This document shows, in pieces, positions 1-64,000 of a DNA stretch of 64,000 bases; within the stretch, counting starts at the first letter, position 1; each line of letters begins with the position of its first letter. The DNA comes from Bugula neritina (taxonomy: Eukaryota; Animalia; Bryozoa). The stretch spans positions 5,054,662 through 5,118,661 of the forward strand of contig OZ037770.1 of the NCBI GenBank assembly GCA_964035545.1, read 5' to 3'. The translations under genes and the position numbers were made by a program. The notes below the pieces were generated by a model, which was not told the DNA's origin, ran no database searches, and saw nothing but the letters and a program-made list of their open reading frames with translations.

Positions 1-802
1 ACTGAAAATAACTTTTAAATTGGCAGCTCAACAAACCTTTTTGATAGGCATGCTAGTTTGAAACAAATTGCTATTTAGCACACATGACAATGGCGTTGCA
101 TTTCAATTTTGCAGAACCGCCTTTAGTTTTATTTGTTGGACATATTTGTAATCAGCATTTAAAATTACCCCATACAGTAAATTTTCATGAATTTAGAACA
201 AACTGATGCAGAGATGCAAGGAAATTATAAACACGGCAAGGCTAGGTTAAACTTAAAAAAATGAATGATTAGGGCTTAGCTTAGTTACCCTTAGGGATCA
301 TTTGCCTATTACTAAAGAATACACATGATAAAGGCACATACATCTTTATTATATTAATTTCTAAAGATTTCAAAGCATTGGAACCTTAAATTTAGCCTCG
401 GTGGGTAGATACATTTGAATTATAAAGAATCATCTAGTGCCTAGCAGCCATCTTGAATTTCTCAAAATGCTCAAGGGTAAGAAGTCCACATCCACCTGGA
501 AACATTTACCTAGACCCTATATTTGAATAATCAGAAGAGAAAAAAACCTTTATCCGGGAGTGCGAACCTAAGTCAAAAATTGGTGTTTTTCTGCCAGACT
601 AAATGACCCATCTCTTTGATTAGTCTAGAATATTTATGAACATTCCTGTATTCTCATTAGGAAAAACCCGGTAAGTCTATAGGTATATGTACACTCAGAA
701 TTTGTGACATTATTGTTATACTAATATTGGGTATCTGTATGAAAACTATTATATCAATTACCTGTAGTTAGTTCTAATAATAGAAGTACTATATATTATT
801 AG

Positions 803-2805
803 AATACAGAGACTACAGAAGTTACAGGAACTCAACATTTCACAAAATAACTTCACCAGTCTACCATCTTCAGTGTGTGCATTGAGTAATCTGCACACAC
901 TAAATATATCCTACAACAGATCCATGAAATCTTTGAACCCTGAGATACTACAGCTAACACATCTTGGGTCCTTCAATACAGATGGATGTAATGCTCTAAC
1001 ATCTCCTCCACAAGAAGTCTGTAAAAGAGGACTCGATGCTGTGCGACAATACTACACAGACTTGGCTGAAGGTGCTGGTAGAAATCTTCCATTTGCGACA
1101 ATAGCAGTGTTGGGGAACACCATGGCAGGTAAAACCAGTCTAATTCGAACATTACAGAGCACTGACAGGAAGAGAGTTCTGACTGACAGAAGTCTTAATG
1201 CAGAGCATGATGAGACCACAAAGGTGTTTAATGTGGAAGAGGTGGAGGTGGATGGTACAACTCTTCGTCTCATAGATATGGGAGGCCAGGAGGTCTACCA
1301 TATCACATACCATTTAACAATGAGACAGAATTGTGTACCAGTCATTGTAGTCAACATGGAGCAGTATGATCAGATTTCGAAAATATCTACAGACAGAGAG
1401 GCTGTGAGAAAGCTGGCTTTTGACTTCATATCTCACCTCTATCTCGCTCATCCATCTCTTGGCCCACCTAAGCTTGTTTTCACACACAAGGACAAGTTTC
1501 CGAGGGAAGTTTTCCAACAGCTTCGAAGAAATTTTCTTGAAGTGTCTGAGCAGTTATGCAAAAATATTCTTGAAGAAGAGAAAAGTTTAGAAGGTGACTT
1601 TGCTCGAATTCAACATTTCACTGAATCAAATGGAAAAATCTTTGAAAAGGAAAGCATCTATGAGGTTGGGAAATTTGATGAGTACAAGATATTCGAATTG
1701 ATTAAAAAATCTCTTCTTCAAAGTTGCCAACAATTTATCAAACTCCTTCCAAAAGTCTGGGAGGATGTCAACACAAAAGTATTGTCATTGCAGTCTGCAC
1801 ACAATACCTTTGATGAAATCTTGGCAGAGATAAAGAAAGAACGGAATGACATTGATAGAAACCAATTAGATACGATTATCATGTACATGCATGATTGTGG
1901 AAAAGTTCTCTGGTATAGGAATATTGATGCACTCAGGCCATACATATTTCACAAGATCACGGAAGTTACCAAACTACTGTGTGTCTTGTATCACCATGAT
2001 CCAAACATCTGGCAGAGCAGAGTAGATCAGTTCAAACCATATTTTTCAAGAGGAGTGAGAATTGAGAAGCAGGACATTGAAGAATCTGTGAACTACTTCA
2101 AAGCAACCGGCTTAATGATGCAATCCCTTCTTGAATATGTGATTGCTCAGGAAACTTCATTCAGCGATCCAGGTGATGTTGAAATTGGGCTTCACTTGCT
2201 CAGCACGTTCCGTTTGTTGTATAGCCCTAGGAATGATGAATCTGATGATCCTTACTTCATAGTCCCTCAGTTTGCCACAGAATCCTACAGCCTCTCCTAC
2301 ACTCCACAAAAGGCGCTGATGCTTCATACCGAGACTCAGTTTAATGGTCTGGCATTACCGCAGCATGTCTACCATCAAATGACGGTCGGTTTGTTAGAAA
2401 TGTTTTCTAAAGAGTTTGCTACAATGCAAGTGAAGAAGAATGGTGCTAACGTCTACCAAGATGAAATATACACACAACTGGTACACGATTACGCATTGAG
2501 AAGAGTTTTACTTTACATTTCATCTGATGCGTCCAACATTTCCAGAATGTGGGAGAAACTCATTTCGGTCAACAACAACATCCTCAGACATGTTATGGAG
2601 ACTTGGACTGCTAGTCGACCAGTCACTACCTGCATTTGTGCTCACTGCTTGCTACTGGGGGTTTCCTGTCCTAAAAAAGTCCTTCACCCCAAATGGTGTT
2701 TTCGATCCTTAAAAAACCTGCTGTCACCTAATGTCAGAAAGTGTGATGGATCTTCAAAGATGTTATGTAATGAAGAGGAGGTCCCTAGCGTTTTAATACA
2801 CCCAT
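803..2805 (+). CDS. Copy A large exon: last LRRs + Roc GTPase + COR
   Basis: ORF 873-2852; acceptor ttag|A at 803 (phase 2), donor T|gtatgt at 2806; Roc motifs. Confidence 0.9.
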
Positions 2806-5800
2806 GTATGTTCATTCATAAAATTGAATTTCAACCGAAATATTTTAAATAATTGTTTCAACAAGTAAATATTTACTACTTTGTGTTAAAAAACTTTTAG
2901 TAAAAATTTGAAGCAATTGGTTAAATACTTTGTCTTAATTTTAAAATGGCAACTTAAAAGCATAAGCTCCTATTCACATGTCATTATCTCAGAATTTAAA
3001 TTATTCAACGTTTAATAATACTAATCTTGTTTGTTTTATTCAGGTGAAAAATTGTCAGAAACAGAAACAAATAAGTTGAAGATGCTAGTTGCTGAGCTCA
3101 AACTGCGAGGAGATCAGAACAATTCAACTGGTAAATTCTTTTAGACAGAACTTGATGTTGGTCATTTTACTTAAGTTAGTATAGGAGTATGACCTGTGTC
3201 ATGAACACACCTGAATAATCAAGGTTCTTCTTAATTTTGCTTGATTTCTCATGTTTTTTTTTCAATCATTCAGCTACTTTTGACTGCAGAGTGAAAAAAA
3301 CCATAACTCTCTGAAATCAAAAGTAGCTCAATAATTAGAAAAAACATGGGAAATCAAGCAAAATTTAGAAGAACCTTGATTTTTTAGGTGTGTTCATTTA
3401 GGCTTTACTACTTTTGGGCAAAACCCATGTTCATTAGCAGCTAAATTGTAAAAAATAGCTATAAACAGGAGATTTCCAGTGTGTACTAAATTAAGTAAAA
3501 TGACCTATGTGTACAGCCACCACTTGATAAAACTCCTTGTTTTGCAAAGCTGGCCATACATGTAGATATCTAAAAGCTTTTTTATGCATTGGTCAATTGT
3601 AATCCATTGCTTTTTTGCTGTTAATGATTAGGCAAAATTTTAACTGTATAGTTTTCAAATGATGACAAAAATCAACTGTTCACATGACTGTCTAGAAATG
3701 TTAGCTGATGATCTGAGTGATCTCTCTGAAGATGATGGCAATCTGTACCTCAATGGAGAGAATGGGGAAGGCCTGAAGTTGATACAACTTGAATTGAAGT
3801 CAACCACCAACCCAAAGATAAAGCAGCTGTTCTCAGATACTGACAAGGTGAATGTATCAGTTGATGAATATATTATGTCTATAGACTCTCTCTACTAGAT
3901 AAACATGTCTAGTCGTTGAACTACTTCTAGAAAAAGATCAGTCTGTGTGACAGCCGATCCGATAGTGGTTACTGTATCAGCTGGTACTTGTTGCTACGTC
4001 AACACGGGTGCTGTTTGGCACAGATGCCTATGTTTTGTGATTCATTTAATGAAGGGTGAATGGATGGAGGACACAGATGCAAGCCACAACTCTATTTTTG
4101 TCTATTGCCAACAGTATATTTTTCAAGTTAGACCTCATTCATACTTAAAATCATACTCATAATTGCACTCATAATGTACTTGTACTTTACTGTAACCTAT
4201 AACCCTGAAAATTACAAACATATTGTTAACTTAACATTAATTACAAAGCTGACAAAACATTTAGTTAATGAAGTTCAAAACAAAAGATAATATACGTAAT
4301 ACTTGATACTTACAATTATTTTGACAGTTAAGAATAGATTGCCTGCATCTTTAGCAGGAGGACAATTGAGCTACACTGACTCATCGGTCAAAAACTGTCA
4401 GTAAATAGCTATCGCGAAAGCTTTCACAAATAGCTTTCGTTACACAATGATTTTTGGAAAGCTGCCAAAAAGCCACTGCAACAGTCTAAATGCAATTTTT
4501 CAGTTTACATCAGTTAACTTTTAATTTTTAGCCATTTTAGTTTTTGAGCTGTGTCTGTTTGGTTAAGGTTCAATCTGTTGTCACATGCAAATTAGGATGT
4601 ATATATAGTTTTGTGATTTTTAGCTACTTTGATGTACTGGTTTGTGCACCTGCTTGTAAATTTCTATGGCTTATTTTGGGTTTTTGAGAAGACTGGGAGT
4701 AGCATAAGTAGTTTTCCGAGAGAGATCTATAAAAAGCCAGGTGTAAATAAAGAGGAGAGGTAGAGAGGTCAGAGGTGTTTTGGAGAAGTGAATGGGATGT
4801 AGTGTTAACATTGCCCAGCAGTCTTTGTTGAGTAATTCTAGTGGAGCAAATATTTAATAATGTCGTTTTTTCCTGAAACCTTTAAACTTCTCTGTACTTC
4901 TACCATAATTTTCTGTTGCATCTGATAGTATCTTTAGAATTAGTGAACTTTTTGTTAACATGGTTTGGCTTTGAAAACTCAGTGCATATATGAGACTTTA
5001 AATGTCAAAATATATGACATGTCAATATAGCCAAGCATCGTCATTAGTTACTTCTATTGCTTTACCATGCAATTTATATACTTGATTTGTAGAAATTTAG
5101 GGTTGATTGCAACCTATTATCAATTGACCATAATCAATGTAATTGCAGCCTACTCTTGTTTTTAAACCATACTTTAATAGTCTTTTTTAATGCTTAAACG
5201 ATTACCAAATGCAATGGAATGTTTCATTGTTAAAAATATCATTTGCTGTAATACAATAGTTTATGCTACTCAAATAGCTAATAAACATATAAAAGATAAA
5301 ATACAAAAAGTAACTGAGGTGTAAAATGAATTTTACAAAAGGTTGTTTGACTGGTGTTTTACAAGACATAGAACTTTGAGGCCGGTTTAGAGTTTTAAAA
5401 TCTAACTTCATATTAGCTATTTATTTTTAAAGTGTTTCATCTTATACTGGATAATTTGACTCCTGTACGTCACTACTTTATGCAATACTCTAACTATATT
5501 TGTATCCAGGTGTTCAGTATGACCAGAGAGAGAGAGGAAGAGCTCTGATAATAAACAACAAGCATTTTGTTGAAAGACCAGACTTATGCAGGGAAGGTTC
5601 AGATGCTGATGCTGAGAACATGTCTGTCATGTTGAAATCTCTCAAGTTTGATGTTGAGACAAACACAGACCTAAAGGCAGGGGTATGTTGTTGTTATGGT
5701 GAAAACAATGCGAGCACTATTTAACCATTAAACCTCAAAAATTCACACAATGATGGACTGTAACTGTTCAGTTTATCAATGCCCAAAAATTAGGACTATA

Positions 5801-7468
5801 TAGAAAACCCTAAGCATGTTTGCTGATCACAATTTTCTTGTTTGCAGGTTGGATAATTATTATTTTATTCAGTTTTCATAACTTTGTATCAGTTATTAAA
5901 CATATTTCTTTTCATATTGGTAGGAAATGATGTCTGCTGTGAAGTCTGAGATAAGAATAGAGAAAAACAATGGCTTGGGCTGTCAAATACTGGTTATTAT
6001 GACTCATGGTGGAGAAGATAACTGCATATATGGAGCTGACCTTGAGCAGGTCAACCTTACAGACTTCTATGATTTACTTGCTCCTTTGAGTCTGAAGCCT
6101 AAACCTACAGTTGTTATCTTAGAAGCTTGCAGTGGAGGTAATTACATTTTTGTATAGGAAACTTTCATTTTTAGTCAAGTAGTGAAAATAATACAGAGAC
6201 CCTTGAAAAGCTCTTTCTGAACTGATCAAATTTCTTTTTTACTCACGATGCAAGTTTAAATGCATTTGTTTTTCTTACAGCAAACATTGATGTGAATCCA
6301 GACAGATCAGGTCTTGCAGCAGCTCAAGAAGAAGAAACTGAAGCTGTCTCTTCTGTACATTCTGAAGCTAATGATGATGATATTGTATATCCTGAAACAC
6401 CCAGTGTAATAAGACCCATCAGACCTGTCTCACCACCAGAATATAGAGTAGAAGAACATATGACAAGACTGGATGTTGATAATCTTCTTGTTCTGAAGAG
6501 TAACGTCTGCTGTAAGTATAATAAGAGACAGTGATTGGCTGATATTTCTAAACTGTTGTACTTTGTCACCTATCTAAAAAATGTTCTTTGCCTTTTTCTT
6601 GCGTTACTTCTACATTTTTAATCTTGTTGACTTGATAAGCTTCTTTAAACTGAGGTGACTAAAATGTTTTCTGGAACTTTGAGATTTAAGTTGTAGTACA
6701 CTATAGCTTAAAACATTTTAGACTTTGTCGGACTAGACCATGATTTTGGCTGCATTTAATATTATTATAGCATCAAAAAGACATCCTGAGTATGGATCTC
6801 CCATGATTAGAGTCCTAATATCTTCAATCTACAAACATGCCTGTCACCGTGATCTCTACACCATCTTTCAGCAGGTAAGTTAAAAGCTCAAAAGGTTTTT
6901 GCTATTTTAGCTTTTACGCCAAAAACTATTCCTCATCGTGGCATCTCTTCCATCTCCATGTGTTCAAACCATCATGTCATTTGAAAAAAACAATTTAAGT
7001 TGTTCTGAGTACAAGATAATGTCATTCAATGCTTTATTTGTTTAAGTTGTAGAGTTTAGTCTCTGTTGTTATGGTTTCTTTAGAGTACTGGCTCAGTACT
7101 ATATTGATAGTTTCTCTCCTTTTTTAATATGTTCTTGTAGTCTGCGCTAATAACTGGTCCACTTTATCAAATGACTTTACTGTATCGGACAACTCCAAAA
7201 GTTTTACTACTTAAGATTGTTAAAGTAGGATACAATATTCTAACAGCTGGGAGTTGTACTTTATTACTTTTAGTAGTGAACTGATAAACAGTCTTACTAG
7301 TCATTACTTACTCTACAGGTACAGACTAAACTAGTGAAGAAACTGTATGCAGATGAAGATTCAGAGAGAAGCAGAAATTTGATTGTAATCTGGAAGACTC
7401 TTCCTCCCCGTAAAAGACTTTACCTGTTTCCAGGCTTTGATGGGTTGGATGAAGAGGCCAAATCCTAA
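803..7468 (+). CDS. LRR-Roc-COR-caspase gene copy A (5' LRR exons lie outside the window). Exons 803-2805, 3044-3130, 3696-3847, 5510-5682, 5924-6137, 6281-6511, 6771-6874, 7319-7468. Frameshifted at about 5525-5541 if all exons are used
   Basis: GT-AG boundaries with exon lengths identical to copy B except the first caspase exon (173 vs 171 nt). LRRs, Roc G1 GNTMAGKTS, G3 DMGG, G4 THKD, COR, then caspase ALIINN, MTHG, EACSG, SKRHPEYGS, LYLFPG. Confidence 0.85.
3159..3506. mobile_element. Palindromic MITE in intron (paralogous copy at 56749-57172)
   Basis: TIRs GGTCATTTTACTTAA...TTAAGTAAAATGACC, long internal inverted repeat, apparent ATGT TSD. Confidence 0.7.
3946..4483. mobile_element. Probable solo LTR, present only in copy A
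   Basis: TGT...ACA termini, flanks GTCTG/GTCTA, empty site cagtctgaacgc near 57606 in copy B. Confidence 0.65.
5510..7468 (+). CDS. Copy A caspase (peptidase C14A) exons
   Basis: RGRALIINNKHF, R-x-GS-x-x-D, ILVIMTHG, VILEACSG, GSPMI, KRLYLFPG; stop TAA 7466-7468; AATAAA at 8047. Confidence 0.85.
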
Positions 7469-8280
7469 CTCAATACATGACTTTATTTGTAATTTGCACA
7501 ACACTCAGTTTAAGTTTGACTAAAATTCCGTGACCATTAAACCTAAACAGATAGTGAGTTTGTGTGAATGGGTTATGATTACTTGACAGTCAAATTATCT
7601 GTCAAATATTTTTTTAACTTTTGTATCTTACTTTAAGTATAGAGCTATATACTGATAACATTTACTTCTGTAAATTAGCTTGTGATTTCATCTCATATTG
7701 AATAATCATATTACTTGGTATAGGCTGTACTGTCATATTACAGGAATGATAAAATCAGTTCACTTGTGATTCTGTATGTTCTGCCTATATATAGGTTACT
7801 ATGCTATAGTATTTAGTATAATATGGTTGCAGTTGATTTTATATCTTGTAAAACAATAACCATTCCTGTTTATATCAATTATATGGTTTTTACTTAGCCA
7901 AATTTATTATCATTTATGTTTTGATGTGACACTAAGCACTGACTATGTTGTTTCAGCACATGTTCTAACTGCTATGCTAACATTATTATCATAATTTCAG
8001 TCGCTTAATGCTAATATCTATCAAAGATTGCTCTTTACATATTATCAATAAATATCATTCAAATAGTTTATGTAAAAATTTTTAAATGCTTTTATTATTC
8101 CAAGTCCGTAAAATTTCACTTCAATAATCTGTGACTTAACTAACAAGTCCATTATCTACAAATAATAGTCATTAAATCCGTCATGTTCTTATCTGCATCT
8201 GCAAACCAATCATTTCTCAAATGAGCTAATAAAATGATGAAATCAATTTTTATTGAATGCTATTCAGACATTTTGCGCAG

Positions 8281-11200
8281 ATAGGGTTCATTAGTCTGTG
8301 AAGACAGCTCATTTCGAAGAAAGAAAACTCTGATCTCAAACGTCCTATGCCTTGCGGCGATACTCAACCAAGAAAGAGGCTTGGGAAGTAAACCCCAAGG
8401 ATAAATCAGGAGTTCGAGCCCTGAAGGCATTTTGTTGTTATTTATAACCTCATTCTGACAGCTACTGCGACGGCGCTGGTGCCGAACTGTAACGCCCTGT
8501 AGCAGCCCTGCTTTTCTATTGGATATGCCAGCGACGTGGAGAAAGATGACATGAACAACAGTGTAAACTAAACCATCCCTGGTTTGTAAACAGGCACAAT
8601 GTGGTCTTCAGTCTCTACTGATGTTTTATTGGTAAAACTGTCGTGAAAACTACAATTAATGAAGTTGTGAATATGCCATAATGAATGAAAATATGTGATA
8701 AAATTTTTCTCAGTGATTATTTGACACTAACTAATAAGCTTCAACTAAAGAACAAGTCTTGCTATAAAAATCAGTATACACCATTCAAATTATTAAAATT
8801 GTTATTAAAAAAGATGATACAAATGCCATAAATAATTGTCAAAAATACTACAATAACAATAATTACTTTGTTAGATCATCCAGGAATGGAGCTTATAACT
8901 TTGATGTTAATGTAGTAGGTATTTATTTCCTACTTTGATAATATTGATTCAAATGCAACAAAAATTTAACATAACGTAAGTAAAAGGTTAGCATAGAATG
9001 AGAGCTGAGAGTAAAAAATACTTCAATGAATGAATTATTTCAGGAGGCTGATTGTGTAAAAAACTATTCATATAACTTAGTCATAGTGAAATCATACACA
9101 TGGGGAAATCATGTTGACTTTCGTGTGCAAATTTGTCATAGCCATGAAAGCAAAACAGCTACATATACATGACTAATGTAATGGTTTTCTAATTATAGGT
9201 ACATTGGTTAACTTTGTTTGTTTTCACTGGCATTCCAATTGATTACAAACAGCCTGTTCTCCATATGATCAATGCCCAGTATACACCCACACACCATTAG
9301 TTTTTTTTCACTGGAGAAATCACTTCAGTTTTGCCTTCTGTGTAGATACAACACCGGGAACAGCAGATACAGGTTGTAAGCTGTCGCTCGATTGGCATAG
9401 AGCAGGGCACCAGGGGTTGTTTCCGTCGGTGGGAGAGGCTTTTAGATTTCATTGTACAGCTGCTGCTCGCTATAAGCTAGGCAGCTCCCAGCCAGTTACG
9501 TGCTTTTTTGCCACTGTCCGCTTTCCTCATTGGGTGCATGGGAAATAAGAGACATGATTAGCTCATTGTGACACTCTAAAAAAGCACTACTGGTTTTATG
9601 GTAGGGGCAGTGTTCTAATTCTTCAAGAGTGTACAGAGTTGGTTTTTAGTGAGGGACAGCTTCTTTAATATGGTAGAACCATGTAGTAACAGCTTATAAA
9701 GCGACACATGACATTTCACCTCAACACTACCAGTGGCCCTGTCAACTTTGACAGTGTATATGCTCCAACGCTATCCGCCACACCAGATGACAAGGACACG
9801 TTTTATAAGAACCTCACAACCATCACCAGGACCATTTCCAGCACAGAACAATTATTCCTACTGGGGGATTCCAATGCCAAATTGAGTGCTGATCATGACT
9901 CATTTCTCCCGCTTAAGACGCTTTGGTGTCGGAAGAGCGAATGATAATGGTCAGATATTGCTTGAACTCAGTGTCCTCTACAACTTGTGCATTACTAACA
10001 CTTATTTCAAAGCTAAGCCACAAAATTTTCTAGAGATACCCACGTTGCAACCAATCCCTATTAGACATAATGCCATCAGGAATGTTTTCCACACTCGCTC
10101 CTGTCACAGTGCAGAGTGTGACACTGGCCACTTTCTTGCATGCTGCGAAATTAGGCTTCTACCAAAGCCGTTTTAACATACAAAAAACTGGGCACTCTTG
10201 CATACATATTACTAACAAGTCATAACCTGACCTTGTGGATCAATTTCCTGATGTTTTTTCAAAAATAATTCTTTTCCTCACAGCCTGGAAAATCTGCCAC
10301 AGCAAAGTGATAGGCTCTGCAAAACTCAATGCGCATTGCAGCCTTGACCACTTTTGGTAAAAAGACATCAAAGTCACATGATTGGTTTGATGCAAAGTCA
10401 ACTGAAATGACACCGATCATTGAAGCTTACCATGCTGCCTTGACAGAATACAAACGATCACCTAGTGACCAAAAACCTACGTGTTCTGAGGGCTGCCAGG
10501 AGTAAAACTACACAGAGCGCTAGGCGTTACGCCAATAAGTACTGCATGGTCTGAGCTTAGGGAGAGTATCCAAAATGCACCGCAACAGTTAACTAGCAAT
10601 GTGTGATGGCATCATGCAAGAAGGTAATAAGACCAATCTAAAGCAAGACAGCTTCTCTCAAACCTTTCACTAGAGAAGTCATCACTGACAAAGGAAAACA
10701 GATGGAGCGATGGGTAGAACACTACACCAACCTACACTCTCACCAGAATGTTGTATCTTCTTCTGCTCTTGATGCAGTTGAATGTATGTCCACTATTGAT
10801 GATTTTGATGGTGAAAGCACTGCGCATTACCCTAATAACGCCATTGATAGTTTGTCTTAGAGCAAGACACCTGGCAGTAATGCACTATCTTTTGATTACA
10901 TCAAGTGCTGCAAAACTGATCTTTTGCATCCCCTGCATGTCAATGCTGAGAAGAAGGTGCTGTGCCACGAGACTTGAGAGATGCAAACTTTACAAGAATG
11001 AGGGAGACAAAAAAGGTTTCTACAATTAAAGAGACATCTATCATACTACTCAGCATCATTGGCAAAGTATTTGCCGAAGTCATCCTGGCTCGCCTACAGA
11101 TACTACTGAACGGGTCTACCCGAGTCGCAGTGTGGTTTCCGTGCCGCAATTGACATGATCTTCTCTTTGCGACAGCTCCAGGAAAAGTGTAAAGAGCAAA

Positions 11201-11605
11201 AGATGCTTTTCTATGTTGCCTTTGTCAAATTGACAAAGGCTTTGTTCTGGTCAACAGAAAAGGGTTGCAAAAAAAATCCTTCCAGAGATCGTCTGCTTTT
11301 CAAAGCTGCAAAGCACGATAGATTCTTTTCACAATAAGATGAAGGGGACAGCAATGTTTGACAGCAACCTTTCGGAACCCTCCGACATACGAAGTGGAGC
11401 CAAACAAGGCTGCATTCTTGCACCAACACTCTTTGGTGTCTTCTTTGCCACGCTCTCAAAGCGCGCTTTCGATAATACATCAGAAGGTAGTTACCTACAA
11501 ACTAAATTCAATAATAAACTCTTCAACGTTGCCTGACTCAGAGCCTCCAAAAAGGTTTTTCAAGTTGTCATCAAAGACATGCTGGTTGCTCATGATGCTG
11601 CTTTG
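8281..11605 (+). mobile_element. Degenerate RTE-clade LINE (5' UTR, APE endonuclease and RT fragments)
   Basis: Fragments SVYAPTLSATPDDKDTFY, LLGDSNA, NDNGQILLEL, DMIFSLRQLQEKCKEQ, SGAKQGCILAPTLF; many stops and frameshifts. Confidence 0.85.
8562..9247. mobile_element. Probable solo LTR nested in the RTE 5' region
   Basis: TGTAA...TTACA termini, perfect 5-bp TSD AACAG, empty site in copy B near 61591. Confidence 0.7.
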
Positions 11606-14350
11606 ATTTGAATCATTGCTTGCAATATAAGATTTAATGACTGTTGACATATGCCATGTGTTTTGTCGGTGAAACTTCAGGTTTAGGAGTTGTTTTCTCT
11701 CATAGCACTATTTATTTATTTATATATCAACTAACTAGTCTAAACTCTGTGGACATAAAATCAAATGAACAACTAATTGAGAATCATTCAACACTCTTTG
11801 TTTAAAATATTATAATGCTGCTCACTAACACAGACTAACATGCATGATTGAATAACTTTTTAACAGACATTGAGTGTTTTTTTAAACAATAAAAATCCTA
11901 GGTGGTATAAATTAGCAAATTGTTAAACCCCTTAAGGTATTCTGCAGTTATAATCAACTATGACGAAGCCTACAGTTGAACTTAATTCTATTTCCTGTAT
12001 TGTTCATCTAGAACCGAAACAGGCATATATGACAAGCTATGGGACTGTGTTTGAGGTAGGCAAGTGACCCCATGTCAATTGATACAACTTACACTATCTT
12101 AAAACTCAATATACACTTATCTAGATATAAGAATGCTTGATAAACAAACCAATATGTCACAAACATTACCAGATATGAATCAAAACCAGATAGTTTATCT
12201 CTCCAGGTCTGTTATTTTACCTTGTCTTCATGTTTGTAATGATTAGCTAAAGCATCAGTTCCAATATATAACTTTTTTATTTATCAAATATTATTAAACT
12301 TGCGTTAATGTTGATGAAATTATATATATATATATTTCAATGTATAATAATGTTTGTGAGAATTAGTAAAAAAATACATAACGTGGAACTTTCTTGCAAA
12401 AATATAAATAGTTATTGCAGACGAAAAATGGATTTCAGTGCATATAAAAAATATGTATATAGATCTTGTATATGCTTCGTATTTTCACAAATGATTATAA
12501 TCTACACTATGTGTCCAATACCAAAATATGAACGTGGTCAAACAATAACAGAGTATTCTAAAAAAAACATTTTTAACTTTTCACCCCATAATCCTGTATT
12601 TTAATTCAGAGTTGAGGAGTTGTCGTTCTTGTCTAGAGTTGGCTATCAGAGAGAAATTTTCATGAGAACGTCTAGACAGATATGGCAAAGACTCGCTGAT
12701 TGTCCCAACAGCCACTGATTTATACACAGGATATCCCTTTTGACCTAAATACAACAGGATACTGAGAATAAATATTTATTGACAAGCTTCTCGTATAGTT
12801 CGATGGAAGTTGTCTTCTTTTTGAAGAATATTTTTCCTGAAATAGGTATATATAGATGGCTGAGTATTATAGATTTAGATAGCTGTTAAGAGTTATTATC
12901 TACAGGTGAAGGTATATTTAAACTGGTCAAGTTCTGTTAGGTTTTGAATTTTTACTGAGTTTAAAACGGTGTGACTTTGAATTTTATTTATTCTCATCTG
13001 GATTGAAGAGTTTAAAGTTGATTTGTAACTTGACAAGTTTTCCGGGTTTATAGTCGCTAACCCTACGACAGTCCCAGATAGAAAAAGTAAACTACAATTT
13101 TCTCTTTTATGTTGTAAAAGAAAATTATGAGTGAGTACCCTTCTTCAACTCACCAGTGGCCTTTGTATAAGATAGAACTGCTGTCTATAATTATGTTTAC
13201 TGTGCCTGTGCTTTAACCACTAGATCATGCTGCAATAGTTACACTTACCTAGAGTATATGTTATGTGATCACACATTCCATAAACCTGAGCAAGTATCAC
13301 TTTCCTGTCTTCACTCGGAATACCATAACTTCTCATTCTACATGAGAATAATAATACTAGCTAACTTGAGTTTATATAATATATTATGCATGCACATGGA
13401 TATAATGTATATGCACTTTGCATCAGAGAGGGATGGATTATCCAAAGTTGTTAGTAATAAAACATTTGACCAGTTTCCACCACATAACCAGCTACAATTA
13501 AACTGGTAAAACTATATCTACCTTTCTACAGCCTGTTTGATAGAGTCTTGGTTATGAGAAGCGAGAACAAATCTGATTTGTCTCTCCTGGTTGCTGTTAT
13601 CACGGATCTTCTGCAGTAGCCAGTTGGCTGTAGAGTTGTAAGAGTTATGTGTAGCCTGTATTCCACCGTGTACAGGACAAGAATGACCTTGACTTTTAGC
13701 TTCATTTTCCTCAGCTACCATGTACGCCCCCCTTACCAATTTAGCTGAAATATCAAACACACAGTTTTTGGAACCTCAGCCTTTTGTTATATAAAAAACA
13801 TAAAATTAAAGAATTCTACATAATATATGTGTGAATCAGTCTAATGGAAGTAAAAATGAACATTCCCAAGCAATTAAACAAATATGATATTGTAATGGGA
13901 TTACGTAGTCTAATAATGGATTCGTCCCCTCCTGTATGGGAATACTTATAACTATATTCTACTATCCAATCAGAAGGACTGGAAGGCAAGGTTCCGGTCA
14001 AGTGACTGTTCGCGGGTTAGCTAGCAGAAACCATGTGTTGTTGAGAGCAGGGGCTCGTAGTAGTATAATGTGTTTATACTTGATTGATGTATTGTGGTTT
14101 TGATATACTGTTATAATTATGTTTATCGAGTTAAATAAAGGTTATCGTACGCAAGCTCTGTTAGTAGTTGCTAGTTAAATTGAAATTAAATACGCAGGCA
14201 ATCCACGCTTGATAATAGTGCTGAAACTCACAACAGTGGTAGCAGCGGTGGGATTTCGCATGTTTCAAGATGACAGAAAGAGGCACAGAGCTACCCATTT
14301 AGAGGAATGAAGGTGAGGAAGATAACGTTGCTATACCTATAAAACCAAAA

Positions 14351-15466
14351 GTGCGAGTGCATAGGGAATGTTACGAAGAGAAGTACTGGCTGAGGGTACC
14401 CACCTTCTCAGGTGAGGAGCCGGTGGAGCAATTCGTTCAGGAATTCCAAGATGTATTGGAGGCTGCACAATGGCCACCTAGAATAGCATTGCTCAAGCTC
14501 AGGATGGCGCTGTCAGACAAAGCCAAGCCGTACGGAGTGGGACCAGACATTGACGGCATCTTTGCTCCCCTGCGAGCCCGTTTTGGTATCTCCGCTGTGG
14601 ATGCGCGGGCCCGTCTCCAAAGACTTCGGCGTGATCCTCACACGCCGCTACAAGAGCACGCTACCACGGTAATGAGACTGGCGCAGATCGCGTTCCGCGA
14701 TCTGCCGCAAGTAAACCGTGAGAGGTACACCTATGATGCCTTCGTGCAGTCCATCAACGACTTGGGACTCCATCACCAACTCTTGGCGAGAGAAGTCACC
14801 ACGGTTGAAGGTGCGCTGGCAGAAGGGGAGGCTTACCTTCTGGCCAGCCAGCTGCATCGGAGCCGTGTGACTTCTTGTCAGGTGGACATGGAGCCCTCCG
14901 CTGTTCCTACCGCTTCTCACGCGGAAACTCCAGCGGTGGCCAAGGTGACGCAGATGACGGTGGCACCGAAGGTCGCACGAATGACTGACATGTTAGCCGA
15001 ACTGGTCTCTGCCTTGGCCCCTCTAAGCCAGCTAGACACCACCCGTGAGCTTGACGGGCCACCGGTGCAGTCGCCTGGTAGAGGACACCCCTCCTGCTGT
15101 GGAAGACCAGGAAACTTCCAGAAACACTGTCCCCAACTTCAACCAGGGTTAAACTACGACGGCCCGCGGATGCTCTCACATCCGGCGGGCCGTCGTAAAA
15201 ACCCCAAGGGAGGACACAGTGGCGTCCGCCACGCCAGACACCCGTCCGGGACCTCGCGGAACGGCCACCAGGACGGCAAGCAGGCTGTACAAGCCGCTCT
15301 CCGCCGGTGTTCTCAATGCCACCCCGCAACAGGTTCGACAAACGATGATCCGCAGAGTCTGCGAGAGGAAATGCCCAAACGTTGCAAGGCGTGGCGCCAC
15401 CCCCTCGACAGCTGGTCCCGAGTCCTCGTCGAGAACCTAACTCCTCCGCCAGGGCGAGGGAGATGA
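14351..15466 (+). CDS. Gag-like protein of Gypsy element 1
   Basis: PTFSGEEPVEQFVQEF...LRARFG capsid-like motifs and a degenerate zinc knuckle; just downstream of the PBS. Confidence 0.75.
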   Translation: MRVHRECYEEKYWLRVPTFSGEEPVEQFVQEFQDVLEAAQWPPRIALLKLRMALSDKAKPYGVGPDIDGIFAPLRARFGISAVDARARLQRLRRDPHTPLQEHATTVMRLAQIAFRDLPQVNRERYTYDAFVQSINDLGLHHQLLAREVTTVEGALAEGEAYLLASQLHRSRVTSCQVDMEPSAVPTASHAETPAVAKVTQMTVAPKVARMTDMLAELVSALAPLSQLDTTRELDGPPVQSPGRGHPSCCGRPGNFQKHCPQLQPGLNYDGPRMLSHPAGRRKNPKGGHSGVRHARHPSGTSRNGHQDGKQAVQAALRRCSQCHPATGSTNDDPQSLREEMPKRCKAWRHPLDSWSRVLVENLTPPPGRGR

Positions 15467-15523
15467 GGTCACCCAAGACACAACTACCTCCCCACGAGAG
15501 CAGCCTGTTTTTACCAGGACAGA

Positions 15524-18089
15524 CACAGTTGGTTTAAGGTCATTACTTTCCAGATTCAGGCACTGCTTTATGTTACATATAAAAGGTTTCCAGGGGATAG
15601 CTCGAACAGTTTTTGTCTCACATTAACAAATTTTACATGAAAAGATAGCTCTTGCATTCCTCTTTCATATACTTTTTTAATTTTTCAACAAAAAATTTTT
15701 TGAGAAAGTTGTTGCATAATAAGTAAAATTTTACACCCTCCATGTTCCACTGCTGTAGCACAGGGGATTCATTTTATAAAGTCTAAAAGTTAAACTTGAC
15801 ATTCCTTGATATGTTTTCTCTAATATACTTTCTTTGTTTTTTGAAATTCTGTTTATGCTCTTCACAATTTGGTAAAAACATACACCATTTTGCAAGTTTC
15901 ACTGCAATTTTCTAAATTCTTCATATGGTGGTTCTAGCTACGCTCCTGTGACTAATTATAGCATTCCTTGTACGTTTGCCGCTCTGCGCTATCACAATAA
16001 CATATTATAGTACCCTCTCGCACAAATTGGCAATCTATTGGATTTCTGCCAATATAATGTTCCCTGTTTTACATTAGCACTTAGCTGAATCATCTCACTA
16101 TGTTACAATAATATATTGAAAATGCCTCAGCACAACATAATTCTTTGTTTGTTTGGCAGAGTTAATTTCAGCTAAATCACTTCACTTTGCAGTCTTGTCA
16201 GTAAAGGTCTGTCTATAGCACAGCAGGTGTACTTTCAGTTTCTCTAATTCACATGATTATTTTAAGTACATTGTATTCTATAAGATCAATTTAAGGTTTA
16301 GTCCAGTGTTCAGTATCTAATTATTATGCATGTATGTTGTCTTACTGTTGAACAAAAGTTAAAAAAAAACTTTACAATTATAGCCATATTTATTATACAT
16401 GCGTAGGATTTGCATAAGTTGACAAAAAAAAATGCAACAAAACAGGGTAGAACCATGACCAACCAACTCGTCGCTGACGCCACTAACCTCTGGACCACGC
16501 AGTCATCGTTAATGAGATGCGCACTATATGAGTGACTATCATTACATAAATATTTCGCGCGCGCAAATGGGTTATAATTATTAGGCTGTCAATTCATGTT
16601 GATAGCAGTCAACTGTTGCAATAGTCTCGGGTTACTAGCAAAGCTAATGGTTTTGAACAAATAACCCAAAAGTTTAAAAATAAGTAGCTTGCGTATTACT
16701 AGCTACAAAAACAGGTCTGAAATAGACTGGTAAAGCAAGCTCTTATTGTAGAGTTTGCAGATGTGCTCTAAAATAAAACTTAAACTGTATGCTATTACAT
16801 AAGTATTTGTATGCGAGAGATAAATGGACATTACTGAGTTTCTGGAAAACAACATACTTGAAGTTAACTTTGACAATGGTGTGTTATTTTCATCATAGCT
16901 AGCCTATAGCATAAATCTCTAATCATATGAATCTTTATGAAGCCCACAGCTCATGTAAGGGTGGCAATGTAATTTGAAATGAACAATTATGTTGCTGCAT
17001 TGTGTCTAAGGTATATTAGAGAGCAGAATTTGGTTTTACTAGCCTACCCCAACGGCATTCTACAATGCAGCTTATATGCTGGCAGTTGTAATAAGTACTG
17101 CCAATAGCAAGGTTACTATCACTGCTAGCTCTGTGCAGTATGTAACCTCTTGAATAATTGCGCCAATTTTAAACTCTTGGAAGTTGGCCAAGTTATCATA
17201 TCGCAGCCAGCCACCGGAGACAAAGCATCAGAGCTATTCATATAATATTATACTGATGCACTTGGTAGCAGAGTGGCTAATCTAATATAGTTCATAGTTC
17301 AACACCCTTTACTTTGGGAATACAGCCTCTTTTTTTAGGTTTACCTTACAAAGCATGAAAATATCTAAACTGACATTCTGATAATTTAGAGGTACATTTT
17401 GAAAACTAGGTTAATTGCACTTGTTTGCACAACAACAATAATAAAATAGATATTATGCAGTATAATAAAAACACACATAATACTATATAATATATTATAA
17501 TGATAATAATATAATATTATAAGTACCATTACTGCATTTTATAAATCACATGGTTGCCAAAAAAATGTATCACAAATTTTGTAATTATACATCAAAAATA
17601 GAACTAGCTAGGCAGCAGGTTAGAATAGAGTAAATTTTTAAAACATGAAATCATGATTTGACTATTGTTTTATTTAGGCCAACCAACCTAGGAATGCAAG
17701 ATTGGGTTTTAGCTGACAGTTTATAAAATTTAGCTTTTGAGCCAGCAGCACTGGCACTTGTGAAGTAAAGGCAAAGTTAGTGAAGCGAGACTAACAAGCA
17801 CTCAAATACAAGGCATATTGAGACACAATAACAAGTCAGGAGCGTATAAATTGAAAAGAATGTGGAAGGGGGACAATGTTTTTCAACAAGCTATAACTTA
17901 AACATGAATTGGCTTTTGAAAAAAATAAAAAAGTATATTGGAGAACATAAGTTTCTTTATCTTTTCATATTTTTTTTGTTCCTGTGACATTCAACCTGTT
18001 CGAGCTATCAGTGGAACATTGTTCATATAGAACATAAAGCACCTGGCAAAGAGCCAGAAAATGAAAAGTATGACCTTAAACCAACTGTG
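15524..18089. mobile_element. Non-autonomous CMC/EnSpm-like DNA transposon nested in the Gypsy protease
   Basis: Perfect 20-bp TIR CACAGTTGGTTTAAGGTCAT plus longer imperfect subterminal IR, 2-bp TSD GA; removal restores SLFLPGQIADKPARFLLDTG. Confidence 0.85.
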
Positions 18090-19997
18090 GATAGCCGACA
18101 AACCTGCCAGGTTTCTGTTGGACACGGGCTGCACCACCAACCTCCTGGGTCGTCGATTCTTCGACACACTCAGTGCTCAGATCCGAAGCAGGCTGGGACC
18201 GTATGAAGGCGATCATGGCACCCTGGCAGACGGGTCGTGCATCCCCTTTTATGGTATCATTGAACTCCCTGGGAGCGTCTGTGACCAGACCATCCAGGAG
18301 AGGTTCATAGTCAGACAACTCCAGGAGGACGCCATCTTTGGGATACCATTATTACAACGACACGGGTGCCGCATCAATTTTGGTAAGTCTGCGATGTTTA
18401 TGGGCGGCCGGGAGCTCGCCTGTGTCGATAAGTTTGGCCATCCCCTAAGGGGAGAAGAGCCGATAGTATGTACTTGTACTATGCCCGGCCACTCCCGGGA
18501 CACCCTCCACCGCCAGGTAGACGGTGGCCGTACCTCCAAGTCGGGAGCTGTAGAGAGCGCGCACCTGAACGTCACACCTGTCCGCAGCTCTAACCAGCTG
18601 GCACGGAAAGGAAAAACCTCGGTGCCATGCCTCCACTCCCCCTCAAGGACAGTGAGCCTACCACCCACCTCTCCACCAAGCTGTACTCCTTCTGTTCAAG
18701 ATGATAACAGCAGGCCATCGCAGGAAACCGCGATGAGAAGTCCTCTAGAGAGTTTGTCTCCAGGGCCAAGGACTACCCCACCCCGCGTCCCACACAGCCA
18801 GGGGACTCGTGAGAGAAAACCAGACGGTTGTGTAAATAACGAGAAGCGCCACGATACGGCCACGTTACTACACAAAACCGAGGCTGCACCTCACCTTGGG
18901 GACCCTGACATGCCCCCAGAGGTGGCACAGGACCCCCACACCAAACCCGCCTCAACCGATGGCGTCAAGGAGCTAGGACACCTCCAGAAACATATTCCGG
19001 GGGTGGTAGCCGACGTCTATCGAATGAAAAGAGAAGGGCGACGACCCAGTGACAAACAACGGAAGCAGGGCTGCGCCGAGTGGCAGCTGTACTGCCGACG
19101 TTGGAACGCACGGCGGATCGGGCCGGATGGTCTATTGACCATATCTTAGGCCGCCAATCACCACCAGCCAGACCAGGAGAGGACTCTCTGTCCTGCCGCC
19201 ATCCGCCAAGAATTGATAGAAGAGGTACACCAGCAGGCTCACGAGAGAGCCCAACAGGTGTTCACCGAACTACAACTCTGGTGGTATTGGCCTAACATGG
19301 AGCGTGATGTGCGACCCAGAGTTGGGCAGTGCGGAGTCTGCCGGGCCAGTAAGCACGGCCCCCCTCCTGACGAAATAGGGCGGCGAAGGCAAAGTGCAGA
19401 AAGACCCGGGCAGACGGAGACTGCTAACCTGGTTGACAAACCGCCTAGGATGCAACCCAAAGCAGTGGCGAGGCAGGAAAAGCCACACCCGTTCAGGGAA
19501 GTGCGCTCACCGCCATCAGCGTGCAAGCCGCCACTGACACTTTCTAAGTCAGGAACCGACCTAGAAGTGCAAAAACCCCCCAAGGGAGGGGCTCCGTGCG
19601 GAGATGCTGGGGAAGCTCCATTTGTCACCAATTGGCTGGAAGCACCACCTGTGAGACGTGACCGTCCACGGGTGCATAAACCGCCTTGGTTGGTGATGAC
19701 ACCTCGGAAACGGTGTTCTAGACCAGTCCCCGCGTATCGCAAGGGCTTACCACGTTCCGTTCAGGGCGCGGTTAAACGTCCTACGAGGCGCCGTAAGGGG
19801 AAGAGAGCAAAGCGTGGGAGTTGTGAGCACCACGAGAATATCAACTTTTGCCTCGGCGGAAATTCAAATAAGATTCATGCGCCGGAGGTAATAAGTCATA
19901 ATCACGTTTCACAACCACGCTGCTCGCTCTTTCATCACATTAATACAGCTTTGAGTAGACGTACATAGAAATCATAAACATACCACTCTCATTCACA

Positions 19998-20762
19998 ATG
20001 GCTTGCCAAGAATCGAGAGACCACACTCGATCGACCAACTCTGGGTCACAGGATCTACACTCTCTCTCCTCCTTGGATAACGGACCGCAAATGGACAACG
20101 GACTGCCCGCGGTGCTGCGTCGAAGACACAGATGGGTGTCACGACGGACGGAGCGGCAAATTGAAGAAGCCTGGAGACCGAGTAAGTCACAACACACCTG
20201 CCATGTGTGTTACGAAGAGCTTCCCTCACACAAAGGACTACGGCTGCATGTGAATGCACACTTCCTGCTACGTTTCTGTCCGTGTGGATTTCAGGACGTA
20301 TACCCCTACCCCGTCGTGGCTCATATGATGGACTGTTTTGCGGGCGAGGGCTATGTAGTAGACGCGGACAACTACGATCAATACCTAGAAGCAGTCAAAC
20401 CAGTGGTTAAGAAGGCTTTAACCTGGGCCGCATTATCCTCCGGATTTTATACATTGCTAACGGCAGCCCCTCAGAAGTCCCCTATGGTGAAAACGGTCGC
20501 CGCAATCATACCGCGGCTAGACAATGCCCCCATGGAAGCATCAGACTCTCCAGAAGAAGCGATGCCGACCCCAACCAGGCCTACCCGCCTAGCAACCGCC
20601 GAAGAAAGACTCCTACGGCTGCAGGATGAATTCACCCAGTTGGCTCCTGACTTACTCAGTACTACAATGGGCCTTAGTGAATTGAAGGGCTCAGTAGGAC
20701 GCCTAAAGCGCAGGCTACGTGCACGGCAAGCACGACACCGGATCCAGTTCCTGCAAAACTAG
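19998..20762 (+). CDS. Gypsy 3' accessory ORF with C2H2-like zinc finger and C-terminal coiled coil
   Basis: Intact 254 aa, CHVC-x12-H-x3-H followed by FCPCG; homologues at 42063-43256 and 50925-51374. Confidence 0.7.
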   Translation: MACQESRDHTRSTNSGSQDLHSLSSLDNGPQMDNGLPAVLRRRHRWVSRRTERQIEEAWRPSKSQHTCHVCYEELPSHKGLRLHVNAHFLLRFCPCGFQDVYPYPVVAHMMDCFAGEGYVVDADNYDQYLEAVKPVVKKALTWAALSSGFYTLLTAAPQKSPMVKTVAAIIPRLDNAPMEASDSPEEAMPTPTRPTRLATAEERLLRLQDEFTQLAPDLLSTTMGLSELKGSVGRLKRRLRARQARHRIQFLQN

Positions 20763-23700
20763 GAGCTGGCAGTTGACAATTCCACCCCGCATGTCCTCGG
20801 GATACTACGTTGTGATCGTGTAATTGCTTGATCTGCTAACGACCTACGATCCAGGACTCTCTCTCTATAGCTGGCCAGCTGTACGCTGGCTGTCCGTTAT
20901 CTTACTTATATGTTTATATTTGTCGTACATTTGATGTTTCTCTTCTTTCTCTTTGTGGGTTTTCTTTACTTATGTTATTTTTGCATTATTATACTATTTT
21001 GTTTTATCAGAAAGTGGGGCTTTCTGCTGATGGGGGCGATGTAATGGGATTACGTAGTCTAATAATGGATTCGTCCCCTCCTGTATGGGAATACTTATAA
21101 CTATATTCTACTATCCAATCAGAAGGACCGGAAGGCAAGGTTCCGGTCAAGTGACTGTTCGCGGGTTAGCTAGCAGAAACCATGTGTTGTTGAGAGCAGG
21201 GGCTCGTAGTAGTGAGATGTGTTTATAATTGATTGATGTATTGTGGTTTTGATATACTGTTATAATTATGTTTATCGAGTTGAATAAAGGTTATCGTACG
21301 CAAGCTCTGTTAGTAGTTGCTAGTTAAATTGAAATTAAATACGCAGGCAATCCACGCTTGATAATTGTGCTAAAACTCACAACAATATTGAACCATACTC
21401 ATCTGTTGATAAAAATTTTAAATTAGCTGCATTTTGTCAAAGTTTATATTATAAACAAGCTCATTTTAATATGAGTTGAGAGTTTGTTTTTCTACAAGAA
21501 CCCAACATTGCAGAATCATTAGAGTACAATTGGATGCGTCAATAACTTTTAAAATGCATTTTGAGTTATGCCAATCAGCTGAATAAAGGACATTGGAAGG
21601 TCACATGGATCCACAACATAGAGTATAAACTGTAATAGATTATCTCAAATCAATCTTTAATCTAATATACAATATGTTTGTGATTGTGAAGCAGATTTTC
21701 CTCTCAATTATTTATGTGTTTGCTAGTTCAACCTATTGGGAATTTTAATTATTATTTATATACTTGGGAGTTGCCCTCTTAACATTTGGTGAAGGCCAGA
21801 ATATAGACAACTCCGTATGCTAATCAGGTAATCAACTGAAAAACTGAATGACTCACCCCATAGTAAAGGTTGTTCTTCTCGGCAAAATTGAATTCCCACT
21901 GCAAGGCCTCAAATAACTTCTACAATGTGCAAGAAACAACCAACATAGTGTGCACACATGCAGACATCTTTGTAGAATAGGTTATACAATTACTAAAATC
22001 ATATTTACATGGAGAAACAAAAACACACCTTCTGCACCTTGAGAACCAATTTGAATCAAGTTTAAATGTTTAATAGAAAAAATAATGAAAGAAATACAAC
22101 TTTTGGTTTGGTCTGTAAATTCACATTCTGAAACTTACTATCTGTAGCTAACAGCAGTCTAACCTTGAGGTAGCATTGTGTTGTGTTCCAAACAACAGCC
22201 TTGGACCTATTACACACTAGACTGAGAGCCATGGCCAAAGCTTTGAGAGCCGGGTTTGTGTTGGTATACTCAGCGTCTACCATCAACACGGTGTCCGTGG
22301 CAACAGCTTTCTGTCCTACTTCACCGAGCAGAATCAGCCCCGACAGCACTTCTGGGACGATGCCAAAAGCCCCAGGTGTCTCTGCTAGCCACCTCAGGGT
22401 GTCTACAGGTACAGCCTATGTGCTGTATAATGCAGTGAAAGTAGTTATGAATATCAGGACAGTTCTTAGTTGATATTTGGATTATTTGAAATGAGTCAAC
22501 AAACTTATCTAATATGACAAAACCTACAGAAGTTTAAAGTCACTATCCTTGATGGTATAAGGAACATTTTAAAAGCTGACTAAAAGCTTAAATTATTATG
22601 TGGCACAATAGTAAATCACACATGACCTTTACTGAGAATTGACCCCATCACCTTGGTGTTACTAAGTTAGAAATCTAACCCCTAAACCACTGCTGCTTCC
22701 TAACATATTTATAGGATAAGTAGAAGGTATAAAAATACGCAAATTTGGTGAGGTCTAAACATTTTTAAACTAATATCTTTGTGCTTTACAATTGGCACGT
22801 TGAATCTGCACTCCAAACCAAGACACATGGCTACAATATAGGAACTTGAGCTATATCTCATACAATCCATAGACCTAAAGGACTTATCACTTACACAGAT
22901 TACAGACTATAATCACTGCTTCTCACTGCTACAGGACTATCAGGACTATAAAGAGAAAAGATTTAATGTGAACCAGTTACAACTGGCTTCAACCAAAACA
23001 CTGGGATATGTAAATTCTTTTTCAATGATGGCTGTCACTGAGACATGAAAATATAATAGCTCATGATAAGCCGACTTACAGCACAATACTATGGAAACTG
23101 AAAAACTCATTTGCTATGAACTATAATATTTATTTTGTAACGAATCTAAAATCTGCCAGCCTACACTGCAAATGCTCTTATATAATTGAGAGCTCCTTCC
23201 CCCTCCCCCTACACTATGCCCTTTGTATAACCCCCTTTTCCCCTTCCTACACCACTTACGCTCACTGCATGTCCATCATTGGGTTAAGTGAATGAATTGT
23301 TCATTTGGTCAACATGCAGAAACAACTGCGTTGAATGAAACTAAAAACCATAAGTTATTACAAACTACAAGCACAATTTAATCTGTTATCATCATGGCAG
23401 CCAAGCTTTTTGATGTAGAATGTTCTGGAAATATAATGAATAAACTATGGGGTTGTTAAAGTACACAATGGCGTTGTTTCCATGACAACAAAGTCCATCT
23501 ACATTCACACTAAACATTACATTATCTTGATTGTTATTCTTAAACTTGTGTAAGTCTTGTAAGTTTATTTAAACTCGTGTAATTTTTATTTGTTTTTTTC
23601 AAATTCTCAAATAGAATTTACACTTTCTATATTAAGTGTATATATTTGCAGTTGAAATTGAAATTTATGATTTCTAGTTAAAAGTCTGGGTGCAGAGCGA

Positions 23701-26309
23701 AATTAGGTTACTGTTATAGTAATATAGGTGAAAACCAAAATATATAAAAAGAACTACAGCCTTAAAAATGAATCAAAACCTAAATTATAGCGCAAGTCCT
23801 AACAGACTAAAAGAAATATCAGATGTTATACCAGGGTTGTGGGTGCGCATGTACTCAGCTGAACTATAAATAACTTTCTCTCTCACTTCATCAGACAGTA
23901 GGGACAGGGACTTCTGTTCAAATACAATAATAATATATCTCATAAGTATATCAAGCCATTTCTTTGAACAGATGTCTTAAATTATAATTAGACAATTGAA
24001 ATTTTTACTGCTTTCATAAACATAACATACATATATTTTCACAGGATAAATCTAATTCCGTTGAACTAAATGCCAAGTTTTACCAATTAAAATACCAAAA
24101 CCATAACTCGTAGCTGAAACAACAAAGCAAGCAGTGAACTCACCAACAGGTGTGAAGTGAACATAGCAGAAAAACGAATTTGCATGTAGGAGCCATACGG
24201 AGTTATCTTTACAGTAATACCTTCCATCATTTTGATAATGTTTTTAGCATTGCCATTAGCTTCCTCCACCCTTTAAAGCAATATATTTCAATTACAAAAA
24301 TTGAGTGGAGCCAACAATCAAAAACTGAAAATGAAGTCATTTTCATTTTTAGTTTGCAGTCACAGTTGTCGTTTTGATAAAGATACAAAATATTGTTAAT
24401 AAAAAAACGTTTTTAATAAAAAGATGCTGATGTATCACTAATGATAAAGTACATTATATGACGTGTGTGGATCCCAAAAGTAACAGTTATAAGATAAAAG
24501 TTAAATATACTATATGAAATTGTATATGTTATATAACATTTGCTGATACCTTATGACACATTGTCAAGCATACGGTATTGGGCTGCATGCACTGCAAAAA
24601 ACTTTGATGTGAAACTTGCTATGTTAATTATAATCAGCAAAGTACTGAATCAGATCACCTCTCAGATCAAGTCACAGTTCAAGTCAATTATAGCAATGCA
24701 TGACTTTATAGCATTTAATGAATTGAAAATACAATATAACCAATGAATTGCTCTAACAGCATTTATCACAGTTTCTAAAATACATTTTTCTAATCGCAGT
24801 ACCGAAAACTCAAGCAACAGATAGTTTAAGTCCTTGCTATAAAGTTATTGAATACAATTTTACTGATTCCATATTCTATAAAACTATTGTCACCACTAGG
24901 ATCCGATCTCGACACCCGCCAGTTGCAAGTGCAGACGCAATAACCACTATACCATATTACACCATATTACACCAAAAGGTCTATTGGAAAATCGCAATAT
25001 ACCTAATGCGCACTTGCTCAAAACTTAACTCACTCCAGAACATTTTTGGAGACAAGTTGCATATAGTCAACACTCTAACTAAGTCCACAGGTGAGTTGAA
25101 AAAAATTAGCTTGAATAAACTCTGAGAATTAATAAGTCATTTAGCTGTCTCATGCATAAAGAAGGTAGACAACTTAAAAATAGTTCTTAGGTATTTCATG
25201 AACTACACATTGCTACGCTTCGGGCCGTCATATACCATCCCTCTAATCTACTTGAAAGAGAAGGGAAACTTACTTGTCTATGGCCTCCATTACCATCAGA
25301 ACAAATGTGCCACTGTTGGCTTTAGCCAGTTTATCAATATTATATCTAACATCGGCTATCATAGTCACACCCCCAACAAATTGGTCATAGAACAAAGGCT
25401 TTACAATGGCAGAAGACAGTCTTTTACCCAGAATTATCTGTGTCCTTTCAAATATCTGTAACAAAACATATGCTGCTCAATACTCTACAAACATTTTCCA
25501 ACTGAGACATAATATATGTACAGAACTATCAATTTATTCTATAACATTGTTCCACCTTCATATTATGTCTGTTTAAATTACTGAGTGAAGCACATCACCA
25601 ATTGATGTGATGGTATAGGTCACTGATATATTATTGACTTCCATAATATTGCTAAAGAATATTTTATTCACTTTTTCATTTACTCTGTTTTCTATAAAAA
25701 TGCATAATTATTGGCTAATTTCCCAGTCCTACTGGTTAAGAGTTGTATGCTCCTGCCACTTATCACAATATTATTATATTAAGTTATAAAAAGCACACTA
25801 AGATGTAAGTTATAATAAACTGTCATATCACATTGTGCAATTTTACAACTTCACTATAATAAGATAATGATGTGCAATATTATATAAAGTTGTAGTGTTT
25901 TGTAATACAATACCCTATATAATTTACATAATAAGTTTCAAAAGTAACGTAAAGCGAGACTTAGTATGTAACACATAACCTCTGCTGATCTGCTCACAAA
26001 CGTCCTGTTGGAACAGACTCTGAAGACTGTTAGAGCTCTCACAATCTCCCACAATGACTTCTCTTTGAAAGCTTGCTTGTGATCAGTGAAATCCAAATCT
26101 ACAACTGGAGATGTCGCTGTATCTTCTGCAACTGTTTCTTGGTTTATTAAAACTGAGTTTTGCTGACGGGGCAATTAGGCAGTTGAGAGATATTTCTCCT
26201 GCCGAAAATGTCGGGCAAAGAGCTTGAGAAAAGACATTACTGAATGTTGTATTTACATCGAGGTTATATTATAATTTAAAGATTGTATATATATATATAT
26301 GTTTCCGGT

Positions 26310-26820
26310 CTCTGAGCTCAAGGGGTTCTTAGGTCTAGTGCAGTTAGTTGGTAGGTACGTCAAAAGGTTAGCTACAGTAGCAGCTCCTTGGTGGGACCTC
26401 ACCAAGCATAAAGCTGCTTTTGAGTGGACAGATGTGCATCAGAAGTCTGTTTAGCAGGTCAACGCTTTGATGGGGTCGACTCAGACTTTAGCTTACTATG
26501 ATAAAGATTCACCCACTACTGTGATTGCAGATGCTAGCCCTGTAGGTCTAGGCTGTGTTCTTTGTCAGATTCAAGAGGGTGTGACAAGAGTAGTTGCTTA
26601 TCGACATAGGCGACTATCTGATGTAGAGTCCAGATATTCACAAATAGAGCGTGAGGCACTAGGTCTCATGTGGGCCTGCGAACACTTCAAGATGTACTTG
26701 CTGGGTACAAAGTTTCGGTTAGTTACAGACCACAAGCCTCTAGTGAGTATATTTGGTAAGCCTACATCTAAACCGACACCTAGGTTAGAGAGATGGAGTC
26801 TGAGACTCCAAGTCTATGAT
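26310..26820 (+). mobile_element. Gypsy RT-connection/RNase H fragment
   Basis: IADASPVGLGCVL, YSQIEREAL, TDHKPL. Confidence 0.8.
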
Positions 26821-27847
26821 TTATTTTGTTTGCTATCAGACAATGACTCTAAATAGTTTATAGCATTAATTATTTCTGCAGTAAGAATATTCTAGAAAGG
26901 TTCTAGAAGTCATACAAGCACAAGTGCAGCAAATTATGCTGAACCACATGCAAGCACAATTTGACCCGAGTAATAAAAAATATCAATTTCTACTAGTATT
27001 TGGTAGGCAGAATTTAAGGCTGGACACATACAGAGCAGTGAAAGCATGTAGATATATTGTAGATAGAAAGCAAGAACATAGGATCCTGTATTTATAGAAT
27101 TATAGCTATTTTATAATCACTTCACATACTTGTACTCTGTAAGTTGAAGTTTGGAACTTTTGAACAACAATTTACAAAGGCTTCAAATAAACAATTTACA
27201 TGAAGGGATGAGGTGTATTTTGCAGCTGAATTTGCACACTATGACTGCATGGTTCATGGTGGAATTGGTACACATTTCTAATTGGCCCATATTTGTATAA
27301 CAGCAATCACTTGGCATTGCCATTAACTGAGAGGAAGAAGCAGTGGTTTAATTTGGAAAACAATTCCAATTGAAGTCTCAACACTGCATTATAACCATGA
27401 AATTAAATAGGCTTACACTACTGAGCAAATTTGCAAAATTTTCTCGAGATTATTATACTTGTACATATATTTCATTAACTTTGTTGTATTTTTGACAATT
27501 AAGTTTTAATGATCATAATATAATTTGCATGACGTGAAGGATGGTAGTGGTAATTAAATGTGGGTGATAGTAACTCGGCCTAATTATTTGAAAACACGCT
27601 TCATTCCACGAGTAAAATTTTAAGAATTTATCAGTCATGATTCCTTTTCTTATCATGTCATCAGCAAAGAATTAAGCCAATTATATCTAACAGCTGACTA
27701 TTAGCAATACGCTTACAATATTTATCCAATCAGTTAGGTTCATATAATTATATAATAAATGGTTCCAGTCTGTTAGCAATTATTTCTAATTTGTGTCCCA
27801 CTGCTATAGTCTCAAGATGCTATAAGTTAATAGGCAACATCTCATAA

Positions 27848-28189
27848 GCCTAGGTCCACACTGTGGTGCAAAAATTAAAACCACGAGTATAGCAAAGGTG
27901 TCCACTGTTATATGCGTTGAAAAAACATTCGCACTTGTCGCTCAGCATTCTGAACGCAAGTGCGAATCGTCTCTGCCGTTGTCACCTAATTGGCTGGTAG
28001 TTATATAGCAGCCCGATTATTTTATTTTAGTACTATATTCCAGTAAATTGCGTTTTGGTGAAGGCGGGTGCAATTTAAAAATGACAGCTTGATTTGATTT
28101 ATTTCGCATCACTGACGCTAAAGTGGACACCTTTGCTACCTGTGGTTTCAATTTTCGCATGCGAAAATATGCACAGTGTGATCCTAGGC
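27848..28189. mobile_element. PIF/Harbinger-like MITE
   Basis: GCCTAGGTCCACACT...AGTGTGATCCTAGGC termini, TAA TSD. Confidence 0.7.
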
Positions 28190-30129
28190 TAAGCGTAGTT
28201 AAACAAAAATCGAGACATCCTTTTTTTATAATTAAGTTGTTAGATTTCAGGCTAAATACAAGTGCAAAGTCTATAGTCATCTTAAGTGTTTAAAATATTC
28301 TCACTGCTCTCGTATAAAGGCAAAGGTCGCATATCAGTTCATCTTTGGTAACTTGTTGAATGTCAGTTTGAACTTATAATAAGTTAATAAAAGACTTCAT
28401 AAAAACTATTACTAACTAGTTTACTAATTAATAATATGAGCGATCATTGATAACACTCAAACATTACCTTTCAATAACAGATACAAGTGCCAATAAGTTA
28501 TGGGCAAACACTGCACCACCAGTTTCTCACAGTGATAGAGCCTTTAAACAAACAAGAGGTTTATTGACATATTCACTAGCAGAGATAAGAATCACCAGGG
28601 TAAAGCATGTCTCTATGACCAGTTGGTCTCAGCAACCAATCATTATCCTCGTCACTCAGCAGCTGGTCATATACCAATCACACCTCTCTGGGACGTTGAC
28701 AAGCAACCATTTTTGAATTCCAGTTTCAGTCAAACTCAACAATATGGACAAAGACTAAAAAAGCTGGTAAGACTTTTGCTTCAATTTGTAACATACATGT
28801 AATGTATTTTACTCAAAAATCAGAAAACAACATTCATAATGCATACTTCTGTATATGACAACACGTCTCATAAGTGTATATATGTCAATATGTTATTTAT
28901 AAGCTAAAAGCCTATTTTAGTAAGAAATATTCTTAAAGCTATCAGAGAATACTTGTCAAATTTAACTAATCAAAACTAACTTTTGTAGAACTCAATTGGT
29001 TGTTTTAAATTTTAACCTTAACTTATAGAAAATTGGTTTCAGTTTTAAAAAAGTTCCTTGACCATTGATTTTTTTAAATACAAAAGAGCATTATTCTGAA
29101 CTTTTACTCATACATAATATAACTTATAACTTATAGACTATATGTTGTTGTTTATATGTTTATGTAACCAGTATAATTAGTGCGATATTCCAGTAAATTG
29201 CGTTTTGTTAAAAGCGGGTGCGATTTAAAAATGACAGCTTGATTTGATTTATCTCGCATCACTGACGCTAAAGTGGACACCTTTGCCACCTGTGGTTTCA
29301 ATTTTCGAATGCGAAAATAAGCACCGCGTGACCCTAGGCTTAGTGTAGTTAAACAACAATCCAGAGGTCCTATTTTTTTATAATTAAGTTGTTAGATTTT
29401 AGGCTAAATACAAGTGCAAAGTCTATAGTCATCTTAAGTGTTTGTAAATATTCTCACTGCTCTCGTAAAGATCGCATATCAGCTCATGTTTGGTAACTTG
29501 TTGAATGCCAGTTTGAACTTATAATAGATTAATAAAAGACTTCATAGCAACTATTACTAACTAGTTTATTAGTTATTTTTATTGATAACACTCAAATATA
29601 ACCTTTCAATAACAGATATATAAGTGCCAATAAGTTATGGGCAAACACTGCACCACCAGTTTCTCACAGTGATAGAGCCTCTAAACAAACAAGAGGTTTA
29701 TTGACATATCCACTAGCAGAGATAAGAATCATGAGGGTAAAGCATGTCTCTATGACCAGTTGGTCTCAACAACCAATCATTATCCTCACCACTCAGCAGC
29801 TGGTCATATACCAATCACACCTCTCTGGGACGTTGACAAGCAACCATTTCTAAATTCCAGTTTCAGCCAAACTCAACAATATGGACAAAGACTAAAAAGG
29901 CTGGTAAGACTTTTGCTTCAATTTGTAACATACATGTAATGTATTTTACTCAAAAATCAGAAAACAACATTTATAAAGCATACTTCTGATAATGACAACA
30001 CGTCTCATAAGTATTGATTTTTTTTAAATACAAAAGACCATAATTCTCAACTTTTATTCATGCATAATATAACTTATAACTTATAGACTATATATTGTTG
30101 TTTATATGTTTATGTAACCAGTATAATTA
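28035..30129 (+). repeat. Local tandem duplication (about 28035-29179 and 29185-30129; second copy has an internal deletion)
   Basis: Near-identical sequence from tattccagtaaattgcg to gtaaccagtataatta. Confidence 0.85.
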
Positions 30130-33100
30130 TTGTCTCAACTTAACAATTTAATTTTTTGAGAGGATATCTTTGCCATTACCGTAAGTTTTATTTGTAAATT
30201 ATTGTCAGTGCGCTCCAATACGTCCATCTTACAAACATAAATACAATAGTGATGGCTAGTAGCAATCTGTTTTGCTACTGCCTATTATAGCAGGTACAGT
30301 TTTCTATTGAATAGACCGCCTTATTTGCAAACTCCCTGTCTCTTTGCTTAATTCACCATTGTTTTTGAGTTGCAATACTGGCAATTATACTTTGTTTTTG
30401 TGCTGAACAATTCAAGTGACTCTGAGAATAAATTCAACAAAGCTGGACGTTTATTTCAACAAGCATTATTTACTTCACTATATTTAGATGTTTAAACACT
30501 GAAATAAGATTGAACTTTATTATTATTTGCTTTGAGAAAGAATGGAGACAAAGTTCTAAAGTTATTGTTATTAAGCAGCCTTTGCTTATCTATTTGCTGT
30601 AATTCATGTTTCGAGGTGCTTTGTATTTATAGTTGGGTTTTTCATATCAGTTAATAAGATAATATTATAATACATTAATCATTGAAAACATACAATTGCC
30701 CTAATAAATTACTTAGATTACATAGCTTATATAGAAGACTAGGCCTGAAATCACTTCATGGCTTCAAAACTTAGAGTGTATGTCATATTTCTTCCTATAA
30801 TATAAAAACCTTCTCATATCACGTAATTATTAGCACAGAAATAACTAATAAAGTGTAACAGCAAGTTATTAGTGCATGTATGCTTATTTACTCAGTAAAC
30901 TATTATATGTTTGTATGATTGACATACTATAGCGTTTATAGAGTGAATAGTTCTATAGCCTGCCAGCAATTATTATCGATATGTGTCCCACTGCTAGTCT
31001 CAAGATGGTGTTATATAGTTGACAGGCAAAATTTTACATTATATTGAGAAACTATTTGACAAACTTGCTCTAACATTTTAAATTATATTTTACATTCTAG
31101 TCTAAAAACTCTAATCTTTATTACATGCTTACATTATATTTACTGTGCTCATAAAAGCAGCATATCTGTATGTGATGGCATGTAAAATTTTAAGTGCTGT
31201 TTTGACATATTATGATCAGGGTAATAAACAATTCCATAGCAGCTATATAACCAACTAGTTTATTACTTACTGAGATAGGCAAAAATTTATATTACCCTGT
31301 AATAAAACCTTTAAATAATTGAAGGGAAGGTTTTTCTAGGATAAAAATTTAAAACAGTTTCTGAAGACATTCCATATTGCAACTTTGCTGCTCAAGACAA
31401 TACTTGTATTATTGATGTTATAATAATTTAAACAACACGTTTTTTGTAAACTGTTGGCTGAGAATATTGTACTTTTTTAGGGCAAAATTTTGGTGCAGAT
31501 GAGCGGAAAACAAAGCGGGAGTTACAATTTATTTTGTCAAACAAATTTAGATGAATTTACAACAACGTTTCAGAAGTTAATACACTTCATAGCAACTATA
31601 ATTACTAACTAGCATATTACCTATTGATTTTAACAAAATAAGTAGAGCTTACATCTAGACTTTCAAACTTTCAAGGTTATGCTTCATTAGGTTAAAGTGG
31701 TGAGTTTAAAATAACATTTCAAAAAAATACATTCACTTATTACATTTTAAGATTTAAATGAATTGTTCACTATGACATTTGGGTGCAGTGGTGGAGAAAA
31801 TTACATAGCCTAAGTTCTTAAAGTTTCTTTAAAAATTTTGTTTTAGGGCGAAAATTAAAATTTTTGCAAAAACATAACTTTTATTGTTACATTTTCAATT
31901 TAGAGTACACCAGCTTTTCTCTAGTTATCCAGTATACTGTACCTACCTCCACTATAATCTATGATTTATTTTTGCAACCTGAAAATTCTAACAAAGCTTA
32001 ATTCATCATTTAAAGCACAAATATGAATCAATAGTCAGAGGTGAAGACATGATGAATAAAAACATACAATCCTGCACTAGACCAGTTAGTAATAGGTTGG
32101 GTGTTTTCTACAAACATAGAGGTGATGGTAAATAACATACAATGTCACAGTAGAGGTTTACTGTTATCAATTTAATTAAAAGCACGATTCCTAACTCAGC
32201 TATGAGCAAGTTTCTTAAACCACTATGCAGTGTTCAAGCCTTTAAACAAACAAGGGTTTTATTGACATATTGACTATTAGAGATAAAAATCACAAGGGTA
32301 AAGCATGCTTCAACAATCAGTTAGCTTCAGCAACAGTAATTATCTTCACCACTTAGCAGCTGGTCACATCTCAATCACACCTGTCTAGTGATGCTGAATA
32401 TTATAGTTTTGAACTGGAGGTAGATACAAGTAGCAATAGCTTAGATCATTACATGTGGGACACCAATTGGAGTTAGTAATACTAAACCTAATTATTATCT
32501 CATACAAATTTATTATAAATAATTGATAATATTATTTCTATCCTCATTATTTACATATATTATTAATCATAAATGTGTGAATATTGGTATCATTATGAAC
32601 TTGATTGTTTATGGTATTTTGATGTAATATACTTGTATAGGAGTATCAGTATGTAAATTTCAGAAACATAATTTACCATTAATAATGGTGATAATTACTG
32701 ATTATAATACTATACTTTGTTGTCTATGGTATTCGGTAAAATTGCACATGTAAAAACACAGATAGTAAAAATCAACATCGCTTAAGTAACAATTAAAGAA
32801 GTAGGTAAAAGTTTGAGATTGAGATGGGGGCATTTAGTTTTGAGATTTGACTTTGTAATTGGAGCTTCGAGTTTGGAAGTTGAGTTTGGGTAACTTAAAC
32901 ATAGGTGTGCCATGTCTTTGTATTTTTTCATTTCTGCTATCATTACGTCTGCCATTATTATCCGTGCTATGATTACGTTAGCCATTAGCGGTAGCTTTGC
33001 TACTGTACCATCTTATCTAAAATATTAGTTTATACTAGGCCTAATGCCTATGCAGATTATTATATGTATAATCTGTACCATTGCAGTGCCATGAGTCATT

Positions 33101-33539
33101 GGTATATGCCGAATTGTTATACCATGTCATCTGCTATATAGGAATATAGGTAACTGAACAAGTGTCATCCACTGCATTTCCATGACTGCCATTATGTGAA
33201 TGGATGCTGGTATAGAATGATTTGTGCTCGCAGTTAGCATTAACTTGTGGTGGTGGTCGTTTCTGTCAATATAACTATTTTCATTAGGTTGATGGAAAAT
33301 CTACTTGTATAATGCAATGAGTGAACTACAGCAATAGATAAAGTGGAACGTTTTCATTTTTAATTTTTAATTTGTTAGCATTTTGTTATTTGTTCTTATG
33401 ATAACTAAGACGGCAATTAATATTGTATAGCAATAACAAATGTTGTTATAAAATAATGAACATGCAGACAATGTTTCAAGGCAATAAAATACTGATATAA
33501 CAAATAATGAATAAACTATTTTAGTAAATTAACAAATTA

Positions 33540-33654
<115 letters not shown>

Positions 33655-34100
33655 ACTTATCACTTATCACTTTTGACATATGCAATTTCTACCCATCAAT
33701 AACCGAAGACCTCCTTTACAAAGCCCTTTCCTTTGCGTCACACTTTACCAGCATACCAACTGAACACCAGGAAATAATTTTACACTCTAAAAAGTCCATC
33801 CTCAACTCCAATGGTAAACAATGGACAAAAAAACACGACAGTAATTTTGATGTCACTATGGGAAGCTATAATGACGGCGCCGAAACCTGCCAACTAATTG
33901 AAATATACTTGCTTAATCTATTAACTACTGAAACAAATATAGAATGTAATTTAGGCCTGTATATAGAGATGATGGACTCATAGTTTGTGAAGGAACACCT
34001 AGACATATAGAACAGAACAAACAACAAATTTGCAACTTTTTTAGAAAATTTAATCTCTAAATCACAATAGAAGCCAATAAGAAAGTCGTAAACTTCCTAG

Positions 34101-34299
<199 letters not shown>

Positions 34300-35486
34300 A
34301 TTTTCATCATAACATAGTGTTTTACAACTAGGATAATTTACAAGAGCAGAACAAGCAATTAGAAAAGAAACATAGTAACAAATAACAGTATATCAAAATA
34401 AGCTGTCGGAAATGATGATGAGGCCCAGTGCGAAATAGCAATTAACATTCAATGTAACATTCAACTTGACTAACCAATCTTATAAACCCTATACAAAACC
34501 TGGAAACACTGTCCTCTATGTTTACAAACAAAACGACCACCCACCTGCAGTATTGAAAAACATACCAGAAAATATAAATAAAAGACTTAGCTCACTATCC
34601 TCCAATGAAAAAGAGTTTAACACCACCATACAACCGTACCAAGAAGCACTATCAAACAGTGGGAATGACTATAAATTAAAATATAACCCGACACCTAAAT
34701 CCAACAACAATAATAAAAATAGAAATAGAAACATATTGTGGTACAACCCACCTTTTAGTTCAACAGTAAAAACCAAAATAGGGAAGAAATTTCTTCAAAT
34801 CATCGACAAATGCTTTCCACCATCCAGCCAACTAAGTAAAATTTTCAATAGGAAAGCCATAAAAATTAGCTATTCATGCATGCCCAACATGAAAAATATT
34901 ATTGATGGCTCGAACCATCACAAACTTAAAACCGCACACACCCCTACTACCGCTACTAAACTAAATGACACACAATGTAACTGCAAACAACCTTCTCACT
35001 GTCCATTAAATGGTAAATGCTTATACAAAGACTTAATATACCAAGCAACTGTAACAAGACATGACAATAATTCCAGCCATTCATACATAGGACTCTGTTC
35101 GACTACCTTCAAAACCAGATTCAATAACCACAAAGCCTCTTTCCTACATGCAGATAAAGCCAACAGCACACAACTCAGCAGACACATCTAGAATTTAAAA
35201 GACAACAACACGAAATTCAGCTTAAAATGAAATATTTTAAAAATTTGCAAATCATACTCAATTCTAACAAACAGATGTAACCTATGCAACTATGAGAAGT
35301 ATGTTATTTTAAAACAACCGGAATTATCTTCCCTCAACAAACCAAAAAGAGCTTTCCACCACGTGTTGTAGGCATAAACGCAAATTTTTACTTGCGCACT
35401 TAACAGACGCTAGTTCAAACATTCCAGCGTAGTAATACACTAACAATACTATTTTCAAAACAAAATCATTCAAGCGTACACACAAC

Positions 35487-35531
35487 GACCTGATGATCGT
35501 AGCTCGCACTACGTGAAACAATATTGTAGTC
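35487..35531 (+). ncRNA. Type I minimal hammerhead ribozyme at the Penelope 3' end
   Basis: GAC-CTGATGA-tCGTAG(ctcgca)CTACGt-GAAA-CAATATTG-TA-GTC: complete core, stem II, palindromic stem III, stem I. Confidence 0.8.
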
Positions 35532-35581
35532 AATAAAATGAAGATCTAAGTTTATTTTTATATCCAAAATTGTATTAGTAC

Positions 35582-35584
<3 letters not shown>

Positions 35585-35643
<59 letters not shown>
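35585..35643. repeat. (TA)n microsatellite
   Basis: Directly visible. Confidence 0.95.
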
Positions 35644-35652
<9 letters not shown>

Positions 35653-37459
35653 TACATAGGTCGATAATATATAGGTAGATAAATATAAAAAGTTTTCAAA
35701 AGCAAAAAAGTAAACATATTTCAGTGACTCTTTCAAAATATTACACATTTCTTACTATGTTACTCTAATTTTTTATCAACTTAGTAACTGAATCTATCAC
35801 TGGTCAGCTCAACTGTTGGACATGGACTGCTTATTTAAGAAAGGGTAGTTAGAGTACCTTGTAGCCATTTGAACAAGACCTTCACAGGATAGTTAAGGGC
35901 ATCCTCACTAACAATATCATAAATTTCTCTCAAAATGTAGTTTAGGTTCTTGAATAATATTGCTCTGCGGGTGGCATGCGTGTTGCCTACTTGCAATTGT
36001 TTAGTCTAAGATCAAACTGCAACCAATAAGCAGCAACCTTCATTAGGGCTGCGCTATCTATAAACATTCCATTATAGGCGCTACATAAACAAAGTACAAA
36101 GCAAGCTATTCATTATAGCCTGCCAACTAGCAAGCCTGTAATTAGCATGTACGCGCCAATATCTTCTCATCCCTATGTGCTCATTGAAGCGTGAAGTGCT
36201 GCGCACTGCAAATTATCTGTGAAAAAATATAGCATTTTCAGTGTATAAATTACCAATTTATGAGCAATCTAGAAGAGTTATTGGAAAAAAAAAAAACTTA
36301 CACTGGAGAAATATCTCAGGATTCCAGCAGTGCAATTTTTATTCAGATATCATGCTTTGCTGCTGAGATATTTTACTGGTACTGAAAAGTCAGCTTTTCT
36401 GGCAAAATTGGCCAAAATTGGGCAGTTTTTTGCCTATAACTTTGCAAAAAAATGAAAATTGAACTTTCCAAAAAAGTTACACTGGGGAAAAACAAGATCT
36501 ACAACATAGTTTTTAAATTTTGACTCTAGTACAATTAGGTGAGATTTTATTTTACTGGTACTGAATTCTTATATGATTACAATGCAAACCTCAGCAAGGC
36601 AGTTGCAGCTAAAAGGTTGCCCTTAACTATCCTGTGTTTCACTATTCTTCAAGGCAGTGGTAGCCCAGGCCTGTTCAATCCTATTCATGGTACCTGCAGT
36701 GATATAAGCTCTGGGTGCCATTGGAATAAAATTTAATTACAGATCTATAATAGCGATGTTGCATTTTTTGTAATTTATTATTTTACATGAATTTGATGTT
36801 AATTGTAATTTTGGCAACAACTAAACTCATAAACAAGGCCACATGTTGTTCATGTGATTGCTGGTTGTTTGTTGAACTTTTACTGGGTGTTATTGCAATC
36901 TAGTAACCTCAACACGCAACTTTTTACAGTTTTTCTTCACAATATTTAGCCCAATATGCAGCAGAATGTAAGCAAATTTCTTATGCACCTCAAATTACAT
37001 GGTGTGGCTAAATTGTGTAAATATTCCGTTTAAGATTATTGTGTGAACTTTTTCTGTAACCAAATTGTACTCATACAATTATTTTCACGGTATTAATAGC
37101 TTCATGTATCTTTTGCATGTTGTTTCGATGCACTTGCATGATATTTTGTTTTGCTTATTTCATTCATTGTGCTGTCCGATTCCGGACTGAAAATTCGAGA
37201 TTCGAGTGCTGAGCTGGCTGACTCGGAACCGAGACTCTGAGACATGCGATTGTAATGAACCCATTTTGGGCAGCCTCATATCTAAGTGAATTAAAAGTCC
37301 AATAAAGTCAGTGAACACACTTTTACCAACTACCAAGAGATATTTGCAACTGCTTCATATTTAGTATTGAGTACCATAGCATATTGTAAAGGGTTTTGTG
37401 TACAGAGTTATCTTATTAGGTGCATCAAAAGGACAACTCTCCTGCTCCTTCTGTGTTAT

Positions 37460-40400
37460 TGTAATGCGTAGCGTCCATCATCTACTCGGCCTTCTAGTAT
37501 CTGCCTACTACGCTACTAACATACGCTATAGACAACGGGAAGAGCCTAGTAATTAGAGCTGACAGCTATCACCCTTGAGTAGCCGGCAGTCAGCCAGTGG
37601 ATTAGTTATAGTTAGGTTATGTATGCTCTGTCTGATTTATGTAGTGTGTTTTTGTAGTTATTGTATAGTTTTATTTCTGTATCTTGGCACTAAATAAACA
37701 CATATAATCTACTTTAACTTGGCGGTGTTGCATTACTTCAAATACTCAAATAATTAGTGAATGCGCAGTTTCACAATAGTGGTGGCAGCAGTGGGAATAA
37801 TTTAAAACCAATGCTCATAGCCAAAGAGTAGGAAAAGATTGCCAACAAAGAGGACATACCCCATCAGGAGCGAGTCAATCCGGCAGCTATGGAAGATGTC
37901 ATAGGAGTCCCAGCGCTGCCTATGGACAGGTATCAATTTCGGGCTCCCATATATTCAGGAGAAGGGGATGTGGAGCAATTTATTACTGAGTTCAGTGATG
38001 TGGCAGCCATCTGTCAATGGCCTGCCACGGTTACTCTGATACAGTTGTGGTTATCCCTGACGGGGCCAGACAAACCTTATGGGATGGGTCAGGATGTCGG
38101 CAACGTCTGTGATGCATTGAGAGCCCGGTTTTGGCTCACCGCTCGAGATGCGCGTGTGCAACTCCAAGGACTTAGGAGGAATCCTAAGACTACTTTGAAA
38201 GAACACGCGACCGTAGTTGAGCAGCGAGCACAAATCACCTATGGCGACTTGCCTGCAAATGGCCAGCAGAGTCTGGTACTGGATTTTTTCCTCCAGTCTA
38301 ATAACAACTTCGGTTTGAAGCAACACCTGCTGGTAGCTGAGGTTGAGACGATGGAGAGAGATCTCAGGCTTGGGAATGTTTAGTTTCAAGCCGATAGTAT
38401 GTGTCGACCTAGAGCGACAGTACAGCAAGCAAGTTGAGGCCGATGTCGACATTTCGACGTCGTCGGCCAAGTCGGCTGTACATGTCGCCACGGCGGCAGC
38501 CAACGAGCCAACTAGCTTGACCACAACCTTTGTTCGAGAGCTGCTAGCCGAGATCAGGCTTCTGCGCCAACAGTCGACAGCTGAGCAACCCACCAGGTTG
38601 ACGACAGCTGTCGCCGGAAAGCAAGCCCCAGTATGCTGAGCACTTTGTACAATGCTGCCTCCATGATATAAGGAGGCAGTTAAATGACAACGGCCTACCG
38701 TAGACTCCAGCAACCGTGGGCCTCAGTTTAACCCTCTGAGGCCGAGGCCAAAGCCCAAACCCAATAGGGTAAAGATGCCGCCTTTGCCAGAGTAGCAAGT
38801 CCCACGGAGAGTTAGCTGGCCGCAAGGCTTGCGGAAACCTCCGGCTTGGACACTCAAAAACTGCTTTGGAGGCCTGCCTGAGGCGGGGGTGTACGACGAG
38901 TGGAAGCATGACCCTTTTCCTAGCATCGATAAGTCACCAGATGCCTTAGCTGGTAGCAAGTTCTTCATTACGCTGGACTTGCTAAGCGGGCATTGGCAGG
39001 TGCCCCTGAGTCCCGATGCCCCGGACAAAGCAGCATTCATTACTCGCGACAGGCTCTGAAAGTGGAAATTACTGCCATTTAGACTAACATTCGCCCCGGC
39101 AACTTTCCAAAGGCTCATGGAGAAGGTCCTCAGTGGATTACACTGGAAGACCCTCCTCAGATATCTGGACGACGTCATTGTAATCTCCCCAGACTTTTCA
39201 ACTCATGTCAGTTGTCTGTGGGAGGTTTTTGACCGTCTCCGGACAGCTGGACAGAAGCTGAAGCCCTCCAAATCTGCACTCCTGCAGCCGGAAGTCATGT
39301 ACCTGGGCCATGTGGTTGGCCTGACGGGGTTGCTACTGACCCGGAGAAGGTACAGGAGGTAAAGGAGTGGGCTGTTCCCCGTGACCTCCCTGAGTTGCGA
39401 GCATTCCTGGGCCTAGTAGGGTACTACCGGCAGTACATACCTGGCTTTGCAGGGGTGGCTCAGCCGTTAAATCGGCTGACCACAAAGGGGGTCCGGTGGC
39501 AGTGGACACAGGAGGAGCAGCAGGCATTTGACCACCTCAGGCAAGGGCTAATGGAGGCGCCAATTCTGGCGTATCCTGATCCAGCCAAAGAATACATCCT
39601 GGACACCGACGCCAGCGACCACAGTGTGAGAGCTGTTCTGTCTCAAGTTTAGGGTAGAAGTGAGGTAGTCATGGCTTACTACAGCAAGACTCTCGCAGCC
39701 GCCGAGAAGAACTACTGCACCACTAGGAAGGAACTCCTAGCAGTAGTCAAGGCGGTCAAGCACTTTCGGCCATATCTGTATGGGAGATCGTCCCGGTTGC
39801 GAACAGACCATGCATCACTGATATGGCTGTGTAAACGTGCAGAGCCCTTTAGCCAGGGGGCTCGTTGGCTAGAAATTCTTGTTGAGTTCTCTTACCGGAT
39901 AAAGCACCGTGCAGGCCGGAAGCATGGGAATGCCGACGGCATGAGCCACCGGCCGGTAGAGGACTGTAAGCAATGCCTGCACATTAAGAAGCGGAATTGG
40001 GGACCAGCTCGCCTTGACGTGGAAACAAAGTTAGAGGAGGGCGCCGTCTACTGGTGAGAGCATAGCCATCATCAGACCGAAACCCACCTAGACGACGTCC
40101 AAGCGCTCCATGCCAACCCCACTTTGTACCAGAATGTCAAGGAGTTGTGCTGACCCCAGGAGACGCTACTGGGCGCGGTAGAGGACATATTCCGGGGCAA
40201 GAAGAAAGGCCGACAACCTAGCGAGGACCAGCAGCGGCAGGGAGACGCTGAGTTCCAACTCCTCTGTTGCCGCTGGGATTCCCTCAAGGTCAGTCCTGAT
40301 GGCCTCCTCATGATAATGCTAGCAGCAGACAACCGTCAGCAGGAGAGAGACCGCGTCATCTGCCCACGCGCCCTCCGACGGGAACTGATTTAAGACACCC

Positions 40401-43256
40401 ATAAACAGGCTCATTCTTGAGTCAGTCAAGTCATCAGGTGTCTGCAGCTGCGTTGGTATTGGCTTGAAATGACTCGAGACGTACGACTGGGGTTACGTCA
40501 ATGCAAGGTCTGCCAAACTAGCAAGCATGGCCGCCCCACAGAAACCACTGGTCAACGCCGGCTATACGCTGGTCGACCGTGGCAAGTAGTGGTGGTAGAC
40601 CTCGTCAGGCCTATGCCATTATTTGCCAAAGGCAACACCTGGATAGTGGTGCTCATGGACCACTTTACCCGGTGGTTAGATGCTCTAACTATTCCAGATG
40701 CAACAGCCCCTACGGTGGCCCGGATCCTGGATCAAAATGTGTTCTGTTACCCCGGGTTACCCAAGCAGATACATACGGACCAGGGTGCCCAGTTTTGGTC
40801 CCAGCTGATGGGAAACCTTTGCTGAATATGGGGGGTGAACCAGAGTCGGACCACCCCATATCACCAGCAAGAGAACGGATTCGTCGAGCGGAACAACAGA
40901 ATGTTGGGTGACGCCCTGAGGAGCCTGCTCCTCGGTCGGGGTCAGGAAGAATGGGACGTGGTGCTCCCGCAAATCATGCGGGCTTACCGCAGCACACCAC
41001 ACTCCGCCACGCAGGAGATCCCAAATTTTCTGATGCTGGGCCGAGAGACGGGAGTTCCGGAACACCTGACATACCATGTTCCCGCCCCTGAGTTACGGGT
41101 ACATGAAAAAGTGGGGGGTCTGATAAAAATCATTGGCAAAGCTCATGATGCACTGCGTGCCCAGCAGTGGCAGACCCGCACGGAAGACTCAGAAGCGCTC
41201 CTGTTGTACCAGGTGGGAATCTGGGTCTGGATGGCGAGCTATTGCAGGCGGCGCGGACAGTGGGCTAAACTCCAGCCCAAGTTCGTCGGCCCCTACTGCG
41301 TAGTGGAGGTGCTGCCCAACAACACGTACCGTGTGGAGCGCTCTGGACAGGTTTCAGTCCAGAGCAAGCAGCACCTGAAACCTTACTATGCCAGCCCAGA
41401 CGCGGTGGGTCAGACTCCACCCCTCCTGGAGCCCAACAGCCAGTCCAACCGTCGGGGACGGGCCACCCAGCCCCGAGAGGCGAAAATTGTTGCAGATCAG
41501 GAGTAGGCCGCCTTGCTGGAACAGCTGGAACAGCAGCAAAGAGAGGAGTGGCAGCAAGAGCAGCAACAGGCCCGAGGGCCACCACCCTTTCTGAAAGAGG
41601 ACAACCCCACCCACGTGATGGGTGAAGGCGGGGACCCCCCTACTATGGCAGCCGAGAAACCACTGGCACCATCAAGGCCTGCTTCGACTGATAGGAGCCA
41701 GCGGTCGCGAAGACCCCCCAGATACCTGACAGACTTTGCTGTAGGGCATCTAGAGTCACCCCCTCATGATGGTAATCTATCCAGTCTGAATGACTACCAT
41801 ATCTTAGTCGGAAATTCCCTCCATTACCCCGGAAAATTCCACCAAGAAGAAAAAATTTCAGACTGAATTTCGGAGGGCATGCGATCGCACGAGTTGTCTT
41901 TTCGAAATCCGGTGGAAATTCCCAACAGGTCACGTAACACGGGCTTCGGCAAGTAATAACTCTGAAGCACGAGGTTCAGCCATTTCTACTTCTGACACCA
42001 CGCAGTTAGCACGCAATTCAAAAGTTAAATTAAATTCCAACTTTGACACTTCAAAAGTTAATTTGAACTCCATTCTTAATACGCTATCATCAGTCATGGG
42101 AATTACGTTACCAGAAGCTCAATCAGGTACTCCTTTAAGGTTAGATCCTCCGTGTACGGAGTCTAATCGATCTGATATAGACTGGTCAATATTAGATTCA
42201 TTAGCATCTAATTTTTTGAAACCTGAGGCCGAGATAGATCTCGGAGATGACCCTGCCCTCGACTTCTTGTTAGATCGAGACGTGGGCTCGGTCACTCTCT
42301 GTGACTCTTCTCGACCCCCAGTTTGTAACTTGGCTACATACAAACGTATGCCAAATTTTGGCAATAGTGAGACCGGCTTATCACAGCCTCTACTATCTGT
42401 TTTAAAGAAACGTATGGAAACCGAGGAGGTCAGTCAAACCGACTCCTCTCCCCCACCGGTTTCTGTTCCGGCTCTCCGCAGCCAAAAGGACGCCACTTCC
42501 TCTTCCGAGGTGTGTTTCACCAGCGTTAGTGGCCCTGATCCCAAACCGGTCGAGCTCCAGCTCGCCGCCGGGGAGGAGCACGGCATTCTACACGGTGACC
42601 ACCCCACAGGCGGAGACGAAGAGGATGCCCCAATACTGGCTCTGCCTCGGGCCCTGGTCGCCCGCCAGTATTGGATATCCGGAGCTACCAATCTTAAGAT
42701 TGGTCAGGCATGCGATGAGCCGGGCAACCGCATCTGCCATCAGGGTCAGAAGAAATTTTCCTCCGCACTGCGATTGCGGGTTCACGCCCCTCAGCACTAC
42801 ATTAATGTGTTTTGCCCGTGTGGTGAGTTTTTGTACCAGCGGGATTATGTGCTAAGGCACCAGCGCATATCTCGCTCCTACATGGGCTACAAATTTGCTG
42901 TAGACCAGGCTGCCTTTCACGAATTTCGGGACCTGGTGTTGCCACACGTAGCGGATTCCCATATGCGAGCTGCTCTTGCCCAGGGATTTCCCGCGTGTCG
43001 GCCTGTTCAGGAAGAAGAGGGGGAGCCCGTCGCAACACCCCAACCGGCAGCCACCCAACCACTTCGGGTCGTGCTGGCACGGGTCCGATCAGACGCCAAG
43101 GCCGATTCCTCGGACCTGGTTCCCCGACCCTTGGCGACGGGCAAGAAGCAGAGGCGACAGACCAGCCGTAGTACTACTGACCGCCCCAGGCGTCAGACGA
43201 CGGCTCAGCTGGACGAGGAGGTGCATAACTATGTAACTAGCTGCCACAAATGCTGA
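37460..43256 (+). mobile_element. Gypsy LTR retrotransposon 2, degenerate, 3' LTR missing
   Basis: 5' LTR about 37460-37778, PBS TGGTGGCAGCAGTGGG, gag 37889-38700, RT (LDLLSGHWQV, YLDD), RNase H (LDTDAS, TDH), integrase (TDQG, ERNNR, GPY), 3' zinc-finger ORF 42063-43256; protease deleted, many stops. Confidence 0.9.
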
Positions 43257-43951
43257 TATCTGCCTCCGACACAATTGGTTTCATTCGATTTAACCGAAGG
43301 AACCATTTCCATAATGCGCATAACGCGAAGGAAATTTTTCATCGAAGGAACCGTTCGGTGTAATTTCCGGCTGCGGTTTTGCTTCGATGCAACTGGTTCC
43401 ATAGAGCGAATGAGAAAATCCATTCGCATAATGCGATAATGGAAACGCAGTGTGTGTGTTAAACCACTACTATTGAATGCTGTCACACTGTTATATTTAA
43501 TTACCTTTTTGTATACAATTATATATGTGGCTGTATCTAGCTTTGTTTATCCCACTATATAGGTGATTGAAATATTCCAAAAATTCCTTCGATATGAGTT
43601 CTTTGCATTTTCCAGAAACTGTATCAAGTCAAATAAAAACCATCACTATCTGTTTAAGTCACAACTTATTCAACTTTAAAGTGTTAGATGCAAAGAAATA
43701 ATTGTAATGAATATATATTTATATATAATAAATTATATAAATGCCTGAGAAAGTTATCAAAGCCCCTGAATTAAATATGGTGACTTGATGTTTTGTTCAG
43801 ACTTTTCTGAGAAAATTTATGTATACTACAATACTGAAAAATAACAGGTGACCATATTTTATTACTTCATGTATAATAAATGTTTTAGATGGAGTTGCTA
43901 CACCTTAGTTGATACTTATTACCAAGAAAGAGACTCTACTATTTGGTAACC

Positions 43952-46900
43952 ATGGCAACAGCTGGTGAGTGAAATTGAATACTATTTTATTCACTTATTT
44001 CTTGAAAAGTAGTAATATTTAAACTCTAAAGATATGTTGATATTATGCCACCACCATTTAATATAAATATATAAAACTATTTTATTATCACTACTTCCTA
44101 TAATACTGTTTTATGTCACCATGCAAATAAGCGTAATACTGTGTCACCTATTAGTGTATTACTTCGAAAATAATACAATAGATAAAATTATGCAAGCAGT
44201 TGGGTTGAAGTTGTTTTATCTCAACACAATAAACACTGAACTATAAGCTATACATAAAGTGATTGGTTAAAAAAAATATAAAGCTATCTAATAAAATATA
44301 TGTTAGTCATTGTTATGATTACTGAAATCCACCATATAATGAATCTATTCAATCAGTAGATGACAGGTGTCAGAATGATAGACACCACCTGCTAGCACTG
44401 TGTAATAATCACACTGTTACTGTATTATGTTACAGATAATATGAGAATATGGTTCAGACATTCTGGACAGCCTTCTAAGAGCTTGTCAGATGTAGACAAA
44501 GCTTATACCAAGCCATATACTACTGCTGAGGTGAAACGTGAAGTTGGGAGTTATCATATCACAGATCTGGAAGTGGAAGGGGAAATTCCAAGTAACATTG
44601 GAGAGATTGCTGGTAGAGCCCTGTGTCTATATGTTTTTAAACTGAGTGACGGAGCAAGTCTAGACAAGTGAGTGTCTATTAAAATAGCTGTGGAAATGAT
44701 AAATGAATTCAATTGTGTTATTTATTAAATGATAATTGATAATAGATGCTGAAGTTAAAGCATCTTTTTGCTCATAATATATTCATACAATATAATATAC
44801 ATCAACATAGTAATATGTGCAACATTGTATGTAATCCAATTAAGCTTATAGTTGTAGAAACTAGGAAATGTAAAACTGCCTCTACTGCTACTTCATAATA
44901 TTGAATAAGTCATGTTTTATGTATATATAGCTAAAAGCTGGAGTAATGTACAGTTTATAATATATTATACAGAAGACTATGTTATGTCATCAACTGCAAA
45001 TTTACAATCTTAAACATTAGTTAATATATTAATTTACAGAGCATTGTAGAGTGAGGCCTTATGTACTATAAACTAACAGCTAACCTTGTATAATGAAACT
45101 TCCTCTCCTCACCTACAACATAATATAACTGAAACTCTTTGGTGTTTTTTGCATCAATATATCTGTTTCCTGCATGTTTTATGTTGAATACACAAGTAGT
45201 CCGATATAATGGTATATATTATTTTGATATATGACACACTTTATATCATGGTAAAAAACCTAAATATGCATATTCTTTGAAGTTATCTAATAGCTTGTCC
45301 TAACGTATAAATAATACAGTTTAATGGCATGCCATTGTATATCCTCATATCACAGAACTTTTCATAATCAATAATAAAACAGCCATCGGCAGTTTACTGG
45401 CAATCATGATAATAATTGAATCCTTCTTAGCTTCTTGCATCAATCACTTTGATTATCCATTACTCGAATGAATTTGTTTTCTGCATTTTTTACCTGGCTG
45501 ACTGTGCTTAGCAATATAACATGTACAGCGTATATTAATATGACACAGGAGACTACATATATTACACACTTTATATTACAGTCTATGCCAGCTGACTCAG
45601 TTAGAGAAACTAAACTTAAGTGGGAATCCTCTCAAGACAGTACCAGAAGTTGTGTCATTATTAACATCACTTAAAGAGTTGTATATGTGGAGCTGTGATT
45701 TATCTACTCTACCTGAGAGGTTTGTGGAGCACAATCTTTTTTGTTTCTAACATTCAATGATTGACATGTTGATATAATGCTTGCCAAGTATTGCTAATTA
45801 GTATGTCACTATGTATTGTTGAAAAGCATAAAGTTAAGTTACATATTTCTTGAGGCTATATAATATTAGAGTTTCTGAAAACTTGAAAATAATTAATTTT
45901 CAGTTTTCTGGCATTACATTTCCTATTACTATGAAACCTTCTCCAACAAATACTATAGCACTCGCTTATAGTTTACTAGAATCTATTTCACATTAAATGC
46001 TTATTAGGTTTCGGTATTTCACTTTGAATTTGCTTTGTTGCAATAAATATGTTTCTTGGATATTTTACTTGATTGAATACACAAGTAGTATATACTATTA
46101 TCATGATACAGTGGTTTAAACACATAAAAAACTTTATATTACAGCCTGTGTAAGCTGACTCAGCTAGAGAAACTAAACATAGGATATAATCCTCTCAACA
46201 CAGTACCAGAAGTTGTGTCATCACTTACATCACTTAAAGAGTTGGATATGTGGAACTGTAAATTATCTACTCTACCTGAGAGGTTTGTGGAACACAGTCT
46301 TTCTTGTTTCAAACACTCAATAATTCACATTTTGATATAATGCTTACCGAGTATTGGTAATTAGTATGTCACTGTGTGTTGTTGAAAAGCATAGAGTTAA
46401 AAGTTACATATTTCTTGAGGCTATATGATATTAGAGTTTCTGAAAACTTGAAAATAAATAATATGTTTCAGTTATCTGGCATTACATTTCCTATTACTAT
46501 GAAATCTTCTTCAACAAACACTATAGCACTCGCTTGTAGCTTACTAGAATCTATTTCACATTAAATGCTTATTAGGTTTCGGTATTTCACTTTGAATTTG
46601 CTTTGTTGCTATAAATATGTTTTTTGGATATTTTACTTGATTGAATACACAAGTAGTATATACTATTATCATGATACAGTGGTTTAAACACATAACACAC
46701 TTTATGTTACAGCCTGTGTAAGCTGACTCAGTTAGAGAAACAATACATGGGATGGAATCCTCTCAACACAGTACCAGAAGTTGTGTCATCACTCACATCA
46801 ATTAAAGAGTTGGATATGTGGAGCTGTGAGTTATCTACTCTACCTGGGAGGTTTGTATTGCACAATATTATCTCTGTTTCAAACATTTAATATTTCACTT

Positions 46901-49900
46901 CTTTAATGCTTATCAAGTAGTGTTATGCTAATTTATTATATATTGCCAACGTATGTTAAAAAACCTAAATATGCATTTTCGAACTTGTCCAATAGTTTGT
47001 CCTAAGGTGGAAATAATACAGCCTTATGGTATGCTATTGTATATCCTTATATCACAAGAACCTTTTGTAATGAATAATAAAACAGCCATCTGCAGTTTAC
47101 TGGCAATCATGGTAATAATCGAATCTTTCTTAGCTTCTTGCGTCACGCATTTTGACTATCCATTACCGCAATGAATTTTTTTTTGCATTTTTTACCTGGC
47201 TGACTGTGCTTAGCAATATAACATGTATATTATCATGTGTATTATTATGACACAGTAGACTACATATATCATACCCTTTATAATTATTGCAGTCTATGCC
47301 AGCTGACTCAGTTAGAGAAACTAGACATAAGATGGAATCCTCTCAACACAATACCAGAAGTTGTGTCATCACTCACATCACTTAAAGAGTTGAATATGAA
47401 GCACTGTGAATTATCTACTCTACCTGAAAGGTTTGTGGAACACAGTCTTTCTTGTTTCAAACACTCAATAATTCACATGTTGATATAATGCTTACCAAAT
47501 ATTGCTATAATTAGTATGTCACTATGTATTGTTGAAAAGCATAAAGCTCTTAATCGCATATTCCTTGAGACTATATGATATTAGAATTTCTCAAAACTTA
47601 AAAATAAATATGTTTCAGTTTTCTGGCATTACATTTCCTATTGCTATAAAACCTTCTTCAACAAATACTATAGCACCCACTTGTAGTTCACTAGAATCTA
47701 GTTCATGTTAAATGCTTTTTAGCTTTTGGTATTCTACTTTGAATTTGCCTTGTTGCAATAAAGTTATTTCTTGGATATTTTACCTGATTGAATACACAAG
47801 TATGGTATAATATACAGTATATAATAATATCCTGATACAGTGGATTATATATATTATGCAGTCAATATTACAGTCTATGTCAGCTGACTCAGTTAGAGAA
47901 ACTATACATAGAAAAGAATCCTCTCAACACAGTACCAGAAGTTGTGTCATCACTCACATCACTTAAAGAGTTGGATATGAGGAACTGTGAATTATCTACT
48001 CTACCTGAGAGGTTTGTGGATCACAGTCTTTCTTGTTTCAAACACTCAATAATTCACATGTTGATAAAATGCTTACCAAGTATTGGGAATTAGTATGTCA
48101 CTATGTATTGTTGAAAAGCATAAAGTTATAAATTACATATTTCTTGAGGCTATATTGAATTAGAGTTTCTCATTACTTGAAAATAAATATGTTTCAGTTA
48201 TCTGTCATTACATTTCCTATCGCTATAAAACTTTTTTAACAAATATTATAGCATCCACTTGTAGTTTACTATAGTGTGTATTTCTCATTAAATGGTTATT
48301 AGAGCCTTCTGTACTTTACTATGAATATGCCTTAGCGTAATAAATTTGCTATTTGGATATTTTACTTGATTGAATATGCAGTGTTTGTTATGATACAATA
48401 AATTAAATATATCACATACTTCTTATTACAGTCTATGTCAGCTGACTCAGTTAGAGAAACTAGACATAGAAGGGAATCCTCTCAACACAGTACCAGAAGT
48501 TGTGTCATTACTCACATCACTTAAAGAGTTGAATATGGGGAGATGTAACTTATCTAATCTACCTGAGAGGTTTGTGTGCCACAACGAGTTTTATATATCA
48601 CTTTTAACATCCAATAATTGTTATTTTGAAGCAGATTTCAACACAGTAAATACTACATTAAGATGTTTATACTTTTTCTCTGCAAACCTACATATGAATC
48701 TCATCGTTTCTGGGGATATTGTCAATTAGCACACTATCTAGAAGTTTCCTCTGCTTCACAAGTTATTTTATAGTATTTCTATATCTTTTTGAATATTTCC
48801 CATGATAGGTTGACTGGGCTGTTTTTCAGAAATCGTTTTATTAACTCTTTTCATTATATTATAACTATAGCTACTTCTGTACACATAATATTATATTGTT
48901 ATGGTAACGCAGTTTCTTATCACTGTCTAATTGAATGCACAAGTGCTATATACAGTACATAATATTATCCTGATACAGTGGATTACATGTATTATGCACT
49001 TTATATTACAGTCTATGTCAGGTGACTCAGATAGAGAAACTAAACATAGGAGATAATCCTCTCTACACAGTACCAGAAGTTGTGTCATCACTCACATCAC
49101 TTAAAGAGTTGGATATGGAGAGCTGTGGATTACCTACTCTGCCTGAGAGGTTTGTGGAACACAGTCTTTTTTGTTTCAAAAACTGAATAATTCACATGTT
49201 TTTATAATGCTTACCAAGTGTTGTTAATTAATATGTCACTATGTATTGTTGAAAAGCATAAAGCTATAAATTGAAAAATTTTCTTGAGTCTATATGATAT
49301 TAGAGTTTCTAAACACTTGAAAATAAATATGTTTCAGTTATTAGGCATTACATTTCTCAATGCTATAAAGCCTTCTTCAACAAATACCATAGCATCCACT
49401 TGTAGTTTACTAGAATCTATTTCATGTTAAATGCTTATCAGCTTTCAGTATTTTACTTTGAATTTGCTTTATTGCAATAAGTTTGTTTCTTGGATATTTT
49501 ACCTGATTGAATACACAAGTATAGTATATACAGTATATAATAATATCCTGATACAGTAGATTACATATATTATGCACTTTATATTACAGTCTGTGTCAGC
49601 TGATTCAGTTAGAGAAACTAAACATAGCAAGGAATCTTCTCAAAACAGTACCAGAAGTTTTGTCATCACTCACATCACTTAAAGATTTGAATATGGGGAA
49701 GTGTAAATTATCTACTCTACCTGAGAGGTTTGTTTGTCACTACAAATTTTATATCATTTTCAACATTCAATAATTATTATTTTGTAGCAGAATTTCATCA
49801 CAGTAAATACTACATTAAGATGTTTATACTTTTTTTCTGCAAACCTCCATATGAATCTTACCGTTTCTGGGGATATTGTTAATTAGCACGCTATCTAGAA

Positions 49901-52900
49901 ATTTCCCGACTTCACAAATAAATTTTTAGTCTTCCAATATCTTTTCTGAAATGCTTCCCATAATAGGTTGACTGGGCTTTTCTTCAGAAATCGTTTTATC
50001 AACTCTTTTCATTATATTATAATGATAGCTACTTCTGTACACATAATTGGTATATATTGTAGTAATTTTGGTAATTACTGGTTTTGTGGGCTTCTAGCGA
50101 GCAATATATTTATATTATCTTCCAATAATATCACGGCTTGTAACAGGAATGAATGATTTATTTATACACAATAAAAGTAGTAGCAAAACGATAAATCCGG
50201 TATCACTGGTAAAAATATACATCTATCTTACACTAACTAGCCATCATACTCTGAGTATGGCTGCTATCTACATCCAGCGCCCTCTGCGCATCGCTGGGGC
50301 TCTCATGTGACAGATATATGATTGGCTGGGGAGCGCGTGGGATAACATACTACACTCCCCACTACACTGCCTCTCCCAGCAGGAAGCCCACCTTCCTGAT
50401 AATACCAAAATAAAAAATTAAAATAACAACAAAAAAACAATAAGATATCTGCATCACAAGATCAAAAAATGTATACTTAGGCCAACGGCCTATTAAAAAA
50501 AAAATCTTGTTAAAATATAAAAATTATGTACTATAAAACTAAGAGATTGTATATGTACCAAGAGCCTCTGGTCTGGCACCAAGAGATATGATGTGTAGAG
50601 AGACGGTAAGTGAGGCACAACCTGCGGCGCAGATCAGGAGGACAGCTGGATGGAGTTAGGGACGGGGAAATAGAAAGGGAAGGAGAACGTCATCCACGAC
50701 ACGTGTCGGGGCAATGTGGAGGGTAGACACTCAGTCTTCATCATCCCTCTTGAGCTGGGCCACAGAGTCCCGGAGAGCCTTGAGTTCAGAAGCGGCGGCT
50801 GATATCCTAGGCGCCAACCGCTTGATCTCCCTCTCTCTAGTTCATGCATCCGTTGCTCCATCTCTCTTAGATTTCTAGCAACAGAGGAGTGGCGGTCGGG
50901 GGATGAAGATTGCTAACGCCGGCGTCATCTCTGGGGGATTTCTATCCGTTGTACGACTACTACGGGTACGGTGTTGGAAAAGGGCACAGTGTGAGCAGGG
51001 GGTGACGGGCGAGGTATTGTGAGCTTCCTAAACCCAGGGGATTTGGGGCAGGGTCCTTGGGTAATGGTACGGGGAGCGGGGAATTTTTGGCTCAGCCGTT
51101 TGTAACGTGCAGGGTCTGAAATGAATGGCTTGGTGAGGCCTAGAAAAGTAGAGAAGGAAAGCTTGTTCACATTGTAGAGATGTCCAGTGTGACACTCCAT
51201 AGTCCTCTGGTAACGGAGGATGTAGTCCCTGTGGTAGCTGTACTCCCCACAGGGACAGAAGGTGGTGATGAAATGTTGAGGGATGTGTACTCGGAGGCGG
51301 CGAGGTGTGGTAAAATGCTGTTGACAAAGCCGGCAGGTGGTGCAGTCGTCGTCTCCTTTATTTTGTTGAATCATGTCCTCGGTATGTTGGGTAACCCAGC
51401 TAGACCGGGTTATGAGTATTTCTGGTAGTGTTGTGGAGGTAGGTTCCGTCTCCTAAGCCATCTCCAATGGTGGCATATCATTGTAGTTAGGAGAGCGAGT
51501 GGTACCTGAAAGAGCAGAATTATTGTTGGATCGAATTTGATCTTTACAGCATAATTCTGATGACAATCGACTGTTACTAGTCTGAGAGTCATGCATCTTT
51601 TTGTACGGCACTCGAGAGACTGTGTTTGGATGCCTAGACTGACTGAGAAACATAGTGACATGGCTGGAACTGTTTGCCCCGGGCGCATTAATTCCACCTA
51701 CTACTCCGCCCTCGCAAAAAATGATATTTTCGTGGTGTTTACAACTCCCACGTTTCGCTGCCAGTCTCTCCGTACGGCACTCAGCTTGGCCTTCATATCT
51801 GCCGCTTGTAACACAGTCACATACGAAGTCTTTCAAATATGCTGGGGGTTGCCTAGTACGTTGTCCACTTTCTAAGGGAAGTGGTGTGCTAGTTGGGGGA
51901 GATGGTGTAGTCACTGCTGGTGGGGGTGTACTCACTGGTGGACTTTTATGTTCCGCCGGTGGCGTTTTCGGCCTGCTATTGACTGTTGTATCATTTTCAA
52001 GATCTCCAGATGGAGCCCTCCCCTGGGGGGGTTATGCACTTCCGGAGCTGAAACAGGTTCCGGAAGTGGTGGCGTTAGACTTGGCGCTGGAGGTGGTGGG
52101 CGCACTTTTGGTAACGCAAGTGGCCTTTCCTGCCTCACCAAGTCTTCTGCCCGCGGCATGATCACTTCATACTCTGGTTCAGGTCGCCGCCGCCCGCGCG
52201 TTGCTGTCTGCCTCCTGGGCTCTAACAACGGGGGAGCTTTTCCTGCCGCACCTGGGCTAGTCCAATACGACTTCAAGCGAGCCTCATTTTAGATAGACAC
52301 CTGTCCTGAGCGCTCAAACTTGTAGGTGTGATTGGGCATCACTTCAACTACCGCGTAGGGTCTCACGAACTTAGGCTGTAGCTTAGCCGCCTGTTCTCGA
52401 TGCCTACGGCAGTTGACCATTCAGACCCAGTCTCCAACTTGGTAGAGGGGTGGTTCTTCGGAGTCTTCTTTTTGCACTTGCCACTGCTTTTTCCGCAGTA
52501 TTTCGTGTGCAACCTTCATTTGCTCTACCGATTTGCTGGCATACCCAAATCCCAAACCCCAAATCCTGGGGGGTAACCCAGTCTTCCACAGCTCGTACTC
52601 TTTCAGGATCAGTCGCCACGCCATGACGGCCGACGTGGTGCCCCAGGTACTTCACCTCCAGCTGCAAGAGAGCGCTCTTGGAAGGTTTGAGCTTCAGGCC
52701 GGCACCTCTGAGTCATTCGAACATCTCCTGCATATGACTGACGTGTGTCTGGAAATCCGGGAAAATCACAATGACAACATCGAGGTAGACTAGCAGTGTC
52801 TCCCAGTGGAGCCCACTGAGGACCTGTTCCATGAGCCTCTGAAACGTGGCGGGGGCGGAGGTCAACCCAAAGGGTAGTACTTTCCACTTCCACAGTCCGT

Positions 52901-55900
52901 TCCATGTGATGAACGCCGTCTTCTCCTGGGCGTCGGGAGTCAGAGGGACCTGCCAATAACCGCTCAGCAAGTTTAGTGTGCTAAAGTACTTGCTGCCGGC
53001 CAGGGCGTCCAGAGATTCATCAATCCGAGGTAGAGGGTAGGCGTCCTGTATGCTTACGCTATTTAGTTTGCGGTAATCCACACAGAACCACCAACTGCCG
53101 TTTTTCTTCCGGACCAGGACGACCGGCGAGCTCCACGCACTATGTGCTGGCTCTATGAGGCCGCGGTCCAAAAGATCCCGGACTTGTCGGCTGACCTCCT
53201 TTTCTTCATTAGTAAAAAATCACTTAGTAGATTATATAGTATGTTTGATTTAGGTAATTCAAGTTCTACTTTTATTTATTTTGAAATAAAAGATCTGCTT
53301 TTATATTGTAAACCAAAGAAGACAAAAAAAATTATTAAATATTGCAACTTTGTTTTTTTTTCATGCTCTTTTTTGGTTATCTATCTCCAATTCTCAGTGT
53401 AATAGAAACCAATTTTTATCCTATTCTTGTTCTTAAACAGCCTGTTAATATATTGTTTCATAATTACTTTACAATTCTAAATTTTGAATTAACTTGCCTT
53501 TAAAAATGTAACGTGTTCCTGCAAGATGATGACTTTCCAGAATTTTATTCTCTCGTAGTGAAATAATTCACAACTTCTATTTCCTGTCTAGAAACTATAA
53601 TACATTTATTAGAGCAATTAGTGAGAGGTTGTGGCAGAAGTATTTTATTCTACTTGAAATTACTTTAATGGCTTGTGTAGATGTTTCAGAGCTCTACTGT
53701 GTTCCTATTTGATGATAAATTGCATGTATTATGACACATATAAAACAATATTCCTTATAATTATAACATCCATATAGTAGAATATCAGTGTGAGTAGTTA
53801 CTCAGTGATCAGAAATGTCAGAAGTATTTTATTTTCACTTGACATAACTTTAATGCCTTATGCAGAATATGCCACAAAGCTGTAGCCTACCATGTTCATG
53901 TTTGCTGATAACTGTGTTATGGCACATACTAGGAATTTTCTACTCTGTAGTATAAAATATTACTCTCTCTAGTAGAACAGCAGTGTGAACAGTTACTCAG
54001 TTATCTGCCATATAGAAAAAGATGATAGTATTACATGTAGGTTGTTGTTTTTTATGACAGTACTTAGTACAGATGTAGCACTTTTCTTACCAAATATATA
54101 CTTACAATTATACTGTTATATTATATATCTTTATAAAATAATTAAAATGTTATGCATCGTATATATATAATATGGTACTTGTACATAATTGTAACTTAGA
54201 AATACTTGTTTTCTTTCCTTAATTAATGTACTAATTCAAAGTATTGTATATAAACTTGTTATAGTAACTGCCACTTGGTACTATATTATGTGTAATAATT
54301 GTTATACTAATATTGGGTATCTTTATGAAAACTATTATATCATTTACCTGTATAGCTAGGTCTAATAATAGAAATATTATATATTATTAGAATACAGAGA
54401 TTAAAGAAGTTACAGAAACTCACAATTTCAGAGAATAATTTCACCAGTCTACCTTCTTCAGTATGTGCATTGATTAATCTGCACACACTGGATATATCCA
54501 GCAACAGATCCATGACATCTTTGAACCCTGAGATACTACAGCTAACACATCTTGGATCCTTCGATACAGATGGATGTGATGCTCTTACATCTCCTCCACA
54601 AGAAGTCTGTGAGAGAGGACTGGAGTCTGTGCGACAATACTACACAGACTTGGCTAAAGGTGCAGGTAGAAATCTTCCATTTGCTACAATAGTGGTGTTG
54701 GGGAACACCATGGCAGGTAAAACCAGCCTAATCAAAACATTACAGAGCACTGACAGGAAGAGAGTTCTGACTGACAGAAGTCCTAATGCAGAGCATGATG
54801 AGACCACAAAGGTGTTTAATGTGGAAGAGGTGGAAGTGAATGGTACAACTCTTCGTCTCATAGATATGGGAGGCCAAGAGGTCTACCATATCACATACCA
54901 TTTGACACTAAGACAGAATTGTGTACCAGTAGTTGTAGTCAACATGGAGCAGTATGATCAGATTTCGAAAATGTCTACAGACAGAGAGGCTGTGAGAAAG
55001 TTGGCCTTTGACTTCATGTCTCACCTCTATCTCGCTCATCCATTTCTTGGCCCACCTAAGCTTGTCTTCACACACAAAGATAAGTTTCCGAGTGAAGTTT
55101 TTCAACAGCTTCGAAGAAATCTTCTTGAAGTGTCTGAGCAGTTTTGCAAAAATATTCTTGAAGAAGAGAAAGGTTTAGAAGGTGACTTTGCTCGAATTCA
55201 ACATTTCACTCAATCAAACGGAAAAGTGTTCTCCGACGACAACATATATGAAGTTGGAAAATTTGACGAGTACAAGATATTTGAATCGATTAAAAAATCT
55301 CTTCTTCAAAGTTGCCGACACTTTATCAAACCCCTTCCAAAAGTCTGGGAGGATGTCAACACAAAAGTGTTGTCCTTGCAGTCCGCACACAATACCTTTG
55401 ATGAAATCCTGGCAGAGATAAAGAAAGAACGGAATGATATTGATAGAAACCAATTGGATACCATCATCATGTACATGCATGATTGTGGAAAAGTTCTCTG
55501 GTATAAGAATGTTGATGCACTCAGGCCATACATATTTCACAAGATTACAGAAGTTACCAAACTGCTGTGTGTCTTGTATCACCATGATCCAAACATCTGG
55601 CAGAGCAGAGTAGATCAGTTCAAACCATATTTATCAAGAGGAGTGAGAATTGAGAAGCAGGACTTTGAAGAGTCTGTGAACTACTTCCAAGCAACTGGCC
55701 TAATGATGCAATCCCTTCTTGAATATCTGATAGCTCAGGAAACTTTATTTAGAAATCCGGGTGATGTTGAAATTGGGCTTTGTTTGCTCAGCACGTTCCG
55801 TTTGTTGTATGGCCCTAGGAATGATGAATCCTATGATTCCTACTTCATAATCCCTCAGTTTGCCAAAGAATCCTACAGCCTCTCCTACACTCAACAAAAG

Positions 55901-58900
55901 GAGTTACTGCTTCATACTGAGACTCAGTTTAATGGTCTGGCGTTACCGCAGCATGTCTACCATCAAATGACTGTTGGTTTGTTAGAGATGTTTTCTAAAG
56001 AGTTTGCTACAATGCAAGTGAAGAGGAATGGTGCTAACGTCTACCAAGATGAAATATACACACAACTGGTACACGATTACGCATTGAGAAGAGTTTTACT
56101 CTACGTTTCATCTGATGCGTCCAACATTTCCAGAATGTGGGAGAATCTCATTTCGGTCAACAACAACATCCTCAGACATGTTATGGAGACTTGGACTGCT
56201 AGTCGACCAGTCACTGCCTGCATTTGTGCTCACTGCTTGCTACTTGGGGTTTCCTGTCCTAAAAAACTCTTTCACCCCAAATGGTGTCTTCGATCCTTAA
56301 AAAACCTGCTGCCACCTAATGTCAAGAAGTGTGGTGGAGCTTCAAAGATGTTATGTAATGGAGAGGAGGTCCCTAGCGCTTTAATCCACCCATGTATGTT
56401 CACTCATAAAATTGAATTTCAACAGAAATATTTTCAATAATTGTTTCAACAGATAAATATTTACTACTTTGTGTTGCAAAAAACTTTTAGTAAAAATTTT
56501 GAGCAATTAGTTGAATATTTTGTCTTAATTATAAAATCGCAACTTAAAAGCATGAGCTCCTATTCACATGTCATTATCTCGTAAATTAAATTCTTTAAGG
56601 TTTAGTAATACAAATCTTGTTTGTTCTATTCAGGTGAGAAATTGTCAGAAACAGAATCAAATAAGTTGAAGAAGCTAGTTGCTGAGCTCAAACTGCGAGG
56701 AGATCAGAACAATTCAACTGGTAAATTTTTTTAGACTGAACTTGATGTGGGTCATTTTACTTAATTTAGTACAGGAGTATGACCTGTGTCATGAACACAC
56801 CTAAATAATCAAACCTACTCCTAATTTTGCTTGATTTCCCATGTTTTTTCCTAATTATTCAGCTACTTTTGACTGCAGACTGTCATGAAAAAACCATATT
56901 TCTCTGAAATCAAAAGTAGCTGAATAATTAGGAAAAAATATGGGAAATTAAGCAAAATTTAGAAGAACCTTGATTTTTTAGGTGTGTTCATTTAAGCTTT
57001 ACTACTTTTGGGCAAAACTCATGTTCATTAGCAGCTAAAATGTAAAAAAATAGCTAAAAACAAGTGTGTTCATCACTTTTGGGCAAAAACTTATGTTAAT
57101 TAGCAGTTAAATTGTAAAAAATAGCTAAAAACTGGAGATTTCCAGTGTGCACTAAATTAAGTAAAATGACCTATGTGTACAGCCACCACTTGATAAAACT
57201 CCTTGTTTTGCAAAGCTGGCCATACATGTAGATATCTAAGAGCTTTTTTATGCATGCGTTCATTGTAATCCATTGCTTTTTGCTGCTAGTGGTTGAGAAA
57301 AATTTTAATTGTATGGCTTTTAAATGATGAAAAAAATCAACTGTTCACATGACTGTCTAGAAATATTAGCTGATGATCTGAGTGATCTCTCTGAAGATGA
57401 TGACAATCTGTACCTTGATGGAGAGAATGGAGAAGGCCTGAAGCTGATACAACTTGAATTGAAGCCAACCACCAACCCAAAGATAAAGCAGCTGTTCTCA
57501 GATACTGACAAGGTGAATGTATCAGTTGATGAATATATTATGTCTATAGACTCTCTTTACTAGATAATCATGACTATAGTCGTTCAATTACTTTTAGAAA
57601 AAGTTCAGTCTGAACGCAATTTTTCCATTTACTTCAGTTAACTTTTAATTTTTAGCCATGTCTGTTTTTGGGCTGTGTCTGTTTGGTTAAGGTTTAATCT
57701 GTTGTCACACGGTTAGGAAATATTTGTAGTGTCGAGATTTCTGGCCCCTTTGATGTATTGATTTGTGCACCTGCATGCATGGTTGAATATTTTCTGCAAC
57801 ATATTCTGATTTTTTTGTGAAGAGTAGCAGTAGTATATAAACATTATTCCAAAAGATATTAAAGGTCAGATGTAAATAAAGACTAAAAGAGAGGTAGAGA
57901 GGTCCGTGGTGTCCTTAAGAAATAAACTGGATGTAGTGTTAAGATCGCCTATAAGTCTCTGTGGGATAATCTCAGTGGGACAAAATTGTTTTTCGCCTGG
58001 AACCTTAAACTTTTCTGTACCTTCACCATAGTTTGCTATTGCATTCTATGGTATCTTTAAAGTTAGTAAATACTTTGTTGAAGAGGTTTGGCTTTTGAAG
58101 TTTAGTTCACATATAATGGTTTAAATGTCAAAATTGATGGTATCTTGTCAGTATGGCCATGCATTGTCATTATTTACTTCCATAGCTTTACCAATTTATA
58201 TACTTGATTTAGAAAAATGTAGGATTATTTACAAGCTATTATCAACAAATCAGAATTAATATACTTGTAGCCTGCTATTGTTTTTTAAACCATACCTCAA
58301 GGATATTTTTTTATGCTTAACCGACTACCAAATGCAATGAACTATTTCGTTAGTAAAATTATCATTCGGTCTGATACATTGAAATTAATTTTATTCTAGT
58401 TTATGCTACCCAATTGGCTAATAAAATAAAATCTAAAATACAAAAAGCAATTGAGATATGAAATGTTTTTTTTCAAAAGTATGTTTGACTGGTTTTTTAC
58501 AAGACTTAAAAATTTAAGACCTGTTTGGAGTTTGAGAATTACTACTGTATGCAATCCTCTAACTATCTTTTTATCCAGGTGTTCAGTATGACCAGAAAGA
58601 GAGAAAAAGCTCTGATAATAAACAACAAGCATTTTGTTGAAAGACCAGACTTATGCAGGAAAGGTTCAGATGCTGATGTTGAAAACATGTCTGTCATGTT
58701 GAAATCTCTCAAGTTTGATGTTGAGACACACACAGACCTGACAGCAGAGGTATGTTGTTATGGTGGAAGTAATACGAGCACTATTTAACCATAACACCTT
58801 GCAAATTGATACAATGTTGCACTGTAACTGTTCAGTCTATTAATGCTTGAAAATTAGGACTGTATGGAAAACCAAAAGCATGTTTGCTGCTGGTCACAAT

Positions 58901-60531
58901 TTTGTTTTTTTGCAGGTTCAGAAATTATTATTTTATTCAGTCATCGTAACTTTGTATCGATTATTAAACATCGCTATTTTCAAACTTGTAGGAAATGCTG
59001 TCTGCTGTGAAGTCTGAGATAAGAAGAAAAAAAAGGAATGGCTTGGGCTGTCAAATACTGGTTATTATGACTCATGGTGGAGAAGATAACTGCATCTATG
59101 GAACTGACCTTGAGCAGGTCAACCTTACAGACTTCTATGATTTTCTCGCTCCTCTGAGTCTGAAGCCTAAACCTACAGTTGTCATCCTACAAGCTTGCAG
59201 TGGAGGTAATTACATTTTTGTATAGAAAACTTTCATTTTTAGTCAAGTAGTGAAAATAATACAGAGACCCTTGAAAAGTTTTTTCTGTACTGATCAAATT
59301 TCTTTTTTACTCATCACGGTGCAAGTTTGAATGCGTTTGTTTTTCTTGCAGCAAACATTGATGTTAATCGAGGCAGATCAGATCTTGCAGCAGCTCAAGA
59401 AGAAGAAACTGAAGCTGTCTCTTCTACACATTCTGAAGCTGATTATGATGATATTGTATATCCTGAAACACCCAGTGTGATAAGACCCATCAGACCTGTC
59501 TCACCACCAGAATATAGAGTAGAAGAACATATGACAAGACTGGATATTGATAATCTTCTTGTTCTGAAGAGTAACGTCTGCTGTAAGTATAATAAGAGAC
59601 AGTGATAGGCTGATATTTCTAAACTGTTGTACTTTGTCACCTATCTAAAAATTGTTCTTTGCCGTTTTCTTGCGTTACTTCCACATTTTTAATCTTGTTG
59701 ATTTGATAAGCTTCTAAACTGAGGTGACTAAAATGTTTTCTAGAACTTTGAGATTTAAATTGTGTTACAGTTTAGCTTAAAACATCTTATACTTTGTCTG
59801 ACTAGACCATGATTTTGGCTGCATTTAATATTATTATAGCATCAAAGAGACATCCTGAGTATGGATCTCCCATGATTAGAGTCCTAGTATCTTCAATCTA
59901 CAAACATGCCTGTCACCGTGATCTCCACACCATCTTTCAGCAGGTAAGTTGAAAGCTCAAAAGTGTTTTTGCTATTTTAACTTTTATTCAAGAAATAATT
60001 TCTCATCATGGCATCTCTTCCATCTCCATGTTCAAACCATTATGTCATTTGAAAGAAACAATTTAAACTGTTCTGAGTACAAGAGAAAGTCATTCAATGT
60101 TTTACTTGTTTAAATTGTAGAGTTTAGTTTCTGTTGTTTCAATTTCTTTAGAGTAATGGCTCAGTACTATATTGATAGTTTCTCTCCTTTTATAATAATA
60201 TGTTCTTGTAGTCTGCTATAACAACTAGTTTAATTTATTAAATGACATGACTGTAGTGGACAACTCCTAAAGTTTTACTACTCAGGATTGTTAAAGTATA
60301 TTCTAACAGCTGGGAGTTGTACCTTATTTCTTCTAGTAGTGAATTGATAAACAATCTTACTAGTTCTTACTTACTCTACAGGTACAGACTAAATTAGTGA
60401 AGAAACTCTATGCAGATGAAGATTCAGAAAGAAGCAGAAATTTGGTTGTAATCTGGAAGACTCTTCCTCCCCGTAAAAGACTTTACCTGTTTCCTGGCTT
60501 TGATGGGTTGAGTGAAGAGGCCAAATCCTAA
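43952..60531 (+). CDS. LRR-Roc-COR-caspase gene copy B, complete, about 1486 aa. Exons 43952-43964, 44436-44667, eight LRR exons, 54391-56393, 56634-56720, 57361-57512, 58579-58749, 58992-59205, 59352-59582, 59840-59943, 60382-60531
   Basis: Kozak aaccATGg; all junctions GT-AG and phase-compatible; summed CDS 4461 nt with no internal stop seen; Roc GNTMAGKTS/DMGG/THKD; caspase MTHG/QACSG; AATAAA at 61097. Confidence 0.85.
45582..45719 (+). CDS. LRR exon 1 (138 bp, phase 2-2): LCQLTQLEKLNLSGNPLKTVPEVVSLLTSLKELYMWSCDLSTLPE
   Basis: cag| ... AG|gtttgt; two 23-aa LRRs. Confidence 0.9.
46145..46282 (+). CDS. LRR exon 2 (NIGYN / DMWNC)
   Basis: Same 138-bp structure. Confidence 0.9.
46713..46850 (+). 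CDS. LRR exon 3 (YMGWN / DMWSC)
   Basis: Same 138-bp structure. Confidence 0.9.
47293..47430 (+). CDS. LRR exon 4 (DIRWN / NMKHC)
   Basis: Same structure; within ORF 47237-47488. Confidence 0.9.
47874..48011 (+). CDS. LRR exon 5 (YIEKN / DMRNC)
   Basis: Same 138-bp structure. Confidence 0.9.
48432..48569 (+). CDS. LRR exon 6 (DIEGN / NMGRC)
   Basis: Same 138-bp structure. Confidence 0.9.
49012..49149 (+). CDS. LRR exon 7 (NIGDN / DMESC)
   Basis: Same 138-bp structure. Confidence 0.9.
49590..49727 (+). CDS. LRR exon 8 (NIARN / NMGKC)
   Basis: Same 138-bp structure. Confidence 0.9.
50058..53207 (-). mobile_element. Gypsy LTR retrotransposon 3, 5'-truncated and internally deleted, intronic antisense
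   Basis: RT 53171-52713 (WSSPVVLV, CVDYRKLN, PFGL), integrase C-terminus, zinc-finger ORF 51374-50925, PPT, 3' LTR about 50366-50058 (TGTAGT...ACTACA). Confidence 0.88.
54391..56393 (+). CDS. Copy B large exon: last LRRs + Roc GTPase + COR
   Basis: ORF 54470-56440; 2003 nt, same length as in copy A. Confidence 0.92.
58579..60531 (+). CDS. Copy B caspase (peptidase C14A) exons
   Basis: VFSMTRKREKALIINN, CRKGSDAD, MTHG, QACSG, SKRHPEYGS, LYLFPG. Confidence 0.88.
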
Positions 60532-61319
60532 CTCAATACATGACTCTATTTGTAATTTGCACAACACTCAGTTTAAGTTTGACTAAAATTCCGTGACCAT
60601 TAAACCTAAGCAGATAGTGAGTTTGTGTGAATGGGTAATGATTACTTGACAGTCAAATTATCTATCAAAGATTTTTAACTTTTGTATCTTATTCTGAGTA
60701 TAAAGCTATATACTGATAACATTTACTTTGGCAAATTAGCTTGTGATGTCTTTTTTTAATAAATAATCATATTATATGATATAAGCTGTACTGCCATATT
60801 ACAGGAATGATAAAAACAGCTCATTTGTGATTTTGTATGTTCTGCCTATATAGGTTACTATGTTATAGCATAATTAGTATAATATGGTTGCAGTTGATTT
60901 TATGTCCTGTAAAACATTAACCAATCCTGCTTATATGGTTTTTACTCAGCCAAATTTGTTATCATTTATATTTTGATGTGACACTAAGCACTGACTATGT
61001 TGTTTCATCCACATGTTCTAACTGCTATGCTAACATTATTATCATAATTGCAGTAGCTTGCTAGTATATATCGAAGTTTGCTTTTTATATTTTATCAATA
61101 AATTTATTCAAATATTTTATGTGAAAATTGTTTGCTGATATGATTTCAAGGTCTGAATATTTCACTTCAATAATCTGTGACTAAAGAAACACGTCCATTA
61201 TCTACAAATAATAGTCATGAAATCCGTCATTTTCTTATCTGCATCTGCAAACCAATCAATTATCAAATAACCTAATGAAATTATTTTTTATTGAATGCTA
61301 TTCAGACATTATGTGCAGG

Positions 61320-62343
61320 TGGGGCTCATTAGTCTGTGAAGACAGCTCATTTCTGAGAAGAAACGTTCTGATCTCAAACCTCTGCTGCCTTGCAGCAATA
61401 CCTAATCAAGGGAAAGACTTGGGGAGTAAACCCCAGGGATAAATCAGGTGCTGGAGCCCAAAGGCATTTCCTGGTTATTTATAACCTCGACCTGGCAGCT
61501 TCTACGGCGATCCTGGTGCCGAGCCATAATAGCCCTGCTGTTCCTTTGGGTACGCCAGTGACGTAGAGAGTTGGAACATGCTACATGAACAACAGCCTGT
61601 ACTTCATATAATCAATACCCAGGTATACACCCGCACACCATCTCCCTGAAGAGAACACTCCATCTTTGCCTTTTGTGTAGACACAACACTGGGAGCAGGA
61701 GATACCGGTTATAAGATGTCTCTCAATTGGTGTAGAGCAAAGCACCGGGGAAGGGGGGGTTTCAACAGTAGGAGAGGCTTTTATATCTCACTGGAAAGTA
61801 CCGCTGACTATAAGCTGGCCAGCTCCAAGCCAGTTAGGTGCTGTTCTGCTACAGTCTTCTTTCCTTATTGTGTGCCGGAGAAATAGGGGACAGCCAAACA
61901 GCAGGCCGCAATCTTTGTACCAGGCAACAAAAAACTGAAACTAAGAGACCAGCTTCTAAATTGGGATGTTTTGAACATCCGTACTTTGCTCAACGATTTA
62001 TTCACCAATTTACAGGACATCAGGGACACCTGAAAAACCACCATTATGAATGGCGAACTCAAAAGAGTAAGCAACGACATTAATACTACCCTTCAAGAAA
62101 CCTGGTTAGGTGGTTGTGGCACTCTAAAAGAAAAGCACTATACATTTTACCGGCAGAAAAAGAGTTCTAATCAGCCAAGAGTAGACGGAGTTGGCTTTGC
62201 ATTGAGGAACAGCCTCTTGAGTATGGTAGAACCATGTAGTAACAGCTTAGAGCAACTCTTGACACTTCATTTAGACACCACCAGTGGCCCTGTCAACCTT
62301 GTCACTGTATGTGCTTCGACACTATCCGCCACACAGGACGCCA
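61320..62343 (+). mobile_element. RTE LINE 5' remnant (same insertion as 8281-11605)
   Basis: LQETWL, YTFY, GVGFALRNSL, TTSGPVNLV; shares 5' UTR sequence with copy A. Confidence 0.8.
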
Positions 62344-62863
62344 TATATATTTATATATCAACTAACTAGTCTACACTCTGTAGATATATAACTGAATGAA
62401 CATCTAATTGAGAATCACAATACTATAACTTGCATCTTCAGTCAACACTTTTTGTTTAAAATATTATAATGCTCCTCACTAATACAGACTGATATGCATG
62501 ATTGAATAACGATTTAGCAGACATTAAATGTTTCTTTGAAGAATAAAATCCCTAGGTGGTATAAATTAGCAAATATTATTAAACTAGCTTTGATATCGAT
62601 GAAATTATATATATATATTTCAATGTATAATAATGTTTGTGAGAATTGGTGAAAAAATACATAACGTGCCACTTTCTTGCAAAAATATAAATAGTTATTG
62701 CAGACAAAAAATGGATTCCAGTGCATATAAAAAATATGTATATAGATCTTGTATATGCTTCGTATTTTCATAAATGATAATATGCTGCACTATGTGTCCA
62801 ATACCAAAATATGAACGTGGTCAAACAATAACAGAGTGTTCTAAGAAAAACATTCTTAACTTT

Positions 62864-64000
62864 TCACCCTATAATCCTGTATTTTAATTCAGAGTTGAGG
62901 AGTTGTCGTTCTTGTCTGGAGTTGGCTATCAGAGAGGAATTTTCATGAGATCGTCTTGACAGATATGGCAAAGACTCGCTGATTGTACCAACAGCCACTG
63001 ATTTGTACACAGGATATCCCTTTTGACCTAAATACAACAGGATATTGAGAATAAATATTTATTAAAGAGTTTCTTTTATAACTCCATGGAAGTTTTCTTC
63101 TTTTTAAAGAATACTTTTCTTGAAATAGGTATATATAGTTGGCGGAGTAATATAGATTTAGATAGCTGTTAAGAGTTATCATCTACAGATGAAGGTATAT
63201 TTAAACTGGTCAAGTTCCGTTGGATTTTGTATTTTTATTCAGTTTTAAACGGTGTGACTTTGAATTTTATTGATTCTCATCTGGATTGAAGTGTTTAGAG
63301 TTGATTTGTAACTTAACAAAACTTCCAGGTTTATAGCCGCTAACCCTGCAACAGCCTCAGATAGAAGAGGTGAACTACAATTGTCTCTTTATTGTTGTAA
63401 AAGAAAAATATGACTGAATTCTCTTCTTCAGATCACCAGTGGCTTTTCTATAGAATCAAACCGTTGCCTTTGTGTTTGCTAAGTCTCTGCTCTAACTACT
63501 AAATCATGCTGCTTCAATGCTTTAATTTATTATTGAATCAGATGTTTCAACTCTCATTTTCTGATTACTGACTACCAGATCTACCAGTACCAGGGTGTGC
63601 TTATTGGTAACTCAGTAATCAACACAGTAATTCAGACATTAAAGCTGGCAATAGTTACACTTACCTAGAGTATATGTTATGTGGTCACACATCCCATAAA
63701 CCTGAGCAAGTATCACTTTCCTGTCTTCACTTGAAATACCATAACTTCTCATTCTACATGAGAATAATAATACTAGCTAACTTAAGTTTATATATTATAT
63801 TATGTGTGCACGCGTATATAATGGATATGCACATTGCATCAGAAGAAGGTGGATTATGCAAAGTTGGTAGTAATAAAACATTTGATCAGTTTCCACTACA
63901 TAACCAGCTACAATTTAACTGGTAAAACTATATCTACCTTTCTACAGCCTGTTTGATAGAGTCTTGGTTATGAGAAGCAAGAACAAATCTGATTTGTCTC
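62864..64000 (-). CDS. PRODH2: PRODH2-like copy 2, last three exons (64000-63938 partial, 63753-63665, 63027-62864)
   Basis: ASHNQDSIKQAVE, AQVYGMCDHIT, GYPVYKS...RRSHEN; paralogue of 12581-13585. Confidence 0.8.

Follow-up and report, generated by a model that had tools for sequence, protein, structure and literature searches.

The closest described systems are bacterial proteins in which LRRs, an AP-GTPase (Roc) and a COR domain are followed by C-terminal effectors, catalogued by Kaur, Iyer, Burroughs and Aravind (2021, eLife; PMC8195603), with at least 24 effectors listed, a caspase among them, and read there as predicted conflict systems. An LRR-Roc-COR core also occurs in the animal ROCO proteins MFHAS1, LRRK1, LRRK2 and DAPK1, all encoded by single-copy genes; MFHAS1 has no catalytic output domain, whereas the other three carry kinases. 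A comparable logic, on paper, is that of NLR inflammasomes and the Apaf-1/CED-4 apoptosome, with a repeat sensor, a nucleotide switch and induced-proximity activation of caspases. Among the NLRs of invertebrates and plants, large expansions confined to one lineage, with variable LRRs, are typical.

Here we describe a gene of the bryozoan Bugula neritina, found in a 64,000-nt stretch of genomic DNA (the window), that joins LRRs, Roc, COR and a complete caspase domain. It shares with the bacterial systems (PMC8195603) the same order of rapidly evolving N-terminal LRRs, Roc-type GTPase, COR and C-terminal effector, together with the same proposed sensor-switch-effector logic. Those systems, however, come from prokaryotes and have been described by sequence analysis only, whereas the bryozoan gene is intron-rich and spliced, an animal genome carries at least 67 copies of it, and its effector is a C14A caspase of metazoan type, nearest to caspase-3/6/7, caspase-8, caspase-9 and CED-3. 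As an origin, descent from the bacterial form is no more likely than domain shuffling that took place independently within animals. Compared with the animal ROCO proteins, whose core it shares and whose members LRRK1 and LRRK2 its predicted fold matches, it carries a caspase as output and belongs to a large array family; given the C-terminal caspase and the at least 67 paralogs, it was not assigned as an MFHAS1 orthologue. Unlike NLRs and the apoptosome, it has a Ras-like GTPase and COR instead of a STAND ATPase (NACHT/NB-ARC), and its caspase is covalently fused rather than recruited via CARD, PYD or DED adaptors. Our literature search found no paper on an animal LRR-Roc-COR-caspase protein, nor a characterised protein with that architecture. 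An earlier sequence-only reading of this DNA had known of no characterised protein with this architecture, which holds for the literature searched; the architecture is, however, not unique to the locus, being shared by at least 67 genes, by Watersipora subatra RefSeq models and by the bacterial counterparts.

Gene structure and splicing

The gene lies on the plus strand at 43952-60531, and its 18 exons (4,461 nt) form one open frame of 1,486 codons in which the sole stop is terminal (Table 1). The encoded protein runs from a short N-terminus through about 19 LRRs, Roc, COR and an acidic linker of roughly 80 residues to a metazoan-type caspase that has a long intersubunit linker and lacks a death-fold prodomain. 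No hydrophobic signal or TM segment was found anywhere along the 1,486-residue model, and the protein is probably soluble and cytosolic. Pfam searches of the N-terminal and linker exons detected no CARD, DED, Death or TIR domain, in agreement with the sequence-only reading for CARD and DED. For the anatomy alone, that is, gene structure and domains, our confidence is very high.

Table 1. Exons of the LRR-Roc-COR-caspase gene and of its paralog within the window
Feature	Position	Strand	Evidence
Putative exon 1, start codon (ACCATGG context, GTGAGT donor)	43952..43964	+	sequence reading; in frame with rest
Putative exon 2, ~77-aa N-terminal region, no recognisable domain	44436..44667	+	phase-compatible acceptor/donor; no Pfam family; model
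LRR cassette exon 1 of 8 (138 nt, 2 LRRs, symmetric phase)	45582..45719	+	AG/GT borders; 85-100% DNA repeat family; LRR peptide
LRR cassette exon 2	46145..46282	+	repeat family, LRR peptide
LRR cassette exon 3	46713..46850	+	repeat family, LRR peptide
LRR cassette exon 4	47293..47430	+	repeat family, LRR peptide; Pfam LRR_1/LRR_4/LRR_8 on its ORF
LRR cassette exon 5	47874..48011	+	repeat family, LRR peptide
LRR cassette exon 6	48432..48569	+	repeat family, LRR peptide
LRR cassette exon 7	49012..49149	+	repeat family, LRR peptide
LRR cassette exon 8	49590..49727	+	repeat family, LRR peptide
Large exon: last ~3 LRRs, Roc, COR-A, COR-B, conserved C-x-H-C...C cluster	54391..56393	+	Pfam, AF2/Foldseek, PDB profile search; donor 56393 in RNA-like contigs; acceptor 54391 inferred from phase
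Linker exon (EKLSETESNKLKKLVAELKLRGDQNNST)	56634..56720	+	GT..AG both sides; conserved in 25/30 paralog loci
Acidic linker exon (DDLSDLSEDDDNLYLDGENGEG, then conserved KLIQLELKPTTNPKIKQLFSDTDK)	57361..57512	+	GT..AG joint 57512>58579; present in 28/30 paralog loci
Caspase exon 1 (p20 start; S1 Arg in CRKGSDAD)	58579..58749	+	Peptidase_C14 3.8e-10; PDB alignment to ancestral caspase-3/6/7 at 7e-8
Caspase exon 2 (THG with catalytic His, QACSG with catalytic Cys)	58992..59205	+	Pfam 7.5e-7; caspase-3/6/7, caspase-8, CED-3 alignments
Caspase exon 3 (78-aa Asp/Glu-rich intersubunit linker and first p10 strand)	59352..59582	+	joints 59205>59352, 59582>59840
Caspase exon 4 (p10; second S1 Arg in SKR, GSPMI)	59840..59943	+	64% identical to Watersipora P0088
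Caspase exon 5 (C-terminal p10 strand; stop 60529-60531)	60382..60531	+	BLASTP to P0088 C-terminus; loose ends at 59946/60379
Second complete paralog	804..7468	+	tblastn; LRR exons lie beyond window start
Second paralog, exons	Roc-COR 804-2804; linkers 3046-3129, 3698-3847; caspase 5527-5679, 5924-6136, 6283-6510, 6773-6874, 7319-7465	+	

Splicing was assessed by comparing 54600-60560, from the COR exon through the caspase exons, with RNA-like public runs. All junctions between the COR exon and 59840, those of the caspase His/Cys exon included, are GT..AG in the RNA-like contigs, with intron depth near zero. The joint 56393>56634 was recovered as GT..AG in runs X2, X3 and X4, 56720>57361 in runs X1-X4 and 57512>58579 in runs X2 and X4, followed by 58749>58992 (X1, X2 and X4), 59205>59352 (X3) and 59582>59840 (X3 and X4). 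The COR-to-caspase joints come from up to four runs and three studies, and a single 491-nt RNA-like contig runs from the COR exon across the 87-nt exon into the beginning of the acidic one. The final junction, 59943>60382, is represented by loose ends only, each matching the opposite side of the junction. The runs holding transcripts stem from a "symbiont metagenome" study. The contigs match the locus at 90-98% identity and there are paralogs at 96-99%, so the joints prove the spliced architecture for the 43952-60531 gene or one nearly identical to it, but not for this copy in the strict sense. The 5' third of the gene, with exons 1 and 2, the joins between LRR exons and the LRR-to-Roc join, is modelled from sequence. 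Each element named in the sequence-only reading was found at its given coordinates, and the single spliceable frame that it had proposed, from LRRs through Roc-COR and linker to caspase, agrees with the open frame and the RNA-like joints. It had also suggested RNA reads across 56393, 56634, 57361 and 58579 as a check, and these exact coordinates are GT..AG joints in the RNA-like contigs.

Repeat and GTPase regions

The eight cassette exons contribute two LRRs each, the Roc exon about three and exon 2 perhaps one, a count that agrees with the roughly 19 repeats reported earlier. Variation among the cassettes is concentrated at the x positions of LxLxxN/C, i.e. the concave face, while the framework is nearly invariant, which places the LRR variation on the predicted binding face.

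In the central exon, Pfam matched Roc at 32.1 bits (cut-off 27; 1.5e-7) on the 54356-56393 exon ORF, along with Arf, Ras and MMR_HSR1, and COR-A below threshold (19.1 vs cut-off 35.3). The Roc motifs GNTMAGKTS, DMGG and THKD listed in the sequence-only reading are all present, and the GTP-binding residues are intact. Conservation across 34 homologues (21-67% identity) extends to the GxxxxGK P-loop, the switch-I Thr (T113), DxGG and THxD. The G4 motif of LRRK2 is THLD, and the bryozoan protein likewise has THxD. An AF2 model of the Roc-COR exon (pLDDT 87.7, pTM 0.84) had as its best Foldseek matches LRRK1 (1.2e-20), CtRoco (6hlu/3dpu), LRRK2 and the lone COR domain 3dpt. The CtRoco Roc-COR tandem 3dpu aligned to the model with a TMt of 0.64, and the isolated COR domain 3dpt with a TMt of 0.60-0.66 (E 3e-9). 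A PDB profile search with the same exon also matched CtRoco and LRRK1; sequence identity to solved ROCOs is 12-17%. As in ROCO proteins, a Ras-like Roc is followed directly on its C-terminal side by COR-A and COR-B. Membership of the NLR/STAND class was rejected: the fold agrees with that of ROCO proteins, and the Pfam matches of the central exon include neither NACHT nor NB-ARC.

The predicted protease

Scored as separate exons, the caspase region matched Peptidase_C14 (cut-off 21.4) twice, with 58525-58788 scoring 40.3 bits and 58995-59225 scoring 29.5 bits. In PDB alignments, RKGSD fell on the R-x-G-x-D of caspase-3/6/7, and the R of CRKGSD matched that of R-N-G-T-D in an ancestral caspase-3/6/7 alignment. 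THG aligned on SHG, and QACSG on QACRG/QACQG, in the caspase-3/6/7 and caspase-8 alignments; the S1-pocket Gln before the catalytic Cys is present (QACSG). The p10 motif SKR...GSP aligned at 64% identity to the Watersipora model P0088, whose caspase domain aligned end to end with caspase-3 and, at 5e-40, covered positions 1-230 of the 233 in the Pfam profile. P0088 SARHPRYGSPFI aligned on CED-3 SWRNSARGSWFI, and the second S1 Arg could be followed from SKR to SAR in P0088 and SWR in CED-3, with the corresponding P0088 segment set against SWR...GSWFI of CED-3. Among paralogs, no exon is conserved more strongly than caspase exon 1, which is 80-93% identical in 12 paralog loci and whose S1 Arg is invariant (12/12). 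Judged from these alignments, the module has the features of a C14A peptidase: a p20/p10 domain, a His-Cys dyad and an Asp S1 pocket. The PDB and P0088/CED-3 alignments agree with the sequence-only reading, in which the catalytic His, the catalytic Cys (QACSG) and both S1 Arg residues were kept.

Paralogs and homologues

The B. neritina genome contains 138 candidate Roc-COR exons, of which 69 were scored, nearly all of them open. A caspase His/Cys exon lies downstream on the same strand in 67 of the 69, within 5 kb in 63, and Roc-COR and caspase identities diverge together (Spearman 0.83). The locus is one of a lineage-specific family of at least 67 LRR-Roc-COR-caspase genes in tandem arrays. 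The two copies in the window share 86-96% aa identity per exon; their pooled caspase dN/dS is 0.48, a value resting on few differences and only mildly below 1. The second copy has EACSG in place of QACSG. NACHT gave one weak match in the 216 Mb genome. Features of a receptor-like kind are the concave-face LRR variation, the tandem arrays, the scarcity of NACHT and the lack of TM or signal segments.

In Watersipora subatra, the RefSeq proteins XP_067947674.1 (1,419 aa) and XP_067948342.1 (1,413 aa) combine LRR, Roc-COR and Peptidase_C14 in one predicted protein. The models are automatic, named "MFHAS1 homolog" or "uncharacterized protein", and show 30-39% identity to the 54391..56393 Roc-COR exon; they are true homologues in another cheilostome bryozoan. 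Three Watersipora models (P0037, P0040 and P0042) end after the COR domain. Two metagenome contigs, unrelated to each other, show the Roc-COR/caspase linkage as well, with Roc-COR identities of 39% and 28%. On metagenome contig L042, SQG replaces SHG and the S1 Arg is lost. This, together with EACSG in the neighbouring copy, suggests that not every member need be an active protease.

Discussion

The locus, one of at least 67 such genes, looks like a member of a large family of single-chain receptors for cell death or immunity that is as yet uncharacterised, and we think it rather probable that it encodes a single-chain ROCO-caspase receptor, function included. We infer the ligand sensing, the direction of the GTPase switch, the proximity activation and the role in immunity or cell death. 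The variable LRR surface would recognise a non-self or danger ligand, or hold the protein autoinhibited; Roc-COR would turn the LRR event into a nucleotide-dependent change in conformation or oligomeric state, which would gather two or more caspase domains for induced-proximity activation and lead to cell death or downstream substrate processing. Such logic would be NLR-like or apoptosome-like and adaptor-free. The C. tepidum Roco is monomeric in its GTP state and dimeric in its GDP or empty state; since the bacterial GTP form favours monomers, a simple scheme from ligand to dimer to active enzyme, such as the sequence-only reading proposed with COR as the dimerising part, is not assured. Over evolution, whole-gene duplication has recurred, and the LRR binding face has become diverse.

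The same machine may instead serve allorecognition, in colony fusion and rejection or in symbiont control rather than pathogen sensing, its hypervariable LRRs reading the polymorphic self/non-self cues of other colonies and its caspase killing contact-zone cells. Large tandem arrays with a variable LRR face fit this, bryozoans are colonial and show allo-incompatibility (PMC8195603), and the RNA-like runs with transcripts belong to the "symbiont metagenome" study; the diversity seen, however, is paralogous and not allelic, and we regard this role as unlikely. Slightly less likely again is regulated tissue turnover (for instance in metamorphosis or the cyclic degeneration of polypides) or proteolytic signalling that does not kill the cell, in which the LRRs would bind endogenous partners instead of non-self. 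Caspases have developmental roles in many animals and the transcripts occur in untreated public RNA-like runs, yet at least 60 paralogs with variation focused on the LRR face are hard to fit to a housekeeping or developmental role.

Two further explanations were weighed. The caspase module could be a mostly non-catalytic scaffold or decoy that, like cFLIP, recruits or inhibits free caspases, as the EACSG of the neighbouring paralog and the SQG and S1 Arg loss on L042 might suggest; we consider this improbable for the 43952-60531 gene, which retains His, Cys, Gln and both Arg, and whose first caspase exon has the strongest conservation among paralogs, with its Arg invariant in 12 of 12. That an LRR-Roc-COR gene and an adjacent, independent caspase gene were joined only by the sequence-only model or by read-through has very little credence left. 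A promoter might in theory lie within the 1.07-kb intron that precedes caspase exon 1, and several Watersipora models (P0037, P0040, P0042) stop after COR; nevertheless, canonical joints connect COR to the caspase by way of both linker exons, the frame is continuous, 67 of 69 paralogs show the linkage and full-length Watersipora models exist. A transcript ending after COR, with the caspase as a separate gene, is refuted by the GT..AG joints from COR to caspase, for the gene or a near-identical copy.

It is possible, although we put this tentatively and at somewhat below even chances, that bryozoans replaced or never had an NLR repertoire and that germline arrays of about 70 to more than 100 LRR-Roc-COR-caspase genes are their main intracellular receptors for non-self or danger, each chain uniting a hypervariable LRR face, a GTPase switch and the executioner protease and so coupling recognition to caspase activation without an adaptor. 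If so, NLR inflammasomes and the apoptosome would be joined by a third type of animal death receptor under nucleotide control, one that parallels the bacterial Roco-effector systems.

Gene model and splicing

The window, at C6:5054662-5118661 in an assembly of 216 Mb and 321 contigs, is AT-rich animal DNA: its exons are short, its introns are of the GT..AG type, and retroelements have inserted into it. The closest named proteins are those of Watersipora subatra, a cheilostome bryozoan, with only 35-39% identity; unnamed matches in JGI, ENA and Logan metagenome assemblies are closer. The full gene model adds two putative 5' exons and eight LRR exons to the remaining exons, giving 18 exons, 4,461 nt and 1,486 codons. 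Homology searches were run exon by exon, and the joined model was computed only for frame, hydropathy and motif positions. Joining the exons of 54356-60531 by script yields a single open frame, closed by one stop at its end, and hydropathy computed on the 1,486-codon model shows no TM segment or signal peptide. Exons 1-2 are a phase-consistent model only. No N-terminal match to Watersipora proteins was obtained by tblastn, and comparing the upstream regions of five paralogs singled out no conserved extra 5' exon, only intronic-repeat or whole-region similarity. Other features were seen in and around the gene: a retroelement fragment lies within the LRR-to-Roc intron, integrase-bearing elements lie between the two window genes, and a Cys/His-rich ORF (FCPCGE..YxRDYxLR[HY]QR) occurs repeatedly.

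To decide whether the LRR-Roc-COR and caspase exons belong to one gene or two, we used four RNA-like runs from three studies, covering 54600-60560. These records are Logan contigs with 90-98% identity to the locus, paralogs of 96-99% identity exist, and we infer from the gaps at introns that the records are RNA. Coverage over the region is exon-shaped: exon bins reach hundreds to thousands, against 0-13 in the intron bins 56391-56589, 57784-58380, 58779-58977 and 59973-60171. GT..AG joints lead from the Roc-COR exon through the linker exons into the caspase exons, and a single 491-nt contig runs from the last part of the COR exon across the 87-nt exon into the acidic exon. The joints prove a spliced COR-to-caspase architecture for this gene or a near-identical copy. 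A pair of genes, one LRR-Roc-COR and the other a caspase, was the outcome that the sequence-only reading had named as its own refutation; the splice joints and the continuous frame rule it out, and the splice coordinates proposed in that reading match the RNA-like joints to the base. RNA support covers 54600-60560, and the 5' part, 43952-54391, is a model from the sequence.

Two further observations concern the linker region. A non-canonical joint, seen alongside the canonical one, probably derives from transcripts of paralogs with a different acidic exon, placed here at 90% likeness. The intron between the two linker exons also holds a stretch that looks like a very abundant transcribed repeat.

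Features of the gene and its surroundings (window coordinates)
Feature	Position (strand)	Observation
Second complete copy	804-7468 (+)	paralog of the gene under study
EACSG in the second copy	~6122-6136	in place of QACSG
Elements bearing integrase	18000-21000 and 40800-43300 (+)	between the two window genes
Repeated Cys/His-rich ORF	42063-43256 (+) and 50925-51374 (-)	
Retroelement fragment	50500-53200 (-)	within the LRR-to-Roc intron
RVT_1 match	52713-53171 (-)	1.6e-20
Roc-COR exon	54391-56393 (+)	
C-x-H-C ... C cluster	56225-56356 (+)	residues 586-629 of the exon piece
Joint, Roc-COR exon to 87-nt exon	56393>56634	GT..AG, RNA-like runs
Joint, 87-nt exon to acidic exon	56720>57361	GT..AG, RNA-like runs
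Repeat-like stretch	56789-57186	summed contig depth up to 41,789, 10-50x exon bins; many odd joints
Non-canonical joint	57420>58577	GA..CC, skips 1,156 nt; 4/4 runs
Second half of acidic exon	57441-57512	directly before the caspase domain
Joint, acidic exon to caspase	57512>58579	GT..AG, RNA-like runs
Joint within caspase	58749>58992	GT..AG, RNA-like runs
Joint within caspase	59205>59352	GT..AG, RNA-like runs
Joint within caspase	59582>59840	GT..AG, RNA-like runs
Last junction	59943>60382	loose ends at 59946 and 60379 fit

Roc-COR region and LRR exons

Within the Roc-COR exon lie the last three LRRs and a Roc GTPase, which Pfam scores at 32.1 bits against a cut-off of 27; the COR-A match of this exon is below the Pfam threshold. 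An alignment of 34 homologues (21-67% identity) keeps the P-loop GxxxxGK, the switch-I Thr, DxGG and THxD, and its profile matches the structures of C. tepidum Roco, M. barkeri Roco and LRRK1 across Roc and COR-A. AlphaFold2 with the same alignment gave a model of pLDDT 87.7 and pTM 0.84. Each of its 35 best Foldseek matches is a ROCO protein, among them LRRK1 (E 1.2e-20), the LRR-Roc-COR of CtRoco (E 6e-19), the Roc-COR tandem 3dpu (TMt 0.64), LRRK2 and the isolated COR domain 3dpt. The COR assignment thus rests on the predicted structure and a weak Pfam match. Predicted as a homodimer from two copies of residues 286-641, COR scored 0.00, a value that counts neither for nor against dimerisation. 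At the C-terminal end of COR-B, a C-x-H-C ... C cluster is invariant or nearly so in the 34 homologues; it may be a metal-binding site, and published ROCO structures give no explanation of it.

The eight 138-nt LRR exons are phase-symmetric and have a mean DNA likeness of 88%, while their flanking introns differ far more than the exons themselves. Among the 45 codons compared over the eight exons, at least four different residues occur only at codons 13, 14, 36, 37 and 39, with three residues each at codons 11, 12 and 34. Nearly all variable codons are x positions of LxLxxN/C, which form the concave, ligand-binding face of LRR receptors.

Caspase domain and linker

Pfam places Peptidase_C14 on two downstream exons at 40.3 and 29.5 bits, both above the cut-off. 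In residue-level alignments to solved caspases, CRKGSDAD falls on the R-x-G-x-D of caspase-3/6/7, and THG and QACSG fall on SHG and QACRG/QACQG of caspase-3/6/7 and caspase-8. Identity to the Watersipora homologue P0088 is 64% over the p10 exon, SKRHPEYGSPMI, and the matching segment of P0088 aligns to SWRNSARGSWFI of CED-3. Taken together, these alignments indicate that the catalytic dyad and the Asp-binding S1 residues are intact. The catalytic His, Cys and S1 Arg residues first read by eye are therefore present, as is every element of the proposed LRR, Roc, COR and caspase series. Likewise, no death-fold domain was found by Pfam on the N-terminal or linker exons, in keeping with the earlier failure to recognise a CARD or DED.

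In the joined model the intersubunit linker is acidic and 78 residues long. The acidic linker exon has a first half that is acidic and variable among 30 paralogs (L001-L030) and a second half, KLIQLELKPTTNPKIKQLFS-x-TDK, that is kept in 28 of them and could be a docking or processing motif.

A family of fusion genes

The second copy in the window, 36 kb upstream, is complete: every linker and caspase exon is present with 86-96% identity per exon, and DNA identity in the Roc-COR exon is 93%. The catalytic motif of this copy differs, the S1-pocket Gln being replaced by Glu. The dN/dS between the two copies is based on too few differences to carry weight. Genome-wide, we scored 69 of 138 candidate Roc-COR exons, 67 of which are free of stops and most of which lie in arrays on C6 (2.5-6.3 Mb), C1 (32.5-35 Mb) and C5. 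A corresponding search for the caspase His/Cys exon returned 126 matches, all but one without stops (125). Such an exon follows on the same strand within 12 kb for 67 of the 69 Roc-COR exons, and within 5 kb for 63. Roc-COR exons of greater divergence were also found on C7, C2 and C6 (at 12.9 Mb), with caspase exons that had no other partner lying 2.6-3.5 kb downstream of them, so that the true gene number exceeds 70.

Roc-COR and caspase identities fall in parallel (Spearman 0.83, n=62; descriptive only, since paralogs are not independent), which fits an old fusion followed by duplication of whole genes. Residues were inspected in the second window copy and, for caspase exon 1, in 12 paralogs; the others were judged by exon identity and open frame. 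In those 12 paralogs, with Roc-COR exons 73-82% identical, caspase exon 1 retains 80-93% identity and the S1 Arg is invariant. The LRR-Roc-COR-caspase genes form a large family that is transcribed and has so far gone undescribed.

We also searched for NACHT exon by exon, scoring only the best candidates. Pfam gave one weak partial match in the 216 Mb, at C6:312551-312682 (33 bits, over profile positions 3-47). An NLR repertoire seems to be absent from the assembly or very small, which we offer as a lead and no more. As a separate observation, the strongest Pfam Roc/Rab-like matches lie on small contigs (C66, C101, C110, C230, C160, C42, C204, C307 and others) and contain several in-frame TAA and TAG and hardly any TGA. 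Since this is the signature of a ciliate-type code, the assembly probably includes contigs of a ciliate epibiont.

Relatives and described systems

Two Watersipora subatra proteins combine LRRs, a Roc-COR region and a full Peptidase_C14: XP_067947674.1 (1,419 aa, named 'MFHAS1 homolog' by RefSeq; Peptidase_C14 E-value 1e-36) and XP_067948342.1 (1,413 aa, 'uncharacterized'; 5e-40). RefSeq also holds several partial models for this species. In two metagenome contigs from unrelated ENA samples, caspase exons come after an LRR or Roc-COR ORF (39% identity in one, 28% in the other) and share its strand. One of these, L042:7658-8538 (ENA ERZ4903308; 28% Roc-COR identity), has lost the catalytic His (SQG for SHG) and the p20 S1 Arg, with QACSG kept; by its residues it is likely a pseudo-caspase member. 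Word-indexed searches with P0088, using Roc-COR plus caspase or caspase alone, returned Watersipora proteins only and no full-length relatives beyond bryozoans, which, given their limited sensitivity, is weak evidence for a restriction to this phylum.

Full-text literature searches found no paper on an animal LRR-Roc-COR-caspase. The caspases described by Xu et al. 2011 (PMC3196919) have DED, DD or CARD only. The nearest described thing is bacterial: Kaur et al. 2021 (PMC8195603) report LRR-AP-GTPase(Roc)-COR proteins whose C-terminal effector is one of at least 24 alternatives, caspase included, and read them as conflict systems. MFHAS1, LRRK1/2 and DAPK1 have the core in common with the fusion, yet their own output is a kinase or none, whereas here it is a caspase; NLRs and the apoptosome share its logic but not its NTPase. 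By the tests made here the protein is both a ROCO protein and a C14A caspase; in architecture it is not an MFHAS1 orthologue, nor is it an NLR. What is new is an animal ROCO protein with a caspase effector, ROCO proteins with effector domains being a known kind already.

Proposed mechanism and significance

The anatomy is best read as a single-chain sensor, switch and effector. The LRR face would bind a ligand, or else hold the protein autoinhibited; Roc-COR would act as a nucleotide-dependent conformational or oligomerisation switch; and the fused caspases would be activated by induced proximity. In initiator caspases such as caspase-9, a long intersubunit linker allows action without prior cleavage, and by analogy with initiators of this type the long linker here may help activation. 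GTP favours the monomer in CtRoco, and for this reason we give the switch no direction. Of the reading made from the sequence, then, the architecture stood, and its proposed mechanism, in which ligand-driven COR dimerisation would switch on the attached caspase, is plausible.

Other jobs for the family can be envisaged. It might serve allorecognition in a colonial animal, or tissue turnover. Members with altered active sites might instead act as decoys, as suggested by the EACSG of the second window copy and the SQG on the metagenome contig L042.

If the sensor-switch-effector proteins are receptors, they would constitute an animal receptor class that is built on a GTPase and not on a STAND ATPase and has expanded and diversified as NLRs have. 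This would be in a phylum about whose immunity hardly anything is known, and where NACHT is seemingly near-absent. ROCO proteins have been studied mainly for LRRK2, and the target of the Roc-COR switch is still debated. Here the switch is wired straight to a caspase, the output of which is easily read as autoprocessing, peptide cleavage or cell death, so the family could be a tractable reporter of Roc-COR signalling. With this family, the LRR-Roc-COR-caspase conflict proteins of bacteria have a counterpart in animals, which bears on the reuse of death and immunity modules across kingdoms.

Follow-up and report, generated by a model that had tools for sequence, protein, structure and literature searches.

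Introduction

The closest described counterparts of the gene reported here are the LRR-ROCO genes of the brown algae Ectocarpus and Saccharina (Zambounis et al., 2012, PMC3341825; Teng et al., 2024, PMC11378527). In these genes, as in ours, the LRRs precede Roc and COR and are carried on short tandem phase-2 exons, and recombination has its hot spot in the LRR domain. They differ in that the algal genes encode one LRR per 72-nt exon rather than two per 138-nt exon. A second precedent comes from bacterial AP-GTPase (Roc-COR) conflict systems, in which N-terminal LRRs are combined with variable C-terminal effectors that include caspases (Kaur et al., 2021, PMC8195603). As in the present gene, a single chain carries rapidly evolving LRRs, a Roc-type GTPase plus COR, and an effector, but these systems are prokaryotic and intronless and so lack exon modularity. 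Among animals, MFHAS1/MASL1 and other metazoan LRR-Roc-COR proteins share the N-terminal LRRs followed by Roc and COR; MFHAS1 itself, to our knowledge, exists in single copy and lacks both a caspase and an array of cassette exons.

Plant NLRs and RLPs and animal NLRs and TLRs belong to large clustered germline families that evolve by birth and death and by unequal crossing-over, and in which solvent-exposed LRR residues are under diversifying selection. The family described below resembles them in its clustering in the germline, in selection on the LRR surface and in unequal crossing-over; unlike plant and animal NLRs, it uses a Roc-COR switch rather than NB-ARC or NACHT, and its caspase effector is directly fused. 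Lamprey and hagfish VLRs likewise use LRR cassettes whose concave-face residues are hypervariable. In the germline, a VLR gene is incomplete, and somatic assembly fills it in from flanking cassettes without splice sites, whereas the germline gene considered here is complete and each of its cassettes is a normal exon with AG/GT flanks.

We know of no described bryozoan receptors for the recognition of pathogens, symbionts, or foreign colonies, and a literature search for receptors with such tasks in bryozoans found none; nor did it return a specific account of ROCO expansions in bryozoans or other invertebrates, or any description of the LRR-Roc-COR-caspase family. Here, we analyze a 64,000-nucleotide stretch of the Bugula neritina genome (the window) and propose that its eight LRR exons are very probably the ligand-sensing arm of one germline-encoded LRR-Roc-COR-caspase gene, a member of a diversifying family of at least 100 genes.

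Results

Anatomy of the gene

Exactly eight LRR exons of 138 nt apiece lie on the plus strand between 45582 and 49727, each preceded by a pyrimidine-rich tract and CAG and followed by GTTTGT (Table 1). Their content is 45 whole codons plus split codons, that is, two 23-residue LRRs, and because frame 2 alone is open, both introns around each exon are in phase 2. The preliminary description of this DNA had reported eight such phase 2-2 exons; their coordinates, AG/GT flanks, and frame are confirmed here, and its list of residue strings at the x positions is correct. The first coding exon, with its start codon at 44441, comprises 75 codons plus 2 nt and ends in phase 2. It has no match in Pfam and is predicted to form an N-terminal cap ahead of the LRR array. 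The Roc-COR exon is in frame with E8, and this frame is open up to 56440. The complete order is thus N-terminal exon, eight LRR exons, Roc-COR exon, and caspase exons (∼58.5–60 kb), and the coupling of the array to a caspase, previously suggested, holds in that a Roc-COR GTPase and a caspase with its His/Cys dyad lie downstream.

Table 1. Positions of the features within the window.
Feature	Position	Strand	Remarks
First coding exon	44436–44667	+	Acceptor ttacag; donor GTGAGT at 44668
LRR cassette exon E1	45582–45719	+	Phase 2-2; x residues N.SG / Y.WS.D; LRR_4 35.8 bits
LRR cassette exon E2	46145–46282	+	RNA-like contig stops exactly at 46282
LRR cassette exon E3	46713–46850	+	138 nt, phase 2-2, two LRRs
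Intron 3, class B, chimeric	46851–47292	+	Final ∼330 nt 85% identical to the intron before E1
LRR cassette exon E4	47293–47430	+	138 nt, phase 2-2, two LRRs
Duplicate block	47866–55372	+	7.5 kb, 99.4% identical to C6:4802486-4809999
LRR cassette exon E5	47874–48011	+	Contains the segmental-duplication junction
LRR cassette exon E6	48432–48569	+	'Terminal' type: LSNLPE ending, class C intron next
Intron 6, chimeric	48570–49011	+	Class C, then class A
LRR cassette exon E7	49012–49149	+	Same sequence as in the 99% paralogue
LRR cassette exon E8	49590–49727	+	Differs from the 99% paralogue at 6 nt, 5 in hypervariable codons
Last LRR intron, 4.7 kb	49728–54390	+	GC-rich retroelement remnant inside
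Roc-COR exon (final LRRs, Roc GTPase, COR)	54391–56440	+	Acceptor 54389–54390, phase 2
Caspase (Peptidase_C14) open pieces	58525–58788, 58995–59225, 59809–59952	+	His/Cys dyad

When three LRR exons were scored singly against PF12799 (LRR_4, '2 copies'), they gave 35.8, 26.4, and 29.1 bits, so that the 27-bit cut-off was reached in two of the three; the LxxLxLxxN/CxL motif with its 23-residue period is present in the consensus over 70 exons. The Roc GTPase profile (PF08477) scores 32.1 bits on the translation of 54470–56440, against a cut-off of 27. COR-A (PF16095) gives 19.1 bits, below its 35.3-bit cut-off, at residues 290–356, the expected place after Roc, and the homologues P0032–P0044 carry PF16095 in precomputed Pfam. 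The separate caspase pieces score 40.3, 29.5, and 13.5 bits with PF00656 (cut-off 21.4), and their translations predict that the catalytic His (in ..THGG..) and Cys (in ..QACSGG..) are both kept.

Several features of public RNA-like runs match this gene model. They cover exon bins and hardly any intron bins, contain GT..AG joints at the predicted exon ends, and include contigs on the first coding exon at 44506–44612. A loose contig end just 5′ of 44441 resembles an upstream exon ending at 43965. The runs are kept as contigs of 50–125 nt, and in one of them (X4) 426 of the 608 placed pieces fit two places. Since the contigs fit several exons, which exon joins which cannot be told from them.

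Remodelling of the array

The introns of the array fall into three classes, and the array is therefore no simple eightfold tandem repeat. Neighbouring introns had been described as highly similar, and the pair 45720–46144 and 46283–46712 is indeed 92.6% identical. Because the end of intron 3 matches the intron before E1, E4 resembles a 'first exon', as though another array had been appended here. Intron 6 is likewise composite: its first 320 nt are 87% identical to the beginning of the long last intron, its final 87 nt are 88.5% identical to intron 7, and the chimera is the trace of an unequal crossover that added E7 and E8. Other arrays have from 7 up to 16–17 exons, with internal multi-exon repeats showing 0 mismatches in 400 intron nucleotides. 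Tandem Repeats Finder reported nothing in the array, the unit of ∼570 nt being longer than its 500-nt period limit; the repeat exons were found with BLAST and an nhmmer profile. Apart from ordinary splice signals, the intron ends contain no conserved element; mutually exclusive clusters of the Dscam kind, which place exactly one exon of a cluster in each transcript, use docking and selector RNA elements.

The right half of the gene has a recent segmental duplicate, the 99.4% identical block, whereas the closest relative of the left half reaches at most 86% identity. Homology begins at 47866, inside or at E5, and continues past the 7.5 kb compared; the left part of E5 is only ∼90% like the paralogue's exon, and from ∼47991 on identity is 99.7%. 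The window gene has 8 LRR exons versus 15 in the paralogue with the 99% identical Roc-COR exon; by way of comparison, recent duplicates in brown algae differ by 13 versus 17. The unequal crossover envisaged in the preliminary description is upheld by the E5 junction and by the difference in exon count, which show that exon number and order were remodelled through recombination between paralogues. Germline exon duplication and unequal recombination are well supported. On the minus strand, the last LRR intron contains an ORF for a reverse transcriptase (52713–53171; RVT_1, E 1.6e-20); the paralogue carries this retroelement remnant too, and it therefore predates the duplication.

Hypervariable codons and selection

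Variation among the exons is concentrated at codons 11, 13, 14, 34, 36, 37, and 39. These seven codons, 15% of the length, hold 51% of the nucleotide differences among the window's eight exons, which are 60% identical there versus ∼93% elsewhere; per-codon entropy is 1.8–3.1 bits at the seven and at most 1.1 bits elsewhere. They correspond to x positions 5, 7, and 8 of the LxxLxLxxN/C motif, together with position 10 in the second repeat. The last of these, codon 39, comes directly after the Cys and is an extra hypervariable position beyond those listed earlier. Positions 2 and 3 are conserved in these exons (E-K / K-E); in other LRR receptors they are often variable. By textbook LRR solenoid geometry, the variable residues would line the concave face. 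When a single 45-residue exon was modelled with AlphaFold2 on a 70-exon alignment, the result was all-helical (pLDDT 68), not an LRR fold, and useless for mapping. Of the earlier claim that the concave-face x positions vary, the match to the motif stands, and the placement on the concave face rests on motif geometry.

Selection was measured in 300 kb of paralogous DNA, a sample that covers the chromosome-6 sub-family only and holds fewer than half of the genome's exons. Among its 155 exon matches, 149 are intact, being open, 138 nt long, and flanked by AG/GT. In 69 independent nearest pairs, dN at hypervariable codons is 4.45 times the intron divergence (CI 3.7–5.3) and 4.43 times exon dS; the same ratio is 0.45 at scaffold codons. 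Over all 149 intact exons, the hypervariable codons change 4.4 times as fast as flanking introns or synonymous sites (CI 3.6–5.4), and omega at the scaffold is ∼0.5. The hypervariable set was partly picked by its own variability, which is mitigated by the a priori motif positions and by a held-out test that left out the window's exons, in which pN was 0.265 versus 0.072 for introns and six codons were each significant after Bonferroni correction. A maximum likelihood codon model, whose assumptions are violated by 135-nt trees and a history of recombination, gave an omega of 4.61 at the variable codons versus 0.76 at the other 38 (likelihood ratio test against omega = 1: 2dlnL 58.5, p 2e-14). 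Strong diversifying selection at the x positions is thus well supported; the site-wise check of the diversification proposed earlier gave omega values of 4.4–4.6, well above 1, compared with a reported mean of ∼5.9 at the positively selected x positions of the LxxLxLxxN motif in brown algae.

The recent duplicate pair offers a direct view of this process. Changes affect 6 of 63 hypervariable nucleotides (9.5%), 13 of ∼6015 intron nucleotides (0.22%), and 1 of 351 other exon nucleotides, an excess in hypervariable codons with a Fisher p of 2.4e-8, and all seven exon changes are nonsynonymous.

The gene family

A first look at the genome gave 343–372 candidates for the LRR exon and at least 138 for the Roc-COR exon; all 67 of the latter that were scored were strong, and most are open. 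Some Roc-COR paralogues contain in-frame stops. In all, the genome holds at least 350 of the LRR exons. The family comprises at least 100 LRR-Roc-COR-caspase genes clustered on a few chromosomes, with clusters on contigs C1, C4, and C5 among them. In Watersipora subatra, homologues have the same two-LRR phase 2-2 exon at a length of 141 nt, present once or at least three times, and one homologue has a caspase. The Roc-COR exon is 37–38% identical to the Watersipora proteins, which NCBI names 'MFHAS1-like'.

Discussion

We propose that the symmetrical phase 2-2 exon with its two LRRs is the building block of the receptor. Because neighbouring units (an exon plus a ∼430-nt intron) are 82–93% alike, unequal homologous recombination among them, within and between paralogues, brings gain, loss, and exchange of exon blocks. 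Diversifying selection then replaces residues at motif positions 5, 7, and 8 (and 10 in the second repeat), and scaffold, splice sites, and reading frame are preserved throughout. The proteins may act in the cytosol as sensors: a ligand bound by the LRR arm would flip the Roc-COR GTPase switch, and the switch would in turn activate the fused caspase, with cell death or signalling in immunity or in allorecognition between colonies as the outcome.

The alternatives concern both the origin of the variation and the way in which it is used. Short-patch gene conversion, rather than new point mutation, may make most of the differences between very young duplicates, with selection working on a common pool of variable codons. 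Young pairs with 0–4 mismatches per 400 intron nucleotides do have 6–14 exon changes, either clustered in one repeat or spread exon-wide, and codons 36–37 of E8 differ at four of six adjacent bases from the 99% paralogue. However, the divergent segments are absent from all the other exons among the 149 sampled (a search in which tracts of at least ∼20 nt are testable), and genome-wide the best other match is 95% for E5 and, besides its own paralogue, 91% for E8, so that no donor was found among the 149 exons or, for E5 and E8, in the genome. Among 140 exons, the two repeats occur as 90 and 105 distinct cassettes, with no four-gamete combinations. We regard conversion as a tentative, somewhat doubtful account of these differences. 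A reading of the array as a pseudogene or as decaying repetitive DNA, variable because constraint is relaxed, is scarcely credible. In-frame stops in some Roc-COR paralogues and the retroelement in the last LRR intron would fit decay, but relaxed constraint predicts an omega of ∼1 throughout, against 4.4–4.6 at seven codons and 0.45–0.76 at the other 38. Length, frame, and splice sites are kept in 149 of 155 exons, the window gene's Roc-COR frame is open with the caspase dyad kept, and the exons are covered by RNA-like runs.

A different kind of alternative places diversity within the individual. Under combinatorial splicing, the choice among the eight exons would vary from cell to cell and multiply the germline repertoire, broadly in the spirit of Dscam. 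This reading is invited by eight symmetrical exons with near-identical splice sites and by the ROCO genes of Ectocarpus, whose LRR exons are reported to be alternatively spliced (PMC11378527). The apparent exon-skipping GT..AG joints 46280 -> 47872 (in three runs) and 46280 -> 48430 point the same way, but they have only 20–28 nt on the shorter side of contigs of 50–65 nt, E2 and E8 are the same over their last 26 nt, as are E5 and E6 over their first 31 nt, and these ends recur in hundreds of paralogous exons. 'Backward' joints of the same kind appear too, showing the ambiguity. Both kinds of joint were rejected as evidence, their exon ends being common to exons and paralogues. We consider combinatorial splicing unlikely: the earlier proposal that any subset splices in frame stands insofar as phase permits skipping, and combinatorial use (2^8 forms) is unsupported, the contigs being ambiguous. 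Somatic DNA rearrangement, by VLR-like copy choice or V(D)J-like joining, would reshuffle cassettes in single cells; it draws only on the modular anatomy and on a hypothesis raised for Ectocarpus (PMC3341825), and is highly improbable. Against it stand a complete, open germline gene in which each cassette has canonical splice sites, a family numbering at least 100 complete genes, and exon counts that need no bank of orphan cassettes. The recombination traces are fixed in the assembly and common to paralogues. No match among 155 lies on the non-coding strand, bar one 40-nt reverse fragment; in Ectocarpus, intact LRR exons do occur on that strand inside introns, compared with 0 of 149 here. The suggestion that somatic recombination builds a repertoire is unsupported here: the germline gene is complete, its splice sites are canonical, and all cassettes lie on the coding strand. 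This pattern is what a multigene family in the germline shows, as opposed to a system of VLR-like assembly. That cells or zooids use different cassette subsets or orders, whether through regulated exon choice or somatic recombination, is quite improbable; if true, such use would turn ∼100 genes into a far larger anticipatory receptor repertoire in an invertebrate.

The earlier comparison with brown-algal ROCO genes is apt; domain order, exon phase, selection, and change in exon number are shared. The present genes differ in their animal host, their C-terminal caspase, and the larger family (at least 138 Roc-COR exons), and the likeness of the brown-algal and bryozoan exon arrays is probably convergent. 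Together with the parallel to plant NLRs, this match suggests convergent solutions to the same problem.

Colonial animals like bryozoans must separate pathogens, symbionts, and foreign colonies from self, and the family provides candidate germline-encoded immune or self-recognition receptors, as judged from sequence. In one chain, this animal family of at least 100 genes joins a GTPase switch and a death protease to an LRR surface that is diversifying rapidly, and it offers experimental handles on the ligands that drive selection, on caspase activation by the switch, and on diversity from exon choice.

Exon array and gene anatomy

A BLAST search of the window with the first cassette exon, E1, returned exactly eight full-length copies (E1–E8), all on the + strand, each 138 nt long, with 85–89% identity. 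Each is preceded by a pyrimidine-rich tract and CAG and followed by GTTTGT, and the second frame is the sole open frame, so that the introns on both sides are in phase 2 and the product of each exon is a pair of 23-residue LRRs. The Pfam LRR_4 model ('two copies') matched three single exons at 26.4–35.8 bits, with the 27-bit cut-off reached in two of the three. In the 2-kb exon that follows the array, the Roc match (32.1 bits) exceeds the cut-off and the COR-A match is weak; exons farther downstream give Peptidase_C14 matches, which include a His in THGG and a Cys in QACSGG. The LRR array belongs to a complete germline gene.

Coordinates of the gene features and retroelement domains in the window
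Feature	Position	Strand	Remarks
First coding exon	44436-44667	+	ATG at 44441, phase-2 end
Exon starts E1-E8	45582, 46145, 46713, 47293, 47874, 48432, 49012, 49590	+	BLAST
Last LRR intron	4.7 kb, between E8 and 54391	+	houses retroelement remnant
Retroelement remnant	50200-53200		in last LRR intron
Reverse transcriptase	52713-53171	-	RVT_1, E 1.6e-20
Large exon	start 54391, 2 kb	+	in frame with E8; last LRRs, Roc, COR-A
Aspartyl protease and integrase zinc-binding domain	18-20 kb		GC-rich island
Integrase core and SH3	40.8-41.5 kb		GC-rich island

Four sequencing runs, three of them RNA-like, were compared with the window. Depth lies on exon-containing bins and is about zero in most intron bins, contig ends coincide with exon ends, and GT..AG joints match the predicted boundaries. 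The pieces in these runs are 50–125 nt long and the majority match more than one exon, and exon-skipping and backward joints are consequently unassignable. Exon skipping is possible on these data, but the suggestion that exon subsets are combined by splicing, or recombined somatically, into a receptor repertoire is unsupported. VLR-type assembly is likewise unsupported, since the gene is already complete in the germline. The only two base variants seen within LRR exons both lie in variable codons (47981 in E5 codon 36 and 48473 in E6 codon 14); they may be alleles or stem from paralogues.

Selection on the variable codons

Seven variable codons (11, 13, 14, 34, 36, 37 and 39) make up 15% of exon length and carry 51% of the nucleotide differences among E1–E8, with 60% identity in these codons versus ~93% elsewhere. 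In the first repeat they correspond to positions 5, 7 and 8 of LxxLxLxxN, and in the second to positions 5, 7, 8 and 10 of LxxLxLxxCxL, codon 39 being an addition to the set noted earlier; motif positions 2 and 3 are conserved. Across 149 exons from paralogous arrays, Shannon entropy is 1.8–3.1 bits at the seven codons and at most 1.1 at the other 38, which form the scaffold.

A greedy pairing of exons with the most similar 200-nt intron flanks yielded 69 independent pairs with a flank divergence of 0.070, an exon-wide pS of 0.070, a scaffold pN of 0.033 and a hypervariable pN of 0.265. Corrected dN at the hypervariable codons exceeds intron divergence by a factor of 4.45 (bootstrap CI 3.7–5.3) and dS by a factor of 4.43 (CI 3.6–5.5), versus a scaffold ratio of 0.45 in the same pairs. 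As a guard against circularity, a held-out test left out the window exons and fixed the six positions of the preliminary description beforehand; pN was 0.265 versus 0.072 for introns, and change exceeded neutral expectation individually at codons 11, 13, 14, 36, 37 and 39 with Bonferroni correction, and nominally at codon 34. Fitted to 140 distinct exons, a short alignment of recombining sequences, a GY94 codon model gave an omega of 4.61 for the seven codons versus 0.76 for the rest, and fixing omega at 1 cost 29 log-likelihood units (p 2e-14). The preliminary description was accurate as to the eight phase 2-2 exons with their paired repeats, and its claim that the x positions are diversified is borne out by faster-than-neutral change in the pairs, the held-out test and the codon model.

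A recent duplicate, and point mutation or patch conversion

The right half of the gene (47866–55372) is 99.4% identical to a segmental duplicate on the same contig (C6:4802486–4809999), and the two genes share 99% identity in their Roc-COR exons; left of 47866, no genomic match exceeds 86% identity. E5 differs between the copies at 13 sites up to 47990, beyond which only scattered intron changes occur, placing the duplication junction in E5 or at its edge. The paralogue carries 15 LRR exons, as against 8 in the window gene. With E5 left out, we counted 13 substitutions in ~6015 nt of intron (0.22%), 1 in 351 non-variable LRR-exon nt and 6 in 63 variable-codon nt (9.5%; Fisher test, p 2.4e-8); each of the seven exon changes is nonsynonymous. 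The retroelement remnant in the last LRR intron is common to both copies, and its insertion hence predates the duplication. Two GC-rich islands (14351–20762 and 37889–43256; 49–56% GC versus ~33% around them) contain retroelement ORFs and look like LTR-retrotransposon copies between ROCO genes.

Some young exon pairs have identical flanks, yet 6–14 clustered exon changes. In the pairs C6:4548641/4859220, C6:4547503/4801914 and C6:4548083/4858662, 400 nt of intron flank show 0–4 differences and the 138-nt exon differs at 6–14 sites, mostly in variable codons. Such changes reflect either unusually fast selected change or patch conversion from unsampled exons. None of the sampled exons proved to be a donor for the divergent patches, and a genome-wide search found no donor for E5 (best match 95%) or for E8 (best other match 91%); conversion of very short tracts is possible. 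Variable cassettes form a very large pool: the 140 exons hold 90 and 105 distinct versions of the two repeats.

Assembly of the array and extent of the family

The introns of the array fall into three classes. Introns 1, 2, 4, 5 and 7 form one class (class A; 82–93% identical), intron 3 resembles the intron preceding E1 (85%), and intron 6 resembles the long last intron at its start (87%) and class A at its end (88.5%); E6 has sequence features of the terminal exons of other arrays. These features point to a block structure, and the array reads as a first-type intron with E1–E3, a first-type intron with E4–E6 and the start of a last-type intron, and E7–E8 with the last intron, blocks that unequal crossovers have brought together. 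Multi-exon repeats with identical introns (0/400 mismatches) occur in other arrays, showing that duplication is ongoing. Elsewhere on C6, some neighbouring cassette exons lie only 118–190 nt apart rather than ~430 (4643096–4643489, 4486804–4487266 and 3984038–3984484); array introns can therefore shrink strongly, and the shortened ones may mark deletion-type crossovers.

In the 216-Mb genome, where the window lies at C6:5054662–5118661, a first look gave 343–372 candidate cassette exons and 138 candidate Roc-COR exons; the 67 of the latter that were scored are without exception strong, and most are open. Family clusters lie on contigs C6 (2.5–6.3 Mb), C1 (32.5–35 Mb) and C5. In ~300 kb of paralogous DNA, a search with an nhmmer profile built from E1–E8 found 155 matches, 149 of them intact (138 nt, AG/GT-flanked and open) and, without exception, on the coding strand of their own array; arrays there hold from 7 to 16–17 cassette exons. 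A second family member has its Roc-COR exon at 873–2852 (+), 90% identical to 54470–56440, and its LRR array upstream (C6:5035557–5042990), where 13 cassette exons include a four-exon unit present three times with almost identical introns, one copy having a frame-breaking 139-nt exon.

Relation to other species and known systems

Among named proteins, the closest are 'MFHAS1-like' proteins of the bryozoan Watersipora subatra (37–38% identity), including one with a caspase domain; unnamed matches from JGI metagenomes are closer. Several sequencing runs containing the DNA of the window carry the label symbiont metagenome. In W. subatra, a single 141-nt exon in phase 2-2 that encodes two LRRs is present in the homologue P0039 (LRR-Roc-caspase); a second homologue, P0037, contains three or more exons of this kind, 10–14 kb apart, that differ at the same x positions as the window exons. 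The two-LRR cassette exon thus predates the Bugula neritina genome, and the dense arrays with ~430-nt introns are an expansion. In the homologous W. subatra gene at OY755167.1 (21595–46520), the 141-nt two-LRR exons are spread across 10–14-kb introns, very unlike the compact arrays here.

The brown-algal LRR-ROCO family is the closest described system. In that family, a single LRR is encoded per 72-nt phase-2 exon, the same motif positions are under selection with omega near 6, and recent duplicates have 13 and 17 exons (PMC3341825, PMC11378527); alternative splicing has been reported (PMC11378527) and somatic recombination proposed (PMC3341825). The present locus differs in having two repeats per exon, a fused caspase, an animal host, a larger family and no reverse-strand cassettes. 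Its single-chain LRR, Roc-COR and caspase layout is shared with bacterial conflict systems (PMC8195603). Overall, the array forms the LRR sensor arm of a ROCO-caspase gene family; it is encoded in the germline, modular at the exon level and under positive selection, a conclusion that is statistically strong.
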